This document shows positions 1 to 64,000 of a stretch of 64,000 bases of DNA, piece after piece. The stretch lies in the NCBI GenBank assembly GCA_045540715.1, contig JAZQHT010000014.1, positions 55,761 through 119,760 on the forward strand. Direction: 5' to 3'. The notes under the pieces were generated by a model. It made no database searches, was not told the DNA's origin, and was given only the letters and a program-made list of their open reading frames with translations. How positions within the stretch are numbered: position 1 is the first letter of the stretch; the number at the start of each line of letters is the position of its first letter. The position numbers were made by a program, and so were the translations under genes. This stretch comes from Acutalibacteraceae bacterium (GTDB taxonomy: Bacteria; Bacillota; Clostridia; Oscillospirales; Acutalibacteraceae).

Positions 1-852
1 TACAACCGAAGCCACGATAATGGCGGGTGCCATAATTAAAACGTAGTCTTTCATTTGCAATGAAACTTCATAATAAATTATTAAATATGGCATAAAAATT
101 TGAATTGCAATGTTAAATAAAATAAAAAGTCCCAAAGAAGAATAAAGCTTTTTATTTTTCTTTACTGTGCTTGGTTTAAAACCGTAAAAAATGTTACTAA
201 AATAGCCTTGTGTTGAGGGTTCAATTTTGGGTTCTTTAATAATAAAAAAGCCCAAAACGCCAATAACTAAGGTTAAAATTCCTATAATTAAAAATATTAG
301 TGTCCAAGAAGAAGGCATATCTAAATTAAAGAACATAAAGCCGCCAAAAACCACTAAAATTGCCACAAGGGGCATCATAGCGTTAATGCCTTCTGCGGCA
401 CCGCGGTTTGAACTATCGGTGCTGTCGGTTAGCCAAGCGTTAAAGGCGGCATCGTTTGCGGTAGAACCAAAAAAGGTCATAACACAGTCTAAAATAATGG
501 TTAAGGAAATACCAACGCTTGCGGCAGATACGGTTAAGGGTATAATTTTACTGATGGTATCAGTATTGACCGCCATAAAACTTAAAATCGAAATGCCCCA
601 AAGTATATAACCGCCCGAAATAAAGAGCTTTCTTTTACCAATTTTATCTGAAAGAGCCCCCATAAAAACGGTGGTAATTGTGGCAGCTACTGCAGAAGCC
701 GCAACCATTAAAGAAATATCTTTTGGTGCTGCATTAAACATTTTATAAATAAAAACGTTGAAATACATATTTTCTACAACCCAGGCCACCTGGCCCATTA
801 AAGAAAATAAAGTAAGTGCTAAATAAAAACGACCCGAAAGTTTGGTTTTCAT
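1..852 (-). CDS. MFS-type (sugar/cation symporter-like) transporter, N-terminal part only; the C-terminus runs off the left edge
   Basis: Absent from the ORF track because it has no stop in the window. Hand translation from ATG 852 (SD AGGAG upstream) gives MKTKLSGRFYLALTLFSLMGQVAWVVENMYFNVF..., a continuous multi-TM hydrophobic protein down to position 1. The + ORF 227..610 is its antisense shadow. Confidence 0.75.
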   Translation of the reverse strand, partial: MKTKLSGRFYLALTLFSLMGQVAWVVENMYFNVFIYKMFNAAPKDISLMVAASAVAATITTVFMGALSDKIGKRKLFISGGYILWGISILSFMAVNTDTISKIIPLTVSAASVGISLTIILDCVMTFFGSTANDAAFNAWLTDSTDSSNRGAAEGINAMMPLVAILVVFGGFMFFNLDMPSSWTLIFLIIGILTLVIGVLGFFIIKEPKIEPSTQGYFSNIFYGFKPSTVKKNKKLYSSLGLFILFNIAIQIFMPYLIIYYEVSLQMKDYVLIMAPAIIVASVV

Positions 853-982
853 AAAAATACTCCTAAATTCATTTTATAATATTAGTATATCATAATTATT
901 TAATAGAGAAAAGTGTTTTTTGTCTTTACAAAGACTAAAAAGAGTTATATAATAAAGAAAAACTTGGCAAACAGGTGATTTT

Positions 983-1951
983 ATGGAAAACGAACGCATT
1001 TATTTGTTACCAAAAGGTAACTATTACAAGGCAAATTTGCACTGTCACACCACTTGTTCTGATGGTAAATTTACCCCCGAAGAAATTAAAAAACTTTATA
1101 TGCAAAAAGGTTATAGCATTGTTGCTTTTTCGGATCATCATAACTTTGTGCAGCATAACGATTTAACCGATAAGGACTTTGTTGCTTTAAACGCGGTTGA
1201 AATTTCTTTAAACCAAAAAACAGAAAATCGCGAATTTGTTAACCTGCAGGTTAACGACGATGTTTTTTGCTGGAGCAAGGATAAAACCCACCACATTAAC
1301 TTTATTGCAAAAAACAAAGATACCGCAAACTTTATTGAGTATGATACCGAATATTCAACCAACAATATGACAAAAATGATTGCTGGTGCTAAAAAAGACT
1401 TTATGGCAGTATATAATCATCCACGTTGGTCTATGCAACCCGACACCGCCTTTATTAACCTTTGGGATTTAATGGGTATTGAGGTGTTTAATAATTCGGT
1501 TGATAAATTTTTACTTTGCGGTGAAACTGAATATGAATACGACTGCTTTTTAAGAGCCGGTGGTGTGTGCTTTCCAATAGCCGCCGACGATAACCACAAG
1601 ATAGACGATATGTTTGGCGGTTTTCAGCTAATTAAATGCGACGAATTAAATTACGAAAACGTAACGGCGGCACTTGAAAAGGGCGACCATTACGCTTCTA
1701 TGGGACCACTTTTTAAAGACCTTTATATTGAAAACGGTAAGCTACATATTTCTTGCACGCCCTGTATGCGTGTGGCCATTCTTACCGAAACAAGAAATCG
1801 CACAAGCAAAGAAAGTAAAGAACTTATTGACGAATTTACTGAAATTGATTTACCACTACCAAAATTTGATAAATTTATTAGAATTTATTTAATTGACTCT
1901 AAAGGTAACAAGGCGCTTACTCGCGCTTATATTAAGGGGGTTGACCTATAA
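983..1951 (+). CDS. PHP-domain metal-dependent phosphoesterase
   Basis: 322 aa. N-terminal PHP signature YYKANLHCHTTCSDG...VAFSDHH. SD AGGTGA upstream of the ATG. Confidence 0.7.
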   Translation: MENERIYLLPKGNYYKANLHCHTTCSDGKFTPEEIKKLYMQKGYSIVAFSDHHNFVQHNDLTDKDFVALNAVEISLNQKTENREFVNLQVNDDVFCWSKDKTHHINFIAKNKDTANFIEYDTEYSTNNMTKMIAGAKKDFMAVYNHPRWSMQPDTAFINLWDLMGIEVFNNSVDKFLLCGETEYEYDCFLRAGGVCFPIAADDNHKIDDMFGGFQLIKCDELNYENVTAALEKGDHYASMGPLFKDLYIENGKLHISCTPCMRVAILTETRNRTSKESKELIDEFTEIDLPLPKFDKFIRIYLIDSKGNKALTRAYIKGVDL

Positions 1952-2877
1952 TGGCAAGAAAATATTTATTTAACCCCGAAAACAAGTTTTATAAGGCAAA
2001 TATGCACTGCCACTCTAAATGTTCGGACGGTGTTTTAACACCACAAGAAATTAAAGAGTGCTTTATGGAAAAGGGTTACAGCATTGTGGCATATTCCGAC
2101 CACGAGGTTTTAGTACCCCACCCCGAACTTACCGATGAAAACTTTGTGGCAATTACCGCTTGCGAATATGCTTTTTCAGATCCATATAACACATGGCCAA
2201 AAGACTCAATTTATCACTTTAACGTGTTTAGCAAAGACCCACTTAGAGATAAATTTGTGCCTTACGACAGAGAATTTAGCGTTAGAAATTTAAGCAAAAT
2301 TTTTAAAGATGCTAAAGAAGCCGGCTTTATTACAGAATATAATCACGCGCGTTGGTCTTATAACACCGTAACCGATTATATAGGAACTACCTATATGGAC
2401 TATTGGGAAATTTTAAATGCAGGAAGCGAATCTGCAACCTGTAACGGCGATGGTGAATATGAATATGAAATGTGTTTAAGAGACGGTATGACCTGTGGTG
2501 TTATGGCGGGCGACGATAACCACGGCTACCCCGAAAGATATCGCGGTTTTACCATGATTTCTTGCCCTGAGCTTACTTATGATGCAGTTATAAAGGCACT
2601 AGAAAATAAAGAGTGCTATGCTTCGGGCGGTCCCTTAATTTACGAAGCATATATTGAAAACAACAAGCTTTATATAAAAACAAGTGAAGCTAAAAGAATT
2701 GCCGTATTAACAGATACGAGAGCTTCGGTTATTAAATATTTAAAAGAAGGCAGCATGACCGAAGCTGTGCTAGATCTTGCTGTATTAAACAACAATTACA
2801 AATATATAAGAATTGTTGTTGAAGACGAAAAACGCCTTAGAGCTTGGACACGCGGCTATTTTAAAGAAGAACTATAA
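1951..2877 (+). CDS. PHP-domain metal-dependent phosphoesterase (tandem paralog)
   Basis: 308 aa. FYKANMHCHSKCSDG...VAYSDHE. Its start overlaps the stop of the upstream paralog (ATAATG). Confidence 0.7.
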   Translation: MARKYLFNPENKFYKANMHCHSKCSDGVLTPQEIKECFMEKGYSIVAYSDHEVLVPHPELTDENFVAITACEYAFSDPYNTWPKDSIYHFNVFSKDPLRDKFVPYDREFSVRNLSKIFKDAKEAGFITEYNHARWSYNTVTDYIGTTYMDYWEILNAGSESATCNGDGEYEYEMCLRDGMTCGVMAGDDNHGYPERYRGFTMISCPELTYDAVIKALENKECYASGGPLIYEAYIENNKLYIKTSEAKRIAVLTDTRASVIKYLKEGSMTEAVLDLAVLNNNYKYIRIVVEDEKRLRAWTRGYFKEEL

Positions 2878-2911
2878 ACAAAAAAGACCTTGATATTCAA
2901 GGTCTTTTTTA
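2878..2911. terminator. bidirectional intrinsic terminator
   Basis: agaccttga-tat-tcaaggtct stem flanked by an A-run and a T-run, between two convergent genes. Confidence 0.8.
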
Positions 2912-3613
2912 TTATTCTTTATTTTGTCTTTTTCTCATTTTTTCCCAGTTATAAAAACCGTAAATATCGTTAATTAAAAACATTAAAAAGCACATAACCA
3001 TTGGCAAATATGAAGGGTTACTAATACTTGCAATTACCCATAAAACAATAAGCACAATATCGTTTGCGGCATACGCCAAGGCGTAATAAGAAGAGCGCAA
3101 ATATGTTAAATAAACAGCCAAAAAGCTTGTGGTTACAGAAATTGTTGAAACAATTAAACTTTCGGTATTAAGTGCTTTTAAAATAAAGTAAAACGCGGCA
3201 GTTACTATAGCGGTTAAAACAACCATTATTATAATATCTTTTTTAGTTATTTTTTTAACCTTAACCTCTTTTGTTTTACCGTAAGGATTTTTTATCCACT
3301 CAACCGTTGCAATTATAGACATTGGAGCGGTCATCCCTAAATACGTAAGAACCTCGCCGTAATATTTAAAATAAAACGAAACAATACCGTAAAACACAGC
3401 AAAAATAACACATAAAATTTCGCCAATTACGTAACCTTTTGCAACAAATATTAATGCCGTTACCCCAATTAAAGAAGAAATAAGGGTTAAATAATCTTTA
3501 TTTGGGGATAGCAAAAAAGAAGCCGTTACAACAATAATAGATGTTATTAAAAGGCCCTTTTCAAAGCGACTTAAATCTAAAAACGGGTTTTTAATTTTCA
3601 TAAATTTCTCCAT
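2912..3613 (-). CDS. pnuC: PnuC-like nicotinamide riboside (vitamin) transporter
   Basis: 233 aa, about 7 TM. The C-terminal ...YAANDIVLIVLWVIA...INDIYGFYNWEKM resembles the PnuC family. ATG 3601 (MKIKNPF) has a better SD (GGAG, 6-nt spacer) than ATG 3613. Confidence 0.55.
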   Translation of the reverse strand: MEKFMKIKNPFLDLSRFEKGLLITSIIVVTASFLLSPNKDYLTLISSLIGVTALIFVAKGYVIGEILCVIFAVFYGIVSFYFKYYGEVLTYLGMTAPMSIIATVEWIKNPYGKTKEVKVKKITKKDIIIMVVLTAIVTAAFYFILKALNTESLIVSTISVTTSFLAVYLTYLRSSYYALAYAANDIVLIVLWVIASISNPSYLPMVMCFLMFLINDIYGFYNWEKMRKRQNKE

Positions 3614-3729
3614 TAAAAAAGCACCCGCAATACACCTTCTAAGACCTAATGGTGTATTTACGAATGCCAGTATTTTGCACTCACTACCCGGTGGCAGTTT
3701 TAATTATTGTAACATATTTTTTTGGTTTG

Positions 3730-3936
3730 TCAATACCACTTATTTTTGCCAATAAATCTACACCCTTTATAGCACTTCCAGTTGTTTTTCGCATTTCTGC
3801 ACTCGTGCAAAATTTCACATTTCCTACAATAATGCGGTACGTTAATAATGAAATTTCTTTTTTCTTCATCCGCAAAAATATAGTCTATCAAATCCGAAAG
3901 TGTTTGCATTGTTTTTCTAAAAACAAAATAACTCAT
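3730..3936 (-). CDS. small Cys-rich hypothetical protein (possibly disrupted)
   Basis: 68 aa with a good SD (AGAGGGG). The C-terminus has CRKC...CYKGC. The overlapping frame 3684..3875 also reads protein-like after an A6 run, so its status is uncertain. Confidence 0.35.
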   Translation of the reverse strand: MSYFVFRKTMQTLSDLIDYIFADEEKRNFIINVPHYCRKCEILHECRNAKNNWKCYKGCRFIGKNKWY

Positions 3937-4027
3937 TATTACCCCTCTATTTCTGTTATGGGGAATATATCCCCTTAATATTTAAGATTATAACCCCCAT
4001 AATAATTTATGTCAAGGGGGGCATAAC

Positions 4028-4225
4028 ATGATAGTTTTTAATAAATTGTGGATAACAATGAAACAAAAAGGGTTTTCGACCTACAAACTAAGGGAAGAAT
4101 GTGGAATTGATAGCAAAACCATTAGGAGATTAAAGAATAACGAGAACACCGAAACAAAAACATTAGATAAAATTTGCCGTGCTTTAAATTGTAAAATTGA
4201 AGATATTGCTGAATTTAAAGAATAA
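4028..4225 (+). CDS. XRE-family helix-turn-helix DNA-binding protein
   Basis: 65 aa. STYKLREECGIDSKTIRRLKNNEN...LDKICRALNCKIEDI is HTH_3-like. G-rich SD upstream. Confidence 0.75.
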   Translation: MIVFNKLWITMKQKGFSTYKLREECGIDSKTIRRLKNNENTETKTLDKICRALNCKIEDIAEFKE

Positions 4226-4226
4226 A

Positions 4227-4267
4227 GGTTGCAGACGTAAAACCGTAACTGCAACCTTTTATTTTTT
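4227..4267 (+). terminator. intrinsic terminator
   Basis: ggttgcag...ctgcaacc stem followed by ttttatttttt. Confidence 0.75.
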
Positions 4268-4700
4268 ATAAATAATCGCGCATTTTGATTTCTAGGGCTT
4301 CTTCTAAATTAATAAGACGTTTTGCAATATCTTTGCTTTTTTCGTCGGCCGCTTTATATTCGTTTAAATACTTATTTAAACTTTTAACCCCCATATTGCA
4401 ACCATCGGTTAAAATGTCAGCAACACTATTATCGCTGTCGTCCATCATAAGTTTCATACTGGTTTTCATTTTGCTCATTGTTTCAATTATTGGGTGAGAA
4501 TCTTTGCCGCTATCGTGGTACCCTTTTAATAAATCGCCAATTTCTCTTTTTAGAGCTTCGTGCTCTTTTTTATTTTCAACCAAAAAATTTCTAAAGGTTT
4601 TATCTGTAACACTACTTAAGCAGTCTTCAATGCCTTTAATACCCATATCAACCCCAGCGTCGCACTCGCGAAGCAGTCTTATTGTATCTTGTTCTACCAT
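4266..4700 (-). CDS. hypothetical helical protein
   Basis: 144 aa, acidic and predicted all-helical. I recognised no family. SD AAGGAGTG upstream. Confidence 0.6.
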   Translation of the reverse strand: MVEQDTIRLLRECDAGVDMGIKGIEDCLSSVTDKTFRNFLVENKKEHEALKREIGDLLKGYHDSGKDSHPIIETMSKMKTSMKLMMDDSDNSVADILTDGCNMGVKSLNKYLNEYKAADEKSKDIAKRLINLEEALEIKMRDYL

Positions 4701-4745
4701 AAAAAAACACTCCTTTTAAAAGGAGTGTTCCCTATTTTTATTAAA

Positions 4746-6014
4746 TTATTTCTTTTTTACTAAAGTTTTTTCCATTGCCATATTATAAATTTCTTCGGTG
4801 GCAAAGGCAAGTTTTGTTATAACGTTTTTAGCATTTTTAGGGTAACAATAAAACGAATCGTTTTCGGTTGAAATATCAAAGCAATCATAAGGTTTGATAT
4901 AGCAATAATCATATTCAATATGCAAACTATTGTTTTCAATAGGCGCACGACGAATTTCGTAATCTTCGCCTCTGTAATTACCCTTTAATACAAAGCCGTT
5001 ATCTTTATCATGTGTAATGGTGGCATTACCCAAAGTTTCAAACTTCCAGGTTCTGGGTAGTGAATAAACCTCAACCTCATCAGAAAAAGAGTAATTGCCG
5101 CTTCTAACCTCTTTAATAACGTTTTCTTTTTCCCATAAAAACCAATCGGGTATATGTGAAAACTCGGTTTCGCCGTTTATAGCAGAAAGTGTGCAATCTT
5201 CATTAAAGTTCCAACGTTTGCCGCACTCGGTACAAAAAATTTCGGTGCCTTTAGAATCCATCTTGTGTTCTGTTTTACAATGTGGGCATTGATATAAAAC
5301 CTTATGAAGTCCTTCAGCGCGAAATGGCTCTAAAACCTTTATGCCGTTTTCATAAGCGTATTTGTAATCATCATAATAAAGTGCATTTTTAACCGCTTCG
5401 TTAATTTCTTCAACCGACATTGTTTTAATTTGTTCGGCAGTTAAAATTTGCGTCATTGTTGTGTGAAGCGGAACTTTGCGTTTTTTCCTAAAGTTCCAAA
5501 ACGGAGAGTGCAAATGGTTGCCACGGTGCACAACCGCTACAACCGGCACCTTATTCATTTTTATAAGTTTACCCAAACTATCGGGCATAAAAGATAGCAC
5601 CCCGCAAGGTGAATAACGTGCTTCAGGGTACATCGATAAAATATCGCCACGTTTTAAAACCTTATTAATTGATTTAATAAGATGCAAATCTCTAACATAT
5701 TTACGTGTGCAAATAGCACCAATAAGCTCTAATAAAAAGGGGCGACGATAATACCCGTCAATACTAACAACGTTGCTAACTCTATAAGGGTAAGTTCCCA
5801 TAGCAGCAAGTTCAAAATCTATAAAATACATATGGTTGCTAAGCATCATATATGGTGGTTTTAAGCCTTCCATATTAATTTTTTCAACCTTATATTTTTT
5901 GCCAATAAGCATAATTTTTGAAAGCAACCAAATTAGCCACATTATAATAATTGGTTGGCGAATTGGGTATTTAGCGGTTTTATACCGCTTTTTATTTTTA
6001 TAATTTACGTCCAT
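4746..6014 (-). CDS. lysophospholipid (PlsC-type) acyltransferase family protein with internal zinc ribbon
   Basis: 422 aa. N-terminal TM, HX4D motif NHMYFID, YPEARYSPCG block, and CPHCK...CTECGKRW. Confidence 0.65.
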   Translation of the reverse strand: MDVNYKNKKRYKTAKYPIRQPIIIMWLIWLLSKIMLIGKKYKVEKINMEGLKPPYMMLSNHMYFIDFELAAMGTYPYRVSNVVSIDGYYRRPFLLELIGAICTRKYVRDLHLIKSINKVLKRGDILSMYPEARYSPCGVLSFMPDSLGKLIKMNKVPVVAVVHRGNHLHSPFWNFRKKRKVPLHTTMTQILTAEQIKTMSVEEINEAVKNALYYDDYKYAYENGIKVLEPFRAEGLHKVLYQCPHCKTEHKMDSKGTEIFCTECGKRWNFNEDCTLSAINGETEFSHIPDWFLWEKENVIKEVRSGNYSFSDEVEVYSLPRTWKFETLGNATITHDKDNGFVLKGNYRGEDYEIRRAPIENNSLHIEYDYCYIKPYDCFDISTENDSFYCYPKNAKNVITKLAFATEEIYNMAMEKTLVKKK

Positions 6015-6163
6015 CTCTACTCTCCCTTAATGCCGCAATTTTAAGGACATGTAACATATAAATTTTATATTATAAGCACTAAAAAAGCAAGCAATATTTT
6101 TATCCCTTGCCGAGCAGGTATTTAAGTGATATAATTTTAATACAATTTAAAGGTGGTGATATT

Positions 6164-7090
6164 TTGACGGCTGTAATTATAATATTAATTTCTTTAACAT
6201 TACTCTTTTTTATTATTACCTATATTTGTTTTTATATGACATTTTACGTTACAAAAAAACAAAAAACGCCAAAAAAATATTCTTTACCACCCGGCAAAGA
6301 ATATTTACCTTTTAAAGACACAATGATTAATTTTATGAAAGAAACCGAAACTCTGCCCTTTACCCCTTGTGAAATTACCTCTTTTGATGGTTTAAAACTT
6401 AAAGGTAAATATTACGAATATAAAAAGGGCGCAGAAATTGAGCTTATGCTTCACGGTTATCGCGGTTCTAAAGAAAGGGATCTTTGCGGCGGTGTTCAAC
6501 GCTGTTTTAAACTCAAACGCAACACCTTAATTGTTGATTTGCGCGCAAGCGGCGAAAGTGAAGGACGGGTTATTTCTTTTGGCATAAACGAATACCGCGA
6601 CTGTATAGACTGGGTTAATTACATAATAAACAATATAGATAAAGACGCAAAAATTATTTTGACCGGTATATCTATGGGGGCTTCAACCGTTTTAATGGCA
6701 GCAGGAAAACCACTACCTAAAAACGTTATTGGCGTTGTTGCAGACTGCGGTTATACTACCGCTAAAGACATTATAAAAAAGGTTGTAAAACAGTTAAAAT
6801 TACCACCCAATATTGTTTATTTCTTTATTAAAATATCCGCAAAACTTTACGGCGGCTTTAATTTGGAAGAATATTCTGCTTTAGAAGGCTGTAAAAACGC
6901 AAAGCTACCCATTATTTTCTTTCACGGAGAAAAGGACGGATTTGTTCCTTGTGAAATGAGCCGCCAAAACTATGAGGCCTGCGTTAGTAAAAAGGTTTTA
7001 TATACCGTAAAAGAAGCCGACCACGGACTATGTTATTTGGTTGATAACGACGGTTATTTTAAGACAATTAACGATTTTAAATATGAATAA
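6164..7090 (+). CDS. alpha/beta hydrolase, membrane-anchored
   Basis: GISMGAS nucleophile elbow and an N-terminal TM. The ORF track starts at 6107, but TTG 6164 directly follows SD AAAGGTGGTGA. Confidence 0.75.
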   Translation: MTAVIIILISLTLLFFIITYICFYMTFYVTKKQKTPKKYSLPPGKEYLPFKDTMINFMKETETLPFTPCEITSFDGLKLKGKYYEYKKGAEIELMLHGYRGSKERDLCGGVQRCFKLKRNTLIVDLRASGESEGRVISFGINEYRDCIDWVNYIINNIDKDAKIILTGISMGASTVLMAAGKPLPKNVIGVVADCGYTTAKDIIKKVVKQLKLPPNIVYFFIKISAKLYGGFNLEEYSALEGCKNAKLPIIFFHGEKDGFVPCEMSRQNYEACVSKKVLYTVKEADHGLCYLVDNDGYFKTINDFKYE

Positions 7091-7114
7091 AAAAAGACGG
7101 TTTATACCGTCTTT

Positions 7115-8377
7115 TTATTTTGCTATTAAATATTCTTGTTCTTTATATAAACTCTGTTTGCCTGAAAGTAAAAACGAAATTATAACCGCAATTATAAAAT
7201 ATGGTGCTAAAGTAAAACCAAAAAGTTCAATACCTAATATTAAACTTGCAAGGGGTGTTTTTGTGCTTACACAAAAGATAACCACCATACAAACCGCGGC
7301 CGAAAAGGTTATGCTTAACCCCAAAATACTGCCAAAAAATGCGCCAAAGGTGGCTCCAACAAAAAAGCCGGGCACAATTTCTCCGCCTTTAAAGCCAACC
7401 GCCATTGTAATTGCTGTAAATAAAATTTTTAAAATAAAGGCATAATTCGGTATTATTTTACCTGCAAACACCCCGTCGATAACTTTTGTGCCGGTTCCTA
7501 AATAATCGGTACCAAAAACAAAAGACAAAATTACAATTATAACTGCGCCAAAAAGTATTCTGTTATACTCGTTTTTGCAAATTATTTTAAACAGTTTATT
7601 GCCAAAACGCATTGCCTTTACAAATATAATTCCAACTGCCGTTGCCGAAACAATTAAACCTAAAGTTTTTAAAATGGTAATTGCAGAAAATTCATCAACA
7701 AAAACCCTTTGTTTTAAAGCTGTTACCCCTAAACTTTTTGCAACAAAATACGCCGAAAAACTAGCCACTAAACTTTGAAAAACCGCACTTAAATAAATTT
7801 TACCAACACTTATTACGGTTACTGCAAAAATTGCGGCTGTAAGAGGGGTTGCAAAAACTGCCGAAAACATACCTGCAAGCCCTGCTATTATTAAAATTTT
7901 GGCGGCATCAAATGAAAATTTAAAAATTTTAGCAATACCTTTTGCAAAGCCTGCTCCAATTTGTAAAGCCGCCCCTTCTTTTCCGGCAGAACCGCCAAAA
8001 AGGTGGGTTATAACGCTTGAGACAAAAACCGCAAAACTTAAAACAGGTGAAAATTGATTTTTGTTTTGTATTGCTAAAAAGATAGTATTTGTGTTTTGAC
8101 CTTTAATTTTTAAAAGCCTATATAATAAAACAATTAAAACCCCAGCTAAGGGTAAAAAATAAATCAAAAAACCGTTTTCTGTTCTAAGAAAATTGGCGTA
8201 TGAAATTAAATGATAAAAAAGGCTACCAACTATACCACAAACAAGACCAAGCATTAAAGAAACACTTAGCCATAAAATAAGCGCCAAGAAATAATTCTTA
8301 GCGCTTTTGTTTTTAGTTTTTAGTATCGATAAAAACTCCACAAAAGCAACCTCGCTTTCATAAGAGAATTTTATCAT
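7115..8377 (-). CDS. ClC-family anion channel/antiporter (possibly CLC-F type)
   Basis: 420 aa polytopic protein. Motifs GGSAGKEGAALQIG and GFKGGEIVPGFFVGA. No CBS domains. Confidence 0.8.
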   Translation of the reverse strand: MIKFSYESEVAFVEFLSILKTKNKSAKNYFLALILWLSVSLMLGLVCGIVGSLFYHLISYANFLRTENGFLIYFLPLAGVLIVLLYRLLKIKGQNTNTIFLAIQNKNQFSPVLSFAVFVSSVITHLFGGSAGKEGAALQIGAGFAKGIAKIFKFSFDAAKILIIAGLAGMFSAVFATPLTAAIFAVTVISVGKIYLSAVFQSLVASFSAYFVAKSLGVTALKQRVFVDEFSAITILKTLGLIVSATAVGIIFVKAMRFGNKLFKIICKNEYNRILFGAVIIVILSFVFGTDYLGTGTKVIDGVFAGKIIPNYAFILKILFTAITMAVGFKGGEIVPGFFVGATFGAFFGSILGLSITFSAAVCMVVIFCVSTKTPLASLILGIELFGFTLAPYFIIAVIISFLLSGKQSLYKEQEYLIAK

Positions 8378-8397
8378 ACTTTATATTTTTTTGCAAT

Positions 8398-9705
8398 TTA
8401 TTTATGCTTAAATAAATGTGCCATTGGGTGTGGTGTTACGTGAATTTTTTCACCACGTGAAGATTTGTGTTCTTCAGGTTTAATTTCGCCCGCTTTTGTA
8501 AGGGCAATTTTAGTAAGTAATGGACCAACAAGCTCGTAAATAAGCACAGAGAATAAAATTATATTTCTAATAATTTTACCGGGTTCGCCAAGTTCTTCTG
8601 CCTTTAATGCCATACCAAGTGCCACACCTGCTTGCGGAAGCAAGGTTATACCTAAATATTTAACAATATTTTCATCACATTTTGTTGCTTTAGAGCTAAT
8701 TCTAGCCCCATAATATTTACCAAGCGAACGCGAAGCAATATAAACAAGACCAATTGCCACAACCATTATATTACTAAAGGTTTTTAGTTCAAGTTCTGCG
8801 CCCGAAAGCACAAAGAATAAAATAAACATAGGGGCAGTCCAACGGTCCAGTCTATCCATAAGTTCTTCAGAGAAATCACACAAGTTGCAGAACATTGTGC
8901 CAAGCATCATGCAAGTAAGCAAACTTGAAAATGCAATATCTATACCAAATACCCTAAACTTTAGCATTGAAAGGGCAACAGTTACAAGCACAAATGCAAC
9001 GCTCATGGAAAGACGTTTACTGCGCGAGTGGAAAAATCTTTCGAAAAAGTTGAATACAACGCCCATCAACGCGCCAAGGGCAATCGACAAAATAACCTCT
9101 AAAAGCGGTTCAACAATTATAGAAATAAAATCTATACCATCTGCATTTAAAGACTTTGCAACACCAAAAGAAATTGCAAATAAAACTAGTCCCACTGCAT
9201 CATCAAGTGCTACAACAGGTAAAAGAATATCGGTTACAGGGCCTTTAGCTTTATACTGTCTTACAACCATTAAGGTAGCAGCAGGAGCAGTAGCAGAAGC
9301 TACAGCGCCTAAAACAATAGCAGCAGGAAGTGGTAAAACGTCGGGTATTAAAAAATGAAGCCCAATTAACGCCGCATCAACTACAATGGTTGTAAAAACC
9401 GCTTGCAAAATACCAATAACAGTTGCTTGTTTTCCGGTTTTTTTAAGCTGAGATAATCTAAATTCATTACCAATTGAAAAAGCAATAAAACCTAAAGCTA
9501 CGTCGGCAATTATGGTGTAACTTTTAACGTCTGCCATATTAATAAAACCAAGACCCGCAACACCAAAAGAGCCTAAAAGATATGGGCCAATTAAAACGCC
9601 CGCAACCAAATAAGCAGTTACTGCAGGAAGTTTAACGCGTTTTGCTAAACGTGAAAGCATTAGTCCTGCAAAAAGCGCAACTGATAAAGTAATTAAAATT
9701 TGCAT
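8398..9705 (-). CDS. cation:proton antiporter (CPA2 / Na+/H+ exchanger family)
   Basis: 435 aa, 12-13 TM, typical Na_H_exchanger profile. Only a 20-nt gap to the ClC gene. Confidence 0.75.
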   Translation of the reverse strand: MQILITLSVALFAGLMLSRLAKRVKLPAVTAYLVAGVLIGPYLLGSFGVAGLGFINMADVKSYTIIADVALGFIAFSIGNEFRLSQLKKTGKQATVIGILQAVFTTIVVDAALIGLHFLIPDVLPLPAAIVLGAVASATAPAATLMVVRQYKAKGPVTDILLPVVALDDAVGLVLFAISFGVAKSLNADGIDFISIIVEPLLEVILSIALGALMGVVFNFFERFFHSRSKRLSMSVAFVLVTVALSMLKFRVFGIDIAFSSLLTCMMLGTMFCNLCDFSEELMDRLDRWTAPMFILFFVLSGAELELKTFSNIMVVAIGLVYIASRSLGKYYGARISSKATKCDENIVKYLGITLLPQAGVALGMALKAEELGEPGKIIRNIILFSVLIYELVGPLLTKIALTKAGEIKPEEHKSSRGEKIHVTPHPMAHLFKHK

Positions 9706-9804
9706 ATACTATCCTTCTCAAATTAAAAATCAACAGAAGTAATTGTAACACTAATAAACTTAAAAATCAAGTAAAAAAGCCCACCTTTTTAAAGTGGGCT
9801 TTTT

Positions 9805-11634
9805 TTATTTTTTATTAGCAATTTTATCGCAAACAAAACACAAATTTTTATAAGAAGATAAACTGCGCTCATCCGCTTTTAAAATGGCCTTTTTTATTTC
9901 TTCTTCAAATTGCGGTTTAGCTTTAATTATTCTTTTTGCCGCATTGATTTGTTCCATAAAGCTATCTTCTCTTGGTGCAAGACCATATCTTGAAACCAAG
10001 CGTTTTAGGTAAGAGCAAGGAGTTACTATTTTTCCTGCAATTATATCTTGTTTTGTTATTTTTGCAATCAAAATTTCACTGCCGCTGTCAAGCTTTTGCC
10101 TTATTCTTTCTTGGTCGTAAATAATAATATATTCGTCGTTACCGTTATCAACTATCTGTGGGTAAGAAGAAAGAACACGCTCATCTAATAAAAGCTTATA
10201 TTCAAATGTTTTGCCGCCATCATAAGAAATACCAATGCTTAAATTTTCTCTTTTGTTGTTATTTGTATCGTTAAAAGCATATAGCATTTCGCCAAACTTA
10301 AAACATTTTGCGGCACTACGCGAAGCCACGTTTTGAAGCATTTTTCCATTTTCACAATAAGTAATAGGTTTAGGATATGTCCAAAAGTTTAGATTTTTAA
10401 GGGTTGAACGCATTAAAAAGCTACCTTTTTCGGTGCGTTCTGTAAGTAAAATTTTACCTTTTTCATATTCAACAATACTAGGTTCAGAAACATTGCTATC
10501 GGCGTTTGAAACGTGGCATAAAACATTATAGTCTACGCCGTTTTCACTTTTTAAAACATATACGCCCAAATGATTTAAATATGGGTCATCTTTAAAACAA
10601 GCTTTTCTTATATGCCTTGTAAAGTTTATTGCCATATACCAGTTGCCATCGCTTGCCTTTATTGGCGGATTATCAAGAAGGCCATGAAAAATTCTTTTTG
10701 GTTTTGACCAAATCGGCAGTTCATCATCGGGGTTATCGGTATAGGTTAAAAAAGTACCCATTTTACCATTATAGCCATAATCTTTACCTGCAGCTTGGCA
10801 ATATGCAAAATATACCCTGCCTGTATCATTATCGGTCCAAAGAATTGGCTCAAAGGTACGGCTAGGACCGTCTTTATCGGGATCTATTATCATAATATCT
10901 TCAAAATTTATAAGGTCTTTGCTTCTTCCAACAGCAACGTAACAATGATGATTTTCACCGTTGCCGCCCGCTTTACCAAAAGGTGTGCACATAACCCCAT
11001 ATAAATAATTACCGCCATTAGTTTTAACTATACTTGGACAAGCTTGATAACCACGGTTTTCGTGGCGATAAAATTCGTACTCTGCTTTTAAAGTCTCTCC
11101 CAAAATAGGCATATATGGCGTTAAACTCAACTTTATTAACTCATCTAACTTTTCTTCTGCAGAAATGGGGGTATAGCTTTCATCTATATTTGCAATAATT
11201 ATTTTTAAAGAATTGTTTAAAAAGGCATTTTTAAATTCAATATCCGTTGTATAATACCCTGCCCATAAATACAAATCAGTATTATAACCGGGTAATAATT
11301 CACCATTAAATTCTGCAACAAGAGTGGTATTAAACTGCTTTTCTAAAAAGAAACGCACCTGGTCAAAACCACATTCTTCTAAAGGTGGTTCTTTTTCTGT
11401 TAAAAAGAATATCACACCGTTTTTTGTAACGGTTAAAGTGGTTTGTGCAAAACAATTTGTATATACAAAACTTTTGTTTTCTAAAAATGATGGTACCTTA
11501 CTAATTTTAGACTGAAAAGTAAGGTTTGGCGAATCAAACATTTTTTCGCCTTCTGTTATAGTTTTTGGGTAACCGTGTTGTGGTATAATTGTTGCAAGTT
11601 CTTTATTAAAAAAACTTTCATCAAAAATTTGCAT
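9805..11634 (-). CDS. BNR/Asp-box (sialidase-fold) protein, cytoplasmic
   Basis: 609 aa. One clear Asp-box, ISYDGGKTF. No N-terminal signal peptide or TM. Confidence 0.45.
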   Translation of the reverse strand: MQIFDESFFNKELATIIPQHGYPKTITEGEKMFDSPNLTFQSKISKVPSFLENKSFVYTNCFAQTTLTVTKNGVIFFLTEKEPPLEECGFDQVRFFLEKQFNTTLVAEFNGELLPGYNTDLYLWAGYYTTDIEFKNAFLNNSLKIIIANIDESYTPISAEEKLDELIKLSLTPYMPILGETLKAEYEFYRHENRGYQACPSIVKTNGGNYLYGVMCTPFGKAGGNGENHHCYVAVGRSKDLINFEDIMIIDPDKDGPSRTFEPILWTDNDTGRVYFAYCQAAGKDYGYNGKMGTFLTYTDNPDDELPIWSKPKRIFHGLLDNPPIKASDGNWYMAINFTRHIRKACFKDDPYLNHLGVYVLKSENGVDYNVLCHVSNADSNVSEPSIVEYEKGKILLTERTEKGSFLMRSTLKNLNFWTYPKPITYCENGKMLQNVASRSAAKCFKFGEMLYAFNDTNNNKRENLSIGISYDGGKTFEYKLLLDERVLSSYPQIVDNGNDEYIIIYDQERIRQKLDSGSEILIAKITKQDIIAGKIVTPCSYLKRLVSRYGLAPREDSFMEQINAAKRIIKAKPQFEEEIKKAILKADERSLSSYKNLCFVCDKIANKK

Positions 11635-11755
11635 ATTACCACTCCTTTAAACAACTTATACCACAATAATTTTAAAAATACAAGTCTAAAAATATGTTGG
11701 TTATTCGTGGTTTATTAAACCAAAAAGCCGAGTGAATTTTCACTCGGCTTTTATA

Positions 11756-11980
11756 TTATTTTGTTTTCTTAGCAAATACTTTGTTAATTAGCATTGTTAC
11801 TATAATTATAACACCAATAAGAACAAAAATTACCGACATACCAATTAACATTTTAGGAAGCATTTCTACAAATCTTGATGGTTCAAAAACTAGGTTTGTA
11901 CCTGTTGCAGTGGTTTCTGCGCTTGAAGAAGGAAGACTTGAAGATGCATTTAAAAAATTCATAATTTTACTTAATAACAT
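11756..11980 (-). CDS. OadG-family decarboxylase gamma subunit
   Basis: 74 aa with a single TM, LIGMSVIFVLIGVIIIVTMLI. Lies directly after the beta subunit gene. Confidence 0.55.
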   Translation of the reverse strand: MLLSKIMNFLNASSSLPSSSAETTATGTNLVFEPSRFVEMLPKMLIGMSVIFVLIGVIIIVTMLINKVFAKKTK

Positions 11981-11997
11981 TTTTAGTTCCTCCTTAT

Positions 11998-13104
11998 TTA
12001 AAACATATTTAAGATAATACCGCCTGCAATAACAGAGGCAATTTGACCAGATACGTTAACACCGATTGAGTGCATTAGTAAGAAGTTTTGAGGGTCTTCT
12101 TTAAGTCCCATTTTATGAACAATACGACCGCTCATAGGAAATGCCGAAATACCGGCAGCGCCAATCATTGGGTTTAACTTTTTCTTTGAGAAAAGGTTTA
12201 TAAGTTTTGCAAATAAAACGCCGCCTGCAGTATCTACAATAAAGGCAATTAAACCAAGACCTAAAATTAAAAGGGTGTTTGGTGTTAAGAATTTATCGCC
12301 TGTCATATTTAATGCAACAGAAATTCCCAAGAAAATTGTTACAAGGTTTGCAAGCACTTTTTGTGCGGTTTCTGAAAGTGAATCTAATACGCCACATTCA
12401 CGAATTAGGTTACCAAACATTAAAAATCCGATAAGCGCGGTAGCATCGGGAACAACTGCTGAAACAACAATTGTAATTAAAATTGGGAATAAAATACGAG
12501 TTAATTTTGAAACGCTCTTTTGTTCATAAGGCATTCTAATTAAGCGTTCTTTTTTGGTGGTTAAAAGTTTAATAACCGGTGGTTGAATAACAGGTACTAA
12601 AGCCATATACGAATATGCCGCAACAGTAATTGGTCCTACAAACGAAGAACCTAATGTGTTTGCAACCGCAATTGAAGTGGGACCGTCTGCAGCGCCTATA
12701 ATTGCAATTGAAGCTGCGTCTTTATTTTCCGGGAAGAAAATTGCAGCCATTGCAAGAGTAAAGAATATACCAAACTGAGCAGCCGCACCAAACAACATTA
12801 ATTTGGGGTTTGTAAGTAATGGGCCAAAGTCTATCATAGCACCAATACCAATAAATAATAAAAGTGGGAATAGTTCGTTAGCAATACCCGCATTATATAA
12901 TTCGTTAATAGGGCCCGTTAACGCCGTAGAGCCGGGAATATTAACTAAAATTGTACCAAAGCCCATTGGTAAAAGCAGGGTTGGTTCCATTTCTTTTTTA
13001 ATGGCCAAAAAGATTAATATAAGACCAATTAAGATCATAACCCAGTTTTGCCAAGAAAATTTTAAGAGATTTATCCATAAAATCTCAAATTCTGTAAAAT
13101 CCAT
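11998..13104 (-). CDS. sodium-ion-translocating decarboxylase beta subunit (OadB/GcdB/MmdB family)
   Basis: 368 aa polytopic protein whose overall sequence is typical of the OadB family (...GIGAMIDFGPLL..., ...AAGISAFPMSGR...). Confidence 0.8.
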   Translation of the reverse strand: MDFTEFEILWINLLKFSWQNWVMILIGLILIFLAIKKEMEPTLLLPMGFGTILVNIPGSTALTGPINELYNAGIANELFPLLLFIGIGAMIDFGPLLTNPKLMLFGAAAQFGIFFTLAMAAIFFPENKDAASIAIIGAADGPTSIAVANTLGSSFVGPITVAAYSYMALVPVIQPPVIKLLTTKKERLIRMPYEQKSVSKLTRILFPILITIVVSAVVPDATALIGFLMFGNLIRECGVLDSLSETAQKVLANLVTIFLGISVALNMTGDKFLTPNTLLILGLGLIAFIVDTAGGVLFAKLINLFSKKKLNPMIGAAGISAFPMSGRIVHKMGLKEDPQNFLLMHSIGVNVSGQIASVIAGGIILNMF

Positions 13105-13211
13105 TTTTCTCCTCCGCTAAAAATTACTACCTTGTTATTTTAACATTATTTTTATTAAAAATCAATTCAAATAAACAAAAAAGCAGTAAAAAAATTACTG
13201 CTTTTTAAACA

Positions 13212-14258
13212 CTAAATAATAAATTGAACCGTACAAAATGCCGCATATATTAAAAGCAACGATATGCCTTGCCAACGTGAAAGTTTTTGCTTAATAAGTG
13301 TTGGCACAGTTAAAATTAACATTACCAAAAGCATTACCGGAATATCTAAAACTAAAGATGAGTTATGTCCTAAAATGTAACCTGCAACCGGAACTTTAAA
13401 AGGACTTAAAGTTACTGCCGTACCACTTACAAGCACCAAGTTAAATAGGTTTGCACCAATAACATTGCCCAAAGAAAGTGAGCCGTGTCCTTTTATAAGT
13501 GCGGTTATGGCTGTTACAAATTCGGGTAAAGAAGTACCAAGGGCTACAATAGTAAGACCAATAACCTTTTCTGAAACACCAAACTCTTTTGCAATAATAA
13601 TTGCATTATCTACAAGCAAATCTGCGCCAAAAGCAATTAAAACAGCACCTATAAGAAGTAAGAGTATATCTTTTACAATACTGTCTTTAGTGCCTTCTTC
13701 AATTGATTCAACAACGTGGTCTTCACCGCTTTTATCCTCTAAAACATCTTCTTCGGTTGGCATATCTAAAAGTTCTTCACGTACAACCGTTTCTAACGAT
13801 GCACCGGTTTTTCTCATACGAATAACCGTTAACACCATATATAACAAAAAGGTTGAAAGTAAAATGATGCCAACTAATAAAGAAAACTCGCCAAATATGT
13901 AAGCACAAGCACAATAAATTGCTGCAGCTATAAAAAAGAAACTAACCGGTAAAATCATACTTTTTCTTGCGGCAGAACCGGGTTTTATTGCAATTGTTAA
14001 TGCTGCAATTAAAGCAGTATTGCAAATAATCGATCCAATAGCGTTACCGTAAGCAATTGATCCACTGCCTTGTAAAGCGGCCCCTGCCGAAACCATAACT
14101 TCGGGTAGGGTTGTACCAATTGAAACAACAGTTGCGCCAATTAAAATTTCGGGCAAGTGAAAACGACGTGCAATACCGGTTGCACCATCAACAAACCAGT
14201 CGCCACCTTTAATAAGTAAAACAAAGCCAAGAAGAAGCAAAAGAATTGGAACTATCAT
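13212..14258 (-). CDS. Ca2+/Na+ antiporter (CaCA, YrbG-like)
   Basis: 348 aa. Two alpha-repeat motifs, GNAIGSIICNTALI and GNVIGANLFNLVLV, separated by an acidic loop. Confidence 0.85.
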   Translation of the reverse strand: MIVPILLLLLGFVLLIKGGDWFVDGATGIARRFHLPEILIGATVVSIGTTLPEVMVSAGAALQGSGSIAYGNAIGSIICNTALIAALTIAIKPGSAARKSMILPVSFFFIAAAIYCACAYIFGEFSLLVGIILLSTFLLYMVLTVIRMRKTGASLETVVREELLDMPTEEDVLEDKSGEDHVVESIEEGTKDSIVKDILLLLIGAVLIAFGADLLVDNAIIIAKEFGVSEKVIGLTIVALGTSLPEFVTAITALIKGHGSLSLGNVIGANLFNLVLVSGTAVTLSPFKVPVAGYILGHNSSLVLDIPVMLLVMLILTVPTLIKQKLSRWQGISLLLIYAAFCTVQFII

Positions 14259-14472
14259 TTAATTTCTCCTTAAATAAATTACATATTTATTTTATCATTA
14301 GCAACTATAAATATCAATAAATTTAAAGACGGTGTTTGGTAAAATTTAATGGTTTTTTTAAAAAATTTTTATATTAATATTTTAAAAATTTTTTCGTATA
14401 ATTTTAAAAGTCCGTTTTTTGGGACACTAACCCCTTTATAATAAAATTACAAACTAAAGAAAGGAAATATTT

Positions 14473-15285
14473 ATGAAGCGTTTTACTGATTATAAAAAAC
14501 AACAAGTCGAAGAACCGGAAGAACCACGTTTTATTTTGCCTCTACCAAATTTTGCATCTTTAGTAAAAATTTATTTTCCAAAAAAGGACTGCTACTATAG
14601 TTATATTAACGACCGCTTTGAAAATTTAAAAATTGGAGACAGCGTTTACGTTAGCGGCAAGCTTGAAAATGTACGCGGTATTGTTAAAGACCAAACCTAT
14701 TCTTTTAAGTTTGACCCTAAAATTATGCAACGCGTTGTTTCTTTATGCGACACAGACGTTTTTGGAAAAGTTTACTTTAATAAAGAATTTTGTTTTACCT
14801 TTAATGAAGAAACACTTAACTTTAAAAAGGTGCTTTCGTGGTTTAGACCAATTTTAGAAGAAGATAATCTTGTAACGGTTGTAAATAATTTTGACAAAGG
14901 CTTTTCTCTTAAAGAGTTTCTTAAAAACGAGTTCTCAGAAAGTGATATAGCATTTGGGGTTGATATTTTTGAAGATGGTTGCATAAAATTTTTATCTTTA
15001 AACGGCACAAAGGGTTACGCGCTTATAAAATTAGGCGACCTATATGAACTTGAGTTTGAATATAAAGATGATATGATTTACAACTTTTCTTGCAACTGCT
15101 TTAACAGTTTTAACTGCGAACACAAATATGCAACCCTTTTAACCCTTGATTATGCGCTTAAAACTATTGAAAAAGAGTTTAAAGAAGAATTTAACAAAAC
15201 AAATTATTTTTGTTTTGTTAATAAAAATACATTTTTAGATATGGCTATGCAAAACAAAGAAAGCGGCCACTTGATTTTTGAATAA
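14473..15285 (+). CDS. SWIM zinc-finger domain protein
   Basis: 270 aa. CNCFNSFNCEH fits CxCxnCxH. SD AAAGGAAA. Confidence 0.55.
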   Translation: MKRFTDYKKQQVEEPEEPRFILPLPNFASLVKIYFPKKDCYYSYINDRFENLKIGDSVYVSGKLENVRGIVKDQTYSFKFDPKIMQRVVSLCDTDVFGKVYFNKEFCFTFNEETLNFKKVLSWFRPILEEDNLVTVVNNFDKGFSLKEFLKNEFSESDIAFGVDIFEDGCIKFLSLNGTKGYALIKLGDLYELEFEYKDDMIYNFSCNCFNSFNCEHKYATLLTLDYALKTIEKEFKEEFNKTNYFCFVNKNTFLDMAMQNKESGHLIFE

Positions 15286-15380
15286 ACCTATTCCTTCCTT
15301 TTCATAAATTTTACATTCCTTTTCCTTCCAACGAACAACGCCCCTACTTTTTTGTAGGGACGTTGTTCTTTTATATATAT

Positions 15381-15929
15381 TTAATTATTTTGTACTTTTC
15401 TGTCATGGCGAAAAACACCAATAATTATTGAAACTAGGCTAATGGCTTCACAGATAATACCGCCAATTGCAAAATTAAGAATATTATAGCTTAACCAACA
15501 AGGACTTGCTATAAATCCCATTTTTCTTATAGCCTTGCTACTGCCGATTTTAAAACCTATATTAAGCGAAATCATTGCAATAACGGGCAAAAGTTCAATT
15601 AATGCGTTATATAAAGTAAATTCCACTTTAAATACAGTAAATGTTAAAAGGTAAGAAAGAATATAGGCAAAACTAAAAAGGCTAAAATAAACCCAACTGT
15701 TAGATTTTATTTTTTCACCGTTATAATAAACAACTGCGCGAATAACCGCTACAATATTTAGCACCGCTCCAATTATAGCTTTTATCATAAAGTAGTTTAT
15801 GCAAAAAAGCGCACCGCCTATCATCTGAAGTAAAAATACCTTTTTGGCATCTTTTTGCTGATAACTTATAACGTTAAATATTAAAGCAACAATGCCTATT
15901 AATTGTGCTATTATTTCTATTGGATCCAT
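15381..15929 (-). CDS. YgjV-family inner membrane protein
   Basis: 182 aa, 5-6 TM. The N-terminus IAQLIGIVALIFNVISYQQKDAKKV is YgjV-like. Confidence 0.5.
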   Translation of the reverse strand: MDPIEIIAQLIGIVALIFNVISYQQKDAKKVFLLQMIGGALFCINYFMIKAIIGAVLNIVAVIRAVVYYNGEKIKSNSWVYFSLFSFAYILSYLLTFTVFKVEFTLYNALIELLPVIAMISLNIGFKIGSSKAIRKMGFIASPCWLSYNILNFAIGGIICEAISLVSIIIGVFRHDRKVQNN

Positions 15930-15939
15930 AATATTCCTC

Positions 15940-17112
15940 TTATGCTCTTGCTACTTTTGTTTTAATTGCTGCTTCTTTAACGGCTGCTGCAACCACAGAA
16001 GAAACCTCTTTATTTAAAGGCGAAACTATTATGTTGTTTTCGTTTAAATCTTTTTCGTCTATCATATTGGCAAGTGCTATCGACGCCGCCATTTTCATTT
16101 CTTCGTTTATACAACTTGCCCTAGAGTCTAATGCGCCTCTAAAAATACCGGGGAAGGCTAAAAGATTATTAATTTGATTATTAAAGTCGCTCCTGCCGGT
16201 TCCCACAACCTTTGCCCCTGCTTTTAAAGCAAGGTCGGGCATAATTTGGGGGGTGGGGTTTGCCATTGGAAAAACAATAGCGTCTTTATTCATAGATTTT
16301 ATCATATCTTCGGTTACAATATTGGGGGCCGATACACCAATAAAAACGTCGGCACCTTTTAAGGCATCAGAAAGTGTACCCTTTTGTAACTTTAGATTTG
16401 TAACCTCTGCCATTTCTTCTTGTGAAGGGTTATTATCTTTATTGCCTTTATAAATAATGCCAAACTTATCGCACATTGTAAGGTTTTTTACACCCAAATT
16501 AAGTATATGTTTTGCAATTGCAATGCCGGCACTGCCTGCGCCATTAATTACAACCTTAACGTTATTAATATCTTTTTTAACAACCTTTAATGCATTTATT
16601 AATGCGGCGGCAAGTACAACTGCCGTGCCATGTTGGTCATCGTGAAAAACGGGTATATCGCAAACCTCTTTTAATTTTTGCTCAATTAAAAAGCAACGTG
16701 GTGCTGAAATATCTTCTAAATTAATGCCCCCAAAAGAGCCTGAAATAAGTTTTATGGTGTTTACAATTTCATCAACGTCCATACTGTTTACACATAGTGG
16801 AATTGCATCGATATTTGCAAACTCTTTAAATAAAAGGCACTTGCCTTCCATAACCGGCATTGAAGCTAATGGTCCAATATTACCAAGCCCTAAAACCGCA
16901 GTACCATCTGTTATTACGGCAACGGTATTAGCGCGGCGGGTTAGCTTATACGATAAATCGTTATCTTTTTCAATCGCTAAACAGGGTTCTGCAACGCCGG
17001 GGGTATATGCTAAAGATAAATCTTCTTTAGTTTCTACTTTTACGCGCGAAACCATTTCAATTTTGCCCTGCCACTCATAATGCTTTTTTAAGGATTTTTG
17101 TTTTACGTCCAT
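15940..17112 (-). CDS. NAD(P)-dependent malic enzyme
   Basis: LSLAYTPGVAEPC, VITDGTAVLGLGNIG and GINLEDI motifs. ATG 17112 with SD GGGAG. The track's TTG 17127 lies inside the upstream gene's end. Confidence 0.9.
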   Translation of the reverse strand: MDVKQKSLKKHYEWQGKIEMVSRVKVETKEDLSLAYTPGVAEPCLAIEKDNDLSYKLTRRANTVAVITDGTAVLGLGNIGPLASMPVMEGKCLLFKEFANIDAIPLCVNSMDVDEIVNTIKLISGSFGGINLEDISAPRCFLIEQKLKEVCDIPVFHDDQHGTAVVLAAALINALKVVKKDINNVKVVINGAGSAGIAIAKHILNLGVKNLTMCDKFGIIYKGNKDNNPSQEEMAEVTNLKLQKGTLSDALKGADVFIGVSAPNIVTEDMIKSMNKDAIVFPMANPTPQIMPDLALKAGAKVVGTGRSDFNNQINNLLAFPGIFRGALDSRASCINEEMKMAASIALANMIDEKDLNENNIIVSPLNKEVSSVVAAAVKEAAIKTKVARA

Positions 17113-17114
17113 TT

Positions 17115-18224
17115 TTATTTCTCCCAAGGAAATACATATTTAGTTAATTGCAACTCATCGCGAATTGCCATAATTTCTTTTTGTACCGATTCGTTTATTG
17201 GAACACCGCTACTACGCGAAAGCATAATTTCGTACTCTTTTTCACCCGCTGTATAAATTCTTGTTTCTCCGGGTGCTTTTTTAGAAGCTCTTACCTTTCT
17301 TAAAACCTCACCCGCTTTTTTACGTGCAAGGTCTTCGCCTAAAAAGTGTTCGGTATCAATGGCTATAAACCAGTGTCCTAAAGAATAAGGGCGAATATTA
17401 CCGTTTTCATCTTTGCCGTCAAGGTCTTTGCCATAGCAACCATCTTGCAAAATACACGAAAATAGTTCAACCGCCAAAGCAAAACCGTAACCCTTATAGC
17501 CACCTAAATCTTCACCAATACCACCAAGTGTTGTAAGGGCGGCTTCACCGTTACGTATTTTTTTAAGTGCTAAACCACTATCGCCATTTACAGCGTTACC
17601 ATCTATATCAATAACAGTGTCAGGGTGAATATCTTCACCAATTCTTTCGTAATATTCAATTTTTCCGTTTTGAGTAATTGATGTGGCGCAGTCAAAGTTA
17701 AAATCAAATTTTTCATCGGTTGGAACACCTATTGTAAATGGGTTTGTACCAAACATACCCTCAACGCCAAGTGTTGGTGCAACAGAAGGACGGGCGTTTG
17801 TGCCTGTCATACCAATACAGCCTTCTTTTGCGGCCATTGTTGTATAATAACCCGCTATACCATAATGGCAAGAATTACGTACAGCCACCATACCCATACC
17901 ATATTCTTTTGCCTTTTTTATTGCCATGCTCATAGCAGTATGTCCTATAACCTGACCCATACCATGATGGCCGTCAATTACTGCGGTAGTTGGGGTTTCT
18001 TTAATAATTTCTATATTGGTTTGTGCTTTTTGAATACCCGCTTTAATTCTGTCTAAATAAACCGGCTTAAAGCGATTAACTCCGTGAGATTCAATGCCTC
18101 GTTTATCGCTAAGCAATAAAACGTCGGCGCAAATTTCGGCATCTTTTTTAGGAACACCATATCCCACAAAGGCATCAACAACAAAATTTGTAATGGTTTG
18201 CCAATCAACAATATTATTTTTCAT
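17115..18224 (-). CDS. Ldh_2 family oxidoreductase (malate/L-lactate/sulfolactate/ureidoglycolate dehydrogenase or ketimine-reductase family)
   Basis: 369 aa. GIESHGVNRF, typical of the Ldh_2 family. Confidence 0.8.
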   Translation of the reverse strand: MKNNIVDWQTITNFVVDAFVGYGVPKKDAEICADVLLLSDKRGIESHGVNRFKPVYLDRIKAGIQKAQTNIEIIKETPTTAVIDGHHGMGQVIGHTAMSMAIKKAKEYGMGMVAVRNSCHYGIAGYYTTMAAKEGCIGMTGTNARPSVAPTLGVEGMFGTNPFTIGVPTDEKFDFNFDCATSITQNGKIEYYERIGEDIHPDTVIDIDGNAVNGDSGLALKKIRNGEAALTTLGGIGEDLGGYKGYGFALAVELFSCILQDGCYGKDLDGKDENGNIRPYSLGHWFIAIDTEHFLGEDLARKKAGEVLRKVRASKKAPGETRIYTAGEKEYEIMLSRSSGVPINESVQKEIMAIRDELQLTKYVFPWEK

Positions 18225-18240
18225 TTTTATTCTCCTTATA

Positions 18241-18296
18241 TTTTATAAAAATAAAAACGAAAACACAAGAGTATTTTTACTCTTTTGTTTTCGTTT
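18241..18296 (-). terminator. long terminator-like hairpin between glpP and the Ldh_2 gene
   Basis: Minus strand: AACGAAAACAAAAGAGT-AAAAA-TACTCTTGTGTTTTCGTT followed by TTTTTATTTTT. About a 17-bp stem with one mismatch. Confidence 0.7.
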
Positions 18297-18324
18297 CTCA
18301 TTTTCTCTAACGAAATATTTAATT

Positions 18325-18870
18325 TTATGCGTTCCAAAGTTCTTTTTTACCACTTGAAACGGCAATTGCTCCACTTTGTAAAGCGGTTAAAACTTCTGAT
18401 TTGGTTTCTATTAATCCACCTGCAATAACAGGTTGGTTGCATAAACTGAATTTTTTAATGATTTTGGGAATAACACCGGGCATAATTTCAATAAAATCTG
18501 CCGAGCTTTCTTTAATTGCCTCAAGTCCTTGCGAATCTAAAGCAAAAAAACGTTGAACAGTTAACAAAGATTTATCTTTTGCGGCGGTTATAAGCTGATT
18601 GCGTGTGCTTATAATTCCGCTAACCCCTAAAGCTGCCAAAAACTCAATACCGGTTTTATCACGGCCTATACCCTCTGCTAAATCTATATGAACAAAAATC
18701 ATTTTATTATTTTCTAAAGCTTTTTTTATGCGGTCTTTTATGGTTAAAAGATTTGCCTTTAAATAAAAAATTACTTCGGCTTCGCTATTTAAAGCATCAA
18801 AATAATTTTCATCCCTTACGGCCGCAATAATAGGGCTTCGCTCTAAAGCATCAATAAGTTTATTTTTCAT
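18325..18870 (-). CDS. glpP: GlpP-family glycerol-3-phosphate-responsive antiterminator
   Basis: PIIAAVRDE..., FIEIMPGVIPKIIKK and GGLIETKSEV...AVSSGKKELW. ATG 18870 with SD GGGAGAAG. The track start at 18900 lies in the hairpin. Confidence 0.8.
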   Translation of the reverse strand: MKNKLIDALERSPIIAAVRDENYFDALNSEAEVIFYLKANLLTIKDRIKKALENNKMIFVHIDLAEGIGRDKTGIEFLAALGVSGIISTRNQLITAAKDKSLLTVQRFFALDSQGLEAIKESSADFIEIMPGVIPKIIKKFSLCNQPVIAGGLIETKSEVLTALQSGAIAVSSGKKELWNA

Positions 18871-18883
18871 TGTCTTCTCCCTA

Positions 18884-18917
18884 AAATAAAAAAGATGCAA
18901 TTTTCCTATTGCATCTT
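18884..18917 (-). terminator. intrinsic terminator 14 nt upstream of the glpP start
   Basis: Minus strand: AAGATGCAAT-AGGAAA-ATTGCATCTT followed by TTTTTATTTT. Confidence 0.7.
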
Positions 18918-18962
18918 TTCTCTAATCTCCAATAAAAATTATATATTAAAAAATTCCTTTTG

Positions 18963-19652
18963 TCAAGCAGACTGTCTTTTGCCTTTAAACTTTGGCAACC
19001 AATAATCTTTGCCGTAAACAATAATTTCTGCTAAAATGCAAACCGGTATTGCGCCAAAAGCATCTAAAATTGAGTGTTGCTTTATAAATGCAGTTGAAAT
19101 GCAAACTAAAAAGCAAAATACCGCTACTGCCGCTCTGCCAAGCGGATGTACCTCTTTTTCTTTTAACCAAACAGAAGCAATACCAACCGAATATGCAACG
19201 TGTAAAGATGGAAAAACCCCTGTATTTGTATCAAAAGAATATAAGAAACTTATAACGTAAGTAAAAATATTTTCATTAGCAAATTCGGTGGGTCTTAATT
19301 CTTGTTTGCTTGGATACACAATGTATATAACCATTGCAACAACCTGAGTAATTATTATAAAACTTTGCAGTCTTTTAAAGCTATCTGTATTATAAAGAGC
19401 AAAGTATATAAGCGAAATTACAATTAACACGTACCACAAAACGTAAGGAATTACAAAATATTCGCAAAAAGGAATCATATCGTCTAGTGGGCTATAAATC
19501 GTGTGGCAATTGCTGCTTGGAATTAGGTTTTCTGTTAAAAAGTAAAGGGCAAAATAACCTACCCACCCTAAAAGATATTTTAAATGTGAAAATTCTGGTG
19601 TGTTTAATTTTGATAACCTGAATTTTCTATAATCTACCACAGGCTTTTTCAT
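18963..19652 (-). CDS. PAP2-superfamily membrane protein (PAP2_C / sphingomyelin-synthase-like)
   Basis: 229 aa polytopic protein. FPSLHVAYS and KQHSILD motifs. Confidence 0.6.
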   Translation of the reverse strand: MKKPVVDYRKFRLSKLNTPEFSHLKYLLGWVGYFALYFLTENLIPSSNCHTIYSPLDDMIPFCEYFVIPYVLWYVLIVISLIYFALYNTDSFKRLQSFIIITQVVAMVIYIVYPSKQELRPTEFANENIFTYVISFLYSFDTNTGVFPSLHVAYSVGIASVWLKEKEVHPLGRAAVAVFCFLVCISTAFIKQHSILDAFGAIPVCILAEIIVYGKDYWLPKFKGKRQSA

Positions 19653-19662
19653 GGTTTCTCCT

Positions 19663-20358
19663 TTAAATATTTTTAGGGTAATCTTTTCTACGGATGTTTC
19701 TATATGGAATTACGGTGTGTTTAGGTAAAGAAACCGCCTTTTTAGTAATTTCATCCATAATATATTTTTTTATTTCTACCCTTTGTTCGGCGCTGTCTTT
19801 ATTTATATCATATTTAATAGGATCGCACAAGTACATAGTTTTAAGATTTGGTGCAATATACATTGGAACAAAATTTAATTCTTTACCTGTTTTTTTATAA
19901 TATAAACGCGCTAAATCAATAAACTTATCTTGAAAATCGTAAATTATGTGGTTGTGCTTTTGATTGTGCTCCGGAAAAATAATAACGTTATCGCCGTTTG
20001 TTAGGTGTGAAACGGTGTTTTTAAAAGTAGCAATTACCCTGCCATCGTGATAAACCGGAATTGTATTTGCGTTATTAAACACACAAACCGCAAGCGGAGC
20101 TATTATATATGATAATAGTTTATAAAATGGACGGGTAAATTTGCATTTAAAAGACCAAAAATCTGTAAAAGCGTAGGAAGGTACTTCTTTTAATTTCATC
20201 ATCTGTCCGGCAGTCCAGGTATAATGGTTCCCAACAAAGTAAAATTCGCAAGCTATGGGACCGTGCATTTGCGAGTGGTTTGCTACTATAACCGAAGCCT
20301 CTTTTGGAAGCTTTTCTGTGCCCAGCACCTTAAAACGAGGGTAAAAGGTTTTAAGCAA
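19663..20358 (-). CDS. acyltransferase-like protein (divergent PlsC family)
   Basis: 231 aa. VANHSQMHGP and IFPEHNQ blocks resemble acyltransferase motifs I and III, but HX4D is not intact. The start codon is uncertain (TTG). Confidence 0.45.
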   Translation of the reverse strand: MLKTFYPRFKVLGTEKLPKEASVIVANHSQMHGPIACEFYFVGNHYTWTAGQMMKLKEVPSYAFTDFWSFKCKFTRPFYKLLSYIIAPLAVCVFNNANTIPVYHDGRVIATFKNTVSHLTNGDNVIIFPEHNQKHNHIIYDFQDKFIDLARLYYKKTGKELNFVPMYIAPNLKTMYLCDPIKYDINKDSAEQRVEIKKYIMDEITKKAVSLPKHTVIPYRNIRRKDYPKNI

Positions 20359-20480
20359 AAACCTTAATATTTTATATTTGATGGTGGTTTTCTTTTTTAT
20401 TTTAGACAGACCTTTCTAACATTGTGCTTTAAATATAATATCAAAAAAAGGTTTCTAAAATATTAAAATTTTATAAACTT

Positions 20481-21869
20481 TTAAAATATTTTATCAGGAT
20501 TTAAAATATTTTTTTCGTCAAACGCCTTTTTTATTCCACGCATAATGTTTAATGTTACTTCGCCATAATCAGCATATAAGTATGGTTTTTTAGCATAACC
20601 AATGCCATGTTCACCCGAAACTTTGCCACCCATTTCTACTGCCTTTTTATAAAGCAAGTTAAATACTTTATTAAGTTTTTGTTGCCATTGTTCTTCATCT
20701 AGGTTATCGCGACAGATATAAACATGTAGATTACCATCTCCTGCGTGTCCAAAAGAAGGGATTCTAACATTTTCATCTTTGGCAACTTTGTGGGTATATA
20801 AAACAAACTCTGCAACTTTATTTCTTGGAACAACAACGTCGCACTCGTCCATTTCGGTAGTGGAAGCTTTAATTGCTTCTAAAAAGGCACTTCTTGCCGA
20901 CCAAACCGAAGTTTTGCGTTCTTCGGTATCTACAATTAAAACGTCTTTAGCGCCAATTGATAAAAGTAGTTCTGCGGTGTCGTCAATTTCTTTTTCAACA
21001 ACAGTTTTATCGTTGCCGTCAACCGTTAAAATTAAATATGCTTCTGAAGACTTATCGGGAAAGCTTTTTCCTAAATATTCTTCGCTAAATAAAATTGTTC
21101 CTTTTTCTGCAAATTCAATAGCCGTTAAAGAAGCCTTGCTTTTAATAAGGGTTGGAACTGCCCCAATTGCCTTTTCTATTGTATCAAAAGGCACTAAAAG
21201 TGAAGTGGTAACAAGTGGCTTTGGTACTAATTTTAAAACTGCTTTTGTAATAACCGCCAAGGTACCTTCACTGCCAACAATTAGGTCTTTTAAAGAATAA
21301 CCCGAACTGTTTTTTACAACCTTGCCGCCAAGTTCTAAAATTTCGCCATTTGGCAAAACTACCGTTAGCGCTCTAACATAATCGCGAGTAACCCCGTATT
21401 TAACAGCACGCATACCACCTGCATTTGTGCTAATATTGCCACCTATTGTAGCCGATTTTTCGCCGGGATCTGGTGGGTATAAAAAATTGTTTTCTTCACA
21501 AAAGGCTGCAAGTTGCATTAGCAAAACACCGGGTTCTACCGTAACTGTTAAATTTTCTTCGTCTAATTCTAAAATGTTATTCATTAAGGTTGTATCTAGC
21601 ATAACACCGCCATAAATTGCAACGCTTGATCCAACTAAACCCGTACCGCTTCCGCGAACAACCACAGGTATATTGTTATTATAGCAATACTTCATAATGT
21701 TAGATACTTCTAAAGTAGATTTAACCTTAACTAAAACTTCGGGGTAGCTTTTAACCCCGCCTAGTTCATCATGACTATAATCTTCACTAATGTTTTCGTA
21801 TATTACTCTATCAAGATTTGTAAAGGAGATAATGGCAGTTATATCGTCTTTTATTATTTTTTTATACAT
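20481..21869 (-). CDS. FAD-linked oxidase, GlcD/D-lactate dehydrogenase-like (LctD-type)
   Basis: 462 aa. [15 protein letters not shown]-binding block. Overlaps the etfA stop. Confidence 0.85.
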
Positions 21870-23055
21870 TTTGCCTTTCCTCCTTAATTTTTTCTATAAG
21901 CAGTGGTAAAATTTCAAAAACGTCCCCTTCTATTGCAATATTAGAAAGGTTAAAAATTGGGGCGTCTTTATCGTTATTAATTGCCACTATAAAGTCGCTG
22001 CCTTTCATACCCGATACAAACTGCACCGAACCCGAAATGCCAAGCGTAATTATAATTTTAGGCTTTACCGTTCTACCCGAAAGACCAATTTGCCTTTTTG
22101 GGGATAAAATACCTTCTTCAATTATGGGTCTTGTGCCCGCAATTTGCGCAGATATTAAATTTGCAAATTCTTTTGCTAAATTAACCTGTTCTTGAGTTTT
22201 AAAAGCACGGCCAATTGCCACAATAACTTCGGCTTCAGAAATATCAATTTCTTTTGGTTTTGGTGTAACCCTTAAAATTTCGGTACCGCAGTTTAGCATA
22301 TCGTCTTTTATTTGCATATTAATAATTTCGCCAAAAGCTTCGTTTCTTGTTGCGGCAGAAAACACCTTATATCTTACGGTGCAAAACTGTGGACGTGTAT
22401 TGGGTGTTATAATTTGCGCCATAATATTGCCACCAAAGGCAGGTCTAATTTGCACTAAATCGGTATTGTCTTTCATTTCTAAAGCGGTGCAATCGGCAGT
22501 AAGACCCGTTTTGCAACGTGCCGCAACGCGTGGTGCTAAACTTCTGCCAATATTTGTTGCCCCAACCAATACACTTGAAGGTTTAACCTTTTCAATAAAA
22601 TCATAAAAAGCGGTGGAATAAGGCATAATTTTAAAATTTTCAAAGCATATATCATCATAAACGTAAACCTTGTTTGCGCCATAATATAAAAGTTCTTGCG
22701 CCACGTTGTTTATATTGCTGCCTATAAGCAAAGCCAAAACTTCGTGATTATTTACAGAAGCTAATTCTCTTGCTTTATTAAGAAGCTCTAATGCTACCGG
22801 GTGCACCCCATTATCTTTAATTTCGCAAAATACCGCAATTCCGTTATAAAGCGATTTATCAATTTGCGGTTTTTCTTCTTCAATAAATTCTACTGCTTTT
22901 TGCGGGCCTTTTTTAACGCAAATTTGACAGGCCTTACAAGCCGACGTAATAGTTAGCTTATCGTTTTCGTAATTAAAGGCGTTAAAGGGGCATATTTTTA
23001 TAAGTTCTTGTGCTACTTGCGGTGTAATTTTATCGTGATTAATAATAAGTCCCAT
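21862..23055 (-). CDS. etfA: electron transfer flavoprotein alpha subunit with N-terminal ferredoxin-like domain (LctC-type)
   Basis: 397 aa. N-terminal CPFNAF...[10 protein letters not shown] Cys cluster, then an EtfA core. Confidence 0.85.
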
Positions 23056-23065
23056 TTTTCGCCTC

Positions 23066-23857
23066 CTAAATAAATTTATTTTCTTTTAAAACAGAATAAA
23101 GTTGTTCTGCTAATTCTTGGTTATTGCCCTTTAAGGTTTGCCTATTTTGGTTGCTTTGTGGTTGGAATATTTTTTCAACCTTTGTGGGTGAACCCTTAAG
23201 GCCAATGCTATTTTCATTAAGGTCTTCAAAATCTGATGCCGAGCAAATTTTAATTTTGTCTAGCTTTTCAAACTGCTTTTTGCGGTTATATGAAGGAAGA
23301 CGAGGTGTATTAATATCTTTATCGGTTGTAATAAGGCAAGGCAAAGCAATTTTTACTTCTTGCAAAGAGGTTTCTAAATCTATTTTTACAGTAATATGTG
23401 TTTTGGTAATTTCTAAAATTTCTATAACGTTTGAAATATGTTCAATATTTAAAATTTCGGCAAGTTCTGCCCCCACTTGTGCTGTGTCTCCATCGGTAGT
23501 TTGTTTGCCGCATATAATTAGGTCGTAGTCTCCCAATTTTTTAACACCTAAAGAAAGGGCGGTACTTGTAGCTAAAACGTCGGCACCACCAAATTTGCGG
23601 TCGCTTAATAGCAACCCACCATCTGCCCCCATATATAATGCTTCTTTTAAAATTTCAAGAGCTTGTGGTGGCCCCATAGAAAGGACTTGAACGGTAGCCC
23701 CGTTTTTATCGGCAATAGAAAAAGCAGTTTCTAGCGCAAACAAATCGTAAGGGTTAATTTTGCTTTCCACACCATCGCGAATTAAAACCCCTGTTACGGG
23801 ATCTACCTTAACCTTGTTTGTGCCGGGAACCTGCTTTATGCAAACAACTATATTCAT
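23066..23857 (-). CDS. etfB: electron transfer flavoprotein beta subunit (LctB-type)
   Basis: 263 aa. MNIVVCIKQVP... is a typical EtfB N-terminus. Confidence 0.9.
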   Translation of the reverse strand: MNIVVCIKQVPGTNKVKVDPVTGVLIRDGVESKINPYDLFALETAFSIADKNGATVQVLSMGPPQALEILKEALYMGADGGLLLSDRKFGGADVLATSTALSLGVKKLGDYDLIICGKQTTDGDTAQVGAELAEILNIEHISNVIEILEITKTHITVKIDLETSLQEVKIALPCLITTDKDINTPRLPSYNRKKQFEKLDKIKICSASDFEDLNENSIGLKGSPTKVEKIFQPQSNQNRQTLKGNNQELAEQLYSVLKENKFI

Positions 23858-24000
23858 ATCTTTATACCTTTCGTTTTTCGGTAATTATATTTTAACATAA
23901 GATATATATTATTAAAATTCTCAAAATAAACAAAAACACCGCCAACTTTTTGTTGACGGTGTAAAATGTGGGGGGTTTTTTTCGACATTATAGAACAAAC

Positions 24001-24930
24001 TTATTTTTTATCAAGCTTTGCAAACTTTTTAAAGGTTAAGGGCCAAATAATACCGGCAAAAATTCCTATTAAGAAATATCTAACGCCATCTGCAATATAA
24101 TTGCCCTCACCAAAAATAATAAATAAGGGTTCTTTTAATAAACTTTTTATTAAAATTAATGGTACTAAACCTAAAGAAGTTTTTAATACCTGAACTAAAA
24201 AACTTGCTTTGGTTTCAAACTTAACGTATTTATGGTCTATTTCATAAGAAATATAAAGCCCTAAAAAACAACCAAGCATTTTATAACCGTTAGAAAGGCC
24301 GTGTGCATAGTTGCCATCGGGGTCGGTATAAACAGACGCGGGAAATTTATAAAGTTCAACAAATAAAACGTAAGCTAGCGTTAAAGCAATAAGGCTATAT
24401 AATAAAATACGCATATTCATCGGCTTTTTTGTGGCCCAATCAATAATGGGTTTAAATGCAAAAACAAGTATAAGGGCAATTACAACAGATACTAAAACGT
24501 CTAATGGTGTGTGAACCCCTAAATACATCCTTGAGAAAGGCACTAATACGCAAAGGGCAATCATAACCGACCTTAAATCCCAACTTTTTCTAACCCTTGC
24601 AATACCGCCAAAAAGACCAATTGAACTTTGAGTGTGTCCGCTTGGAAAAGAATAACCGGTAGCGCCGCCCCTTGCCGACTCTACTACTGTAAAAGAAGGG
24701 TCTTTTACCCAAGGACGTGGAATTCTAAACCAAAGTTTTAAAAACTGATTTATAATTGTTCCTAAAAAGCCAACAAAGAATAAATAATAACCTTGTTTTT
24801 TATCAATGCACCAATAAAAAATTAAGGCAACAACTATAAAAACCATTTCATCGCCCAAATATGTTATTAGTGAAAAAAAGACATCAAATACAGGGTTTCT
24901 AAGTCCTTCTAAAAACTTTAAAAATTCCAT
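24001..24930 (-). CDS. PAP2-family phosphatase (membrane)
   Basis: Canonical PAP2 motifs RIPRPW, SFPSGHT and SRMYLGVHTPLDV. ATG 24930 follows SD AAGGGGTG; the track start at 25014 is upstream of it. Confidence 0.85.
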   Translation of the reverse strand: MEFLKFLEGLRNPVFDVFFSLITYLGDEMVFIVVALIFYWCIDKKQGYYLFFVGFLGTIINQFLKLWFRIPRPWVKDPSFTVVESARGGATGYSFPSGHTQSSIGLFGGIARVRKSWDLRSVMIALCVLVPFSRMYLGVHTPLDVLVSVVIALILVFAFKPIIDWATKKPMNMRILLYSLIALTLAYVLFVELYKFPASVYTDPDGNYAHGLSNGYKMLGCFLGLYISYEIDHKYVKFETKASFLVQVLKTSLGLVPLILIKSLLKEPLFIIFGEGNYIADGVRYFLIGIFAGIIWPLTFKKFAKLDKK

Positions 24931-25124
24931 AATGCACCCCTTAAAATATTTTTTGTTAGTATAACATATAAAACTAAAATTTGCAAATATATAAAATACT
25001 TGCTTTTTTGCCACTTTTTTAATATAATAACTTTAGAAGGTGAATTGTGGCAGCTTTTCTTGTTTCTGTATCAAACAAGAAAGCTGCTTTTTTAACCAAA
25101 ACTGCTTTAAAAGGAGTGAACAGT

Positions 25125-26240
25125 ATGAGCAGAAAATATAGACTTTCCACAGCCTTAGATATTGATGACGTTTTAATGGAGTGTACTTCTTACGCAATTA
25201 AACTTGCTAATGAAAAATATCAGTTTGACCCACCCCTTTCAATTTACGAAAAAGAAACTTGGGGCCCCACAGGTAAAAGAATAGACAGTATTTACGATTA
25301 TTTTAGAGATCCGGAGTTTTACAGAACACAACCCGTTTACGAGGGCGCTAAAGAATTTGTTAAAAAACTTTCTTCTATGACAGAGGTATATATTTCTACC
25401 GCTGTTCCGCCCGAGTTTATGGGAATTCGTGCAAAGCGCATTTTAGAAGAATTTCCTGAGATTTCGGCCGACCATATTTATATGGGAGCCAGTAAAGAAA
25501 AAATCCAGGTTGATATTTTATTTGACGATGGCATGCACAACGTTGTAAATTCAAGTGCTAAATACCCAATTTTAATGCGCCGTCCTTGGAACCAAGAAGC
25601 AACCGGACGACTTGCGGTTAATAGCTATGAAGAATTTTTAAAACTTGTTGAAGTTATTGCCGAAAGTTATAGTACTAAATCCGACCCACTTAAATTAAAA
25701 GACCCAAGCGTTGTGGTGCTTGTAGGTCCATCAGGTAGTGGTAAAAGTAAAATTGCAAGAAAACTGCTTAATAAAACCGACCGTTTTGAAAAGCTTGTAA
25801 GTTACACCACTAACGACCCCACCGCAACCGAAAAGAACGAGTGGTATAACTACGTTACTATTGAAGAATTTAGAAATATGTGCGATAGTGGCGAACTTTG
25901 CCAAAGCACAATGTACGCAGGGCACGGATACGGCTCTAAAAAGGGCGATATTGAAAAGATTTTAAATAGCGGCAAACACGTTTTAACCACAATGGATATT
26001 TGCGGTGCTATGTCGCTTAAAACAAACTTTAAAAACGTTATAACCATTTACACAAAGCGCGACCAAAAACTTTTAATGGGTGCAATTCTTAGAAAAAATG
26101 CAACCATTGAAGACAAGGTTAACAGATTAATGGCTATTGAATATGAAAAACAAAATGCCGAAATTTGTGATTACGTTGTTGAATTTAATGCTTATGACGA
26201 AGCTGTGGAAAAAATAAGCAAAATTTTAAAAATTAAGTAA
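25125..26240 (+). CDS. fusion protein: HAD-type 5'(3')-deoxyribonucleotidase-like domain + guanylate-kinase-like P-loop domain
   Basis: N-terminal LDIDDVL (DxDxV) HAD motif. C-terminal VVLVGPSGSGKSKIARKLL. ATG 25125 follows SD AAAGGAG. Confidence 0.6.
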   Translation: MSRKYRLSTALDIDDVLMECTSYAIKLANEKYQFDPPLSIYEKETWGPTGKRIDSIYDYFRDPEFYRTQPVYEGAKEFVKKLSSMTEVYISTAVPPEFMGIRAKRILEEFPEISADHIYMGASKEKIQVDILFDDGMHNVVNSSAKYPILMRRPWNQEATGRLAVNSYEEFLKLVEVIAESYSTKSDPLKLKDPSVVVLVGPSGSGKSKIARKLLNKTDRFEKLVSYTTNDPTATEKNEWYNYVTIEEFRNMCDSGELCQSTMYAGHGYGSKKGDIEKILNSGKHVLTTMDICGAMSLKTNFKNVITIYTKRDQKLLMGAILRKNATIEDKVNRLMAIEYEKQNAEICDYVVEFNAYDEAVEKISKILKIK

Positions 26241-26285
26241 AAATATCTAAATAAAAAAGCACCTACAAAAAGTAGGTGCTTTTTA

Positions 26286-26777
26286 TTATGCATTTTTTCT
26301 TTTTCTATTAAAGATTTTTTTGAATAAAGAATATATGCCATAAGCAATTCTTAATACAAGATAATTTATTGCAAACATTTCTAAGAACATATAAGTTAAA
26401 GCCGTAAACTCAATAGCAAGAAAATACGCAACAATAAAGCCTAATAAACCAATAGTTTTTACAAGTATAATTGAATTTAATATCTTTTTTACGCGTTCTG
26501 ACTTATTATTGTTTGCCAAAAACTTTATATCGAACAAAACCTCGAAAAGAAGTGAATCGCCTATAAACCAAATATTTATTATTGTAAGGGCTTTAAAATA
26601 ATAAACTATATTCTCTGCATATTCAGGAATACTATCATATAAAAATTTTGCTTGAAACGCAAAGAATATCTGAAAAGCCATAAAGCAAATTATGAAACAT
26701 ATATTAATAATTTTGTTTTTTATTTTCATAAATTGTATTAATACCCCTTTAAAAGTATAAGGACACAAAACTTTCAT
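26286..26777 (-). CDS. hypothetical membrane protein
   Basis: 163 aa, 4 TM. The start is uncertain (ATG 26777 or 26729). Confidence 0.5.
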   Translation of the reverse strand: MKVLCPYTFKGVLIQFMKIKNKIINICFIICFMAFQIFFAFQAKFLYDSIPEYAENIVYYFKALTIINIWFIGDSLLFEVLFDIKFLANNNKSERVKKILNSIILVKTIGLLGFIVAYFLAIEFTALTYMFLEMFAINYLVLRIAYGIYSLFKKIFNRKRKNA

Positions 26778-26911
26778 CTTCTATTATGCAACTTTTTGTT
26801 TAATATTTCAATATGCAAATTGTTATAATTTATTGTTTGATTTTAGTGTGTTTTGCTAATCTCTTTTTTGCAAAAAAGAAAGCTCCCTTAAAAAAGGGAG
26901 CCTTTTTAATA

Positions 26912-27358
26912 TTATTCTTCTACTATAACTACGCCGTCTTCTTTAATGGTGATTTTCATACCGTCTTTAACGTAGTTTAAAAATTCGTCGCCCAAAGAAT
27001 CAATAACAGGCATTGTAACGTTATCAATCCAAACGTCAGCTAAAACGGCTCCCGCCGCTGCAAGTGAATCTATATGGTTTGCAAAAAGCATACAAGCAGG
27101 GTTTTTCTCCATTGCGCATGCGCAATATAAAACTAAACCACCGGTTGTAGAACCTATTGTTTGTGGCAAGCAAAGTGCTTTATTAATAAGTGGTTTACCG
27201 TGTAATTCTTTATTGTTTTGGTCGCCGCATTTAACCTCTTTATCGCCAAATTGTAACGCCATTTGAAGTGATGCTAAGGTGTTAAAACCTTCAGTTGTTA
27301 CTACGGCTTCTGCTGTAACGGTTCCGGGTGTTACAACCCTACCTTTAAATTCTCTCAT
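26912..27358 (-). CDS. aconitase X swivel-domain subunit (DUF126)
   Basis: 148 aa. MREFKGRVVTPGTVTAEAVVT... is a typical DUF126 N-terminus. Its start overlaps the stop of the large subunit gene. Confidence 0.8.
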   Translation of the reverse strand: MREFKGRVVTPGTVTAEAVVTTEGFNTLASLQMALQFGDKEVKCGDQNNKELHGKPLINKALCLPQTIGSTTGGLVLYCACAMEKNPACMLFANHIDSLAAAGAVLADVWIDNVTMPVIDSLGDEFLNYVKDGMKITIKEDGVVIVEE

Positions 27359-28632
27359 TATTTTTTACCTCCCGTTACAATTTCTAAAATTTCGGCATCG
27401 GTATAATATTTTGCGCTTGTATATGTACGAAGTTTATTAGAAGAAGTAATAACCGGCATTGTTTTGCAAAGCGGATTGTTCATATACATTAGTGGGCAAA
27501 TATAAGAAGTAATAACGCCGGTGGCTTCTAGTCGTTTAGCGTATTCTGTTTTGTTAAAGGCTTCAAGCACCTTTGGGGCTGCTGTAAATACAGTTTTAAT
27601 GGTAACCTTTTTATTGCCCTTTTCTTTTAGTGCATTTTCAATATTTACTGTCCAAGCGGTTAATTGTTCTAAAGAAAGGTGTGGGCAACCAACAAAGCAA
27701 AGTTTTGGGGTTGCGTTTGGATTTTTCCAAATAACAGGGTAATTCTTTTGAACACGCTCTAACTCGGCATCATCTATAATATATTCTTTTGCGTCTTTTA
27801 AAATTAATTCTTCTTTAAGCTCTTTTGCTTCGGGTGTTAGATTATCAATATGATAAAGTCCAACTGCGCCGTTAGAAGCAGTTGCAGCACCAAAGTCTTT
27901 TAAATATGCTTTTGCGCTGTCGTTTAGCTCGTCGCCAATCCATTTATCAAGGCCGTAAACGTAAGGAACGTCTTCCATAACCTTCATACCAATTGCAGAG
28001 CCAAGTAGCTGAGCTTCGGGTTTTTTGGTGGTTTGAACCTTAATTACCCAAGATGCCTTACGGCCTTCGTCGGTTAGTAAACCAAAATATGGAACGTAAC
28101 CTACAATCGAACCCATAATATCAATAATACCTGAGTTGCGGTTACAACGAGCCCCTAGCACTGAGTTTGCATATACAACCGCACTAGATTCTGCCCAAGA
28201 AAGCACTTCCCCTTTTTGTGGTAGATTGCCAACTTCATCCATATAGCAAGTACAGGTAAATGCATCGTCAGATAAAAGGCCTAGTTCTTTAAGCTGTTTT
28301 TCATAAAAATCTTGTTTTGTGTACATAAATTTATTAAAAACAAAATTTTGTAAAAAGTTTGCCGGCACGTTTTTATCTAACGGACGTGGGTCAACCGAGA
28401 ATTTTTGACCGGAGCATACGTCGGCATCAAGTAATTGTTGCATAAGGTCATATACAGGCGACATAACCTTTAAACCAAAGCTTGTTACAAGGTGGTTATA
28501 TTTTGAGGTTATTGGCACTAATTTTTCTGCTTCAAAAGCATCGCCATACATAACCATTGTTTTCATAACTTTTGCTAAGGTTTCACCCTTTTCGCCATTT
28601 AAAATGGCTTGTTGTTCTTTAGTTAATTTCAT
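27358..28632 (-). CDS. aconitase X catalytic subunit (DUF521)
   Basis: MKLTKEQQAILNGEKGE... is a typical DUF521 N-terminus. ATG 28632 follows SD AAGGAGAAA; the track start at 28677 overlaps the upstream gene. Confidence 0.8.
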   Translation of the reverse strand: MKLTKEQQAILNGEKGETLAKVMKTMVMYGDAFEAEKLVPITSKYNHLVTSFGLKVMSPVYDLMQQLLDADVCSGQKFSVDPRPLDKNVPANFLQNFVFNKFMYTKQDFYEKQLKELGLLSDDAFTCTCYMDEVGNLPQKGEVLSWAESSAVVYANSVLGARCNRNSGIIDIMGSIVGYVPYFGLLTDEGRKASWVIKVQTTKKPEAQLLGSAIGMKVMEDVPYVYGLDKWIGDELNDSAKAYLKDFGAATASNGAVGLYHIDNLTPEAKELKEELILKDAKEYIIDDAELERVQKNYPVIWKNPNATPKLCFVGCPHLSLEQLTAWTVNIENALKEKGNKKVTIKTVFTAAPKVLEAFNKTEYAKRLEATGVITSYICPLMYMNNPLCKTMPVITSSNKLRTYTSAKYYTDAEILEIVTGGKK

Positions 28633-28643
28633 AGTTTTTCTCC

Positions 28644-30713
28644 TTATATCTTCATACAAGTATCCCAAGCGCCCCAAATTACGCTACGTAAATTGCCAAC
28701 CTCTTTGCAGTCACCAATAATGTGAACCTTGCCCGATTTTTTGGCAATGGGGTTTGGATTATAACCAACAGATAAAATAACGCTATCGGCTTCAATTTTT
28801 CTTTCTTCGCCAAGTTTGTTTTTAACAATAACACCGTCGCTTAAAATTTCACTAGCAGATGTTTCAAGTAAAACGGGAACTTCGTTTGTTTTAAAGAAAT
28901 CACGTAAATAACTTGTGTTAGCAAGGCAAATACCGGGTGTTACAACAAGGTCGTCGGCAATTTCAATAATTGTTGGTTTTTTGCCTTTTAAGTATAGGTC
29001 GTAAGCAATTTCGCAACCGGTTAAGCCGCCGCCAATAACAACAACCTTTTCGCCAACCTCTTTTTTATCTAATAAATAATCAATAGCTTCAATTGTGTTT
29101 TCTGCGCCCTTAATTGGAATTTTCTTTGCAACAGCACCGGTGGCAATAACAATTTCATCTGCGTTTATTGCTTTAATATCGGTAATTTCGGTATTAAGTT
29201 TTACTTCAATTGGGTGCTTACTTAATTCGCGAATATACCAAGCAATTAAGGCTTTATCTTTTTCTTTAAAGGAAGGAGCAGCAGCCGCAATAAATACACC
29301 GCCAAGTTTATCGGTCTTTTCGTAAAGTGTTACTTTGTGGCCGCGTTTAGATAATAAAATTGCGGCTTCCATACCACCAATACCGCCACCGATAACCGCA
29401 ACGTTTTTAACCTTTTTAGCTTTGCTTACGCTGTATTTTTTAGACTGCATTGTAAGTGGGTTTAATGCACAACGAGCAAGACCCATTGTGTCTTTTAAAT
29501 CTTGTGTGTTTGCGTGGCCTTTAGAAGACGAGAAGTTAAAGCAACCACTATGACAGCAAATGCAAGGCTTAATGTCTTCTAATCGGTTTTCAATCATTTT
29601 GGTAATCCACTCGGGGTCGGTTAAGAACTGACGAGCCACACCAACTGCATCAATTTTGCCTTCTTTAACGGCTTTAGCGCCAATTTCAGCATCCATCCTA
29701 CCTGCACAAACAACAGGAATATCAACAAATTTCTTAATATGAGCAACGTCTTCAAGGTTGCAGTTTTCGGGCATATATACGGGTGGGTGTGCCCAATACC
29801 ACGAATCGTAAGTGCCGTTATCTGCATTAAGCATATCATAACCTGCATCTTGCAAGTATTTTGCAGCCTTTTCAGATTCTTCCATATTTCTGCCAACTTC
29901 TTCGTAATCTTCGCCGGGCATTGCGCCATAGCAAAAGCCCTTCATTTTAGATTCTACAGAATAGCGTAAAGAAACGGGAAAATCTTTACCGCACTCATCT
30001 TTAATTGCCTTTACAACTTCGGTTGCAAAGCGATAACGATTTTCAAAACTGCCGCCGTAATTATCGGTACGTTTATTGAAAAATTCAATTGCGAATTGGT
30101 CTAATAAATAACCCTCGTGAACAGCGTGAACTTCAACACCGTCAACACCTGCATCCATACAAAGTTTTGCGGTTTTTGCAAAGGCTTCAATAATTTCGTG
30201 AATTTGTTCTAAAGTCATTTCAGGACAAATAATATCGTGAGCCCAACGAGAAGGTTGTTCACTTGGAGAAGCAAGTTCGTGAGAAGTATCAATAATAGGT
30301 TTTACAATTGCGCGTGTAATTTTGTTTTTATGTAAAGGAGCAACAAGCTCTGTAATTGCCCAAGAACGACCCATACCGGCAGTTAATTGAACAAAAAGTT
30401 TTGCCCCTGTTTTATGAATTTCATCCATAAATTCTTTTAGTTCTTCAAACATTTTTGGGTTTTGCCAAAGCCATTTGCCCCAAAAAGTATCACGTAAAGG
30501 AGCAATACCCGGAATAATTAAGCCAACGTTATTTTTAGCTCTTTCTAAAAATAGTTTTGCGGCCTCTTTATCAAAATGGCAACCGCCAAGTTCAAACCAT
30601 CCAAAAAGTGAAGTGCCGCCCATAGGACACATAACAATACGGTTTTTAATTTCAACGTTGCCAATTTTCCAAGGAGTAAACAAAGATTCATATTTTTTAT
30701 CTAATTTTTCCAT
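28644..30713 (-). CDS. 2-enoate reductase / 2,4-dienoyl-CoA reductase-like flavoprotein (OYE domain + 4Fe-4S + FAD/NAD domain)
   Basis: 689 aa. NRIVMCPMGG (OYE), CICCHSGC, VIGGGIGGMEAA and VIGGGLTGCE dinucleotide folds. Confidence 0.85.
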   Translation of the reverse strand: MEKLDKKYESLFTPWKIGNVEIKNRIVMCPMGGTSLFGWFELGGCHFDKEAAKLFLERAKNNVGLIIPGIAPLRDTFWGKWLWQNPKMFEELKEFMDEIHKTGAKLFVQLTAGMGRSWAITELVAPLHKNKITRAIVKPIIDTSHELASPSEQPSRWAHDIICPEMTLEQIHEIIEAFAKTAKLCMDAGVDGVEVHAVHEGYLLDQFAIEFFNKRTDNYGGSFENRYRFATEVVKAIKDECGKDFPVSLRYSVESKMKGFCYGAMPGEDYEEVGRNMEESEKAAKYLQDAGYDMLNADNGTYDSWYWAHPPVYMPENCNLEDVAHIKKFVDIPVVCAGRMDAEIGAKAVKEGKIDAVGVARQFLTDPEWITKMIENRLEDIKPCICCHSGCFNFSSSKGHANTQDLKDTMGLARCALNPLTMQSKKYSVSKAKKVKNVAVIGGGIGGMEAAILLSKRGHKVTLYEKTDKLGGVFIAAAAPSFKEKDKALIAWYIRELSKHPIEVKLNTEITDIKAINADEIVIATGAVAKKIPIKGAENTIEAIDYLLDKKEVGEKVVVIGGGLTGCEIAYDLYLKGKKPTIIEIADDLVVTPGICLANTSYLRDFFKTNEVPVLLETSASEILSDGVIVKNKLGEERKIEADSVILSVGYNPNPIAKKSGKVHIIGDCKEVGNLRSVIWGAWDTCMKI

Positions 30714-30765
30714 AGCAATAATCCTTTCAGTAATTAGGTTGTTAAAATTTTAACATCCATTATTT

Positions 30766-30793
30766 ATTATAACATAATATGACAAAAAAGCAA
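30766..30793 (-). promoter_or_regulatory. candidate sigma-A promoter of the enoate-reductase/AcnX operon
   Basis: Minus strand: TTGCTT, 16 nt, then extended -10 TGTTATAAT. A perfect 14-nt palindrome GTTAAAATTTTAAC (30741..30754) lies between it and the RBS. Confidence 0.4.
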
Positions 30794-30823
30794 GAAAAAG
30801 CACCTATCCTTTTGATAAGTGCT
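30785..30823 (-). terminator. intrinsic terminator
   Basis: Minus strand: AGCACUUAUC-AAAAG-GAUAGGUGCU followed by UUUUCUUGCUUUUUU. Confidence 0.75.
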
Positions 30824-30958
30824 TTCTAATTTTTGATTTTGGGTAGCGGGAATTCGTTTTTACGTCGTTCTTCACGTTCTATTAGTTCTTTTACGCTTAG
30901 TTCTGCGGTTTCATACATAATGCACTTGCCTTCTTCTCCCACTATTAGATACCCTTTG

Positions 30959-32161
30959 CTAATCTTTTAAGTAAATTGTTTTCTTTTTTATTATTATTAA
31001 AACAATTAAAGCAATAGTTAAAGTTATCGGAAAAACCGTGCCACCAAGCAAGCCAATTTTTAGGTTGCCTCCCGCTATTTCAGAAAGGGTGCCCACCATA
31101 GCAGGACTTATAGCGCCACCAAAGTCGCCTGCAAGTGCTAAAAAGGCAAACATAGCCGTTCCGCCTTTTGGACAATTTAAAGACGAAATACTTAAAGACC
31201 CCGGCCACATAATGCCGACCGAAAAGCCGCAAAGCGCACAACCTAAAAGTCCTAAAAACGCAACCGAAGAAAGGGAAGCCAACAAATAACAGGTAACGCA
31301 CAAAATTGCACTGCCAAGCATTACTTTGGTTAAATTAAGTTTATTACTAAACTTGCCGTATAATAAACGAGATACACCCATAAATATTGCAAACATACAA
31401 GGCCCTAATAAATCGCCAATCGCTTTAGATACCCCTAAAGCCGATTCCGTAAAGGCCGATGCCCACTGCGACATGGTAATTTCTGATGCGCCAGCCGTTA
31501 TCATAAGAATAATCATTAGCCAAAAGATAGGTGTTTTTAATAGTTTTTTAACACCCATACTCTCGCCTTCGGGAAGTAATCTTTCAATGGGGCAATTAAT
31601 AAAGTTAAAGGCGTTAAATAACGGAATTATGGCCCAAATAAATGCAAGTATCTTCCAATTTTCTATACCAAAGGCGGCAAAAAATGCCGTTGAACCTAAA
31701 ATAACCGCTACCGTTCCCCAACAATAAAAAGAGTGTAAAAAGCTCATAACACCATCTTTATTTTCAAAAGGACAGGCCTCAATTATGGGGCTTACTAAAA
31801 CTTCTACAATGCCGCTGCCTATTGCATAAAGCACAACCGCAATTATAATACCTAAAAATGAAGACGGTAAAACTTCTGGTAAAATTGCCATTAAAATAAG
31901 TCCTAAAGCAGATAACACCTGCGAAGCCATAACGCAAGCGCGATAACCCACTTTGTCAGCTATTTTTGTAACCGCAAGGTCAATAACCAGTTGTGTTAAA
32001 TAAAACACTAACGGAATTAAAGCAATTTTATCAAGCGATATGCCGTAACTTGCTTTAAAGGTTAAAAACAAAAGCGGCGCAAAGTTTGCAGTAATTGATT
32101 GCGTTACAAAGCTAAAATAACAAGCTAATAAGGTTTTTTTATATTTATTTTGATTTTGCAT
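30959..32161 (-). CDS. MFS transporter
   Basis: 400 aa, 12 TM. Confidence 0.8.
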   Translation of the reverse strand: MQNQNKYKKTLLACYFSFVTQSITANFAPLLFLTFKASYGISLDKIALIPLVFYLTQLVIDLAVTKIADKVGYRACVMASQVLSALGLILMAILPEVLPSSFLGIIIAVVLYAIGSGIVEVLVSPIIEACPFENKDGVMSFLHSFYCWGTVAVILGSTAFFAAFGIENWKILAFIWAIIPLFNAFNFINCPIERLLPEGESMGVKKLLKTPIFWLMIILMITAGASEITMSQWASAFTESALGVSKAIGDLLGPCMFAIFMGVSRLLYGKFSNKLNLTKVMLGSAILCVTCYLLASLSSVAFLGLLGCALCGFSVGIMWPGSLSISSLNCPKGGTAMFAFLALAGDFGGAISPAMVGTLSEIAGGNLKIGLLGGTVFPITLTIALIVLIIIKKKTIYLKD

Positions 32162-32316
32162 AACAGCACCTTCAAATTAAATAACTTTTCATTAACCTAT
32201 ATTATACTTTAAAAACAAAAAAATGGAAGACGCAAAACAGAAAAATTTTTATAATAAAATCCCCGTAACACAGGTTACGAGGATTTACATGTTTTATAAA
32301 CTTTTGAAAATGATCA

Positions 32317-32661
32317 TTATCTTGTAAATGAAATATATCTTTTTCCTGTATGGGTTAGTGTGCCCTCATCGCCCTCCAACATCATCTTGTACTGTTCATT
32401 ATCTTTAATAGCCAGTTCTATTCTTGCCCCATTTTGTTTTTCAAAGATAACAAAATTAAACTGTTCTATTGAACCCATAGGCGAATAAGTCTTTTTAAAA
32501 ACAATTTTAGCTTTAACCGTTTCTGGTTTACCAATTTCGTTTTCGCCAAATATTTCTTTAGTTTTTTGTGAAGATTTTTTTAGCATAGGAATAACCAAAA
32601 AAATAAAAACAAAAGCAAAAACTATCAGAACGCTTATTATTAAAGGTTTTTTATCGTCCAT
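32317..32661 (-). CDS. DUF2500-like membrane-anchored protein
   Basis: 114 aa. N-terminal TM, then ...FVIFEKQNGARIELAIKDNEQYKMMLEGDEGTLTHTGKRYISFTR. Confidence 0.55.
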   Translation of the reverse strand: MDDKKPLIISVLIVFAFVFIFLVIPMLKKSSQKTKEIFGENEIGKPETVKAKIVFKKTYSPMGSIEQFNFVIFEKQNGARIELAIKDNEQYKMMLEGDEGTLTHTGKRYISFTR

Positions 32662-32673
32662 AATTCACCAACC

Positions 32674-32901
32674 TTATTCCCAATAATTGCTATTGCCATG
32701 CGAAATATAACAAGACACACACGACTCTTCTTTTTTACGTTTTATAACATTTTCACTTGTACCACAATAATCACATTTTCCATCTTCACCGGTTATAATA
32801 GGGACTATACTTGAAACAATTTCGTCAGAACACATAGCAAAGCATAATCCAAGAGCACATATTAATAGACCAATAATAACCATCTTAGCGTTTTTGTCCA
32901 C
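32674..32901 (-). CDS. small membrane-anchored protein with CxxC...CxxC ribbon
   Basis: 75 aa. TM, then CDYCG...CVSC. Confidence 0.45.
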   Translation of the reverse strand: MDKNAKMVIIGLLICALGLCFAMCSDEIVSSIVPIITGEDGKCDYCGTSENVIKRKKEESCVSCYISHGNSNYWE

Positions 32902-32987
32902 AACTTTCCCTCATTTTCATTTTATGTTATAAATCATAACATATATTTCTAACATTTGTCAAGGCATAATATTGGTGAGGTGATTAT

Positions 32988-33176
32988 ATGAAAGAGAAAC
33001 TCATCATAAATAAAAAAACATTAAAAGGTGAAGATGGATACAAAACTTTTTCCATTAGAATAAAAGACGAAACCGTTACAAATCTTGACAAGTTAGCAGA
33101 AGAAACAAACCGCTCAAGAAACGAGCTTATAAACATTTTGCTTGATTACGCAATAAAAAACAGCGAAGTAAAATAA
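32988..33176 (+). CDS. ribbon-helix-helix (CopG/Arc-like) DNA-binding protein
   Basis: 62 aa. TFSIRIKDETVTNLDKLAEETNRSRNELINILLDYAI. SD GGTGAGGTG. A terminator follows. Confidence 0.6.
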   Translation: MKEKLIINKKTLKGEDGYKTFSIRIKDETVTNLDKLAEETNRSRNELINILLDYAIKNSEVK

Positions 33177-33289
33177 GAAAAGCACCTGAAACCAAGTTAG
33201 GATTCAGGTGCTTTTTTGATTATTAATTATTGTCAGTAACCCAACAAAAAATAAAGAATTTTTAGTTGTTACGAGCCTTTATTATGCCA

Positions 33290-33700
33290 CTAATCAAAAT
33301 CAATATCTAAACTGTATATTCCGTATCCGTTATCATTTTTTACAATTTCAATTTCCATTTGAATAATTTTTTCAGAAACTGAAACGTTCATTGTTGAAAT
33401 GTACGAAGAACCACCAACCGAGCTTTTATACCACGATGATTTAAATCCGGTATATTTCTCAATATTTATGCTTGAAAAGTCAACATTTTTTTCGTTTTCC
33501 AAGGCTTCAAAAAACTCTTGAAGGTTTGCAGGACGTTCGGGATGCAAAAATTCTTCTGCCGCCGCATAATCTTCGCCCTCTACTTTTTCTAAAAATTCGT
33601 TTATATGAGCTTTTGCTTCGTCACCCGAAATTCCGCCAGAACAGGCAGAGAACGAAAAAACTATCATAAAAGCTAAAATAATACATGCAAATTTTTTCAT
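33290..33700 (-). CDS. lipoprotein, function unknown
   Basis: 136 aa. Signal peptide plus lipobox FSFSAC. Confidence 0.65.
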   Translation of the reverse strand: MKKFACIILAFMIVFSFSACSGGISGDEAKAHINEFLEKVEGEDYAAAEEFLHPERPANLQEFFEALENEKNVDFSSINIEKYTGFKSSWYKSSVGGSSYISTMNVSVSEKIIQMEIEIVKNDNGYGIYSLDIDFD

Positions 33701-33762
33701 GAAAACACCGACCTTTTTGTTTTATTATATCATAAAACCATAAATCAAACAAGGCGTATCAT

Positions 33763-33860
33763 ATTTCATAGCGAAGCTATTTCACATTACGAAGTAATAT
33801 TTCACTCGCCGTAAGACAAATTTCATTGAAAAGACGACTTGTCGAAACAAGTCGTTTTTT
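33763..33860 (+). repeat. array of four ATTTCA + short-hairpin modules ending in a terminator-like hairpin
   Basis: ATTTCA at 33763, 33779, 33799 and 33820. Hairpins TAGC-GAA-GCTA (contains GCGAAGC), ATTAC-GAA-GTAAT and ACGACTTGT-CGAA-ACAAGTCGT followed by TTTTTT. Confidence 0.6.
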
Positions 33861-33952
33861 CTGTCTATGGACTACAAAAAAGATATTTTTGGCAGTTTTG
33901 CGTATGAATTCGAACTCTCACAGAAATTCAAATCGTCCGCAAAGCGGATACC

Positions 33953-34049
33953 TTTACTTCTTCACTATTACTTCTTACTTATTACTTCCCAAAAATCCTT
34001 GTATTTAAGAGAAAAGTGAAGAGTGAAAAGGTAATAGTGAAAAAGTAAA
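33953..34049. repeat. roughly 97-nt imperfect palindrome (19-nt outer arms, 1 mismatch)
   Basis: tttacttcttcactattac (33953..33971) against gtaatagtgaaaaagtaaa (34031..34049). The inner arms are built from ATTACTTC / AGTGAA short repeats. Confidence 0.6.
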
Positions 34050-34074
34050 AATCCCCGTTCTTACGAACGAGGAT
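34041..34074 (-). terminator. intrinsic terminator of the tRNA-Thr/Tyr unit
   Basis: Minus strand: AUCCUCGUUC-GUAA-GAACGGGGAU followed by UUUUACUUUUU. Confidence 0.8.
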
Positions 34075-34077
34075 TTT

Positions 34078-34162
34078 TGGTGGGAGCGGGTGGATTCGAA
34101 CCACCGAAGTCGAAGACAACAGATTTACAGTCTGCCCCCTTTGGCCACTCGGGAACACTCCC
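34078..34162 (-). tRNA. tRNA-Tyr (GTA)
   Basis: Hand-folded GGGAGTGTTCCCGAGTGGCCAAAGGGGGCAGACTGTAAATCTGTTGTCTTCGACTTCGGTGGTTCGAATCCACCCGCTCCCACCA. Long variable arm, encoded CCA. Confidence 0.9.
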
Positions 34163-34183
34163 ATATTAAGTTTAAAAAAGCAA

Positions 34184-34259
34184 TGGAGCTGGTGGACGGA
34201 CTCGAACCCCCGACCTGCTGATTACAAATCAGCTGCTCTACCAACTGAGCTACACCAGC
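34184..34259 (-). tRNA. tRNA-Thr (TGT)
   Basis: GCTGGTGTAGCTCAGTTGGTAGAGCAGCTGATTTGTAATCAGCAGGTCGGGGGTTCGAGTCCGTCCACCAGCTCCA. Cloverleaf fits, encoded CCA. Confidence 0.9.
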
Positions 34260-34273
34260 ATTGCGCAAAGTGA

Positions 34274-34302
34274 ATTATAGCACAGTTTAAGGGCTTTGTC
34301 AA
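34274..34302 (-). promoter_or_regulatory. sigma-A promoter for tRNA-Thr/Tyr
   Basis: Minus strand: TTGACA, 17 nt, TATAAT. Ends about 14 nt before the tRNA-Thr 5' end. Confidence 0.75.
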
Positions 34303-34393
34303 CACATTTTTTATTATTATTTCTTTATATTTTTAAATTGTTTTACTATATAAAAACATTGTTAATTTTTTTAAAATTTTTACCTATTATTTA

Positions 34394-34422
34394 TTGCACT
34401 AATAATAAAAAGGTGCTAAAAT
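34394..34422 (+). promoter_or_regulatory. candidate sigma-A promoter of the GMP-synthase-like gene
   Basis: TTGCAC, 17 nt, TAAAAT. Confidence 0.5.
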
Positions 34423-34452
34423 ATTTAGCATAAATATTCGGGAGGCAAAATT

Positions 34453-35433
34453 ATGGATTCTAACGTAAGACCTGATTCTTTTAAGCGTATTACCACAATA
34501 GAACTTGCTAACGCTTTTATAGAAGAAGAAATTAAAAAAATTAAAGCGCAGGTTAAAGACGGCAAGGTGCTTTTAGCACTTTCGGGCGGGGTTGATTCTT
34601 CGGTTGTTGCCGCTTTACTTATTAAAGCAATTGGAAAACAGCTAATCTCTGTTCACGTTAACCACGGACTTATGCGCAAGGGTGAAAGCGAACAGGTTGT
34701 TGAGGTATTTAAAAACCAACTTGATTCGAATTTGATTTACGTTGATGCCTCTGACCGCTTTTTAAATTTACTTAGCGGCGTTGCCGACCCCGAACAAAAG
34801 CGCAAAATAATTGGTAATGAATTTATTAAGGTGTTTGACGAAGAAGCACAAAAACTTTCTGGCATTGGCTTTTTAGCACAAGGCACCATTTACCCCGATA
34901 TTTTAGAAAGCGACGGTGTTAAGGCCCACCACAACGTTGGCGGACTACCCAAAGATATGGCGCTTGAACTTGTTGAACCGATAAAACTTTTATATAAAGA
35001 CGAAGTTAGAATTGTTGGCAAGGCTTTGGGCCTACCTATAAATATGGTTAAACGTCAACCATTTCCCGGTCCCGGTCTTGGGGTACGCTGTCTTGGTGCA
35101 ATTACACGCGACCGCCTTTATGCTTTAAAAGAAGCAGATGCCATTTTGCGTGAAGAATTTGATAACTGCGGTTTAAATAAAACCGTTTGGCAATATTTTA
35201 TTGCTATACCCGATATTAAAAGTGTTGGTGTTAAAGACAGCAAACGTTATGAAGGCTGGCCCGCAATTATTAGAGCGGTAAATACTACCGACGCTATGAC
35301 TGCCACAATTGAAGAAATAGCTTACCCCGTTTTACACAAAATTACAAACAGAATTTTAAGTGAAGTAGATGGTATTAACCGCGTACTTTACGACCTTACA
35401 CCAAAGCCCATCGGCACAATTGAGTGGGAATAA
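34453..35433 (+). CDS. guaA: GMP synthase ATP-pyrophosphatase (PP-loop) + dimerisation domains only; no glutamine amidotransferase domain
   Basis: 326 aa. LALSGGVDSSV PP-loop, HHNVGGLP, QPFPGPGLG, and a C-terminus ...IGTIEWE typical of GuaA. Confidence 0.85.
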   Translation: MDSNVRPDSFKRITTIELANAFIEEEIKKIKAQVKDGKVLLALSGGVDSSVVAALLIKAIGKQLISVHVNHGLMRKGESEQVVEVFKNQLDSNLIYVDASDRFLNLLSGVADPEQKRKIIGNEFIKVFDEEAQKLSGIGFLAQGTIYPDILESDGVKAHHNVGGLPKDMALELVEPIKLLYKDEVRIVGKALGLPINMVKRQPFPGPGLGVRCLGAITRDRLYALKEADAILREEFDNCGLNKTVWQYFIAIPDIKSVGVKDSKRYEGWPAIIRAVNTTDAMTATIEEIAYPVLHKITNRILSEVDGINRVLYDLTPKPIGTIEWE

Positions 35434-35558
35434 GTAAAAACAAAACGACCTATAAAGGTCGTTTTTTATTTTTGGGTTTTGGTGGGTAAAATAACAAAAA
35501 GCACAAATTTATTGCAAATTTTACAATTTTTGATATAATTATTTTTGAGGTGTAAAAA

Positions 35559-36266
35559 ATGCGAAGTTCTAAAGCGGCAATTAAAAGCAGCCAAACAAGT
35601 AAAAAGAAAAAAATAATTGCTATTATTTCTTTGGCGGTTGTTATTATACTTGCGGCCCTTGCAACCTATTTTGTTTACACCTGGTTAAAATCTTTTACTA
35701 ACGATAGTTTTAGAGATTATATTCGTTCTTTTGGCGCACTTGGTCCCGTTGTGCTTTTGGCATTACAAATTTTACAGGTTTTTATTGCGCTAATACCGGG
35801 TGAACTTTTAGAATCTGCCGCAGGTTATGCGTTTGGCCCCATTTTAGGCACCGTTATTTGTTACGTTGGTGTAACAATGGGCTCTGCAATAATATTCTTT
35901 TTAACCAAGCATTTTGGTATAAAAATGGTTGAGCTTTTTGTTGATGCAAATAAAATTAATCAGCTAAAATTTTTAAAAGACGAAAGAAAGCGCAACAGTT
36001 TAATATTTGTTATTTTCTTTATTCCCGGTACACCAAAAGACCTTATCACCTATTTTGTGGGACTTACCAATATTAAACTATCTACCTTTTTAACCATTTC
36101 TTTAATTGCAAGAATTCCATCGGTTGTTTCTTCGACCTTTGCGGGACATTTATTAGGCGAAGGCGAACTTATGAACGCAATTATTCTTTATGGCATAACA
36201 GGCCTTGTAAGCCTTATTGGTATAATTATTTACAACCATATTTTAAAAAAGAAAAATAAAAATTAA
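35559..36266 (+). CDS. TVP38/TMEM64 (DedA-related) family membrane protein
   Basis: 235 aa. LIPGELLESAAGYAFGPILG motif. Confidence 0.75.
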   Translation: MRSSKAAIKSSQTSKKKKIIAIISLAVVIILAALATYFVYTWLKSFTNDSFRDYIRSFGALGPVVLLALQILQVFIALIPGELLESAAGYAFGPILGTVICYVGVTMGSAIIFFLTKHFGIKMVELFVDANKINQLKFLKDERKRNSLIFVIFFIPGTPKDLITYFVGLTNIKLSTFLTISLIARIPSVVSSTFAGHLLGEGELMNAIILYGITGLVSLIGIIIYNHILKKKNKN

Positions 36267-36281
36267 GATTGAGGATTTATT

Positions 36282-36689
36282 ATGAGCGATAACAAAAAAG
36301 AAATTTGGCGCGCCCTTAAATTTACATTATTCTCTATTTCGGCAGGTGTAATTCAGTTTGGTTCTGCAACCATTATGCAATTTTTTATTAGTGAATATTG
36401 GATTTATTACACCATTTCTTTAACCCTTTCGGTTTTATGGAATTTTACACTTAATAGACAATACACCTTTAAATCTGCTACCAACGTGCCTATTGCTATG
36501 CTAAAGGTTTTCGGCTTTTATCTAGTATTTGCACCCACCACCATCTTTTTGGGACAATACGTTGCAGATTTAGGTGTTCACGGTTTAATTGTTGAAGGCG
36601 TAACTATGTTACTTAACTTTGTGCTTGAATATTTATTCTGCAAGTTTGTGGTTTACCGCGGACAAGAAGACACATTAGAACAAAAATAA
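36282..36689 (+). CDS. GtrA-family membrane protein
   Basis: 135 aa, 4 TM. WNFTLNRQYTFK motif. Confidence 0.8.
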   Translation: MSDNKKEIWRALKFTLFSISAGVIQFGSATIMQFFISEYWIYYTISLTLSVLWNFTLNRQYTFKSATNVPIAMLKVFGFYLVFAPTTIFLGQYVADLGVHGLIVEGVTMLLNFVLEYLFCKFVVYRGQEDTLEQK

Positions 36690-36725
36690 CAATAACAACA
36701 AAAAAGACGGGGTACCCCGTCTTTT

Positions 36726-37370
36726 TTATTTTATTGCATTAACATATTCACTTGCAAGCTTTGTTATTCCGTCGAAATCGTTACTATTTATCATTTGTTT
36801 ATTAACAATGTTTGTGCCAATTCCAAATCCAACACAACCGGCATTTAAATATTCTTTAATATTTTTATCGTTTATGCCGCCAACACCCAAAAACTTTATT
36901 TTGCTTAATGGCGCCTTTACAGCTTTAACATAACCGCTTCCTAAATTTGAAAGTGGAAAAAGTTTAACAAAATCTGCTCCACTACGATCTGCTAAGGTAA
37001 TTTCTGATGGTGTTAAAGCACCGGGCATTGAAACAAGCTCTAATTCTTTTGTTCTTTTAATTACTTCGGGGTTTGTATCCGGCGAAATAATAAATTTACC
37101 GCCCGCCTGCTGTGTTAGTTCAACCTGTTTTGTGTTTAAAACCGTTCCAGCCCCTATAAGCATTTTGCCTTTAAAATGCTCTGACAACATTTTTATATTA
37201 TTTGCCGTTTCTTCATCGCTTACGCTACCGTCCATAGAGTAGGTAATTTCTAATAGTCTTATACCACCGTTATACATAGCTTCTGTAAGGGGTATTAACT
37301 TTTTAGCTTCAACGCCGCGAACAATTACTATTATTTTTTCTTTTAAAACAGCGTTTATTGTATCTTGCAT
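36726..37370 (-). CDS. eda: KDPG / 4-hydroxy-2-oxoglutarate aldolase
   Basis: 214 aa. GGIRLLEITY, GAGTVLNTKQV and FVKLFP motifs. Confidence 0.85.
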   Translation of the reverse strand: MQDTINAVLKEKIIVIVRGVEAKKLIPLTEAMYNGGIRLLEITYSMDGSVSDEETANNIKMLSEHFKGKMLIGAGTVLNTKQVELTQQAGGKFIISPDTNPEVIKRTKELELVSMPGALTPSEITLADRSGADFVKLFPLSNLGSGYVKAVKAPLSKIKFLGVGGINDKNIKEYLNAGCVGFGIGTNIVNKQMINSNDFDGITKLASEYVNAIK

Positions 37371-37380
37371 TTTTAACTAC

Positions 37381-37977
37381 CTATTCTTTAAAAAAGTTTT
37401 CTTCAACTGCAGCGCAAATTACGTGGTAAATTGGTAAATGACACTCTTGAATTTTAAAGGTTTCGTTTTCGGGAGCAATAATTGCAATATCGCTCTTTTG
37501 GCCTAGTAGGCCGCCGTCTTTACCGCATAAACCGATAACGGTTAAGCCTAATTCTTTTGCAGTATCTACTGCGGCATCAACGTTTTTAGCGTTACCGCTT
37601 GTTGAAATACCAATTAAAATATCACCCTTTTTGCCAAGTCCTAAAACCTGTTGAGCAAAAATTAAGTTGGGGTCAACGTCGTTACAAAATGCGGTAAGTA
37701 AAGCACTTGCTTCACATAAAGACACGGCAGGTAAACCTTGTTGTAATTTTGAGATTACGGGGTGATTACTTCCTGTTGGGCGCATTTTTAAAAAGCCTTT
37801 CATAAGTTCACCAACAATATGTGCGCAATCACTAGCACTGCCTCCGTTACCACAAAGTAGCACCTTACCGCCGTTTTTATAGCACTCGGTAATTGCGTTG
37901 ATTGCATTTTCAATTTCGTTGCTTAATGGAGCAAGTTTAGGATATCTTTCGTTTAATTCTTCAATATATTTATTCAT
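37381..37977 (-). CDS. SIS-domain sugar-phosphate isomerase (GmhA/DiaA-like)
   Basis: 198 aa. VLLCGNGGSASDCAHIVGEL. Confidence 0.8.
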   Translation of the reverse strand: MNKYIEELNERYPKLAPLSNEIENAINAITECYKNGGKVLLCGNGGSASDCAHIVGELMKGFLKMRPTGSNHPVISKLQQGLPAVSLCEASALLTAFCNDVDPNLIFAQQVLGLGKKGDILIGISTSGNAKNVDAAVDTAKELGLTVIGLCGKDGGLLGQKSDIAIIAPENETFKIQECHLPIYHVICAAVEENFFKE

Positions 37978-37988
37978 TTTTATTACCT

Positions 37989-38957
37989 CTATTTATTTTT
38001 CATACCATATACGCCAACTGTTAAAGCGGCAAAATCACCAATTTGTTCGTGAAGTAAAGCAGGAAGCACTTCGCAAACAGAAGCAGAAATGCTTAATGCC
38101 TCTTTATCTATGACCTCTTTACAGCTTTCCCATAGTCCGTTACGGCTGCGTGTAAAAATACTGCCAATAACAATTCTTTCGGGGTTAAATAGGTCAATTA
38201 AAATTGAAAGGCCTTTGCCTAAATATTTACCGCAAAGACGATATACTTCAATTGCAGTTGGATCGCCATACTGTTCGGCCGCAATAGCAACGCTTTTTGC
38301 AGTAATACCTTCAGGTGCTGTATCGGGGTTAAAATATAGTGGGGTGTTGCCTTGTTGATGAGCTTCAAGACCTAATGTATAGCCTAATTGAGCAATACCG
38401 CCGCCCGAACAAAAGCCTTCAAAACTGCCTCTTTTACCAAAGCCGACCGGTCCGTTTTCGCTAAGTCTAATGTGGCCCAGCTCCCCTGCATTACCGTTTG
38501 TACCTTCATAAAGTTTGCCGTCTAAAATTAGACCCGCACCAAGTCCCGTGCCAAAGGTCATAAATATCATATTATTACTGCCCATACCGGCACCATAAAG
38601 CCACTCGGCAAGTGCGCAAGCATTAGCATCGTTTTGCAAAAATGCAGGAATTTTAAATTCTTCTTCTAAAATTTCAACAATTTTAAAATCTTTAAAATTA
38701 GGTAGGTTTGGTGGGCAAAGAATTGTACCGGTTTTACTATCTAACGGGCCACCGCAAGAAATACCAATGCACTCTGCATTATATTTTTCTTTATATTCTT
38801 TTATGGTGGGGTAAAATTCTTTAAGCATATCTAAACCCGAAATATTGGTATTAGTTTTAAAAACTTGTTTTTCTAAAACCTTAATTTCGCCATCTAATGC
38901 TTCACCAATAATAACCGCACATTTAGTGCCGCCAATATCTAAACCAATAATATTCAA
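37989..38957 (-). CDS. ROK-family sugar kinase
   Basis: 322 aa. IGLDIGGTKCAV, NDANACALAEW and GNAGELGH. Confidence 0.85.
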   Translation of the reverse strand: MNIIGLDIGGTKCAVIIGEALDGEIKVLEKQVFKTNTNISGLDMLKEFYPTIKEYKEKYNAECIGISCGGPLDSKTGTILCPPNLPNFKDFKIVEILEEEFKIPAFLQNDANACALAEWLYGAGMGSNNMIFMTFGTGLGAGLILDGKLYEGTNGNAGELGHIRLSENGPVGFGKRGSFEGFCSGGGIAQLGYTLGLEAHQQGNTPLYFNPDTAPEGITAKSVAIAAEQYGDPTAIEVYRLCGKYLGKGLSILIDLFNPERIVIGSIFTRSRNGLWESCKEVIDKEALSISASVCEVLPALLHEQIGDFAALTVGVYGMKNK

Positions 38958-39109
38958 GATATCACTTCCTTAAAAACATTATAAACCAAAAGCAATATTT
39001 ATGCAATTACATATTTAAATAAAATAATTGAAAATATTATATTTATAATATATAATAAATACATATTAATTTACCGCAAGTTTTTAAGATATTTTTTAGG
39101 AGATAATTT

Positions 39110-40075
39110 ATGATGAAATTTAATATTTCGGGTTCTTCGGTTGAATGTTTTGCAGTTATTAAAGATATAACCATTAAAACAAGCGCCAAAGGTGGCGAGT
39201 TTTTGGATATGAACCTTACTAACAAAACCGGTGCAATAAATGCAAAATTATGGGATTACAGCCCCTTAATTCACGGCAGTTTCATTGCTGGAGACGTTAT
39301 TAAGGTTAGAGGTGTTTTATCTCAATTTAACGGGGCAGACCAACTTAAAATTGAAAAAATCAGACATATTACTTCTAACGATAATATTAACCCTTCTGAT
39401 TACGTTAAATCGGCTGATTTTGATTCTGATGAAATGTTTAACGCCCTTATTGAAATTGCAAACGGCTTTTCTGATAACACCTTAAAGGCAATTACCCTTG
39501 ATATATTAAATGCATATAAAGAAAAGCTACTTATTTGGCCTGCCGCCTTTAAACTTCATCACGCGGTTCGTGGCGGCCTACTTTATCACACACTTTCGGT
39601 TGTTCGCCTAGCGCAAAGTTTAATAACCGTTTACCCGTTTATTGATAGTGATTTGCTTCTTTCGGGCGCCATTTTGCACGACGTTGGCAAAATTGAAGAA
39701 TTAGATGCTACCGAACTTGGCGTTTCAACGGGTTATACTTTTGAAGGTAATTTGATTGGCCACTTAACAAAGGGCGCCATTTTGGTTGACAGCACCGCTA
39801 AAAAATTAGGTTTAGAAGGTGAAAGCGTAACGCTACTTACACACATGATGGTAAGCCACCACGGTGTGCCTGAATATGGCTCTGCGGTTCTTCCCCAATT
39901 TTTAGAAGCAATTTTACTTAATATGCTTGATAATATTGATGCCACAGCCTATGAAGTTTTAGAAGAAACGGGAGAGGTTGCAAAGGGCGAATTTACAGGC
40001 AAAGTATTTTGTTTAGATGGCCGCAAACTTTATAACCACGGCCGTAAAGACCGCAAAAAACCCAATATATTATAA
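39110..40075 (+). CDS. yhaM: 3'-5' exoribonuclease YhaM (OB-fold + HD domain)
   Basis: 321 aa. HHAVRGGLLYHTLSV and GAILHDVGK. Confidence 0.85.
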   Translation: MMKFNISGSSVECFAVIKDITIKTSAKGGEFLDMNLTNKTGAINAKLWDYSPLIHGSFIAGDVIKVRGVLSQFNGADQLKIEKIRHITSNDNINPSDYVKSADFDSDEMFNALIEIANGFSDNTLKAITLDILNAYKEKLLIWPAAFKLHHAVRGGLLYHTLSVVRLAQSLITVYPFIDSDLLLSGAILHDVGKIEELDATELGVSTGYTFEGNLIGHLTKGAILVDSTAKKLGLEGESVTLLTHMMVSHHGVPEYGSAVLPQFLEAILLNMLDNIDATAYEVLEETGEVAKGEFTGKVFCLDGRKLYNHGRKDRKKPNIL

Positions 40076-40131
40076 AAACAAAGCACCGAAATCTCGGTGC
40101 TTTTATTTTTGAAAAAATTTTTAAAAAACTC

Positions 40132-40160
40132 TTGACAAACCCTCGTTATTTAATTATAAT
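40132..40160 (+). promoter_or_regulatory. sigma-A promoter for tRNA-Met/Glu
   Basis: TTGACA, 17 nt, TATAAT. Confidence 0.75.
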
Positions 40161-40189
40161 ATTTAAGTCGCTATATGGCGGCCTCATAT

Positions 40190-40266
40190 GGCGGTATAGC
40201 TCAGCTGGCTAGAGCATTCGGTTCATACCCGAAGTGTCGTTGGTTCAAATCCGACTGCCGCTACCA
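40190..40266 (+). tRNA. tRNA-Met (CAT), elongator type
   Basis: GGCGGTATAGCTCAGCTGGCTAGAGCATTCGGTTCATACCCGAAGTGTCGTTGGTTCAAATCCGACTGCCGCTACCA. Acceptor and D-arm resemble Firmicute elongator tRNA-Met. Confidence 0.85.
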
Positions 40267-40305
40267 ATTAAATTATAAACCCTAACGGGTTTTATATATA
40301 CGCAC

Positions 40306-40380
40306 GGCCCGGTGGTCAAGCGGTTAAGACACCGCCCTTTCACGGCGGTAACACGGGTTCGATTCCCGTCCGGGTCACCA
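40306..40380 (+). tRNA. tRNA-Glu (TTC)
   Basis: GGCCCGGTGGTCAAGCGGTTAAGACACCGCCCTTTCACGGCGGTAACACGGGTTCGATTCCCGTCCGGGTCACCA. Confidence 0.9.
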
Positions 40381-40384
40381 AAAA

Positions 40385-40413
40385 AGAACGAAGAAAAAGC
40401 TTCGTTCTTTTTT
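40385..40413 (+). terminator. intrinsic terminator after tRNA-Glu
   Basis: agaacgaag-aaaaag-cttcgttct followed by tttttt. Confidence 0.85.
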
Positions 40414-40482
40414 ACTTTTTACCTATTGTTTTTTTAATATTAAATAAAACAAAAAGTCGAGCAACAAAGCGCTCGACTTTTT

Positions 40483-41301
40483 TTATTTAATAAAATTTTC
40501 TAAAATGTATTTTGCAGAGTGCTCTTTATAATTGCATATAACCTTATTAGCTACTTCTTTTAATTCTTCCACCGCATTTTCAACCGCAAGACCAAGCCCC
40601 GCCATTTTTACCATTGTGCAATCGTTGGTGCTGTCTCCTACCGCTATTGTGGCATTTCTATCTATACCTAATATATCCGCAAGGCACATAAGCGAATTAC
40701 CCTTGCCGGCTTCTTTTGCCACTATTTCAATGTTATTAGGATCTGTTTGTGCAATAATAACGTCATTATCGTTTTCAAAATATTTTTGGCAGTCAATAAG
40801 ATCTTTTTTATTTTTAAAAAAAGGTACAAGCATTGAAATTCCATCTAACGAATAAACAAATTCTTTAAAGTTCTCTTTTGCCACTTCTTTTGCTAAAGAA
40901 AATTCCACCCAATGCTTATTCATATTATAGCTTTTATAAATTTCGGCATCGTGCTTTTGCTTATCGCAATAAGAATAAATATCGTGATGAACAAATATAC
41001 AAATATCGTAAGAAAAAAGTTTATCTAAAACTTGCTTTGTTTTTTCTTTTTTCATTAAAAACTCAAACATTTCGTTATTTTGTTTGTCGTAAATTTGAGC
41101 ACCATCTGAAACAATATAATATCTAAAAAGCTCGGTTTCTTTTAGGTGTTTTGGCAGTTCGTCAAAGGCGCGGCCTGTTGCCGGCACAAAATAAACACCT
41201 TTATTAATTATTTCTTTTATAGCATTTTGGTTTTCTTCGCTTATGGCATCATGACGTAAAAGAGTGCCGTCAAGGTCAGAAGCAATAATTTTATAATCCA
41301 T
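40483..41301 (-). CDS. Cof-type HAD-IIB phosphatase
   Basis: IIASDLDGTLL and GDSTNDCTM motifs. I prefer ATG 41301 to the track's GTG 41331. Confidence 0.85.
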   Translation of the reverse strand: MDYKIIASDLDGTLLRHDAISEENQNAIKEIINKGVYFVPATGRAFDELPKHLKETELFRYYIVSDGAQIYDKQNNEMFEFLMKKEKTKQVLDKLFSYDICIFVHHDIYSYCDKQKHDAEIYKSYNMNKHWVEFSLAKEVAKENFKEFVYSLDGISMLVPFFKNKKDLIDCQKYFENDNDVIIAQTDPNNIEIVAKEAGKGNSLMCLADILGIDRNATIAVGDSTNDCTMVKMAGLGLAVENAVEELKEVANKVICNYKEHSAKYILENFIK

Positions 41302-41354
41302 ATTTTTTACCTTTGCATATTTAACCCCCACTAAAAATAGTGGGGGATTTTTAA

Positions 41355-42641
41355 TTATTTTGTTGGGATTAACTTTTCTTTACCGCCCATATATGGTTGT
41401 AAAGCTTTTGGAATTAATACACTACCGTCAGCTTGTAGGTTATTTTCTAAAAATGCAATTAACATTCTAGGAGGAGCAACAACGGTGTTATTGAGTGTGT
41501 GTGCCAAATATTTACCATTTTCGCCTGCAACACGAATTTTTAATCTTCTTGCTTGGGCATCGCCTAAGTTAGAGCAAGAGCCAACTTCAAAATATTTTTG
41601 TTGGCGGGGGCTCCAAGCTTCAACGTCAACAGATTTAACCTTTAAATCTGCAAGGTCGCCAGAGCAGCACTCTAAGGTTCTTACAGGTATATCTAAAGAA
41701 CGGAATAAATCAACTGTATTTTGCCATAGCTTATCAAACCACATTGGGCTGTCTTCGGGTTTACAAACAACAATCATTTCTTGTTTTTCAAACTGGTGAA
41801 TTCTATAAACGCCGCGTTCTTCAAGTCCGTGTGCGCCCTTTTCTTTTCTAAAGCAGGGTGAATAGCTTGTAAGTGTTTGAGGCAAAGTATCTTCGGGTAC
41901 GATTGTATCAATAAATTTACCAATCATACTGTGTTCGCTAGTACCGATAAGATAAAGGTCTTCCCCCTCAATTTTATACATCATAGCTTCCATTTCTGCA
42001 AAAGACATAACGCCTGTTACAACGTCGCTTCTAATCATAAATGGAGGAATACAATAAGTAAAGCCACGGTCAATCATAAAATCTCTGGCATAAGAAATAA
42101 CTGCAGAGTGTAATCTTGCGATATCGCCCATTAAGTAATAAAAGCCGTTACCAGCAACCCTTCTTGCGCTATCAAGGTCAATTCCGTTAAAGCGTTCCAT
42201 AATATCTGTGTGATATGGCACCTCAAAATCGGGTGTAAAAGCTTCGCCGTAACGTTTTACTTCAACGTTTTCGCTGTCGTCCTTACCAATTGGAACAGAT
42301 GGGTCAATAATGTTAGGAATAACCATCATAATTTTTTTGATTTTTTCGTTTAATTCTGCTTCTTTTGCTTCAAGTTCAGCTAATCTTGCTGCATTTTCTG
42401 CAACTTCTTTTTTCTTTAGTTCTGCTTCTTCACGAAGGCCTTTTGCCATAAGGCCGCCAATTTCTTTAGAAATGCGGTTACGAGAACCACGAAGACCATC
42501 GGCTTCACCTTTCACGGCTCTGTTTTCTTCGTCAAGAGCAATTACTTCGTCAACTAAAGGTAACTTGCTGTCTTGAAATTTATTTTTAATGTTTTGTTTA
42601 ACGATTTCAGGATTTTCTCTTAAAAATTTAATGTCTAACAT
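41355..42641 (-). CDS. serS: serine--tRNA ligase
   Basis: 428 aa. MLDIKFLRENPE..., coiled-coil arm, class II core. Confidence 0.95.
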   Translation of the reverse strand: MLDIKFLRENPEIVKQNIKNKFQDSKLPLVDEVIALDEENRAVKGEADGLRGSRNRISKEIGGLMAKGLREEAELKKKEVAENAARLAELEAKEAELNEKIKKIMMVIPNIIDPSVPIGKDDSENVEVKRYGEAFTPDFEVPYHTDIMERFNGIDLDSARRVAGNGFYYLMGDIARLHSAVISYARDFMIDRGFTYCIPPFMIRSDVVTGVMSFAEMEAMMYKIEGEDLYLIGTSEHSMIGKFIDTIVPEDTLPQTLTSYSPCFRKEKGAHGLEERGVYRIHQFEKQEMIVVCKPEDSPMWFDKLWQNTVDLFRSLDIPVRTLECCSGDLADLKVKSVDVEAWSPRQQKYFEVGSCSNLGDAQARRLKIRVAGENGKYLAHTLNNTVVAPPRMLIAFLENNLQADGSVLIPKALQPYMGGKEKLIPTK

Positions 42642-42650
42642 TTATATAAC

Positions 42651-43490
42651 CTACCATTCTCTATCTGTTAAGCGCTTTGCAATATCGCTTAATTCTTCTT
42701 TGTTGTAAAACTCAATTGTAATTGTGCCCTTGCCGTTTTTCTTTGAGTTTATTTTAACCGAGCGGCGCATTGCATTTTTTAATGCAATTGCCGTTTCGTC
42801 GTAAAAGCGGTCTTTAACTTCGGGCATATCAATTTGTTTTGTGGGGGCAGCTTTAAAGTTTTCTATTTCTCTAACGCTAGCACCATTAATTGCCGCCTTT
42901 AAAGCATCTTCGCGAAGACGTAAATCTTCAATAGATAAAAGAGCTTTAGCATGTCCTAAAGAGATTTTACCTTCTTTTAAGGCTCTGCGTGAGGCACCGT
43001 CTAAAGAAAGCACTCTAAGTGAATTTGCCACGTAACTACGGCTTTTATTGACCTTTTTTGCAACCTGCTCTTGTGTAAGGCCCAATTCTTTAATTAAGTT
43101 ACTATAACCTTCTGCCTCTTCAATTGGGTTTAGGTCTTCACGCTGCAAGTTTTCAATTAAGGCAATTTCCATTACCTCGTCATCACGAAACTCACGAATT
43201 ACTGCTTTAATTGTTGAAAGACCTGCTTTTCTTGAAGCACGCCAACGACGTTCACCTGCAATTATTTGATAACGTCCGTTTGTAAGTGGACGCACCAAAA
43301 TTGGTTGCAAAAGTCCGTGTTCTTTTATAGAAGCTGCAAGTTCTTCTAAAGCTTCTTCAGAAAAATCTTTACGAGGTTGATTTTTGTTTGGCTCAACCTC
43401 CATAATTCTAAGTTCAACGCTACCGGTTGATTCGGTATTATCCATAAAAAGCGAATCCAAGCCGCGTCCAAGTCCGCCTATTTTAGCCAT
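42651..43490 (-). CDS. parB: ParB/Spo0J partition protein
   Basis: GLGRGLDSLF, LLQPILVRP and IAGERRWRA. Confidence 0.9.
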   Translation of the reverse strand: MAKIGGLGRGLDSLFMDNTESTGSVELRIMEVEPNKNQPRKDFSEEALEELAASIKEHGLLQPILVRPLTNGRYQIIAGERRWRASRKAGLSTIKAVIREFRDDEVMEIALIENLQREDLNPIEEAEGYSNLIKELGLTQEQVAKKVNKSRSYVANSLRVLSLDGASRRALKEGKISLGHAKALLSIEDLRLREDALKAAINGASVREIENFKAAPTKQIDMPEVKDRFYDETAIALKNAMRRSVKINSKKNGKGTITIEFYNKEELSDIAKRLTDREW

Positions 43491-43504
43491 CTTTACTTCT
43501 CCTT

Positions 43505-44275
43505 TTAAAAGCCTTTTTTGTTTGCTTTTATAAATTCTTTCGCAAGGTCGTTATAAGCGTTTGCACCTTTAGAGTGCTTATCGTAATACTGAATTGGTTT
43601 ACCAAAAGAGGGTGCTTCTGAAAGGCGAACCGCTCTTGGAATAACTGTGGAATAAAGTTTTTTACCAAAGAACTTTTTAATTTCTGCAACTACCTGACGG
43701 GTTAAATTTAATCGGCCGTCGTACATAGTTAAAAGTACGCCCTCAAGCTCAATTAAAGAGTTATATCTTAATTTTACCTGCCTTACGGAAGCCATTAACT
43801 GACTTAGCCCTTCAAGTGCAAAATATTCGCACTGAATTGGAACTAAAAAGCTATCACTTGCTGTTAATGCGTTAATTGTGATAATGCTTAATGAAGGTGG
43901 GCAGTCTATAAAAATAAAGTCGTAATTATCTCTTACTGTTGAAAGGGCATTTTTAAGGGCATTTTCGCGACTGGAAACAGAAATAAGTTCAATTTCTGCA
44001 CCTGCTAAATCCATAGTAGTTGGAATTACGTCAACGTTTTTAAATGCCGTTTTTACTATTGCGTCGTTAGCCGAAATTTCCCCCATTAAAAGTGTATAAC
44101 TTGTGTTTTTAATGTTTTTAGAAATTCCGTAAGCAGAGGTGGTGTTACCTTGTGGGTCAAGGTCAATTAGCAGCACCTTTTTTCCGGCAATGCCGACTGC
44201 GGCCGCCAGATTAACTGCTGTGGTGGTTTTACCAACCCCACCCTTTTGATTTACAATAGAAATTATTTTACCCAT
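43505..44275 (-). CDS. parA: ParA/Soj ATPase
   Basis: NQKGGVGKTTTAVNLA deviant Walker A. Confidence 0.9.
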   Translation of the reverse strand: MGKIISIVNQKGGVGKTTTAVNLAAAVGIAGKKVLLIDLDPQGNTTSAYGISKNIKNTSYTLLMGEISANDAIVKTAFKNVDVIPTTMDLAGAEIELISVSSRENALKNALSTVRDNYDFIFIDCPPSLSIITINALTASDSFLVPIQCEYFALEGLSQLMASVRQVKLRYNSLIELEGVLLTMYDGRLNLTRQVVAEIKKFFGKKLYSTVIPRAVRLSEAPSFGKPIQYYDKHSKGANAYNDLAKEFIKANKKGF

Positions 44276-44296
44276 TTTTCTTCCTTAAATTGTTTT

Positions 44297-45304
44297 TTAA
44301 TTATAACCCATTGGGTTATTTTCTTGCCAACGCCATGTGTCAATACACATTCTTTCAACGTCGTACTCTGCAGTCCAACCTAAAACTTCTTTTGCTTTAT
44401 CGGGTAAAGCATATACAGTTGCAAGGTCGCCTGGGCGACGTGCTACGATTTTAAATGGAACTTCTTTGCCACTTGCTTTTTCAAAAGCATTTTTAAGTTC
44501 TAATACGCTTGTTCCCTTACCTGTACCTAGGTTAAATGCTTCGCAACCGGTTGCTTTTAATACGTATTCAACCGCTTTAACGTGGCCGCGTGCTAGGTCC
44601 ACTACGTGTATGTAATCTCTAACGCCGGTGCCGTCGGGTGTATTATAATCATCACCAAAAACGGAAAGCTCTTTTAGTCTTCCTACTGCCACTTGAGAAA
44701 TATATGGCATTAGATTATTAGGAATACCGTTGGGATCTTCGCCAATAAGGCCACTTTCGTGCGCGCCAATGGGGTTAAAGTAACGAAGCAATGCAATACT
44801 CCACTCTTCGCTAACCGCCAAGTCGCGTAAAATTTCTTCAATAAATAATTTGGTTTTGCCATAAGGGTTTATAGCTCCTAGTGGCATATCTTCTTTTAGG
44901 GGCATTTCTTCTTGTGTGCCATAAACTGTAGCAGAAGAGGAAAATACTAGCTTTTTGCAGTTGTTTTCTCTCATAACTTCGCAAAGAACAAGTGTTGAAA
45001 TTAGGTTGTTATCGTAATATTCAAGTGGTTTTGCAACACTTTCACCAACAGCTTTTAGCCCTGCAAAGTGAATAACCGAATCAATTTTTTCTTGTTTGAA
45101 AATATTATCAAGAGCGGCTTTATCTCTTAAATCAATTTCATAGAACTTAATTGTTTTGCCTGTAATTGTTTTTAAACGATTTAAAACCTCTTTTTTAGAG
45201 TTGCAAAGATTATCTGCAACCACAACTTCGTAACCTGCGTTAATAAGTTCAATACAAGTATGTGAACCAATAAAGCCCGTTCCGCCTGAAATTAACACTG
45301 CCAT
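44297..45304 (-). CDS. galE: UDP-glucose 4-epimerase
   Basis: 335 aa. ISGGTGFIGSHT, YGKTK. Confidence 0.9.
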   Translation of the reverse strand: MAVLISGGTGFIGSHTCIELINAGYEVVVADNLCNSKKEVLNRLKTITGKTIKFYEIDLRDKAALDNIFKQEKIDSVIHFAGLKAVGESVAKPLEYYDNNLISTLVLCEVMRENNCKKLVFSSSATVYGTQEEMPLKEDMPLGAINPYGKTKLFIEEILRDLAVSEEWSIALLRYFNPIGAHESGLIGEDPNGIPNNLMPYISQVAVGRLKELSVFGDDYNTPDGTGVRDYIHVVDLARGHVKAVEYVLKATGCEAFNLGTGKGTSVLELKNAFEKASGKEVPFKIVARRPGDLATVYALPDKAKEVLGWTAEYDVERMCIDTWRWQENNPMGYN

Positions 45305-45543
45305 AAAAAACGCTCCCTTTATATTAAATAAATTAAATATATAGATATAATAATTGTACTTTTATATTTTAGTTTTGTCAACTGTTCGCGCAAAATAAAA
45401 AATAAATGTTTTTGAATTTTTTGTTAATTTTTATTTTTAAATCAAAAAATGGTTGTTTTTTTAATATCTTTTAGTTATAATAACAGTACTGGTCAAAAAA
45501 ATTGGCCATATAATAGAAAAAATTTAAACCTTTTGGTGAAATT

Positions 45544-46647
45544 ATGAAACTACATATAATTTCTGAACAGGTTGGTTTAGAGGGTTATTGGATTACTGAT
45601 ATTTTAGACGGTATTGCAAAAGAATCGCTAAAGAAAAACATTGCAATTGTTGATTATAACGGCGGTTCTATCGACCTTTCTCCGGAAGCTCCAAGACCAA
45701 TTGTACTGGCCATTGGCTATTCAATGCATTGGATGGAAAAAACCTGTGAAGAACTAAAACAAAACAACATATTACCCATTTTGGTAAATGCTGATAACGG
45801 ACTTATTGCTGATATGTTAGGCCCCATTGGTACAGTAAGTTTTGGTATTCGTCGTGCGGTTTATGAAGTGCTTTCTTATTTAATTTCCATAAAACGCAGT
45901 AAAATTGCCCTATTCGGTGCACATTTAGAGGTTTATTCTGACGATGTTAAAAGCGAAGAATTTTTACGACTTGTCAACTTTTGGGATTTAAATTTAAGCA
46001 ACAGAGACGTTTTTAGAAGCGATAGCATTGCAAGTTGTTTTGAAAAGATTAAACCTTTTTTAGAAAACTATAATGCAATTTTCTGTACTTCTGATGCGGC
46101 CGCCGCTTATTTAATTGAAAAGTGCCAGGCATTAGGGCTAAGAGTGCCGCAAGATATTGCAATTATTGGCTTTGGTAATGCTCGTTTTACCGAAAAGTTT
46201 AGCCCAGCAATTACCACTGTTGAAAACAACTATGTTGAACTTGGCCGCCAAGCAGTTAAGCTTCATCAACTTTTACAAAAGAACACTGATATTAACGCGG
46301 CTTCCATTTCGGTTGACTGCCCAATCATATTAAGAAATTCAACACCCGGCATTACTCCTTCTCACAACCCAATCCCTACTAAAAACGAGGGCAAAGTTCC
46401 TTCTTACGATGCCGACCCGGATTTTATGAAGGCGCTTATGGCCGAAGAACTACTAAAAAATTGGGATGATATTGATAAGGCAATTGCATTTGGCCTTGTT
46501 AATAATAAAACTGTTGTTTCTATTGCTGAAGGGCTTTATATTTCGGTTTCGGCGGTTAAATACAGAATTAAAAAGATGCTTGTTTCTACCGACCTTAAAA
46601 CAAAAGCCGAGCTTATAAAACTTATTAAAAAATATAACTTAATATAA
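45544..46647 (+). CDS. hybrid regulator: LacI-type sugar-binding (PBP1) domain + C-terminal LuxR/GerE-type HTH
   Basis: 367 aa with no N-terminal HTH. The core ...FCTSDAAAAYLIEKCQALGLRVPQDIAIIGFGN...PAITTVE is LacI-effector-domain-like. The C-terminus VSIAEGLYISVSAVKYRIKKML is LuxR-like. Confidence 0.6.
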   Translation: MKLHIISEQVGLEGYWITDILDGIAKESLKKNIAIVDYNGGSIDLSPEAPRPIVLAIGYSMHWMEKTCEELKQNNILPILVNADNGLIADMLGPIGTVSFGIRRAVYEVLSYLISIKRSKIALFGAHLEVYSDDVKSEEFLRLVNFWDLNLSNRDVFRSDSIASCFEKIKPFLENYNAIFCTSDAAAAYLIEKCQALGLRVPQDIAIIGFGNARFTEKFSPAITTVENNYVELGRQAVKLHQLLQKNTDINAASISVDCPIILRNSTPGITPSHNPIPTKNEGKVPSYDADPDFMKALMAEELLKNWDDIDKAIAFGLVNNKTVVSIAEGLYISVSAVKYRIKKMLVSTDLKTKAELIKLIKKYNLI

Positions 46648-46679
46648 CAAAAAGGAAGAAGTGAAAACTTCTTCCTTTT

Positions 46680-47240
46680 TTATTTTTCGTTTAATTTATC
46701 TTCATTAAATTTAACAACGTTTTCGCAAATAAAACGACCAATTGATGACGATGCCGCCGAACGCATTGTAAGACTTAAATATGCATTATAAAGTTGCTCA
46801 GTTGGTAGATCTATAAATTCTTCAGACTCTTTAGAAACTTTTAAAAGCACACCTTCAAAATTATCGCAAAAATTATTGTAAAGGTCGGGCAACTCGTTCG
46901 ATATCAATCCAATATTTATCATATCAGAAATTAATTTAATTGATAAGGTTTGTTTTAAAATGCAAATTACTATTAAATATGCTAAATGTTCTTTTGAATA
47001 TTTTTTGGCCTTGGGAGCTGGAATTATTTTTAATTTAACGTAGTTATTAATAATTGATGGGGTTATCAACTTACCGTCGCTTAATGGAACAAAAAGCGAA
47101 AGGTATTTTTCCATGACGTTTATTACCTGGTCCATATAAAGTTCAAAATCGGGTAATTCGTTATATCTTGGCAATTTAAACTCTGCCGTACTTTCTAAAA
47201 CGGTTTTAAACTGACTGTGTATAGTTTTACTGGCACTCAT
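46680..47240 (-). CDS. DUF1836-family protein
   Basis: 186 aa. LPDFELYMDQVINVMEKYL is a typical DUF1836 block. Confidence 0.6.
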   Translation of the reverse strand: MSASKTIHSQFKTVLESTAEFKLPRYNELPDFELYMDQVINVMEKYLSLFVPLSDGKLITPSIINNYVKLKIIPAPKAKKYSKEHLAYLIVICILKQTLSIKLISDMINIGLISNELPDLYNNFCDNFEGVLLKVSKESEEFIDLPTEQLYNAYLSLTMRSAASSSIGRFICENVVKFNEDKLNEK

Positions 47241-47296
47241 ATCTTAACACCTCGTTATTAAAACTATAACAAAAAATATGATTCTAGTCAAGTTTA

Positions 47297-48319
47297 TTAA
47301 TTACGCTTTTTGCTAACAAACCCCAATGTTAATATAAACAAAATTTCAAATAATAGCAAAAAGCCGCTAAAAAACACAGAATATAAAAAATCTGTAAGTC
47401 CGTATATAAAAGAAAGCAAAACCAATAACGTGCAAACGATAAGCACCAATAATTTGCCACTTTTATTAAACAGTTTTTCAAAGGTGTTTTTAATAACGTA
47501 TAAGGGGGTTGCAGTTTTTATAAGAGAGCAAATAAAATAATTTAAATATGAAAAGCCTTCTAGTCTTGAAAAAATTTTGCCCGAATTTATAACGCTCATA
47601 GCGCTCATATACGGTAATTCCAAACGGCTTGATAAATCAGGCCCAAAAATTAGCAAAACGTTTAACATACAAACCATTAAAACAAAAAGTCCAAGAAAAA
47701 GTGCCACAAGCCATATTGCAAAGGTTTTTCTTAGTTTGTTTTTTCTTATTACCAAAACCAAAGGTAATGCCGATAAAAAGCTTTGCGACAAAATAATAAG
47801 AGTGCTTTTTATTGTATCTGCCATTTTAAATTCTAATGGTAAAGACAGTTTAAAATCCAGTTGCGGTAACGAAATTATAAATAATATTGTTACGCTTAAA
47901 AAAACGTATATAAAGGCAAGTAAAGATATTTTAAAAAGCACCGAATCTTTTTGAATTGCTAAATAAAAACTAAGGGCAATAAAGATAATCGATATTACCA
48001 CCCTTAGAGTATAGGGCATTCTAAAAATATTTACGTAACTAATATAATCTGAAGAAGAAACTAAAGAAATTAAAAAACAGGTTATGGTAATTATTATAAA
48101 GCAAAGGGGTTTAAACTTTATATTTTCTAAGCCGGCCGCCTTTTTATTTAAAAGAGCAAATGCAAGATATATTATTACGCTTATTGCCGCTGCTATTAAT
48201 ACACCTAAAATGCCACTTTTAATATCGCTTTGTTTAGGAAAATAAATTAGGGTGTTGCCTATTATGAAAATGGCAATTAAAAAGCTTCCTTGCAAAGCAT
48301 AATGTTTTTTTACATCCAT
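47297..48319 (-). CDS. spore germinant receptor B subunit (GerAB-type permease)
   Basis: 340 aa, 10 TM. Last gene of the gerA-type operon. Confidence 0.7.
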   Translation of the reverse strand: MDVKKHYALQGSFLIAIFIIGNTLIYFPKQSDIKSGILGVLIAAAISVIIYLAFALLNKKAAGLENIKFKPLCFIIITITCFLISLVSSSDYISYVNIFRMPYTLRVVISIIFIALSFYLAIQKDSVLFKISLLAFIYVFLSVTILFIISLPQLDFKLSLPLEFKMADTIKSTLIILSQSFLSALPLVLVIRKNKLRKTFAIWLVALFLGLFVLMVCMLNVLLIFGPDLSSRLELPYMSAMSVINSGKIFSRLEGFSYLNYFICSLIKTATPLYVIKNTFEKLFNKSGKLLVLIVCTLLVLLSFIYGLTDFLYSVFFSGFLLLFEILFILTLGFVSKKRN

Positions 48320-49368
48320 TAGTTTTCTTCCTTTATTTTTAGGCCAAAGGTAATTTCGCTGTTAATATAAATTTCTTCAAAATTATCTTTAACCATATTA
48401 TAAATTTTGGTGTCTTGCTTTTTTAAATATTCCTTAACAAAAAACAAATCAAGACCCGATTGTTTTGATATATTAATTAGTTCTTTTGCCATATATTCAA
48501 GACTTTTTTTATAATCATTGGCTTTTATATAATTATTTCTGTTTTTTAAGGTTTGCTCTAAATTTAAAGCGATTTTCAATTTGCCGTTTTTATATTCGGT
48601 TTTTATTTTGGTGTTGCTTTTTTTAATTTCTAAAAGCTGTGTTTGACCATTAATTTTAAAATTTAATTGTCCGTTTTTAAAGCTATTTGATAATACCTCA
48701 AACATAGCCGCCTTTTCGTTTAAAAGGGTTATTTTTTCTTGATCGTCTAAATATAGTTTTAACCCCTTTAAAGAATAAACCTTTTCTTCTTTTTCCCCTT
48801 CTACTTCAAAAAAGGGTAAAGCATACAAAACAGGGATTGTGTCCCTTCGGCCTCCAACGTTTATGAAGCTGTTGTTATACCCTATGCTTAAATTCTTTTG
48901 ACGAGAATTTAAAGACGACATAATTTCGTATCCTAAAACGTCTTCATTTTTAGGCTTTACAGATAATAATTCCTTTGCATCTTTTGTGGAAATTATTTTT
49001 AAAATCAAGGTAAATTCGTTATTTAAAAAACAAAACTCAAATACGCTTCTAATATCTTCTTTATTTAAATTTTCGCCAAACGCAATTACTGCACAATGCG
49101 AATAAAACAAATTTTTAGAAACGCTGCCCGAGATTTGTGCTACGGCATCTTCAAAGTCTTGACCGCTTTTGGTTATTATTTGATTTTCTGCAGTTTTTTC
49201 TTCTGTTTTGGGCTTGACAATTTCCATAGTAACAACCACTTTACCGTCTTTGTAATCAACGCCAATTGCCGAAACAATAGCGATTGATTCGATTTCCATA
49301 TAATCGGTTTTGCCGCAAGAACAAAAGCAAAATATTATTGCTATAATAAATGCTAAAATCTTTTTCAT
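48319..49368 (-). CDS. spore germinant receptor C subunit (Ger(x)C lipoprotein)
   Basis: 349 aa. Lipobox FCFCSC. Start and stop overlap its neighbours. Confidence 0.75.
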   Translation of the reverse strand: MKKILAFIIAIIFCFCSCGKTDYMEIESIAIVSAIGVDYKDGKVVVTMEIVKPKTEEKTAENQIITKSGQDFEDAVAQISGSVSKNLFYSHCAVIAFGENLNKEDIRSVFEFCFLNNEFTLILKIISTKDAKELLSVKPKNEDVLGYEIMSSLNSRQKNLSIGYNNSFINVGGRRDTIPVLYALPFFEVEGEKEEKVYSLKGLKLYLDDQEKITLLNEKAAMFEVLSNSFKNGQLNFKINGQTQLLEIKKSNTKIKTEYKNGKLKIALNLEQTLKNRNNYIKANDYKKSLEYMAKELINISKQSGLDLFFVKEYLKKQDTKIYNMVKDNFEEIYINSEITFGLKIKEEN

Positions 49369-50846
49369 TTTTTATCTCTCATCCTAGTAACGTTATGGCT
49401 TAAATCTTTGCTTCGGGTTTTAAGCCACCAAAAAGGAGCACGAATATAATCGTCTTTTAAAGAAGTAAAACTGAATTCTGCAACACTTGCAGTATAATCA
49501 ACGCCAAATGAATTCATTTTGAAAATATTAATCAAGGTAAATACAACACCCGAAAATAAACCAAAAAAGCCCAAGGTACTTGCCATTATTATAAAAAGAA
49601 TTCTCAAATAAAAAACTGCACCTTTTAGTTTTGGAATCATAAGGCCGCATATACCCGAAAGTGCTACAACAATAAGCATTGGTGCTGATACAATTTTTGC
49701 ATCTACCGCCGCTTGACCAACAACAAGGCCTCCAACTATGCTTAACGCATGTCCTAAACTTTGGGGCATACGCACCCCCGCCTCTTTTAAAATTTCAAAA
49801 ATAAATACAAGCACTATGCACTCTAAAAATGACGGAAAAGGAACCCCTGCCCTTGCCGCCGAAATTGAAATCACAAAACTTGTTGGTAAAAGGGATGGAA
49901 AAAAGTTGGTTAAGCACAAATAAAGTGCAGGCACTAAAGTACTTATTGCAAAACAAATATATCTTAAACCGCGTCCAATATTAGCCACCAAAAAGTTTAA
50001 ATAATAATCTTCATCAGACTGAAAATTTTCTTGAAATAAATACGGCAAGGTAATTACTACGGGTGTGCCATCAACAATTAAAGCCACGCGGCCTTCAAGC
50101 AGTCTTGCCGCTACAATATCGGGTCTTTCGGTTGTGCCTGAAGATTTAAAAAGGCTATATCTATTATCTTTAATTAGCTCGTTAATATAGTTACTGTCTA
50201 ATACCCCGTCAATATCAATCTTTTTAAGTCTTCGTTTTAATGTATCTAATACGTCTTTTTTAACTAAAGAATCTAAATAGCATATAAAAACCTTAGTATC
50301 AGTTCTTCGTCCTAAATAGGTTATCTCACAGCGTAAATCAGGGGTGGGCAGTTTTCTTCTAAGCATTACGAAGTTAAGCATTGCCGTTTCATCAAAGCCT
50401 TCTCTTGGCCCTTGCAAAATGCGTTCGTCGTTGGGCTCGTTTATTCCCCTTGTTCTAAAACCTTTAGTGTTTACCACCAAACAATCGTCGTCTAAAAGTA
50501 TTACAGTATCGCCGTATAAAACACCACGTACCATATCTAAAACAAGGTTGGTCTTTTTAATTTCGCCGGCAAAAATAACACTTTTAATTAAATAATCGGA
50601 GGCTCGTTTGTTTTGTGGTTTTTCGCATAAAAGCAGAGGCCTTATAACACACTCGCCAAGCACCTCGTTGCTTATCATACTATCAGAAAAAAGCACCGCC
50701 GCATTAAAGCCGTTGCACTCGAGTTCTCTGTATCTTAAAACGTCATCGTTTAAAAACATCTCTTTAAAATATAAAAGTTTTTCTTGCACCGTTCCACTTA
50801 GGGTCTCCCCCTTTAAATTTGCAATATCATTAAGCATATCTTTCAC
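49365..50846 (-). CDS. spore germinant receptor A subunit (GerA family)
   Basis: 493 aa. Soluble N-terminal domain plus C-terminal TM bundle, typical of the GerA family. Confidence 0.8.
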   Translation of the reverse strand: MKDMLNDIANLKGETLSGTVQEKLLYFKEMFLNDDVLRYRELECNGFNAAVLFSDSMISNEVLGECVIRPLLLCEKPQNKRASDYLIKSVIFAGEIKKTNLVLDMVRGVLYGDTVILLDDDCLVVNTKGFRTRGINEPNDERILQGPREGFDETAMLNFVMLRRKLPTPDLRCEITYLGRRTDTKVFICYLDSLVKKDVLDTLKRRLKKIDIDGVLDSNYINELIKDNRYSLFKSSGTTERPDIVAARLLEGRVALIVDGTPVVITLPYLFQENFQSDEDYYLNFLVANIGRGLRYICFAISTLVPALYLCLTNFFPSLLPTSFVISISAARAGVPFPSFLECIVLVFIFEILKEAGVRMPQSLGHALSIVGGLVVGQAAVDAKIVSAPMLIVVALSGICGLMIPKLKGAVFYLRILFIIMASTLGFFGLFSGVVFTLINIFKMNSFGVDYTASVAEFSFTSLKDDYIRAPFWWLKTRSKDLSHNVTRMRDKK

Positions 50847-50884
50847 CTAAAACTATTGTGCGAGTTTTTTTACCCCTTATGCAA

Positions 50885-50922
50885 AACAAAAAAGCAAGTA
50901 GCGTGTGCTACTTGCTTTTTTG
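50885..50922 (-). terminator. intrinsic terminator ending T-box operon 1
   Basis: aagcaagtag-cgtgtg-ctacttgctt stem flanked by A- and T-runs. Confidence 0.8.
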
Positions 50923-50956
50923 TAATTGTTTTATGCTTTTTGTAAACTTTTTAAAG

Positions 50957-51769
50957 CTATTCTTTTATGCCAAAAAGTTTTTTGGCGTTTTCTCCTAAGA
51001 TTTTGCGGAAAGCTATTTCTGAAAGGTTTAAAGACATAAAGTAATCAATCTCTTCTTTTGGGTTCCACATTGGGTAATCAGTACCAAAAAGAACGCGGTC
51101 TTCACCATAAGCATTTATAAGTTCTAATGCCTTTTGCTTATCTTTAATAAAAGGAAAGCTTGAAGAACAGTCAACGTAAAAATTATTGTGCTTTGGTAAA
51201 ACCTTAATTGCTTCATCCCAAATTGAATAGCCGCCAAAGTGTGCGCCAATAACCTGCAAATCGGTATATGTTTCTAAAATAGGTATTAGGCGATTGGGGT
51301 TTGAATAATCGTAACGCTTATCGCCTGTGTGAAGCAAAAGAACAAGCCCCTCTTTTTCCATAAGCTCGTAAATTTTTAAGCATCTGTAATCGTCTAATTT
51401 AAAGGCCTGAATATCGGGATGAAGCTTAACGCCCTTAAGTCCTAGTTCTTTTAAATGAGCAATATCGCCTTTTATATCTTCGCTTTCAGGGTGAAGTGTG
51501 CCAAGTCCCAACATTTTACCGTTAGATTCTGCCACTTCACGGGCAATAAATTCGTTTATGCTTTTAACTTGTTTTGGGGTTGTTGCAACAGACTGCACTA
51601 TCATAAAATCTATGCCGGCTTTTTCGGCTTCGGTGTGCAAATCAGATACCGTTCCCTTGCAAGCAAACACCTGATTATAAAAGGTGCTTGTGCCCATAAC
51701 CGCCCTTTCGGCAATTTTTTCGGGGTAAATGTGGCAATGGGCATCTATAACAAAATAATCTTTAACCAT
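50957..51769 (-). CDS. amidohydrolase-2 (COG2159-type TIM-barrel metal-dependent hydrolase/decarboxylase) family protein
   Basis: 270 aa. VIDAHCHIYPEKIA HxH motif. Confidence 0.7.
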   Translation of the reverse strand: MVKDYFVIDAHCHIYPEKIAERAVMGTSTFYNQVFACKGTVSDLHTEAEKAGIDFMIVQSVATTPKQVKSINEFIAREVAESNGKMLGLGTLHPESEDIKGDIAHLKELGLKGVKLHPDIQAFKLDDYRCLKIYELMEKEGLVLLLHTGDKRYDYSNPNRLIPILETYTDLQVIGAHFGGYSIWDEAIKVLPKHNNFYVDCSSSFPFIKDKQKALELINAYGEDRVLFGTDYPMWNPKEEIDYFMSLNLSEIAFRKILGENAKKLFGIKE

Positions 51770-51771
51770 TT

Positions 51772-54267
51772 TTAATCCTTACAATATTTCTTTTGGGCGT
51801 CTTCACGCATTTTATATTTTAAAATTTTACCCGCCGCGTTCATAGGAAATGCATCAACAAAATCGATATATTTTGGCACCTTATGACGAGCCATATTAGC
51901 CGCAATATATTCCTTCATTTCTTGTTCGGTCATGGTTTCGCCTTTCTTTAAGATAACACAAGCGCAAATTTCTTCGCCATATTGCTTATCGGGTACGCCG
52001 ATAACCTGAACGTCGGAAACTTTATTGTTGGTATAAATAAATTCTTCAATTTCTTTGGGGTAAATATTTTCGCCACCGCGAATAATCATATCTTTTAAGC
52101 GGCCTGTAATTAGATATGTGCCGTCAGGTCTTCTGGCTGCTAGGTCGCCTGTATGAAGCCAACCGTCTTCATCTATTGCTTCGCTTGTGGCATCGGGCAT
52201 TTTATAATAACCCTTCATAATGTTATAACCACGTGCAACAAATTCGCCGTTTTCCATATCTTTACAGTCTTCGCCGGTTTCGGGGTTAATAACCTTGCAC
52301 TCAACGTTAGCAAAAGCAGAACCAACCGTTTCTGTTCTAACCTCTAAAGAATCTGTAAATGAACTCATTGTGCAACCGGGACTTGCTTCTGTTTGCCCAT
52401 AAACCGAAACAATTTGTTTCATATTCATAACTTCGGTGGCTTTTTTCATAAGTTCAGCCGGGCAGTTAGCACCTGCCATAATACCCGTTCTGATATAAGA
52501 AAAGTCGGTCTTTTCAAAATCAGGGTGTTGCATCATTGCAATAAACATTGTTGGAACACCGTTAAAGCAGGTAATATGCTCGTTATGAACGCAAGAAAGT
52601 GCAGGGCCCGGTGAAAAATACGGTAGTGGGTACATAGTAGCGCCGTGTGTCATAGATGCGGTCATAGAAAGCACCATACCAAAGCAGTGGAACATTGGAA
52701 CTTGAATCATCATCCTATCTGCCGTTGATAAATCCATATGGTCGCCAATATATTTACCGTTATTAACAACGTTATAATGTGTTAACATAACACCTTTAGG
52801 AAAACCGGTAGTACCTGAAGTGTATTGCATATTGCATACGTCGTTTGGTTTTACAAGGGCGGCTAAACGAAGCACCTCTTCACGAGGAACTTGATTCGAC
52901 ATATTAACAGCTTCATCCCAAGTCATACAACCCTTTTGTTTAAAGCCACAGGTAATAACGTTGCGTAAAAAGGGCAAACGTTTTGAGTGTAATTTTGCGG
53001 TGGGTTTTTTATTTTCAAGCTCGGGACAAAGTTCAGCAATGATTTTACCGTAATGGGTATCTTTTGAGCCCTCTGTCATAATTAGTGTGTGAGTATCTGA
53101 CTGACGAAGCAAATATTCGGCTTCGTGAATTTTATAGGCGGTATTAACAGTAACTAAAACCGCGCCAATTTTTGTTGTTGCCCAAAAAGCAATATACCAT
53201 TGTGGAACGTTTGAGGCCCAAACCGCAACGTGAGAACCAGGGCGAACACCCATTGCAATTAAAGCGCGGGCAAATTCGTCAACGTCGTCTCTAAATTCGC
53301 TGTAAGTACGGGTATAATCTAAGGTTGTGTATTTAAAACAGTATTGGTCGGGGAATTCTTCAACCATTTTATCTAATACACCCGAGAAGGTGTAATCAAT
53401 AAGCAAGTCTTTTTTCCAAATAAACTTACCTGTTCTATCGGTATTATAATAAAGTGTTTTTTCGGCAGCTTTTGTATCTGCAAACTGCTTCATATAGTTT
53501 AAAAATTGCGAATAGATAATCTCCATATCGTCAATTTCTGCACACCAGGTTGGGTCCCAAATTAATGAAATAAAGCCGTCGTAATTTACAGAACGCAAAG
53601 CGCTCATCATATCGGAAATAGGAATATTGCCTTCTCCTGCTAAACATCTTTCAATTTCGCCGTCCACCATTTTTGCATCGTAAAAATGAACGTGCTTAAC
53701 GTAAGCACCCAAATTTTTAATAACAATTTTTGGTTCTTCTTTGCCATATAAATAAGCAGTGGCAAAATTCCAAAGGGCTCCTAAATTGTCAGAAGCAAAG
53801 GTGCCTAATACCTCGCAAAGTTTTGCGGTTAAGCTATAAAGCCCTGCTGTTTCAATAAGTAGTGTAATATTTGTTTCTTCGGCAATTGGTAGTGCTTTTT
53901 CAATAAAGCTAATTACGTTTTTATTAGCGTTTTCAAAATCGCTACTATCTTCTGCACGCAAACGAATATAAGGAATTTTTAAGTTCTTTGCAATTTCAAT
54001 GCAAGAAGCTGTTTCTTCTAATGCAACATCTACGTTTTTTGCAATATCTGCAACCACGTCAATACAAGCAAGTGTTAATTTTTGTTCATATAGTTTTCTA
54101 ACGGTTTTAGCGGCGGTATAATCGTGAAAAGCCCCGTCTTTATCGGTAAAGAGGCGGTTTTTTATATTATGAAGTTCAATGCCGTCAAACTTTAAATCTT
54201 TAGCAATAGCACAAAATTCTTCAAAATTATTGTTGTGCCAACCCTTTGTCGAAAAGGAAAATTTCAT
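51772..54267 (-). CDS. fusion protein: xylose-isomerase-like TIM barrel (sugar phosphate isomerase/epimerase family) + AMP-forming acyl-CoA ligase
   Basis: 831 aa. The N-terminal roughly 270 aa (MKFSFSTKGWHNNNFEEF...GIELHN...) is AP_endonuc_2-like. The C-terminal part carries MQYTSGTTGFPKGV, WLHTGDLA and GRLKDMIIRGGENIYPKEIEE. Confidence 0.75.
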   Translation of the reverse strand: MKFSFSTKGWHNNNFEEFCAIAKDLKFDGIELHNIKNRLFTDKDGAFHDYTAAKTVRKLYEQKLTLACIDVVADIAKNVDVALEETASCIEIAKNLKIPYIRLRAEDSSDFENANKNVISFIEKALPIAEETNITLLIETAGLYSLTAKLCEVLGTFASDNLGALWNFATAYLYGKEEPKIVIKNLGAYVKHVHFYDAKMVDGEIERCLAGEGNIPISDMMSALRSVNYDGFISLIWDPTWCAEIDDMEIIYSQFLNYMKQFADTKAAEKTLYYNTDRTGKFIWKKDLLIDYTFSGVLDKMVEEFPDQYCFKYTTLDYTRTYSEFRDDVDEFARALIAMGVRPGSHVAVWASNVPQWYIAFWATTKIGAVLVTVNTAYKIHEAEYLLRQSDTHTLIMTEGSKDTHYGKIIAELCPELENKKPTAKLHSKRLPFLRNVITCGFKQKGCMTWDEAVNMSNQVPREEVLRLAALVKPNDVCNMQYTSGTTGFPKGVMLTHYNVVNNGKYIGDHMDLSTADRMMIQVPMFHCFGMVLSMTASMTHGATMYPLPYFSPGPALSCVHNEHITCFNGVPTMFIAMMQHPDFEKTDFSYIRTGIMAGANCPAELMKKATEVMNMKQIVSVYGQTEASPGCTMSSFTDSLEVRTETVGSAFANVECKVINPETGEDCKDMENGEFVARGYNIMKGYYKMPDATSEAIDEDGWLHTGDLAARRPDGTYLITGRLKDMIIRGGENIYPKEIEEFIYTNNKVSDVQVIGVPDKQYGEEICACVILKKGETMTEQEMKEYIAANMARHKVPKYIDFVDAFPMNAAGKILKYKMREDAQKKYCKD

Positions 54268-54270
54268 TTA

Positions 54271-55641
54271 TTACGCCTCCTCGTAAACAATCTTGTTAAC
54301 AGCGCTAATATATGCGCGAATACCTGCTCCTAAAATATCGGTTGAAATACCTTGACCGGAATATAATTTTCCGTCTTTGCGAAGCTTAATAATAGCAGAG
54401 CCCATTGCTCCTTTACCTTCTGTAACTGCTTGAATTTGAAAATCGTCAAGCTCGTAGTGTGTGCCCAAAATTTTGTCAATAGCTTTAAATGCGGCGTCAA
54501 TAGGACCGTCGCCAATTTCAACAGCCGAAATATCTTCACCGTTTTTATTTAAAGTAATTTGTGCAGAAGAAGAAATAATGTTACCGCTATTAATAATAAA
54601 GTTAACTAATTTATAAGTAGAAGGAACTTGAAGTGCAACAGAAGCGATAATGGCTTCTAATTCTTTTGAGCCAACCGTTTTCTTTTCTGCGGTGCGCTTA
54701 AATTCTTCATAAACTTTAGCGTTATCTTCTTCGGTTAAGTCATAACCTAAAAGCATAACTGCTTTTTTAACGGCGGCTTCATCGTCTTTTTCGTCCAAAC
54801 GAATAACGTTGTCTTCTTGTGATATATTGCTACCGTTTACTCCGCCTTTATTATCTGTAACCCAGTTAATTTGATTAATAATTCTGCTTAACTGTGTATA
54901 TTTAATGTTACTGCTATAACCATTACGGTTACCGCTGTTTTTAACCATTTCCGAGAAGGTATATAAATCGGGGGCTGAACCTTTAACACAGGTTTTAACG
55001 CTATCAGCACCACTCATTACTGCCATAATGCTTTTTGCAATAGAAAGGCCATTTTTATCTTCGCAATAAACACCAACAGAAATATTGGTTTCGGCTTTAA
55101 TTTCTTTAATAAACGCAGCAAATTCGTCGGGCATCATTTCTGCAAAATTGTCACAGATTGTTACGCTTGTAGCCCCCGCATTTTCTGCAGTTTTTATTGC
55201 ATTAATTAAAAAGGCTTTGTCGGCTCTTGTGGCATCCATTGCAAAAAATTCAACGTCTAAAACCTTTTCTTTTGCTGCGGCAATTACCTTTTCAATAACC
55301 GAAAGCATTTTATCAGGTTTTTTGTGGCAGGTATATTCCATACCAACAGTAGATACAGGAAGTGCCACCTTTATTCTTTTATTTTTTGCTGTTACTAGTG
55401 CTTCTGCCGCTTTTTCTACGGTATCAACACTTGTTGCAGTAACACTAATGGTAGTGTTTTTTACAAAAGAACAAATTGTTTTAATGCATAAAATATCAAT
55501 TCGATCATTTTCAATTTCGGGTAATTCTAATATATCAACATTAAGCATGCTCAGTTTTCTGGCAATCTCTAATCTTTCTTTAAAAGAAAATGCGTTTTCT
55601 TTAAAGGTTAGTGTTGCATCACATAGTTTAATGTTTTTCAT
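54271..55641 (-). CDS. LeuA (2-isopropylmalate/homocitrate synthase)-like protein with degenerate active site and an intact C-terminal LeuA regulatory domain
   Basis: CDATLTFKEN replaces DTTLRDGEQ, and VYCEDKNGL replaces HxHNDlG. The C-terminus GDGPIDAAFKAI...GKGAMGSAIIKL...GQGISTDILGAGIRAYISAVNK is LeuA_dimer-like. ATG 55641 follows SD AAGGAGAAA. Confidence 0.7.
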   Translation of the reverse strand: MKNIKLCDATLTFKENAFSFKERLEIARKLSMLNVDILELPEIENDRIDILCIKTICSFVKNTTISVTATSVDTVEKAAEALVTAKNKRIKVALPVSTVGMEYTCHKKPDKMLSVIEKVIAAAKEKVLDVEFFAMDATRADKAFLINAIKTAENAGATSVTICDNFAEMMPDEFAAFIKEIKAETNISVGVYCEDKNGLSIAKSIMAVMSGADSVKTCVKGSAPDLYTFSEMVKNSGNRNGYSSNIKYTQLSRIINQINWVTDNKGGVNGSNISQEDNVIRLDEKDDEAAVKKAVMLLGYDLTEEDNAKVYEEFKRTAEKKTVGSKELEAIIASVALQVPSTYKLVNFIINSGNIISSSAQITLNKNGEDISAVEIGDGPIDAAFKAIDKILGTHYELDDFQIQAVTEGKGAMGSAIIKLRKDGKLYSGQGISTDILGAGIRAYISAVNKIVYEEA

Positions 55642-55663
55642 AATTTTTCTCCTTAAAATAAAA

Positions 55664-55940
55664 TAAAAAAGCCCCTGAAACCACAAAATATGGTTTCAGG
55701 GACGAAAAATCTTTTCGCGGTACCACCCTGATTACCGTTAAAAATAACGGTCACTCTGCGGTGTTCTAACAAACACCCTGCCATGATAACGGGGCAAGCC
55801 GTAGCCACTTACTGTTATTTCAGCGACTCTGCTCCGGAACGAGACTTTCATTTAATTAGGTATTGGCTCACACCGGCCGCCAACTCTCTGAAACTCTAGC
55901 TTTAAACGAAATAATTCCTTCATTGCATTTATTAAATTAT
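55664..55940 (-). promoter_or_regulatory. T-box riboswitch leader 1 (hand-assigned specifier CUC = Leu)
   Basis: Minus strand elements: K-turn UGC-AAU-GA.../...GGA-GCA; AG bulge plus distal loop AGAGAGUUGGCGGCCGGUGUGAGCCAA; specifier loop GAAAGU-CUC-G next to helix GGAA/UUCC (CUC = 55841..55843); T-box AAUCAGGGUGGUACCGCG (55716..55733); terminator CCCCUGAAACCA...UGGUUUCAGGGG + U-run (55664..55702). Confidence 0.85.
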
Positions 55941-55945
55941 AAAAA

Positions 55946-55974
55946 ATTTTAACACCAAAAATTCCGTTTGTCAA
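55946..55974 (-). promoter_or_regulatory. sigma-A promoter of T-box operon 1
   Basis: Minus strand: TTGACA, 17 nt, TAAAAT. Confidence 0.7.
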
Positions 55975-55991
55975 TACTAAATTAAATATTT

Positions 55992-56333
55992 TTATTCTTC
56001 TGGTATATAAAGCTCCATATCTACAGCTTTGCCATCTTCAATTGTGATTTTCCAATAATCATTAAAATCGCCAAACATATCATAATAGGGATAAATAACA
56101 TACCCTTCTTCTAATTCGTTGGCTGGCAAGTTTGGTTCTTTTGCTTTGGGTTCTCCAAATTTTTCTTCAAGTTCTACTGCAGACTTACCTATTACGTTTT
56201 TCTCCAATAAATCTCCAGAATCATCAAAAATGTGCATACCCAAAGTAACAATACTCGCAATTAAAACTAAGCCTAAAACTATAAATAATGCAATTATGAT
56301 TGTTTTTGATTTAGTTTGTTTTTTATCTTGCAT
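55992..56333 (-). CDS. small membrane-anchored hypothetical protein
   Basis: 113 aa. N-terminal TM, acidic C-terminal domain. Confidence 0.5.
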   Translation of the reverse strand: MQDKKQTKSKTIIIALFIVLGLVLIASIVTLGMHIFDDSGDLLEKNVIGKSAVELEEKFGEPKAKEPNLPANELEEGYVIYPYYDMFGDFNDYWKITIEDGKAVDMELYIPEE

Positions 56334-56451
56334 AATTCACCACTCAAAGCAGTTTTATTTTATAATAACACAAAAAAATAAAAAGTCAAACAAAAATAAA
56401 TATCAATCAAATAAGCTAAAATCTTTAACCTATCCCTTCGTCTTTTTGTTA

Positions 56452-56485
56452 GACAAAAACACACCTCCCTTTAGGCAAGGGAGGC
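56452..56485 (-). terminator. intrinsic terminator ending T-box operon 2
   Basis: Minus strand: CCUCCCU-UGCCUAA-AGGGAGG followed by UGUGUUUUUG. Confidence 0.75.
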
Positions 56486-56499
56486 TAGAGTGAAATTTA

Positions 56500-57561
56500 T
56501 TATAGTTCTTGTATCCAACCGAATTTATCTTCGATTTTGCCCCATTGAATACCTGTTAGAGTATCGTATAGGTGTTGGGTTGTCTCACCGATTTCACCGT
56601 TATTAACAGGGTATTTTTTGCCTTTATAGCAAAGTTCACCAATTGGAGAAACAACAGCGGCTGTGCCGCAGCCCCAAGCTTCTTTAAGTGTGCCGTTTTC
56701 TAAAGCAGCAGCTAATTCATCAATACTTAAAAGGCGTTCGCTAACCTTATAGCCCTCTTGCTTTAATACTTCAATACAAGACATTCTTGTAATGCCCGGT
56801 AAAATTGAACCCGAAAGCATAGGAGTTACAATTTCATCGCCAATTTTGAACATAACGTTCATAGCGCCTACTTCTTCAATATACTTTCTTTCAACGCCGT
56901 CTAGCCATAAAACCTGGCTATAACCAAGCTTAGCTGCTCTTTCACCTGCGCGGTTACTTGCGGCATAGTTACCACCGCATTTTGCATAACCTGTACCGCC
57001 GCGAACTGCACGAACGTCTTCATCTTCAATCATAATTTTAACGGGGTTAATGCCTTCTTTATAATAACTGCCAACAGGAGAGGCAATAATCATATAGGTT
57101 GCATTATCAACCGCGTGAACGCCTAAAGATTCGTCGTTACCAAATAAAAATGGTCTTAAGTAAAGGCTTGTGCCTTCTGCAGAAGGGGTCCAATCTTGTT
57201 CGTGTTTAACAAAGGTGGTTAGCACTTCCATTGCTAAGTCTTCAGGAATTTGCGGAAGACATAAACGCTCTGCTGAACGGTTTAATCTTCTAATATTTTC
57301 GATTGGGCGGAAAAGTTGAACAACTCCGTCTTTTCTTCTATATGCTTTTAGCCCTTCAAAAATTTCAGAACCATAATGAAGTACGGTTGAAGCCGGGTGA
57401 ATTGGAAAAGGTCCAAAAGGAACTATTCTTGCGTTATGCCAACCATCTTTTTTATTATAGTTCATAATAAACATATTGTCGGTAAAGATTTTACCAAAAC
57501 CCAAAGTGCTGCTATCGGGTTTTTCTTTTAAATTGTTATTTTCAAAAATTTTAATTTCCAT
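56500..57561 (-). CDS. ilvE: branched-chain amino acid aminotransferase (class IV, long form)
   Basis: 353 aa. ...HYGSEIFEGLKAYR..., EEVGAMNVMF and LPGITR blocks. Confidence 0.9.
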   Translation of the reverse strand: MEIKIFENNNLKEKPDSSTLGFGKIFTDNMFIMNYNKKDGWHNARIVPFGPFPIHPASTVLHYGSEIFEGLKAYRRKDGVVQLFRPIENIRRLNRSAERLCLPQIPEDLAMEVLTTFVKHEQDWTPSAEGTSLYLRPFLFGNDESLGVHAVDNATYMIIASPVGSYYKEGINPVKIMIEDEDVRAVRGGTGYAKCGGNYAASNRAGERAAKLGYSQVLWLDGVERKYIEEVGAMNVMFKIGDEIVTPMLSGSILPGITRMSCIEVLKQEGYKVSERLLSIDELAAALENGTLKEAWGCGTAAVVSPIGELCYKGKKYPVNNGEIGETTQHLYDTLTGIQWGKIEDKFGWIQEL

Positions 57562-57567
57562 AACAAA

Positions 57568-58101
57568 TTACTCCTTTGCACCTAAAGCCAATGCTTTACG
57601 GTTAAAGTCTAACATATTTGCTTTTTTAGCAGGAATTACCTTTGCAAGTGTTTTTTCAATACCTTCTTCGGTATATTCGTTAACCACTGCTAAAAGTTTA
57701 CCCATAATAATCATATTTGCAAGACCTTTTAAGCCGTTATCGTCGGCTAGTTTGGTTGCGTTTACGTAATAAACTGTAACGTCGGTTCTGTTTACTTTTC
57801 TTTCAATAAGTGTGCTATCGCAAATAATTATGCCGCCCGACTTTACTGTGGGCTCAAACTTATCTAAAGAAGGTAAATTCATTGCAACTAAAATATCGGG
57901 GTTGGAAACGATGGGGCTACCAACTGCTTCATCTGAAACAATAACACTGCAAGAAGCAGTACCGCCACGCATTTCGGGGCCGTAAGAAGGAAGCCAAGAA
58001 ACGTTTTTGTCTTCAATTAAACCTTTATATGCTAAAAATTTACCTGCAAATAAAATACCTTGACCGCCAAAACCCGAAAGTAAAATATTTTTTGTGTTCA
58101 T
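57568..58101 (-). CDS. 2-oxoacid:ferredoxin oxidoreductase gamma subunit
   Basis: 177 aa. LSGFGGQGILFAGKFLA. Confidence 0.85.
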   Translation of the reverse strand: MNTKNILLSGFGGQGILFAGKFLAYKGLIEDKNVSWLPSYGPEMRGGTASCSVIVSDEAVGSPIVSNPDILVAMNLPSLDKFEPTVKSGGIIICDSTLIERKVNRTDVTVYYVNATKLADDNGLKGLANMIIMGKLLAVVNEYTEEGIEKTLAKVIPAKKANMLDFNRKALALGAKE

Positions 58102-58102
58102 A

Positions 58103-58858
58103 TTATTTTACCTCGCTTTCTGCACTGCGATCTTTATAACAACCAAGTGGGTAATATGGAATCATTTTTTCGTCAATCCATTTTAGTGCATCAGATGGGC
58201 TCATACCCCAGTTGGTTGGGCAAGAAGAAACAACTTCTACTAAAGAAAAGCCCTTGCCGTCAATTTGGTTTTGAAATGCCTTTTTAATGGCTTTTTTAGC
58301 ATTTCTGATATTTTTAACGTTGTTAACTGTAACACGCTCTAAATATTCAGGTCCGTCAAGTTCTGATAACATTTCGCAAACCTTAATTGGAAAACCGCAA
58401 TGATTTGTATCACGGCCATAGGGAGAGGTTTGTGTTACTTGACCGGGTAATGAGGTTGGAGCCATTTGGCCGCCTGTCATACCATAAATTGCGTTGTTAA
58501 TAAAAATAATTGTAATGTTTTCGTTACGAGCAGCCGAATGAACGGTTTCTGCCATACCGATAGATGCTAAGTCGCCATCGCCTTGATATGTAAATACAAT
58601 GTGGTTTTCGGGGTCAGCACGTTTAACACCTGTTGCAACTGCAGGAGCACGACCGTGAGCGGCTTCAATCATATCGCAATTAAAATAGTTATAAGCCATA
58701 ACAGAGCAACCAACAGGTGCAATACCTATTGTTTTGCCTTCAATGCCAAGCTCGTCAATAACTTCTGCAACAAGGCGGTGAACAATACCGTGTGTGCAAC
58801 CTGGGCAATAGTGCATTGGAACGTCTGTTAATGCGTGGGGTTTATCAAATACTACCAT
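58103..58858 (-). CDS. 2-oxoacid:ferredoxin oxidoreductase beta (TPP-binding) subunit
   Basis: HYCPGCTHG and GDGDLASIG. ATG 58858 overlaps the alpha stop (TAATG), with SD AAGGAG 10 nt upstream. Confidence 0.9.
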   Translation of the reverse strand: MVVFDKPHALTDVPMHYCPGCTHGIVHRLVAEVIDELGIEGKTIGIAPVGCSVMAYNYFNCDMIEAAHGRAPAVATGVKRADPENHIVFTYQGDGDLASIGMAETVHSAARNENITIIFINNAIYGMTGGQMAPTSLPGQVTQTSPYGRDTNHCGFPIKVCEMLSELDGPEYLERVTVNNVKNIRNAKKAIKKAFQNQIDGKGFSLVEVVSSCPTNWGMSPSDALKWIDEKMIPYYPLGCYKDRSAESEVK

Positions 58859-59922
58859 TATTTTGCACACTCCTTATTTACAGCAATAATTTTTTCTAAT
58901 ACTTCTTCGGGGCTAACTATCATACCGCCTGTACGGTTACATAAATATACGGGTTTTTGACAGTTGGTTGCAAGTTTTACGTCGTCAATCATTTGACCCA
59001 TTGAAAGTTCAACAGAAATATATGCTTTTGCATTTTTAACTGTTTTAGTAAATGGGGCAACAGGGAAAGGCCAAAGTGTAATTGGACGAATAAGACCTGC
59101 TTTAATACCCATTTTTCTTGCTTCGTTAATAGCATTTTTAGAAACACGAGAAGCAATACCAAAAGCAACTAAAACAATATCAGCGTCTTCTGTTAAATAT
59201 TCTTCGTAAAGGGCTTCGGTTTCTTCAATTTTCTTATATCTTTCAAAACGCTCAAAGTTGGTTTTTTCTAACTCATCAGGAGAAAGGAATAAAGAGTTAA
59301 CAATATTATGTTCTCTTTCCATTTTAGTTCCTGTGGTTGCCCAAGGTTTATCTACCTTTTCGCCTTCGCAGAAATCTAAAGAAACAGGTTCCATCATTTG
59401 ACCCATTGTACCATCTGCTAAAATCATACTGGTCATTCTGTATTTATCGGCAAGTTCAAAACCTTTAACGGTAAGCTCTGCCATTTCTTGAACAGAGGCC
59501 GGAGCAAGAACAATCATTCTAAAGTCGCCGTGTCCGCCTGCTTTTGTTGCTTGATAATAATCGCTTTGAGATGGTTGAATACCACCTAGTCCCGGACCAC
59601 CACGTTGAACGTTAACAACTAATGCAGGTAAATCTGCACCTGCTAAATAAGAAAGGCCTTCGCTTTTTAATGCAACACCCGGACTTGAAGAAGAGGTCAT
59701 AACTCTTTTACCGGTGCTACTTACGCCGTAAACCATATTAATAGCGGCAATTTCGCTTTCTGCTTGTAAAAAACAACCGCCAATTTTGGGCATCTTTTTT
59801 GCCATATAAGCGGCAATTTCGGTTTGTGGTGTGATTGGGTAACCAAAGTAATGGCGGCAACCTGCAAGAATTGCGGCTTCTGCTATTGCTTCATTTCCCT
59901 TCATTAAAACTTTATCTGCCAT
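58858..59922 (-). CDS. 2-oxoacid:ferredoxin oxidoreductase alpha subunit
   Basis: 354 aa. MKGNEAIAEAAILAGC... Confidence 0.9.
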   Translation of the reverse strand: MADKVLMKGNEAIAEAAILAGCRHYFGYPITPQTEIAAYMAKKMPKIGGCFLQAESEIAAINMVYGVSSTGKRVMTSSSSPGVALKSEGLSYLAGADLPALVVNVQRGGPGLGGIQPSQSDYYQATKAGGHGDFRMIVLAPASVQEMAELTVKGFELADKYRMTSMILADGTMGQMMEPVSLDFCEGEKVDKPWATTGTKMEREHNIVNSLFLSPDELEKTNFERFERYKKIEETEALYEEYLTEDADIVLVAFGIASRVSKNAINEARKMGIKAGLIRPITLWPFPVAPFTKTVKNAKAYISVELSMGQMIDDVKLATNCQKPVYLCNRTGGMIVSPEEVLEKIIAVNKECAK

Positions 59923-59929
59923 TTTTACA

Positions 59930-60136
59930 CTACCTTTCTACCTTAATAATGCAGTCGGGACACATCATTGCGCAAGCTGCACAGCCAACACAAGCGGCCT
60001 CGTCGGTAATTTCTGCGGGGTGGTGTCCTTTTTTGTTGATTTTGTCCATTGCAAGTTTAATTAAACCTTTAGGACAAGCCTCAACACAAAGGGCGCAACC
60101 TTTACATTTGTCGGTTTTAAACGTTAATTTTGCCAT
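59930..60136 (-). CDS. 2-oxoacid:ferredoxin oxidoreductase delta subunit (2x[4Fe-4S] ferredoxin)
   Basis: 68 aa. CKGCALCVEACP and CVGCAACAMMCP. Confidence 0.9.
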   Translation of the reverse strand: MAKLTFKTDKCKGCALCVEACPKGLIKLAMDKINKKGHHPAEITDEAACVGCAACAMMCPDCIIKVER

Positions 60137-60158
60137 AAGTTTCTCCCCTTATATAAAG

Positions 60159-60821
60159 TTATATAACTGTTTTTTGTAACTTTAACGGAACAAGATTTTC
60201 TATTTTTTCTTTTAGTTCGTCATAAAGTTCTTCTTTAACTGTTGTAAAGGCAATTTTTAAGCCGGTTTTTTCTGACAGCTCTTTTGCAATTTCTACACTG
60301 CTTAAAAGGTCTTCTTTTGTGGTTTCTTTACCCAAATTAGAATTATTAATAAGCCCTGTAAAGCGCATTTTAGAAGCAATTTCAATTTCGTTTAATACTT
60401 CTATTAAACTTTCAGTATCTCTTGTAAGCGGTCTAAAAGTATTAATTACAAACAACATTTCGTAATCGTTTTCTTGCTTTAGCGCTTCACTTAAACGCCC
60501 AATAGCAAGTGCTCCTCTATCGTCGCCGCCAACGTCTATAATTGCTTTCAAGGTTTTATCGTGAATTAAACTATAAACGTCGCTTGGCATTGAGGGTATA
60601 TCAACGTTACTGTTAGCATATTCTGAACAAATAAGCCTAATGCCGTCTTTTTTGAAAATTTCTTCGCTGTCTTTGGTTCTAAAATATGGGTTAACTATAT
60701 CCAGGTCGGCAATTGCTACGTTATCGTACTGTTTTTTCAGATCGTACGCCAAGTTTACAGCGATATTGGTTTTGCCGCTGCCATAGTGCCCCATAATAAG
60801 TGTAATTCTTTTATATTTCAT
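60159..60821 (-). CDS. P-loop NTPase (SIMIBI-class, MinD/CooC/G3E-like), function unknown
   Basis: 220 aa. Walker A GHYGSGKT, and DVGGDD, a possible Walker B/switch. 2-nt gap to the upstream gene. Confidence 0.6.
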   Translation of the reverse strand: MKYKRITLIMGHYGSGKTNIAVNLAYDLKKQYDNVAIADLDIVNPYFRTKDSEEIFKKDGIRLICSEYANSNVDIPSMPSDVYSLIHDKTLKAIIDVGGDDRGALAIGRLSEALKQENDYEMLFVINTFRPLTRDTESLIEVLNEIEIASKMRFTGLINNSNLGKETTKEDLLSSVEIAKELSEKTGLKIAFTTVKEELYDELKEKIENLVPLKLQKTVI

Positions 60822-60823
60822 AA

Positions 60824-63112
60824 TTATAACAGATTTCTTTGAATTTTGCCGCTTACAGTTTTTGGTAAGCTCTCTTTAAATTCAACAATTCTAGGATATT
60901 TATAAGGTGCGGTTTTTTCTTTAACGTAGGTTTGAATTTCTTTTTTAAGTTCATCGGTGCCTGCTGTTCCTTTAACTAGAACAACACTCGCTTTAACAAT
61001 TTGTCCGCGAACTTCATCGGGAACTGCAGAAACACCGCATTCAAGTACGTAAGGAAGTTCCATAATAACGCTTTCAATTTCAAATGGGCCAATGCGGTAG
61101 CCTGAAGACTTAATAACGTCGTCAACGCGGCCAACGTACCAATAAAATCCGTCTTCATCGCGCCAAGCGGTATCGCCTGTGTGATAATAGCCGTCGTGCC
61201 AAACTTCGTCGGTCTTTTCTTTGTCGTTATAATAACCGGTAAATAATCCCGGTGGAACACCCTCTTTAAGGTTAATTACAATTTCGCCGGCTTCACCAGA
61301 AGGTGTTGGGTTACCATCTGCATCCATAAGTTCAACGTTATAAATTGGAGCAGATTTACCCATAGAGCCAATTTTATGACTAGCGCCTACCATATTACCA
61401 ATAATCATGGTGCTTTCGGTTTGACCAAAGCCCTCGATAATTTGAAGTCCCGTTGCTTTTTCAAATTGACGGTAAACTTCGGGGTTTAGCGCTTCACCCG
61501 CGGTTGTCATATGCTTAACAGATGAAAAATCGTAATTATTAATATCTTGCTTAACCATCATTCTAAGCATTGTTGGAGGTGCACAGAAGGTGGTTATTTT
61601 ATATTTAGAGAACATTGGTAAAATATCGGCCGCATCAAAACGGTCAAAGTCGTAAACAAAGATTGCGCCTTCGCATAACCATTGTCCGTACATTTTACCC
61701 CACATTGCTTTTGCCCAACCTGTATCTGAAATGGTAAAGTGAAGACCATTTGGATCAACGTTGTGCCAATATCTTGCAGTGTGGAAATGTCCTAATGGGT
61801 ATTTATAGTTATGAACTGCAATTTTGGGATAGCCGCTTGTCCCCGAAGTAAAATACATAAGCATTGTATCTTCGCCACAAGGTGCATCTTTAGTTCTATT
61901 ATAGTGGGTTGAATATAAGGTATATTCTTCGTCAAAGTTACGCCAACCGTCTCTTTGTTTACCAACTATAATTTTATTAATCATACCATCGTAATTTTTT
62001 AGTGCTTCATCAACCTTATCGGCAGCACCGTCTTCACTGGTACAAATAATTGAGGTAATACCTGCTGAACGAAAACGATATTCATAATCGTGTTCTTTAA
62101 GTTGGCTTGTTGCAGGAATTGCAATAGCGCCTAGTTTATTAAGGCCTAACATACTAAACCAGAACTGATAGTGACGTTTAAGTACAAGTAAAACTCTGTC
62201 GCCTTTCTTTATACCTAAAGATTTAAAATAGTTAGCGCATTGGTTAGATGCCTTTTTCATATCTTTAAAGGTAAAACGACGTTCTTGCTTATCTTTAGAA
62301 ACGTGTAACATTGCAAGTTTATTAGGCTCTTTTGAAGCCATTTCGTCAATAAGGTCAAATGCAAAGTTAAATTTATCGGTGTTCTTAAACTCAATTTTTG
62401 TGGGAGTACCGTTTTCGTTTTCTTCCGTATCAATAAACTTACGATAAATTCTTTCTTCGGTATCTTTTAAACCTTTTGTATTTAAAGGCACTGCCTTTAC
62501 GGGTGTAAGTTCTGGAATTGGTTCGCCCGTTGGGTTTAAAACAATAGCATAGAAAATACAATCCTTACCGCCTGTTGCAATCATACCGTGAGGTGTATCA
62601 CTATCGAAATAAATGCTATCTCCGGGTCCTAAAATTTCTCTATGCTCGCCAATTTGAACAAGCAAGTTACCTTCAACAACAATATCGCACTCCTGACCTT
62701 CGTGGGTGGTTAGTTCAATATCTCTGTTTTCGGCAGTTTCGTCGTAAATGCTTCTAACGTAAAGGGGCTCTGCAATACGGTTTTGAAAAGAATAAGCTAG
62801 GTTAAAATATGTCATACCGTGTGCTTGAGCAATTTTTTGACCCTGTCCGTTTTTAGTAACGGTATAGCTTTTAAGTTTTGGGCTATAACCTTCGATAATA
62901 TCGGTTACGTTAACGCTTAATGCTAAGGCACAACGATAAATAAAGGCAAAGTTAAGATCACTCTTACCCTCTTCACAAAGCAAATATTCATCTACCGTAA
63001 CGCCTGTTTTTGCCGCCATTTCAGTTGGGGTAAGACCTTCAATTTCGCGAAGCTCTTTAATACGGCCGGCCATTTCCTTAATTTTAAAATCAAGTCCTGT
63101 AATTTGTTCCAT
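60824..63112 (-). CDS. three-domain fusion: XRE-type HTH + cupin + AMP-forming (medium-chain type) acyl-CoA synthetase
   Basis: 762 aa. HTH GLTPTEMAAKTGVTVDEYLLCEEGKSDL; cupin HEGQECDIVVEGNLLVQIGEHREILGPGDSIYFDSDTPHGM; synthetase [49 protein letters not shown] and PKTVSGKIQR. Confidence 0.8.
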   Translation of the reverse strand: MEQITGLDFKIKEMAGRIKELREIEGLTPTEMAAKTGVTVDEYLLCEEGKSDLNFAFIYRCALALSVNVTDIIEGYSPKLKSYTVTKNGQGQKIAQAHGMTYFNLAYSFQNRIAEPLYVRSIYDETAENRDIELTTHEGQECDIVVEGNLLVQIGEHREILGPGDSIYFDSDTPHGMIATGGKDCIFYAIVLNPTGEPIPELTPVKAVPLNTKGLKDTEERIYRKFIDTEENENGTPTKIEFKNTDKFNFAFDLIDEMASKEPNKLAMLHVSKDKQERRFTFKDMKKASNQCANYFKSLGIKKGDRVLLVLKRHYQFWFSMLGLNKLGAIAIPATSQLKEHDYEYRFRSAGITSIICTSEDGAADKVDEALKNYDGMINKIIVGKQRDGWRNFDEEYTLYSTHYNRTKDAPCGEDTMLMYFTSGTSGYPKIAVHNYKYPLGHFHTARYWHNVDPNGLHFTISDTGWAKAMWGKMYGQWLCEGAIFVYDFDRFDAADILPMFSKYKITTFCAPPTMLRMMVKQDINNYDFSSVKHMTTAGEALNPEVYRQFEKATGLQIIEGFGQTESTMIIGNMVGASHKIGSMGKSAPIYNVELMDADGNPTPSGEAGEIVINLKEGVPPGLFTGYYNDKEKTDEVWHDGYYHTGDTAWRDEDGFYWYVGRVDDVIKSSGYRIGPFEIESVIMELPYVLECGVSAVPDEVRGQIVKASVVLVKGTAGTDELKKEIQTYVKEKTAPYKYPRIVEFKESLPKTVSGKIQRNLL

Positions 63113-63143
63113 AGTAAGTACTCTTTCCTTTTTCTTTTGGGAC

Positions 63144-63417
63144 TAAAAAAACTCGTCCCAAAGTTATTGCTTTGAGACGAGTGTGAATATTTCATACCCG
63201 CGGTACCACTCAAATTGCAAGAATAATCTTGCCACTCTCGGAATCTAACAATTCCTATGTCTTAACGCGACAACACGGGAAGATTCTACTAAAGATAAAC
63301 TTGTTCTTTCTTCCGGCTTAGAAGCTACAACATAAATTTTTCACCATTGGCTTGCACCCACCGCCAACTCTCTAAAGGTTACTAATAAATATGCCCTCTT
63401 CGTCAAAGCTTTTAACG
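63144..63417 (-). promoter_or_regulatory. T-box riboswitch leader 2 (specifier tentatively UUU = Phe)
   Basis: Minus strand elements: S-turn AGUA; AG bulge plus distal loop AGAGAGUUGGCGGUGGGUGCAAGCCAA (63345..63374); specifier loop GAAAAA-UUU-A (UUU = 63334..63336); T-box UUUGAGUGGUACCGCGGG (63197..63216); terminator CUCGUCUC...GGGACGAG + U7 (63144..63181). Confidence 0.8.
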
Positions 63418-63423
63418 GACTAT

Positions 63424-63452
63424 ATTCTAACATAACTTTGTAAAACTGTCAA
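63424..63452 (-). promoter_or_regulatory. sigma-A promoter of T-box operon 2
   Basis: Minus strand: TTGACA, 17 nt, TAGAAT. Confidence 0.7.
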
Positions 63453-63506
63453 CTTTTTTTAACAAATTTCTTTTTAAAGGTACGAAAATTAAGTTATATT
63501 ATATAA

Positions 63507-64000
63507 TTATAATTTATTTCTTTGGATTTTGCCGCTAATAGTTTTAGGTAATTCATCCTTAAATACCACAATTCTTGGGTATTTATAAGGAGCAGTGTGG
63601 CTTTTAACGTAGTCTTGAATTTCTTTTTTAAGTGCATCTGTGCCTTCTGTTCCCTTGGTTAAAACAATGCTTGCTTTAACAACCTGACCGCGAATTTCAT
63701 CGGGAGCGGCAGATACACCGCACTCTACAACGTAAGGAAGTTCCATAATAACGCTTTCAATTTCAAATGGGCCAATGCGGTATCCAGAAGATTTGATAAC
63801 GTCGTCAATACGGCTAACGTACCAGAAATATCCGTCTTCATCGCGCCAAGCGGTATCGCCTGTGTGATACATATTATCATAAACGGCATCGTCGGTTTTT
63901 TCTTTATCTAGATAATATTCTTTAAACAATCCGCAAGGAACACCATCTTTAAGTCTAACAACGATTTCGCCAACTTCACCAGTGGCCACCGGTTTGCCCT
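63507..64000 (-). CDS. AMP-forming acyl-CoA synthetase paralog, C-terminal part only (N-terminus beyond the right edge)
   Basis: The frame stays open to the window end (..[14 protein letters not shown]..). [38 protein letters not shown] and [10 protein letters not shown]. Very similar to the C-terminus of 60824..63112. Confidence 0.85.

Follow-up and report, generated by a model that had tools for sequence, protein, structure and literature searches.

T-box leaders typically control the supply of their cognate amino acid; the ilv-leu and leuS leaders of Bacillus subtilis are leucine-specific and carry a CUC specifier. Isovalerate (3-methylbutyrate) is abundant in the rumen and gut. Ruminococci use it to build leucine and use isobutyrate to build valine (Allison 1962, 1966, 1971, cited in passages of PMC7356843); in those passages the carboxylation pathway is known through labelling. 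In the literature we found no paper that names genes for the activation step, its T-box control or a LeuA-like partner. Exogenous short branched-chain acids are also activated by MbcS, an ATP-dependent ligase of Staphylococcus aureus that serves lipid priming; the purified enzyme is active on 2-methylbutyrate and isobutyrate and poor on isovalerate, it has no N-terminal extra domain, and T-box control is not reported for it (PMC10026030).

The window, a 64,000-nucleotide stretch from an Acutalibacteraceae bacterium, contains on its minus strand a class-I, transcription-attenuating T-box riboswitch. The RF00230 covariance model is matched over its full length at 55932..55695 (134.2 bits against a gathering score of 93 bits; E = 1.2e-29), taking in stem I with its K-turn, specifier loop and distal loop, stem II/III, and the T-box sequence with the antiterminator. 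A sigma-70-type promoter, TTGACA-17-TAAAAT with a TG extension (55946..55974, minus strand), matches at 11 of 12 positions and, as the only match of that quality in the region, is the best there; promoter, T-box and leader terminator are all present where the initial annotation had put them. The T-box sequence AGGGUGGUACCGCG (55716..55729, minus strand, from covariance model and sequence) shows no variation among related leaders, and its UGGU bulge (55725..55722) is predicted to base-pair with ACCA at the 3′ end of the tRNA, where A is the discriminator. The terminator, which is the alternative to the antiterminator, spans 55661..55703 (minus strand), with a hairpin proper of 15 pairs, 7 of them GC, at 55703..55671, followed by the T run of the U tract, TTTTTTATTT. 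Compensatory changes are found at 31 of 46 consensus pairs in an alignment of 49 orthologous leaders.

The specifier codon is CUC (55841..55843, minus strand), in a stretch reading GAAAG-U-CUC-G-UUCC-GGAGCA: the codon is followed by the purine G at 55840, then by UUCC (55839..55836), which forms a helix with the GGAA that comes after the UGA of the K-turn, and then by GGAGC (55835..55831). The covariance-model alignment puts CUCG in the codon-plus-purine positions, in agreement with the leucine codon proposed initially, and no different codon was placed there. Related leaders carry CUC in 55 cases and the synonymous CUG in one, and the helix adjoining the specifier covaries among them (GGAA/UUCC, GAAA/UUUC, GGAG/CUCC, GAUG/CAUC, GAUA/UAUC). 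Together these data show a T-box with predicted specificity for tRNA-Leu. The RF00230 fold, CUC, the UGGU bulge and the terminator/antiterminator logic are common to the Leu T-box leaders of Firmicutes such as those of B. subtilis ilv-leu and leuS, but the genes that follow are a dead LeuA homologue, a TIM-barrel::acyl-CoA ligase and an amidohydrolase rather than leuABCD, leuS or a transporter.

These three genes, in that order on the minus strand, are separated by 3 and 2 nt, are translationally coupled and end at a strong terminator (50886..50923, minus strand, from a terminator search), the tight packing having been described correctly at the outset. Relatives of the fusion were found in at least 594 species-level genomes, and 80 related loci were kept. 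In each of the 78 informative loci the fusion is immediately preceded by the LeuA-like gene, with a spacing of about 6–35 nt in most of them (3 nt in the window), and the amidohydrolase gene lies downstream in 52 of the 80. As a test of the trio as a co-conserved unit, this upholds the pair and only partly the third gene: LeuA-like protein and fusion together form the core that is conserved, and the amidohydrolase is accessory. The gene arrangement recurs in dozens of species-level genomes and so reflects more than chance. No T-box was detected before the LeuA-like/fusion pair in twelve or more related loci with adequate upstream DNA. Almost all hosts are uncultured members of the Acutalibacteraceae, Oscillospiraceae or Clostridia whose genomes come from the guts of ruminants and other animals.

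The first gene (54271..55641, minus strand; 456 aa, counted from an ATG behind an AGGAG site; HMGL-like and LeuA_dimer domains) encodes a protein that we call LeuA*. It shares with LeuA of M. tuberculosis (PDB 1SR9; leucine-bound form 3FIG) the architecture of DRE-TIM barrel, linker and leucine-binding LeuA_dimer domain, and its best Foldseek matches are M. tuberculosis LeuA, 3FIG among them. However, every catalytic and metal-binding motif is replaced, as alignment with solved isopropylmalate synthases shows (LRDGEQ to LTFKEN, EDATR to MDATR, PDTVG to CDNFA, HCHxD to YCEDK); the former active site drifts, with no conservation within the family, the linker is about 40 residues shorter, and NCBIfam LeuA equivalogs score the protein at no more than 266 bits, far under their cut-offs of 532 bits or more. 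The allosteric/dimerisation domain is strongly conserved. Judged by its sequence, LeuA* is a pseudoenzyme with a complete DRE-TIM barrel, catalytically dead, that has kept its allosteric domain, much as the initial annotation had concluded. Its conservation and gene order suggest that it may serve as a leucine-sensing subunit. Acetohydroxyacid synthase, which catalyses the committed step of branched-chain amino acid synthesis, has a comparable partner in its small ACT-domain regulatory subunit, IlvN/IlvH. The logic would be alike, a separate end-product-binding polypeptide beside the catalytic subunit giving feedback inhibition, but the putative sensor here would be an entire LeuA-derived pseudoenzyme, and its proposed target an ANL ligase.

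The second gene (54267..51772, minus strand; 831 aa; AP_endonuc_2, AMP-binding and AMP-binding_C) is the TIM-barrel::ANL-ligase fusion recognised earlier. Its N-terminal xylose-isomerase-like TIM-barrel domain (about aa 1–270; 53458..54267, minus strand) carries N167 and I236 in place of the metal ligands D and E of the family ancestor. With two of its four canonical metal ligands gone, the domain may be non-catalytic in the window's clade. The canonical E-D-H-E site is intact in 38 of 69 relatives, and the barrel itself is present in every relative, either fused or split. The ANL-superfamily acyl-CoA ligase domain (about aa 290–831; 51772..53400, minus strand) is the most conserved part of the operon, with the core motifs YTSGTTGFPKGV, YGQTE, GWLHTGD and GRLKDMIIRGGENIYP visible. 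Its best family is the generic PRK12583, with a score under the cut-off, and the ligase sequence gives no readable substrate specificity; this PRK12583-like domain belongs to another ANL subfamily than MbcS and is only 25% identical to the neighbouring MbcS-like ligase of the window. The third gene (50957..51769, minus strand; 270 aa) encodes an Amidohydro_2 (COG2159-type) metal-dependent hydrolase/decarboxylase-family protein in which the HxH...H...D ligands are all intact; decarboxylases, hydratases and lactonases are among its relatives. In several relatives the amidohydrolase gene is followed within about 5 nt by metY- and metA-like genes, and these are not explained by the isovalerate model set out below.

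Directly upstream of the Leu T-box operon, and also on the minus strand, lies a Val T-box operon. Its leader (63170..63415, a covariance-model match) has the specifier GUA (Val); in relatives this type of leader carries AUC (Ile) or GUA. It precedes a 762-aa ligase with HTH_19, Cupin_2 and AMP-binding domains (60824..63112), whose best family, MbcS (methylbutyryl-CoA synthetase), is the best NCBIfam match of the Val/Ile-T-box ligases, here at 440 bits and below the cut-off of 850. A block at 56500..60821 follows, made up of a P-loop NTPase (60821..60159), a ferredoxin-like delta subunit (60136..59930), the alpha (59922..58858; VorB NF005507, 535 bits, cut-off 399), beta (58870..58103) and gamma (58101..57568) subunits of a VorB-type 2-oxoacid:ferredoxin oxidoreductase (VOR), and a branched-chain aminotransferase (BCAT; 57561..56500; NF009897, 477 bits, cut-off 307). 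Another MbcS-like ligase, 77% identical to the 762-aa protein, is cut by the window edge, so that its C-terminus alone is seen (63507..64000, minus strand). In the window, then, oxidoreductase and aminotransferase are governed by the Val T-box and not by the Leu T-box. Each of the Leu, Ile and Val T-boxes of relatives stands before a ligase of its own, and the NTPase/VOR/BCAT module adjoins the LeuA-like/fusion pair in about 27 of the 80 loci. In four loci (L053, L075, L077 and L080) the gene order is LeuA*-fusion-BCAT-NTPase-VOR, consistent with a single operon. Loci L050 and L060 each have a Leu T-box, then LeuA*, the fusion and an oxidoreductase of PFOR type, 1193 aa long, and in L038 the genes NTPase-VOR-BCAT-LeuA*-fusion-amidohydrolase stand behind a partial T-box that reads CUC.

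We infer isovalerate as the substrate, an anabolic direction and a sensor role for LeuA*, and in this context we lean towards a reading in which the Leu T-box operon provides starvation-induced activation of isovalerate, followed by reductive carboxylation and transamination to leucine. Uncharged tRNA-Leu would cause the T-box to be read through into the three genes, and the acyl-CoA ligase, the conserved catalytic component, would activate isovalerate to isovaleryl-CoA; the neighbouring VorB-type oxidoreductase would carboxylate this reductively to 2-oxoisocaproate, which the neighbouring aminotransferase would convert to leucine. The parallel MbcS-type ligases, governed by Val (GUA) and Ile (AUC) T-boxes, would act likewise on isobutyrate and 2-methylbutyrate, and LeuA* would sense leucine and, as a regulatory subunit, hold back the ATP-consuming ligase by feedback inhibition. 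A distinct ligase type under the Leu T-box would make sense because MbcS handles isovalerate poorly (PMC10026030).

Against this plain three-step route stands the fact that it requires neither the xylose-isomerase-like barrel nor the amidohydrolase, and the ever-present barrel, so often with its metal site intact, hints at extra chemistry beyond the model. The loci without a T-box before the pair, the placing of oxidoreductase and aminotransferase under the Val T-box in the window, the metY- and metA-like genes and a ligase sequence that gives no readable specificity also weigh against the route. One could picture, in line with the undescribed pathway inferred in the initial annotation, a multi-step new chemistry in which the barrel, the amidohydrolase and perhaps LeuA*, catalytic or substrate-binding, act on a leucine-related precursor other than isovalerate, such as a hydroxy- or dicarboxylic acid, a lactone or a conjugate, that is processed and CoA-activated towards 2-oxoisocaproate or leucine. 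The retained metal ligands of the amidohydrolase, its translational coupling to the fusion and the range of activities among its relatives would fit. However, with the barrel's ligand loss in the window's clade and 28 of the 80 loci lacking the amidohydrolase, neither activity can be essential; the former active site of LeuA* is unconserved, and the parallel Val/Ile modules consist of ligase, VOR and BCAT alone, and we regard such chemistry as unlikely, if still credible.

A different product is conceivable for the same activation: isovaleryl-CoA from the ligase could prime the synthesis of iso-odd branched-chain fatty acids, exogenous isovalerate being salvaged for membrane lipids when scarce leucine causes the usual primer source (leucine to 2-oxoisocaproate to isovaleryl-CoA) to fail. 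In S. aureus this is precisely what MbcS does (PMC10026030), the nearest relative of the neighbouring ligases to have been characterised, and a Leu T-box would likewise signal a lack of leucine-derived primer. Yet the ligases lie in clusters with a ferredoxin-dependent 2-oxoacid oxidoreductase and BCAT, and in some genomes they seem to share a transcript with them; once an acid has been activated, lipid priming needs neither enzyme. Supply of the cognate amino acid is moreover the typical role of a T-box, and a leucine-binding regulatory domain suits feedback control of leucine synthesis, making the lipid role improbable. It is more doubtful by far that the leader is unresponsive to tRNA-Leu, with a misassigned specifier or a decayed T-box given to constitutive termination or read-through. 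A tRNA-Leu gene for comparison was not found within the window; but the full-length match is far over threshold, the codon is constant bar one synonymous change over about 56 leaders whereas neighbouring positions vary, paralogous leaders within the same loci have AUC or GUA at the specifier position, and terminator and antiterminator covary in relatives.

The initial annotation had held the chemistry not to be deducible and the pathway to be undescribed, while offering as one possibility that an exogenous acid such as isovalerate is activated when leucine runs short. That guess is the reading best supported by genomic context, and the two former statements need correction: the adjacent Val T-box operon, with its MbcS-like ligase, VorB-type oxidoreductase and BCAT, and the related loci point to isovalerate carboxylation. 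Acid-CoA ligases, oxidoreductase and aminotransferase match the steps of the rumen pathway as given in passages of PMC7356843, and the rumen and gut Oscillospirales that carry these genes match the ecology given there. The context thus indicates that the locus would serve a physiologically known route from isovalerate to leucine rather than a wholly undescribed one.

The operon is headed by a full-length T-box leader on the minus strand, where the Rfam T-box model RF00230 matches the window at 55932..55695 (-) over model positions 1-219, its whole length, scoring 134.2 bits where the gathering threshold is 93. The promoter at 55974..55946 (-), TTGACA-17-TAAAAT with a TG extension, is the sole 11/12 match in the region, and the total count of promoter-like sites there is not above that of shuffled sequences. 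The 5' side of stem I reads AAAUGCAAUGAAGGAAUU and the 3' side GAAAGU-CUC-G-UUCC-GGAGCA; a GA-type K-turn is topped by the 4-bp helix GGAA/UUCC (UGA..GGAA / CUC-G-UUCC-GGAGC), and the three bases before the purine adjoining this helix are the specifier CUC (Leu), at 55843..55841 (-). The T-box sequence AGGGUGGUACCGCG (55729..55716 (-)) lies in an antiterminator competing with the leader terminator, a hairpin of 15 pairs with a T run behind it (55703..55671 (-)), and the hairpin overlaps the antiterminator in its 3' half. UGGU in the T-box bulge is compatible with a discriminator-A tRNA such as tRNA-Leu; no tRNA-Leu gene is present in the window. The leader is an ordinary member of a well-known RNA family, which switches genes on when the cognate tRNA is uncharged.

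Relatives of the barrel-ligase fusion encoded by the second gene were found in at least 594 genomes in a scan of one genome per species, and the locus counts reported here rest on the best 80 of these. The hosts of these 80 belong without exception to uncultured Acutalibacteraceae, Oscillospiraceae or other Clostridia; most come from the guts of ruminants and other animals, and all of the relatives are metagenome-assembled genomes. The initial annotation had read the specifier as leucine, and this reading was borne out: the covariance-model alignment places CUCG on the codon-plus-purine positions of the leader, and among related leaders the specifier is CUC in 55, the synonymous CUG in one, and unreadable in one that is truncated. 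The same model positions hold GUAG in the window's second T-box and AUCA, AUCC or GUAG in T-boxes of related loci. The codon-side helix covaries (GGAA/UUCC, GAAA/UUUC, GGAG/CUCC, GAUG/CAUC, GAUA/UAUC), as does the terminator stem, and RNAalifold found compensatory changes in 31 of 46 pairs across 49 leaders. Its pairing of the invariant CUC with the GAG of the K-turn was rejected as an artefact, since there is no variation at that place and the pairing conflicts with the covariance model.

The LeuA-like gene is the immediate upstream neighbour of the fusion wherever there is enough DNA on that side to tell (78 of 78 loci), and in some metagenomic contigs where barrel and ligase are split into adjacent genes it is still in front; among the 71 loci that have about 150 nt or more of sequence upstream, a T-box precedes it in 57. 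The T-box-less variants have no known RNA element upstream in an Rfam search at a permissive threshold. Co-conservation of a T-box-linked trio, as first proposed, therefore holds for the LeuA-like/fusion pair and its leader, and in part for the amidohydrolase, which is found downstream of the fusion in 52 of 80 loci. Together, the codon in the covariance-model alignment and the conservation of the locus leave the assignment of a leucine T-box operon standing.

The first gene (55641..54271 (-), 456 aa) encodes an HMGL-like barrel and a LeuA_dimer domain. Aligned with solved isopropylmalate synthases, its sequence has LTFKEN for LRDGEQ, MDATR for EDATR, CDNFA for PDTVG and YCEDK for HCHxD, and both the DRE-TIM catalytic signature and the HxH metal ligands of LeuA are absent. 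It reaches none of the NCBIfam LeuA equivalog cut-offs (best 265.6 bits versus 532), scoring less than half of any of them. The barrel is complete in the AlphaFold model (pLDDT 84) and matches that of Listeria IPMS (3EWB) with a target-normalised TM-score of 0.91 at 1.8 Å; the best Foldseek matches are full-length M. tuberculosis LeuA structures, including the leucine-bound 3FIG. PF08502, the allosteric/dimerisation domain of LeuA, is matched at 110.8 bits over profile positions 4-130 of 131, and a PDB sequence search with this regulatory domain alone gave no match. Within the LeuA-like family the former active-site positions vary freely, and conservation is highest in the C-terminal allosteric domain, which is nearly invariant and has the motifs GDGPxDA (invariant) and ELDDFQIQ...TEG...G...STDI. 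With its catalytic motifs replaced and its allosteric domain retained, the protein is indeed a dead LeuA relative, and a variable active site combined with a nearly invariant allosteric domain is what one expects of a pseudoenzyme retained for its ligand-binding/dimerisation domain. We also considered the barrel as a carboxyltransferase, as HMGL-like domains include those of pyruvate carboxylase, and rejected this because the metal and DRE residues are missing. The constant adjacency to the fusion, the dead catalysis and the conserved leucine-type allosteric domain would be best explained if the LeuA-like protein acted as a feedback sensor of the ATP-consuming committed step. Genes 1 and 2 are separated by 3 nt, and genes 2 and 3 by 2 nt; the short gap to the fusion makes translational coupling of the LeuA-like gene plausible.

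The second gene (54267..51772 (-), 831 aa) joins a xylose-isomerase-like TIM barrel (aa 20-235) to a complete ANL acyl-CoA ligase. The ligase domain (PF00501, 307 bits; PF13193, 63 bits) carries the ANL core motifs YTSGTTGFPKGV, YGQTE, GWLHTGD and GRLKDMIIRGGENIYP, and it reaches no cut-off of an equivalog of defined substrate, its best family being the generic subfamily PRK12583 (648 bits versus a cut-off of 832). Across the family the ligase is far more conserved than the barrel, with a mean commonest-residue frequency of 0.86 versus 0.62. The barrel matches PF01261 at 75.4 bits (threshold 31.1), and its AF2 model (pLDDT 92) gives Foldseek TM-scores of 0.75-0.82 to IolI, Art22, AsbF and ketose 3-epimerases, structural matches that point to no function more closely; a homologue search with the TIM domain returned mainly truncated copies of the same fusion and no informative names. 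When the positions of the Glu-Asp-His-Glu metal tetrad are set by alignment to MJ1311 and SCO6571, the window barrel reads E139, N167, H194 and I236, and the tetrad E139-D167-H194-E236 is intact in 38 of 69 relatives, the window's clade having N167 and V or I at 236. Because N167 and I236 stand in place of D and E, the window barrel is, to judge from these residues, probably not a standard metalloenzyme. Other polar residues of the barrel are still conserved (E31, D70, R102, H192, D197, E212). The two ligands (residue 167, window about 53767-53769, and residue 236, about 53560-53562) were lost together in one clade, D to N and E to V/I, and are retained in the rest of the family; this looks like relaxation of the domain or a change of function in progress.

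The third gene (51769..50957 (-), 270 aa) encodes a COG2159-type Amidohydro_2 protein (PF04909, 123.5 bits against a threshold of 26.4) with the HxH, H and D ligands intact and the family-conserved motifs DAHCH, LHTGD, GAHFGG and GTDYP. The closest solved structure, 3IRS, is of unknown function; the hits of a homologue search share this gene context and are named only 'amidohydrolase' or 'TIM-barrel metal-dependent hydrolase'. Protein names were also sought by exact-sequence cluster look-up, which returned none. A role as a reversible carboxylase was considered, and no support for it was found. A strong terminator lies 3' of the gene at 50923..50886 (-), and directly downstream of it is a GerA/GerC/spore-permease germination receptor operon (47297..50846 (-)), which marks the source organism as a spore former. 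In one subclade of related loci (L017:6196-8491 and L084-L087, e.g. L084:7813-10032), metY-like (Cys_Met_Meta_PP) and metA-like (HTS) genes begin only ~5 nt after the amidohydrolase and may be co-transcribed from the Leu T-box. Gut-1 RNA (RF01706) was found above threshold in the window at 33758..33828 (-) (63 bits), ~250 nt 3' of a tRNA-Thr/tRNA-Tyr pair (34078..34259) on the same strand, and in another related locus at L072:146-222 (-) (60 bits); a bacterial RNase P class A RNA near a related locus (L051:13235-13608 (-), 242 bits) is incidental.

Directly upstream on the same strand, a second T-box with the specifier GUA (Val; 63415..63170 (-), 106 bits) precedes a 762-aa ligase (60824..63112 (-)) composed of HTH_19, Cupin_2 and AMP-binding domains, whose best NCBIfam family is methylbutyryl-CoA synthetase (MbcS). 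Within 56500..63112 (-), this ligase is followed by genes for a P-loop NTPase, a 68-aa two-cluster ferredoxin subunit, the alpha, beta and gamma subunits of a VorB-type 2-oxoacid:ferredoxin oxidoreductase (VOR), the alpha subunit passing the VorB cut-off (535 bits versus 399), and a branched-chain aminotransferase (BCAT; 477 bits, cut-off 307). The Val T-box operon looks like an isobutyrate-to-valine module. The C-terminus of a further MbcS-like ligase, 77% identical to the 762-aa protein, lies at 63507..64000 (-), where it is cut by the right edge of the window; related loci L054, L073 and L082 suggest by analogy that its gene may have an Ile (AUC) T-box outside the window. MbcS-like ligases bear AUC (Ile) or GUA (Val) T-boxes, and several loci have both, giving three ligases with three branched-chain specifiers. 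The fusion ligase shares only 25% identity with the MbcS-like ligase in direct comparison, and we thus treat the two as different families. A 113-aa ORF between BCAT and the Leu promoter (55992..56333 (-)) has no Pfam match and no conservation among related loci, and may not be a gene.

About 27 of 80 loci have the NTPase/VOR/BCAT module next to the LeuA-like/fusion pair, a count that is approximate because ORF calling in GC-rich loci sometimes took antisense ORFs. Four loci with no detectable T-box have the order LeuA-like gene, fusion, BCAT, NTPase, VOR, and in three of these a standalone HTH-cupin protein comes last; two others have a Leu T-box, then the LeuA-like gene, the fusion and a PFOR-type 1193-aa oxidoreductase; and in one a partial, edge-truncated T-box reading CUC precedes NTPase, VOR, BCAT, LeuA-like gene, fusion and amidohydrolase. 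The unit that stands alone at the end of T-box-less operons (e.g., L053:9017-9577) is the same XRE-type HTH and cupin found at the N-terminus of the 762-aa ligase (aa 1-200). By analogy with BirA, which combines DNA-binding and enzyme, the unit might serve the enzyme for DNA binding or ligand sensing, and on the Val/Ile ligases it may sense in a manner analogous to the LeuA-like protein.

Judged by gene content and regulation, an acid-activating enzyme, VOR and BCAT are encoded together under control by shortage of the cognate amino acid, and induction of a ligase, an oxidoreductase and an aminotransferase by uncharged tRNA makes sense only in the anabolic direction. The acid would be activated to its acyl-CoA, reductively carboxylated to the 2-oxoacid and converted to the amino acid, and the operon would be the part of a modular isoacid-assimilation locus that activates the acid for leucine. 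The same route, from isovalerate to leucine and from isobutyrate to valine, was demonstrated by labelling in rumen bacteria in work of Allison (1962, 1966, 1971) as cited in PMC7356843. Purified MbcS used 2-methylbutyrate and isobutyrate, and isovalerate only poorly (PMC10026030), which offers a reason for a different ligase family in the leucine branch. Alternatively, one could envision that the operon does chemistry beyond the isovalerate route, and we keep this explanation alive mainly because that route does not account for the TIM barrel or the amidohydrolase. In its fullest form, the isoacid-assimilation reading is one we put forward tentatively and regard as somewhat improbable in its entirety: the LeuA-like pseudoenzyme would be a leucine-sensing allosteric subunit of the acyl-CoA ligase, the whole locus (Leu/Ile/Val T-box ligases with a common VOR and BCAT) would supply the genetic basis, long missing, for the need of rumen and gut Oscillospirales for branched-chain volatile fatty acids and for their assimilation of these acids, and the barrel and amidohydrolase would add a step of still-unknown chemistry. 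We know of no feedback control by a leucine-sensing subunit of this type among ANL ligases.

The use of, or need for, isovalerate, isobutyrate and 2-methylbutyrate by rumen and gut fibre degraders in making leucine, valine and isoleucine has been known since the 1960s, and these "isoacids" are still marketed as feed additives. In the literature searched in full text (T-box, isopropylmalate synthase, acyl-CoA ligase, reductive carboxylation, isoacids), we found no description of this operon and no paper assigning genes to the isoacid activation step or its regulation; Sun 2013 contained nothing relevant. The pathway is thus physiologically known, and the gene set, namely the LeuA-derived pseudoenzyme, the barrel-ligase fusion and the Leu/Ile/Val T-box triad on dedicated ligases, appears to be undescribed in that literature. 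The operon is, besides, a clear example of a biosynthetic enzyme, LeuA, that has probably become a sensor pseudoenzyme. The locus is a directly testable and widespread gene set, having relatives in at least 594 species-level genomes, with a built-in label of specificity in the Leu, Ile or Val T-box on each ligase, and it would let isoacid users be predicted from metagenomes.

Follow-up and report, generated by a model that had tools for sequence, protein, structure and literature searches.

The 64,000-nucleotide window (the whole stretch of DNA that we analyzed) carries a gene, here called psLeuA, whose product is, with good support from its sequence, derived from bacterial 2-isopropylmalate synthase (LeuA) and catalytically dead. 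Our favored reading, in which we place slightly better than even confidence, is that psLeuA is a regulatory subunit that binds leucine but catalyzes nothing, in a route leading from isovalerate to leucine. With the loss of the de novo pathway, its first enzyme would seem to have shed catalysis and to have been retained for the sake of the allosteric domain.

Loss of the catalytic apparatus

The psLeuA ORF lies on the minus strand (55641..54271) and encodes 456 aa; its ATG at 55641 is preceded by AAGGAG and the gene ends with a TAA at 54271. Like LeuA (EC 2.3.3.13; TIGR00973/PRK00915; structures 3rmj, 3ewb, and 3eeg; M. tuberculosis 1sr9 and, bound to leucine, 3fig), psLeuA combines an HMGL-like TIM barrel with a LeuA_dimer domain, but it is ∼55 aa shorter. 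Pfam assigned residues 5–221 to PF00682 (HMGL-like, 124 bits) and residues 325–451 to PF08502 (LeuA_dimer, 110.8 bits). The second match spans profile positions 4–130 of 131 (127/131), showing that the dimerization/allosteric domain is retained at the C-terminus, as the first-pass annotation had proposed. Combining Pfam and alignments with an AF2 model and Foldseek, we delimited a barrel without Arg, Asp, HxH, and GERAGN (residues 1–225; 54967..55641, minus strand). A shortened linker follows, which the family alignment and Pfam place at residues 226–324 (54670..54966, minus strand) and which has lost the general-base subdomain (HxSGIHQDG, PF22617), and PF08502 then defines the LeuA_dimer domain (residues 325–456 plus the stop codon; 54271..54669, minus strand). 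In the AF2 model the barrel has pLDDT values above 90, residues 265–278 have low pLDDT, and the C-terminal domain adopts a β-β-β-α arrangement that occurs twice. Foldseek superimposed the modeled barrel on 3rmj, 3ewb, and 3eeg with an rmsd of 1.8 Å.

Mutagenesis of methylthioalkylmalate synthase (MAMS) showed that R89, D90, Q93, E227, T257, H288, H290, H388, and Y399 are needed, residues that are stated to be conserved in IPMS; the Arg is essential and invariant across DRE-TIM metallolyases (PMC11532901). psLeuA retains none of the residues that mutagenesis has shown this enzyme class to require; each one is either replaced or missing. In a HMMER alignment to the Listeria LeuA 3ewb, psLeuA residues 7–16 (CDATLTFKEN) fall under DTTLRDGEQ, where T12 replaces the substrate Arg and F13 the metal Asp. 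Residues 191–199 (VYCEDKNGL) fall under sHcHdDlGm, with Y192 and E194 in place of the two His. M135 occupies the position of the MAMS Glu (E227) and N165 that of the substrate Thr, so that, compared with LeuA, psLeuA has its Arg, Asp, Gln, Glu, Thr, and His-x-His substituted and both the GERAGN loop and the general-base subdomain deleted.

The first-pass claim that Arg, Asp, and both His are substituted therefore holds for this protein, and the same was seen across the 225 full-length family members used for motif counts. We also considered that the ligands might be present at shifted positions, and looked for HxH, RDG, ER.GN, and GIH near their expected places in these 225 members. H-x-H was absent from residues 166–225 in all of them (0/225), ER.GN was equally absent (0/225), and RDG occurred within the first 30 residues in only two (2/225), showing that the substitutions are not an alignment shift. 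The GERAGN loop is deleted in 224/225 members and the stretch with the general-base His (HxSGIHQDG) in 225/225. PF22617, the post-HMGL subdomain, has no match in psLeuA, whereas a relative has two true LeuA-type proteins that both match it.

Profile scores agree with this picture. The best NCBIfam LeuA equivalog, NF002086, gave 265.6 bits (cut-off 532) and TIGR00973 gave 240 bits (cut-off 599); psLeuA is under every NCBIfam family cut-off. Such proteins are annotated as “regulatory domain-containing protein,” as “hypothetical” or, wrongly, as “2-isopropylmalate synthase,” and counting them as LeuA in metabolic reconstructions would lead to mis-scored leucine prototrophy. The top Foldseek match of psLeuA is MAMS (6e1j), a Brassicaceae derivative of LeuA that was likewise re-purposed by loss of a module. 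There, the regulatory domain was lost and catalysis kept (PMC11532901); psLeuA is the opposite case.

Conservation of the psLeuA family

Relatives of psLeuA occur in at least 580 GTDB species, and the family spans hundreds of uncultured species. Full-length matches extend down to 35% identity and form ∼120 clusters at 50% identity. In the tree the family is monophyletic, with a long stem, and nested within bacterial short-form LeuA. A decaying pseudogene was considered and rejected: at least 580 species carry an intact reading frame, and mean identity in the regulatory domain is 67%, a family-wide conservation that argues strongly against a pseudogene.

The distribution of this conservation is the reverse of that in the parent enzyme. 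Mean pairwise identity in the psLeuA family is 0.667 for the regulatory domain and 0.447 for the barrel, whereas the corresponding values for true LeuA are 0.364 and 0.441. Likewise, of 34 positions that are invariant and specific to the family, the barrel holds only 8 and the rest of the protein 26. The most conserved part of psLeuA is thus the regulatory domain and not, as in LeuA, the barrel; on these comparisons, selective constraint has shifted to the regulatory domain.

The elements of the leucine pocket are part of what was conserved. The LeuA_dimer domain of psLeuA contains the motifs GDGPIDAAF, AMG, and GISTDI, and GxGPxDA and GxSTDI, located at two helix N-termini, are conserved in the family. 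The leucine carboxylate is located between two helix N-termini (PMC11057210). Neither phmmer with the regulatory domain nor the family profile matched 1sr9/3fig or the Leptospira CMS regulatory domain, whereas Foldseek does match psLeuA to both. Because the sequence searches missed 1sr9/3fig, we mapped the pocket onto E. coli LeuA. G414 of psLeuA corresponds to E. coli G462 and is conserved in 224/225 members; G462D is listed as feedback-resistant (PMC12967937). By these alignments the leucine-pocket motifs are retained. Together with the leucine T-box described below and descent from LeuA, the pocket elements fit a retained leucine site better than they fit chance.

The barrel also carries conserved residues. 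D8, T10, S97, D136, R139, and D164 are common to psLeuA and LeuA, and MEYxCHKKP is a family-specific motif with an invariant M101-E102-Y103..K108 directly after strand 4. Strands 1, 4, 5, and 6 carry the conserved barrel residues at their C-terminal ends. A pure docking scaffold would have no obvious need for these six residues and MEYxCHKKP.

Operon, proposed ligase partner, and genome context

Like LeuA, psLeuA is the first gene of a predicted leucine-supply operon behind a Leu T-box. Just upstream of the T-box we noted a promoter-like site, TTGACA-17-TAAAAT with a TG extension (55946..55974, minus strand), which matches 11/12 consensus positions and is called by consensus match only. The T-box leader itself (55695..55932, minus strand) scored 134.2 bits with Rfam RF00230 against a gathering score of 93. 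The specifier, read from the alignment, is CUC (Leu) followed by G, at 55841–55843, and CUC is found in 52/52 orthologous psLeuA leaders. A terminator hairpin with a 15-bp stem followed by the T-run TTTTTTATTT lies at 55671..55703 (minus strand).

Three nucleotides past the psLeuA stop codon begins a gene for an 831-aa fusion (51772..54267, minus strand) of a xylose-isomerase-like TIM barrel and an AMP-forming acyl-CoA ligase (TIM-ACS; PF01261, PF00501, and PF13193), with the TIM domain at about residues 1–265, the ligase at about residues 290–831, and PRK12583 (648 bits) as its best NCBIfam match. The first-pass annotation was thus right to place psLeuA directly behind a Leu-type T-box and in front of an acyl-CoA-ligase fusion. 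The third gene encodes a 270-aa Amidohydro_2 protein (50957..51769, minus strand; PF04909, 123.5 bits) that retains its HxH/H/D motifs and has BB4693 and non-oxidative decarboxylases as nearest solved relatives. A bidirectional terminator-like hairpin with a 17-bp stem flanked by an A-run and a T-run (50886..50923) closes the operon.

The pairing of psLeuA with the ligase is fixed in the related loci whose downstream sequence reaches far enough. TIM-ACS adjoins psLeuA downstream in 77/80 related loci, mostly with a gap of 0–12 nt, and the other three end ∼150–270 bases past psLeuA. A fusion of psLeuA to the ligase was not found among the best 120 of 1776 TIM-ACS relatives, which are all 830–840 aa long. 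TIM-ACS also occurs without psLeuA in ∼24/151 related genomes, and therefore the ligase works without it; all three leaders read from this group have a Leu T-box in front. A fold search with the model of the ligase TIM domain returned generic sugar isomerase, epimerase, and dehydratase relatives (Art22, AsbF, IolI, UlaE), and its canonical metal ligands are only partly conserved. The Amidohydro_2 gene is present in 52/71 loci with a readable region and absent from some that run several kb past the ligase, e.g., L066. Three TIM-barrel modules (psLeuA, the ligase TIM domain, and the amidohydrolase) are thus found together in most loci.

We compared the divergence of psLeuA with that of its neighbors in 24 related loci, using a mirror-tree control in which the signal shared with the subunits of a 2-oxoacid:ferredoxin oxidoreductase (VOR) and with ParA-like neighbors was removed; the branched-chain aminotransferase (BCAT) was left out as a control because paralogues distort its distances. 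The partial Mantel r was 0.69 between psLeuA and the TIM domain of the ligase, against 0.36 with the ligase domain and 0.29 with Amidohydro_2, and the bootstrap intervals for both differences exclude 0. These correlations indicate that psLeuA co-evolves specifically with the TIM domain of the ligase.

The source genome is 97% complete, and no true LeuA, LeuB, LeuCD, IlvC, or IlvD was found in it. Its sole aconitase-family gene is a 640-aa aconitase and its sole Iso_dh-family gene an NADP isocitrate dehydrogenase. Three acyl-CoA synthetases stand behind T-boxes for Ile (AUC), Val (GUA), and Leu (CUC), and the genome also encodes a VOR and a BCAT. The locus provides a gene set that is complete and testable: Ile, Val, and Leu T-box ligases with one 2-oxoacid:ferredoxin oxidoreductase and one aminotransferase. 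Among 151 genomes of the order, psLeuA was present in 33 and true LeuA in 56, and no genome had both (Fisher p = 2e-8, kinship ignored). Unlike LeuA, psLeuA is never found beside a true LeuA and occurs without leuBCD.

Proposed role and alternatives

Taken together, these results suggest that psLeuA no longer condenses acetyl-CoA with a 2-oxoacid and may instead be a regulatory or scaffolding subunit of the TIM-barrel::acyl-CoA ligase encoded 3 nt downstream. The ligase would most likely convert isovalerate, a substrate that the context points to, into isovaleryl-CoA. The neighboring VOR would carboxylate isovaleryl-CoA reductively to 2-oxoisocaproate, from which BCAT, a class IV aminotransferase, would form leucine. 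Expression of the operon would be turned on by uncharged tRNA-Leu acting at the CUC T-box. The ligase itself would be held back when free leucine occupies the site between the two helix N-termini of LeuA_dimer, with psLeuA and its partner in a physical complex in which psLeuA probably touches the N-terminal TIM domain of the ligase. LeuA offers a precedent: there, the regulatory domain packs on the TIM barrel of the opposite chain, a contact that leucine makes more rigid (PMC9860122). The feedback module would thus have passed from the entry enzyme of a de novo pathway, now lost, to the entry enzyme of a salvage pathway.

The first-pass annotation had described a pseudoenzyme re-used as a ligand sensor or scaffold. 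Its pseudoenzyme half stands, since the catalytic set is lost family-wide while the protein is conserved. The sensor or scaffold half is consistent with evidence of an indirect kind: the constrained regulatory domain, GxGPxDA, GxSTDI, and the G462 equivalent, the Leu T-box, and the fixed pairing and co-evolution with the ligase.

A need for branched-chain volatile fatty acids in cellulolytic ruminococci and many gut Oscillospirales has been known since the 1960s. Their carboxylation of isovalerate to leucine has been known equally long, for ruminococci from Allison et al., as cited in PMC7356843. The genes and regulation of that route are not defined in the literature that we searched, and full-text searching brought up no publication that describes a LeuA without catalytic function or such gene clusters. 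The proposed route would let gut and rumen Clostridia build leucine from isovalerate.

The closest analogue of the role proposed for psLeuA is HisZ, a histidyl-tRNA-synthetase paralogue that is catalytically inactive as a synthetase. HisZ is the regulatory partner of short-form ATP phosphoribosyltransferase and mediates end-product inhibition (PMC9734150). In both cases, a paralogue of an enzyme for the same amino acid would regulate a different catalytic protein. However, fold and pathway are unrelated, HisZ also activates its partner, and complex, ligand, and effect on the partner are inferences in the case of psLeuA. If our reading is true, psLeuA would be a LeuA-derived bacterial metabolic pseudoenzyme comparable to HisZ.

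The barrel may alternatively have gained a new function. After loss of the metal site, D8, T10, S97, D136, R139, and D164 would form, with MEYxCHKKP, a new metal-independent site for catalysis or ligand binding and, with the xylose-isomerase-like domain and the amidohydrolase, catalyze an undescribed step on a leucine precursor such as an acyl-CoA or a 2-oxoacid. Conservation at the ends of strands 1, 4, 5, and 6 and the invariant M101-E102-Y103..K108 would fit such a site, three TIM-barrel modules in most loci exceed what simple activation of isovalerate needs, and reversible decarboxylases are found among the Amidohydro_2 relatives. We nevertheless regard this function as rather unlikely. 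Only 8 of the 34 family-specific invariants are in the barrel, the less conserved half of psLeuA, and LeuA is the source of most residues conserved there. The general-base subdomain and strands 7 and 8, which made up half of the former active site, are variable or deleted. Moreover, the amidohydrolase is absent from some long loci (L066 among them), and other genomes use the TIM-ACS fusion on its own.

It is unlikely that psLeuA is instead a purely structural partner, i.e., a dimerization or stabilizing scaffold or an assembly factor for the ligase or a ligase-oxidoreductase assembly, with no ligand and with pocket motifs that serve folding or dimerization only. LeuA_dimer is, as its Pfam name says, also a dimerization domain, psLeuA is fixed beside the ligase and co-evolves with its TIM domain, and the new invariants of the regulatory domain (ALQVP, ELDDFQI, and NKIVYEE) look like a new interface. 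Against this stand the retained leucine-pocket elements (among them the glycine at which a substitution removes feedback from the E. coli enzyme), the strict placement of psLeuA under a Leu T-box, and its ancestry, which lies in LeuA and not in a CimA-like enzyme.

We consider it quite improbable that the psLeuA barrel, the xylose-isomerase-like domain, the amidohydrolase, and the ligase make up a multi-TIM-barrel system for an undescribed leucine-precursor chemistry, in which MEYxCHKKP would provide a metal-independent site and LeuA_dimer the leucine feedback. Finally, we give almost no credence to an isopropylmalate, citramalate, or homocitrate synthase with shifted ligands or to a decaying gene: homology to LeuA is clear across both domains and a relative carries the label 2-isopropylmalate synthase in one source, but the motif counts, the deleted general-base segment, scores far under every NCBIfam cut-off, and a genome without LeuB or LeuCD to use the product speak against a synthase, as do the intact frames and the conserved regulatory domain against decay.

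A ligase partner for psLeuA, as our favored reading proposes, would have a parallel in the DmpG/DmpF-type structures 1nvm and 4jn6, which are among its Foldseek matches. These join an HMGL-like barrel and a C-terminal communication domain in a tight complex with a CoA-dependent partner. DmpG, however, is active and metal-dependent and is without an allosteric amino-acid domain, and its partner is an acylating dehydrogenase, whereas the partner proposed for psLeuA is an AMP-forming ligase.

Catalytic residues and fold of psLeuA

The psLeuA gene runs on the minus strand from an ATG at 55641 to a TAA at 54271, is preceded by an AAGGAG ribosome-binding site, and encodes a 456-aa protein. Pfam assigns residues 5–221 to the HMGL-like barrel (124 bits) and residues 325–451 to the LeuA_dimer domain (111 bits), which upholds the LeuA-type allosteric/dimerisation domain that the first-pass annotation had placed at the C-terminus. 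The protein scored far under the cut-off of every NCBIfam LeuA, CimA, and homocitrate-synthase model (at best 266 versus 532 bits). An AlphaFold2 model built with 39 relatives as input had a mean pLDDT of 86.9. The top Foldseek matches were MAMS (6e1j) and M. tuberculosis LeuA (3hps, 1sr9, and 3fig, leucine-bound), and the LeuA barrels 3rmj, 3ewb, and 3eeg (rmsd 1.8 Å) were also among the best.

HMMER aligned the Listeria LeuA block DTTLRDGEQ to DATLTFKEN of psLeuA, and HcHdDlG to YcEdkNG. In MAMS, mutagenesis identified D90, H288, and H290 as metal ligands and further named R89, Q93, E227, T257, H388, and Y399: changing R89, Q93, or H388 abolished activity, and conservative changes at E227, T257, H388, and Y399 reduced it (PMC11532901). 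psLeuA carries T12, F13, N16, M135, N165, Y192, and E194 in place of R89, D90, Q93, E227, T257, H288, and H290, and it has deleted both the GERAGN loop and the stretch with the general-base His and stacking Tyr. Among 225 full-length relatives, none had HxH in the expected region or the ER.GN pattern, only two had RDG near the N-terminus, and all lacked the general-base segment. The alignment and the relatives thus bear out the earlier claim that Arg, Asp, and both His are lost. Catalytic loss is family-wide, beyond this one genome, and the pseudoenzyme status of psLeuA is well supported; we class the protein as a putative pseudoenzyme regulatory paralogue derived from LeuA.

Family constraint and the predicted leucine site

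When one genome from each species was scanned by pattern, at least 580 species had a psLeuA relative, nearly all of them uncultured Acutalibacteraceae, Oscillospiraceae, Ruminococcus, or 'Clostridia' of gut and rumen. Representatives clustered at 50% identity, searched exhaustively with HMMER, gave ∼120 full-length psLeuA clusters (453–497 aa, identity down to 35%), and true LeuAs (500–516 aa) ranked only below them. In the tree, the family is monophyletic, with a long stem, and nested inside short-form bacterial LeuA. Its spread, monophyly, and conserved regulatory domain reject a decaying pseudogene: psLeuA is a selected protein family.

Mean pairwise identity within the family was 0.447 in the barrel, 0.379 in the linker, and 0.667 in the regulatory domain, versus 0.441, 0.326, and 0.364 for the identical columns of six true LeuAs. 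We scored 34 positions as family-specific (at least 90% conserved in the psLeuA family and not in LeuA). The barrel holds just 8, mainly MEY..K directly after strand 4; the other 26 fall outside it, most of them in or just ahead of the regulatory domain (motifs ALQVP, ELDDFQI, KLR, and NKIVYEE). Constraint has therefore shifted from catalysis to the allosteric/dimerisation domain, which has gained new constraints, as would be expected of a new interface.

Leucine bound to M. tuberculosis LeuA occupies a hydrophobic pocket where the two subunits of the dimer meet, with its carboxylate between two helix N-termini (PMC11057210). The corresponding helix starts of psLeuA read GDGPIDAAF and GISTDILGA, and residues G377, G379, P380, G431, S433, and D435 are at least 90% conserved in the 225-member family and common to true LeuA. 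G414, conserved in 224 members, aligns to E. coli LeuA G462, and PMC12967937 lists the G462D variant of the E. coli enzyme as feedback-resistant. At the motif level, the predicted leucine site looks intact.

A 516-aa LeuA homologue that branches beside the family in the tree (P0247) keeps RDG and HxH but has an unrelated sequence in place of the HxSGIHQDG stretch; it could represent an intermediate or an independent partial loss.

The leucine operon and its metabolic setting

A near-consensus promoter (55974–55946) stands ahead of a T-box leader (55932–55695, 134 bits) with the specifier CUC then G, so the codon read is Leu; the leader's terminator (55703–55671) precedes psLeuA. The 831-aa fusion of a xylose-isomerase-like TIM barrel and an AMP-forming acyl-CoA ligase (51772–54267, minus strand) begins 3 nt after psLeuA, the Amidohydro_2 gene follows 2 nt after the fusion, and a bidirectional hairpin (50886–50923) ends the operon. 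CUC is the specifier in all 52 alignable orthologous leaders, and the Leu-type T-box and ligase fusion that had been proposed to flank psLeuA are both confirmed.

Upstream is another operon, headed by a Val (GUA) T-box; it codes for an XRE-cupin-acyl-CoA synthetase, a ParA-like ATPase, the four subunits making up a 2-oxoacid:ferredoxin oxidoreductase (VOR), and a class IV aminotransferase. Just past the right end of the window on the same contig (C14), a third T-box with the specifier AUC (Ile; locus L086, 3093–3338) precedes a 755-aa paralogue of that synthetase (L086, 768–3035). Within the cluster, Ile, Val, and Leu thus each have one ligase downstream of a T-box of their own.

The source genome spans 1.61 Mb at 97% completeness. 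Its sole other HMGL-family gene encodes an oxaloacetate decarboxylase alpha subunit, its sole aconitase-family gene a 640-aa aconitase, and its sole Iso_dh-family gene an NADP isocitrate dehydrogenase; a search of this genome for IlvD and IlvC found neither. The genome therefore lacks the classical branched-chain pathway. Three ligases, each gated by the tRNA for a different branched-chain amino acid, fit, together with one VOR and one aminotransferase, a route in which isobutyrate, 2-methylbutyrate, and isovalerate are reductively carboxylated; its physiological description in ruminococci by Allison and co-workers is cited in PMC7356843. We infer the ligase substrates from gene context.

Distribution, co-evolution with the TIM domain, and proposed role

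We sampled 151 genomes across the order, calling psLeuA from a single full-length match that scored 316 bits or more and true LeuA from a split match in a 500–550-aa frame. psLeuA was present in 33 genomes and true LeuA in 56, never together (Fisher p = 2e-8, uncorrected for phylogeny), and the fusion adjoined psLeuA in all 33. About 24 more genomes, 13 of them with true LeuA, carry the fusion without psLeuA; these fusions show 36–41% identity in the TIM domain and ∼70–74% in the ligase domain. In four of five such genomes examined (G009, G034, G072, and G089), no psLeuA or amidohydrolase homologue lay beside the fusion. A Leu (CUC) T-box preceded it in three of the five (L089 7192–10042 in G009; L090 7121–9991 in G089; L092 7048–9894 in G034), even in a genome with true LeuA. 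Thus, the ligase is by itself a leucine-supply enzyme, and psLeuA is an add-on restricted to lineages that have lost LeuA. In the fifth genome, G077 (L088, 9116–12252 and 5914–8481), two intact LeuA/CimA-type genes lie directly upstream of the fusion, both with HMGL, HCS_D2, and LeuA_dimer domains and with RDG, HxH, and GIH present; that locus had no T-box at the Rfam threshold. This single case could reflect the ancestral arrangement, with psLeuA arising in place.

The fusion directly follows psLeuA in 77 of 80 related loci, usually after 0–12 nt, and the remaining three loci end ∼150–270 bases past psLeuA. We compared pairwise distance matrices for the 24 loci with all genes after regressing out the mean VOR-subunit and ParA-like distance. 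The residual correlation of psLeuA with the TIM domain was 0.69 (Mantel p = 0.0002), versus 0.29 for psLeuA and Amidohydro_2, 0.36 for psLeuA and the ligase domain, and 0.39 for the TIM domain and the ligase domain to which it is fused; zero lies outside the bootstrap intervals of the differences. The excess is not merely better signal, because Amidohydro_2 evolves at the rate of psLeuA and the TIM domain and follows the control equally well. By this indirect method and in a small sample of 24 loci, the result suggests that psLeuA and the TIM domain are specifically coupled, functionally or physically.

Across 72 orthologues, the TIM domain (53470–54267) keeps E139, H192, H194, D197, and E212 but varies at positions 167 (N/D/H/Q) and 236 (V/E/I): canonical xylose-isomerase-like metal ligands are only partly conserved. 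Its N-terminal SFSTKGWH motif is invariant, and the only relatives from a fold search were isomerases, epimerases, and dehydratases of a generic kind.

A LeuA chain rests its regulatory domain against the partner chain's catalytic barrel, and leucine inhibits the enzyme by fixing the two in this position (PMC9860122). We propose that psLeuA still works in this way but on a new target, the ligase: leucine would bind at the interface of a psLeuA dimer, and the dimer would then hold the fusion less active by means of the regulatory domain and perhaps of what is left of the barrel face, and the T-box would provide slower transcriptional control through tRNA-Leu charging. The nearest known way of working to this proposed effect is that of HisZ, which mediates histidine inhibition of catalytic HisG(S) (PMC9734150). 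A sensor or scaffold role, as the first-pass annotation had suggested, is the best-supported explanation of these comparisons, and we consider it somewhat probable. A pure sensor leaves unaccounted for the half of the old active-site face that is still conserved, the new MEYxCHKKP motif, the amidohydrolase, and the TIM domain. We judge a new catalytic or ligand-binding function of the barrel unlikely.

The Val- and Ile-operon synthetases (60824–63112 and 63507–64000) carry an N-terminal XRE helix-turn-helix and cupin domain, an add-on that differs from that of the Leu ligase. The ParA/MinD-like P-loop protein (220 aa, 60159–60821), between the synthetase and oxidoreductase genes, is kept in 29 of 80 related loci, nearly all those reaching the oxidoreductase cluster. 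A protein of 113 aa between the Val and Leu operons (55992–56333) has a membrane helix at its N-terminus and a promoter-like site of its own (56389–56362); a terminator-like hairpin (56485–56463) follows the aminotransferase gene. A Gut-1 RNA match (63 bits, 33758–33828) adjoins tRNA genes at 34081–34259.

Follow-up and report, generated by a model that had tools for sequence, protein, structure and literature searches.

A seven-gene operon behind a T-box leader, found in a 64,000-nucleotide stretch of DNA from an Acutalibacteraceae bacterium (the window), raises the question of which amino acid is sensed when the regulated genes encode an acyl-CoA synthetase (ACS), a 2-oxoacid:ferredoxin oxidoreductase (OFOR) and an aminotransferase, and of what these enzymes would make together. 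A T-box raises the expression of its genes when the matching tRNA carries no amino acid. All the features described below lie on the minus strand of the window.

Promoter and T-box leader

The leader is preceded by a sigma-70-type promoter, TTGACA-17-TAGAAT (63424..63452), with 11 of 12 consensus matches and the TG of an extended -10. An equivalent, TTGACA-17-TGnTAnAAT, precedes nearly every orthologous Val leader. The leader itself (63170..63415) was recognized over its full length (model positions 1-219) by the Rfam T-box model RF00230, at 106 bits against a gathering score of 93 (E 2e-22). Both the promoter and a complete T-box leader had been proposed in a first-pass annotation of this DNA and were borne out, as was the UGGU (63205-63208) of the conserved T-box sequence AAUUUGAGUGGUACCGCGGG (63197..63216), which was placed by the Rfam alignment and by the orthologous loci. 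Since this sequence carries UGGU, complementary to the tRNA 3' end ACCA, a discriminator A73 is predicted, in agreement with that annotation. The motif AGUGGUACCGCG is present in the window leader and in 76 of the 77 orthologous upstream regions from loci with enough upstream DNA. The leader ends in an intrinsic terminator (63144..63182) made of a 13-pair stem (hairpin 63182..63151) and a U run. In the Rfam alignment the 5' arm of this hairpin also serves as the 3' arm of the antiterminator, and the two structures are mutually exclusive.

The specifier codon

Stem I (63316..63410) contains a K-turn at its base, a basal helix, the specifier internal loop, a covarying middle helix, an AGAGA bulge that is invariant among the orthologous Val leaders, and a distal loop. 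Among these leaders 19 of its 21 pairs showed compensatory changes, and 89.6% of the cells were paired, a value that fell to 34-47% once the partners were slid; none of 500 shuffles reached the observed covariation. The basal helix, GAAG (63398-63401) with CUUC (63321-63324), was paired in 100% of the 77 leaders, with the variants GAAG/CUUC (57), GAAA/UUUC (12) and GGAG/CUCC (5). Directly adjoining it, the Rfam alignment places GUA-G (63328..63325) in the codon-plus-purine slot, that is, the valine codon GUA at 63326..63328 followed by a G at 63325. The slot holds GUA in 76 of the 77 orthologous leaders and GUC in one, so the sole codon change is synonymous, and the next base is always a purine (G in 70, A in 7). 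Because the codon beside the covarying basal helix is GUA or GUC in all of them, the leader, as read from its sequence, is a valine T-box and not a phenylalanine one.

The comparison of orthologous leaders, which the first-pass annotation had itself suggested, thus contradicts the specifier that it had folded by hand, GAAAAA-UUU-A for Phe, with UUU at 63334..63336. In the window sequence taken alone, GAAAAAUUUA can indeed be drawn beside a possible GGCA/UGUU helix, and the carboxylation of phenylacetate, from which phenylalanine would then be made, is known physiologically in rumen anaerobes, going by the reference list of PMC7356843. Yet the UUU stretch varies across the 77 leaders: a relative with 93% identity has CUU there, and other species carry unrelated sequence, which is the 3' strand of the covarying helix, while the invariant GUA-purine at the basal helix fills the Rfam codon slot. 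The codons AAU and AAA (Lys), put forward as alternatives, are equally at odds with the GUA or GUC plus purine of all 77 leaders, and Ile, for which AUU had been suggested, proved to be the specificity of the neighbouring leader instead. The enzymes point the same way, the OFOR being of VorB type rather than of indolepyruvate type and the aminotransferase an IlvE. A specifier of UUU, or of AUU, AAU or AAA, with phenylalanine as the product therefore has a negligible probability, and the Phe specifier was ruled out by the comparative alignment.

The specifier loop of the valine leader is short (consensus 5' AGN, 3' UUGUAR), has no GAA and departs from the canonical S-turn consensus (GAA/AGUA). 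AGUA/GAA occurs higher up the stem of the window leader and is not kept in other species.

Genes of the valine T-box operon

The first gene (60824..63112) encodes a protein of 762 aa in which Pfam models identify an XRE-HTH, a cupin and an AMP-forming acyl-CoA synthetase, and for which we propose the role of an isobutyrate-CoA ligase. Its ACS domain shares 52% identity over 515 residues (621 bits), covering the whole catalytic region, with MacsMa (PDB 3ETC), the medium-chain acyl-CoA synthetase of Methanosarcina acetivorans, whose preferred substrate is 2-methylbutyrate (PMC10455477). The best NCBIfam model is MbcS, at 440 bits against a cut-off of 850, so that the protein is not an equivalog-level member of that family. 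Like it, MacsMa and the MbcS of Staphylococcus aureus are AMP-forming, and they act on small branched acids, its own predicted class of substrate, but both lack the N-terminal XRE-HTH plus cupin module of about 240 residues. Proteins with this 762-aa fusion, 76-97% identical, number in the thousands, and the fusion occurs in at least 588 species-level genomes; its carriers are rumen and gut Acutalibacteraceae/Oscillospiraceae MAGs and gut/rumen Clostridia.

Next comes a P-loop NTPase of the SIMIBI class (60159..60821, 220 aa) with weak CbiA/ParA Pfam matches. A sequence search found no PDB relative for it; the best folds matching its AlphaFold model (pLDDT 87) were SRP54/FtsY and ATPase-type HypB, with a TM of about 0.5. 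Domain models then identify four OFOR subunits: delta (59930..60136), a 68-aa protein of 2x[4Fe-4S] ferredoxin-like type; alpha (58858..59922), with POR_N and PFOR_II domains; the TPP-binding beta (58103..58858); and gamma (57568..58101). The start of beta was placed at the ATG at 58858 by analogy with a 251-aa gene in the relative locus L081, while the ORF listing uses an upstream GTG. The alpha subunit scored 535 bits (cut-off 399) with the VorB subfamily model NF005507. Beta, gamma and delta reached no curated NCBIfam cut-off and their domains are generic for OFORs, the best model of beta being a 2-oxoglutarate enzyme (131 bits vs 364). The last gene (56500..57561) encodes a class IV branched-chain amino acid aminotransferase, IlvE, by two NCBIfam equivalogs (NF009897, 477 vs a cut-off of 307; TIGR01123, 401 vs 250), and the operon closes with an intrinsic terminator (56463..56485). 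The intergenic gaps are 2, 22, 7, -1, 1 and 6 nt, the -1 presuming the beta ATG at 58858. The layout described at first pass, with these seven genes and their domains, gaps of -1 to 22 nt and a single terminal terminator, was confirmed.

Among the 51 orthologous loci with enough downstream DNA, 39 have the complete NTPase-OFOR-ilvE set, in 44 the NTPase gene separates the ACS gene from those of the OFOR, and the synthetase stands alone behind the Val T-box in seven. Another five retain the synthetase and the OFOR and have no ilvE. This last arrangement speaks against a reading in which the valine T-box matters for IlvE, as the last step of de novo valine synthesis, with the synthetase and the OFOR serving other ends, for instance a supply of isobutyryl-CoA to prime the branched-chain fatty acids of the membrane, or an oxidative balancing of 2-oxo acids. 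Such primers are what MbcS, the source of the best model for our synthetase, supplies in S. aureus, and OFORs are reversible enzymes; furthermore, a T-box-controlled ilvE has already been catalogued in bacilli and lactobacilli, according to the supplement of PMC3766115. However, draining 2-oxoisovalerate to isobutyryl-CoA while tRNA-Val is uncharged would deepen the very starvation that is sensed, and nothing in a supply of lipid primers would explain why three synthetases follow Ile, Val and Leu T-boxes (see below). We regard this reading as unlikely.

Flanking isoleucine and leucine T-box modules

The valine operon is the middle module of a conserved cluster of three T-boxes, with Ile upstream and Leu downstream, a setting that the first-pass annotation had overlooked. 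On the upstream side, the window contains the 3' end of a paralogous HTH-cupin-ACS gene (ACS1, 63507..64000), identified by protein identity, whose leader lies past the window edge. The fragment is 92% identical to the ACS1 of L081 and 77.5% to ACS2, and the upstream paralog is present at 53 of 66 loci. In the relatives an Ile T-box stands ahead of ACS1 (in L081 at 7060-7301, Rfam 96 bits), with the specifier AUC in 58 of 58 leaders. The Ile-gated and Val-gated synthetase domains differ at only seven fixed positions, among them the size trades A467G, A482G and G572A; at 467 and 572 the Ile-gated paralog agrees with MacsMa.

Just downstream of the valine operon, a second promoter and T-box leader (55695..55974, Rfam 134 bits) is leucine-specific (CUC-G in the window; CUC in 25, CUG in three and CCC in one of 29 orthologous leaders). 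Domain models and alignments place behind it an operon (50957..55686) that encodes a homologue of the 2-isopropylmalate synthase LeuA (54271-55686), a xylose-isomerase-like TIM barrel fused to a third ACS (51772-54267) and an Amidohydro_2 protein (50957-51769). In the LeuA homologue DTTLRDGEQ is replaced by DATLTFKEN and the HCH metal-ligand motif by YCE; both HxH histidines are lost in 29 of the 30 orthologues, the one of L058 retaining the first. It falls below all NCBIfam LeuA cut-offs and keeps the LeuA_dimer domain. Judged by these replaced catalytic residues, the protein is catalytically dead. This degenerate LeuA and the HTH-cupin-synthetase fusion are two unusual protein architectures.

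Proposed route from isobutyrate to valine

We consider it likely that the valine T-box attenuator controls an operon that makes valine from exogenous isobutyrate by reductive carboxylation. Uncharged tRNA-Val (anticodon UAC, discriminator A73) would pair through its anticodon with the GUA specifier in Stem I and through its free ACCA end with the UGGU in the T-box bulge. This pairing would stabilize the antiterminator, and RNA polymerase would therefore pass the leader terminator. The AMP-forming synthetase domain would then convert isobutyrate to isobutyryl-CoA (ATP to AMP and PPi), the VorB-type four-subunit OFOR would carboxylate it to 2-oxoisovalerate with CO2 and reduced ferredoxin, and IlvE would yield valine by transamination. 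The synthetase, a relative of MacsMa and MbcS, the VorB-type alpha subunit and IlvE all fit valine. An AMP-forming synthetase drives the reaction from acid to acyl-CoA, and a fermentative ATP-conserving pathway would use another enzyme. The core of the first-pass proposal, a path from acid to acyl-CoA, 2-oxo acid and amino acid that is under T-box control and would run in the biosynthetic direction, fits all the evidence, although its product has to be changed from Phe to the Val that the leader reads. This core is strengthened by conservation in dozens of species and by the two sibling branched-chain amino acid T-boxes.

Since the Ile, Val and Leu T-boxes each precede one synthetase, each of the three branched-chain amino acids can be matched to one of these enzymes. 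The sibling switches probably gate the entry steps from 2-methylbutyrate to isoleucine, by the paralogous synthetase, and from isovalerate to leucine, by the third one, and both synthetases would pass their products on to the one OFOR and IlvE. The riboswitch and its specifier, the genes present and their conservation are shown by the sequences; we infer the substrates, the direction of the OFOR, this sharing between modules and any part played by the NTPase and the HTH-cupin domain. Within the cluster the OFOR and IlvE genes are found only behind the Val T-box, so starvation for Ile only or Leu only would not obviously raise their expression.

The route could also run by reductive carboxylation with a generalist OFOR and straight-chain acids, the T-box specificities not corresponding one-to-one with isobutyrate, 2-methylbutyrate and isovalerate. 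An example would be propionate carboxylated to 2-oxobutyrate for isoleucine, as has been described for Clostridium sporogenes and for methanogens. A VOR-type model is passed by the alpha subunit only, the paralogous synthetase domains differ at merely the seven positions given above, and the first, adenylating half-reaction of MacsMa accepts C3-C8 acids (PMC10455477), all of which suits such a scheme. Nevertheless, no acid other than isobutyrate gives 2-oxoisovalerate by the addition of one CO2, and valine has no straight-chain precursor by single carboxylation; moreover, the size trades between the paralogs, including the two positions at which the Ile-gated one matches MacsMa, fit substrates that are one methylene apart. 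We find straight-chain substrates improbable and favour the branched acids.

A broader reading, which we advance tentatively and which may well not hold in full, is that the cluster, as a complete set of modules gated by tRNA, lets the cell live on branched-chain fatty acids and dispense with making branched-chain amino acids de novo. Ile (AUC), Val (GUA) and Leu (CUC) T-boxes would each gate a dedicated synthetase, for 2-methylbutyrate, isobutyrate and isovalerate, with one VOR and one IlvE, and each synthetase would have its own ligand-sensing module: the fused XRE-HTH/cupin in two of them and, for the third, the neighbouring LeuA homologue, which would have lost catalysis and kept its leucine-binding regulatory domain. 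They would bring in a further layer of control, by product or substrate, at the level of the protein.

Relation to known systems

In architecture the leader resembles those of Firmicutes T-box operons (valS, ileS, ilvBHC-leuABCD), with the complete arrangement from Stem I to the terminator, a codon plus purine above the K-turn, a UGGN bulge and the terminator/antiterminator switch. It differs from them in its unusually short specifier loop without the GAA/AGUA consensus, and its regulated genes differ from those of the aminoacyl-tRNA synthetase and amino-acid biosynthesis operons. That a T-box is duplicated and its specifier altered is familiar from T-box evolution (PMC3766115). The T-box class is already known, while the regulon described here is absent from the T-box surveys examined, whose text had no match to acyl-CoA (synthetase) or ferredoxin (oxidoreductase) terms.

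The chemistry that we propose, from acid through acyl-CoA and 2-oxo acid to amino acid, also appears in reports of branched-acid carboxylation (PMC7356843, PMC10658910), and habitat and lineage agree as well, ruminococci and their relatives there and rumen/gut MAGs here. Those are physiological and labelling studies, and we found no defined bacterial operon or regulation for this route in the literature searched.

The OFOR has the delta/alpha/beta/gamma set, the TPP and Fe-S domains and the VorB-model alpha of the four-subunit VORs of archaea and anaerobic bacteria. Most VORs that have been characterised act in catabolism, the methanogen enzymes being the exception. An anabolic VOR was reportedly described in methanogens by Tersteegen et al. 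in 1997, and it is not known to be T-box controlled. Unlike those of characterised VORs, the OFOR genes here are predicted to share a transcript with genes for an activating synthetase, an aminotransferase and a P-loop NTPase of their own, all of them controlled by amino-acid starvation. The proposed role of the synthetase would likewise be amino-acid synthesis, in contrast to lipid-primer synthesis by MbcS.

Significance for rumen and gut bacteria

The need of cellulolytic rumen bacteria for isobutyrate, 2-methylbutyrate and isovalerate, and the carboxylation of these acids to branched-chain amino acids, have been known since the 1960s, and because of this need branched-chain volatile fatty acids are given to dairy cattle as feed. 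The operon offers a genetic handle on the branched-chain fatty acid need of rumen and gut ruminococci, and if the reading of the whole cluster is true it would provide the genetic basis that has been missing for the dependence of ruminococci, and of their relatives in the gut, on branched-chain volatile fatty acids. For each step of the pathway the cluster names candidate genes, and its functional annotation is built in, because each specifier codon tells which amino acid its module serves. Predictions of auxotrophy and cross-feeding for uncultured Oscillospirales would become directly testable, and to the T-box regulons catalogued so far, which cover de novo synthesis, transport and charging, the salvage of fermentation acids would be added.

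A valine T-box in front of the operon

The seven-gene operon is preceded by a T-box leader at 63170..63415 (reverse strand) that the first-pass annotation had folded by hand from the sequence alone. The scan it proposed with the Rfam covariance model RF00230 recovered this leader in full length, above the gathering score (106 versus 93 bits, E 2e-22). The promoter it had named, TTGACA-17-TAGAAT, was found again by consensus scan at 63452..63424 (-) with TG before its -10, and a leader terminator of 13 pairs and a U run was predicted at 63182..63151 (-). The T-box bulge read from the window sequence is UGGU, as already noted there, which predicts discriminator A73.

For the specifier we compared loci that code for proteins related to the fusion encoded by the first gene of the operon, with a single genome for each species; of 600 candidate stretches 588 encoded a relative, and the 80 best were retained. 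The sequence AGUGGUACCGCG is found in front of the synthetase gene in 76 of 77 loci whose upstream DNA was long enough. In the Rfam alignment G-U-A-G fills the slot of the codon plus the conserved purine, directly 5' of a CUUC that pairs with GAAG above the K-turn. Across the 77 aligned leaders the codon slot holds GUA (76) or GUC (1), both valine codons, followed by G (70) or A (7); these counts are alignment-column tallies, used in place of a regex tally that failed to assign many of the leaders. Covariation is also seen in the basal helix next to the codon (GAAG/CUUC in 57 leaders, GAAA/UUUC in 12 and GGAG/CUCC in 5). Furthermore, RNAalifold predicted 21 pairs from 75 Stem I sequences, with compensatory changes in 19, and UUGUAR as the 3' side of the specifier internal loop. 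On this structure 89.6% of the cells are paired, versus 34-47% with the partners slid by 1-3 columns, and double-change cells amount to 254 against 70 ± 10 after shuffling, the observed value being reached in none of 500 shuffles.

On this comparative evidence the leader of the operon is a valine T-box. The alignment and covariation of the 77 leaders rule out phenylalanine, isoleucine, asparagine and lysine as specifiers, and the UUU (Phe) of the hand fold is replaced by GUA/GUC next to a covarying helix. Actually, the GAAAAAUUUA on which that reading was based belongs to a variable stretch that makes up the upper end of the covarying middle helix, and even the 93% relative L081 has CUU at the site of the UUU. 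An apparent AGUA...GAA S-turn flanking the ACC/GGU helix of the window had at first hinted at a specifier loop placed higher in the stem, and it is not conserved across other species. In all features that could be tested the leader RNA conforms to the T-box family, the one exception being a reduced specifier loop. In the relative L081 the Ile and Leu leaders of the same cluster reach the Rfam gathering threshold and the Val leader does not. Elsewhere in the window a Gut-1 RNA (RF01706, 63 bits, 33758-33828, reverse strand) adjoins tRNA-Tyr and tRNA-Thr genes.

Gene content of the operon

ORF calls and domain annotation bore out the genes initially listed between the leader and the last terminator, all on the reverse strand. 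The synthetase (60824-63112, 762 aa) is a fusion of XRE-HTH, cupin and AMP-binding domains, its first 240 residues resembling XRE-cupin regulators such as 1Y9Q and PuuR. It is followed by a P-loop NTPase of 220 aa (60159-60821), by a 2-oxoacid:ferredoxin oxidoreductase (OFOR) composed of a 68-aa, two-cluster ferredoxin-like delta subunit and alpha, beta and gamma subunits, and by a class IV aminotransferase (IlvE). The intergenic gaps are 2, 22, 7, -1, 1 and 6 nt, within the range first reported, where the value of -1 assumes for the beta subunit the ATG start that a close relative has. The single terminal terminator expected from the first reading was predicted at 56485..56463 (-), just past the last gene. 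Between this terminator and the promoter of the downstream Leu T-box there is a 113-aa ORF (55992-56333, reverse strand) whose N-terminal part is hydrophobic and which has a promoter-like site of its own (56389..56362).

The NTPase is a conserved OFOR-associated protein. A sequence search of the PDB gave no relative; its structural model is confident (pLDDT 87) and matches SRP54/FtsY and ATPase-type HypB at TM ~0.5, pointing to the SIMIBI class in general only. By analogy, one guess is that it might act in maturation or assembly of the Fe-S/TPP enzyme.

Three T-boxes and three synthetases

When the window proteins were compared by tblastn with the loci, a recurrent gene order was found: a paralogous HTH-cupin-acyl-CoA synthetase (ACS1, 59-68% identical), the Val operon and, in many species, the LeuA-like gene and the TIM-barrel::ACS gene found downstream of it in the window. 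Where 5.6 kb or more of downstream DNA was available (51 loci), the full NTPase-OFOR-ilvE set is present in 39; another five lack only ilvE and seven have the synthetase alone. ACS1 is found in 53 of the 66 loci with enough upstream DNA. In the window it runs off the edge (63507-64000, reverse strand), and its truncated ORF at 63507..63989 is 92% identical to the ACS1 of L081 versus 77.5% to ACS2, the synthetase behind the Val T-box. The arrangement has variants: in five species (L026, L048, L056, L066 and L077) ilvE is inserted after the synthetase and before the NTPase, and in seven (L031, L036, L040, L049, L051, L073 and L074) the synthetase behind the Val T-box is a lone gene without an OFOR within 8 kb.

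ACS1 has its own promoter and T-box. In L081 (7060-9619 for T-box and gene; Rfam 96 bits) the codon slot reads AUC-A, and all 58 leaders have AUC (Ile) there, with A, C or G separating the codon from the basal helix. The third T-box (55695..55932, reverse strand; Rfam 134 bits) reads CUC-G, and among 29 orthologous leaders the codon slot holds CUC in 25, CUG in three and CCC in one, the last before a divergent paralog. By these codons, each branched-chain amino acid is paired with a single T-box and a single acyl-CoA synthetase. The OFOR and IlvE genes are found only behind the Val T-box. No terminator was seen in the window sequence between ACS1 and the Val promoter, so Ile-driven transcripts would enter the Val leader. 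Each of the three leader types has its own conserved TTGACA-17-TGnTAnAAT promoter, and in ~130 promoter regions inspected by eye the -35 and extended -10 were the only conserved parts, and no conserved palindrome was seen that could be the operator bound by the HTH.

Apart from the specifier region, the Ile and Val leaders are almost the same, as if leader and gene had been duplicated in tandem with a change of specifier. Identity between the two paralogs falls from 0.74 in the catalytic domain to 0.54 in the cupin and 0.44 in the HTH, the HTH-cupin module being conserved inside each paralog and diverged between them. There are 21 fixed differences, 14 in the N-terminal module and seven in the catalytic domain, the latter at positions 258, 325, 467, 470, 482, 569 and 572. 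The divergence of the module points to a ligand or DNA site particular to each paralog. The differences in the catalytic domain include the size trades A467G, A482G and G572A, and at positions 467 and 572 the Ile paralog has the residue of the acyl-CoA synthetase MacsMa, which is weakly consistent with substrates one methylene apart.

A degenerate LeuA in the Leu module

The gene behind the Leu T-box (54271-55686, reverse strand) codes for a LeuA-like protein that scores below all NCBIfam LeuA cut-offs. It has DATLTFKEN in place of DTTLRDGEQ and its HxH metal ligands are now YxE (YCE). Both histidines are gone in 29 of 30 orthologues among the compared loci (L001-L080), L058 retaining the first one, while the leucine-binding LeuA_dimer domain is kept (E 6e-32). 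As judged from these motifs, the protein is a pseudo-enzyme that has lost the isopropylmalate synthase active site. After it come the TIM-barrel::ACS fusion, with a xylose-isomerase-like barrel, and an Amidohydro_2 protein (together 50957-54267, reverse strand) whose top PDB match is the uncharacterised protein BB4693; PF04909 (Amidohydro_2) includes reversible decarboxylases. The lost active site together with these neighbours indicates that the module does not encode ordinary leucine synthesis. It can be speculated that the degenerate LeuA is a leucine sensor for the adjoining synthetase.

The proposed route to valine

The top NCBIfam model for the Val-operon synthetase, with a score under the equivalog cut-off, is that of the branched short-chain acyl-CoA synthetase MbcS of staphylococci. 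In its catalytic region the Val-operon enzyme shares 52% identity with MacsMa (PDB 3ETC) across 515 residues, and for MacsMa a branched acid, 2-methylbutyrate, is the preferred substrate (PMC10455477). The OFOR alpha subunit clears the NCBI VorB subfamily model (535 versus 399) and the other three subunits match generic OFOR models only; IlvE clears two NCBIfam equivalog models. No acid other than isobutyrate gives 2-oxoisovalerate by gain of a single CO2, so that a valine specifier, a branched-acid synthetase, a VorB-type OFOR and IlvE make up a coherent route. T-boxes switch expression on in response to uncharged cognate tRNA, and an AMP-forming synthetase commits the acid to the thioester at a price of two ATP equivalents, so that it would not be the enzyme of a fermentative pathway; both points argue for the biosynthetic direction. 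No canonical ilv or leu genes are present among the ~40 annotated ORFs within the window.

In the searched part of the full-text literature, including T-box regulon surveys other than the reportedly largest one (Vitreschak et al. 2008), a T-box before VOR or acyl-CoA synthetase genes was not found, and the text of these surveys contains no ferredoxin (oxidoreductase) or acyl-CoA (synthetase) terms. The link between T-box control and a route of this kind appears to be new, with the defined operon, its control by a T-box, the layout of three codons and three synthetases and the unusual fusions as its components.

This analysis shows the riboswitch, what it is specific for and which genes the operon contains; we infer the substrates, the direction of the OFOR and the sharing of OFOR and IlvE between modules. 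Most likely, the Val operon is a tRNA-Val-gated route from isobutyrate to valine. Uncharged tRNA-Val would bind the GUA specifier and the UGGU bulge, the antiterminator would form and the operon would be transcribed. Isobutyrate would then be activated by the synthetase to isobutyryl-CoA, carboxylated with reduced ferredoxin to 2-oxoisovalerate and transaminated to valine. In the same way ACS1 would admit 2-methylbutyrate under the Ile T-box, and the TIM-barrel::ACS fusion isovalerate under the Leu T-box.
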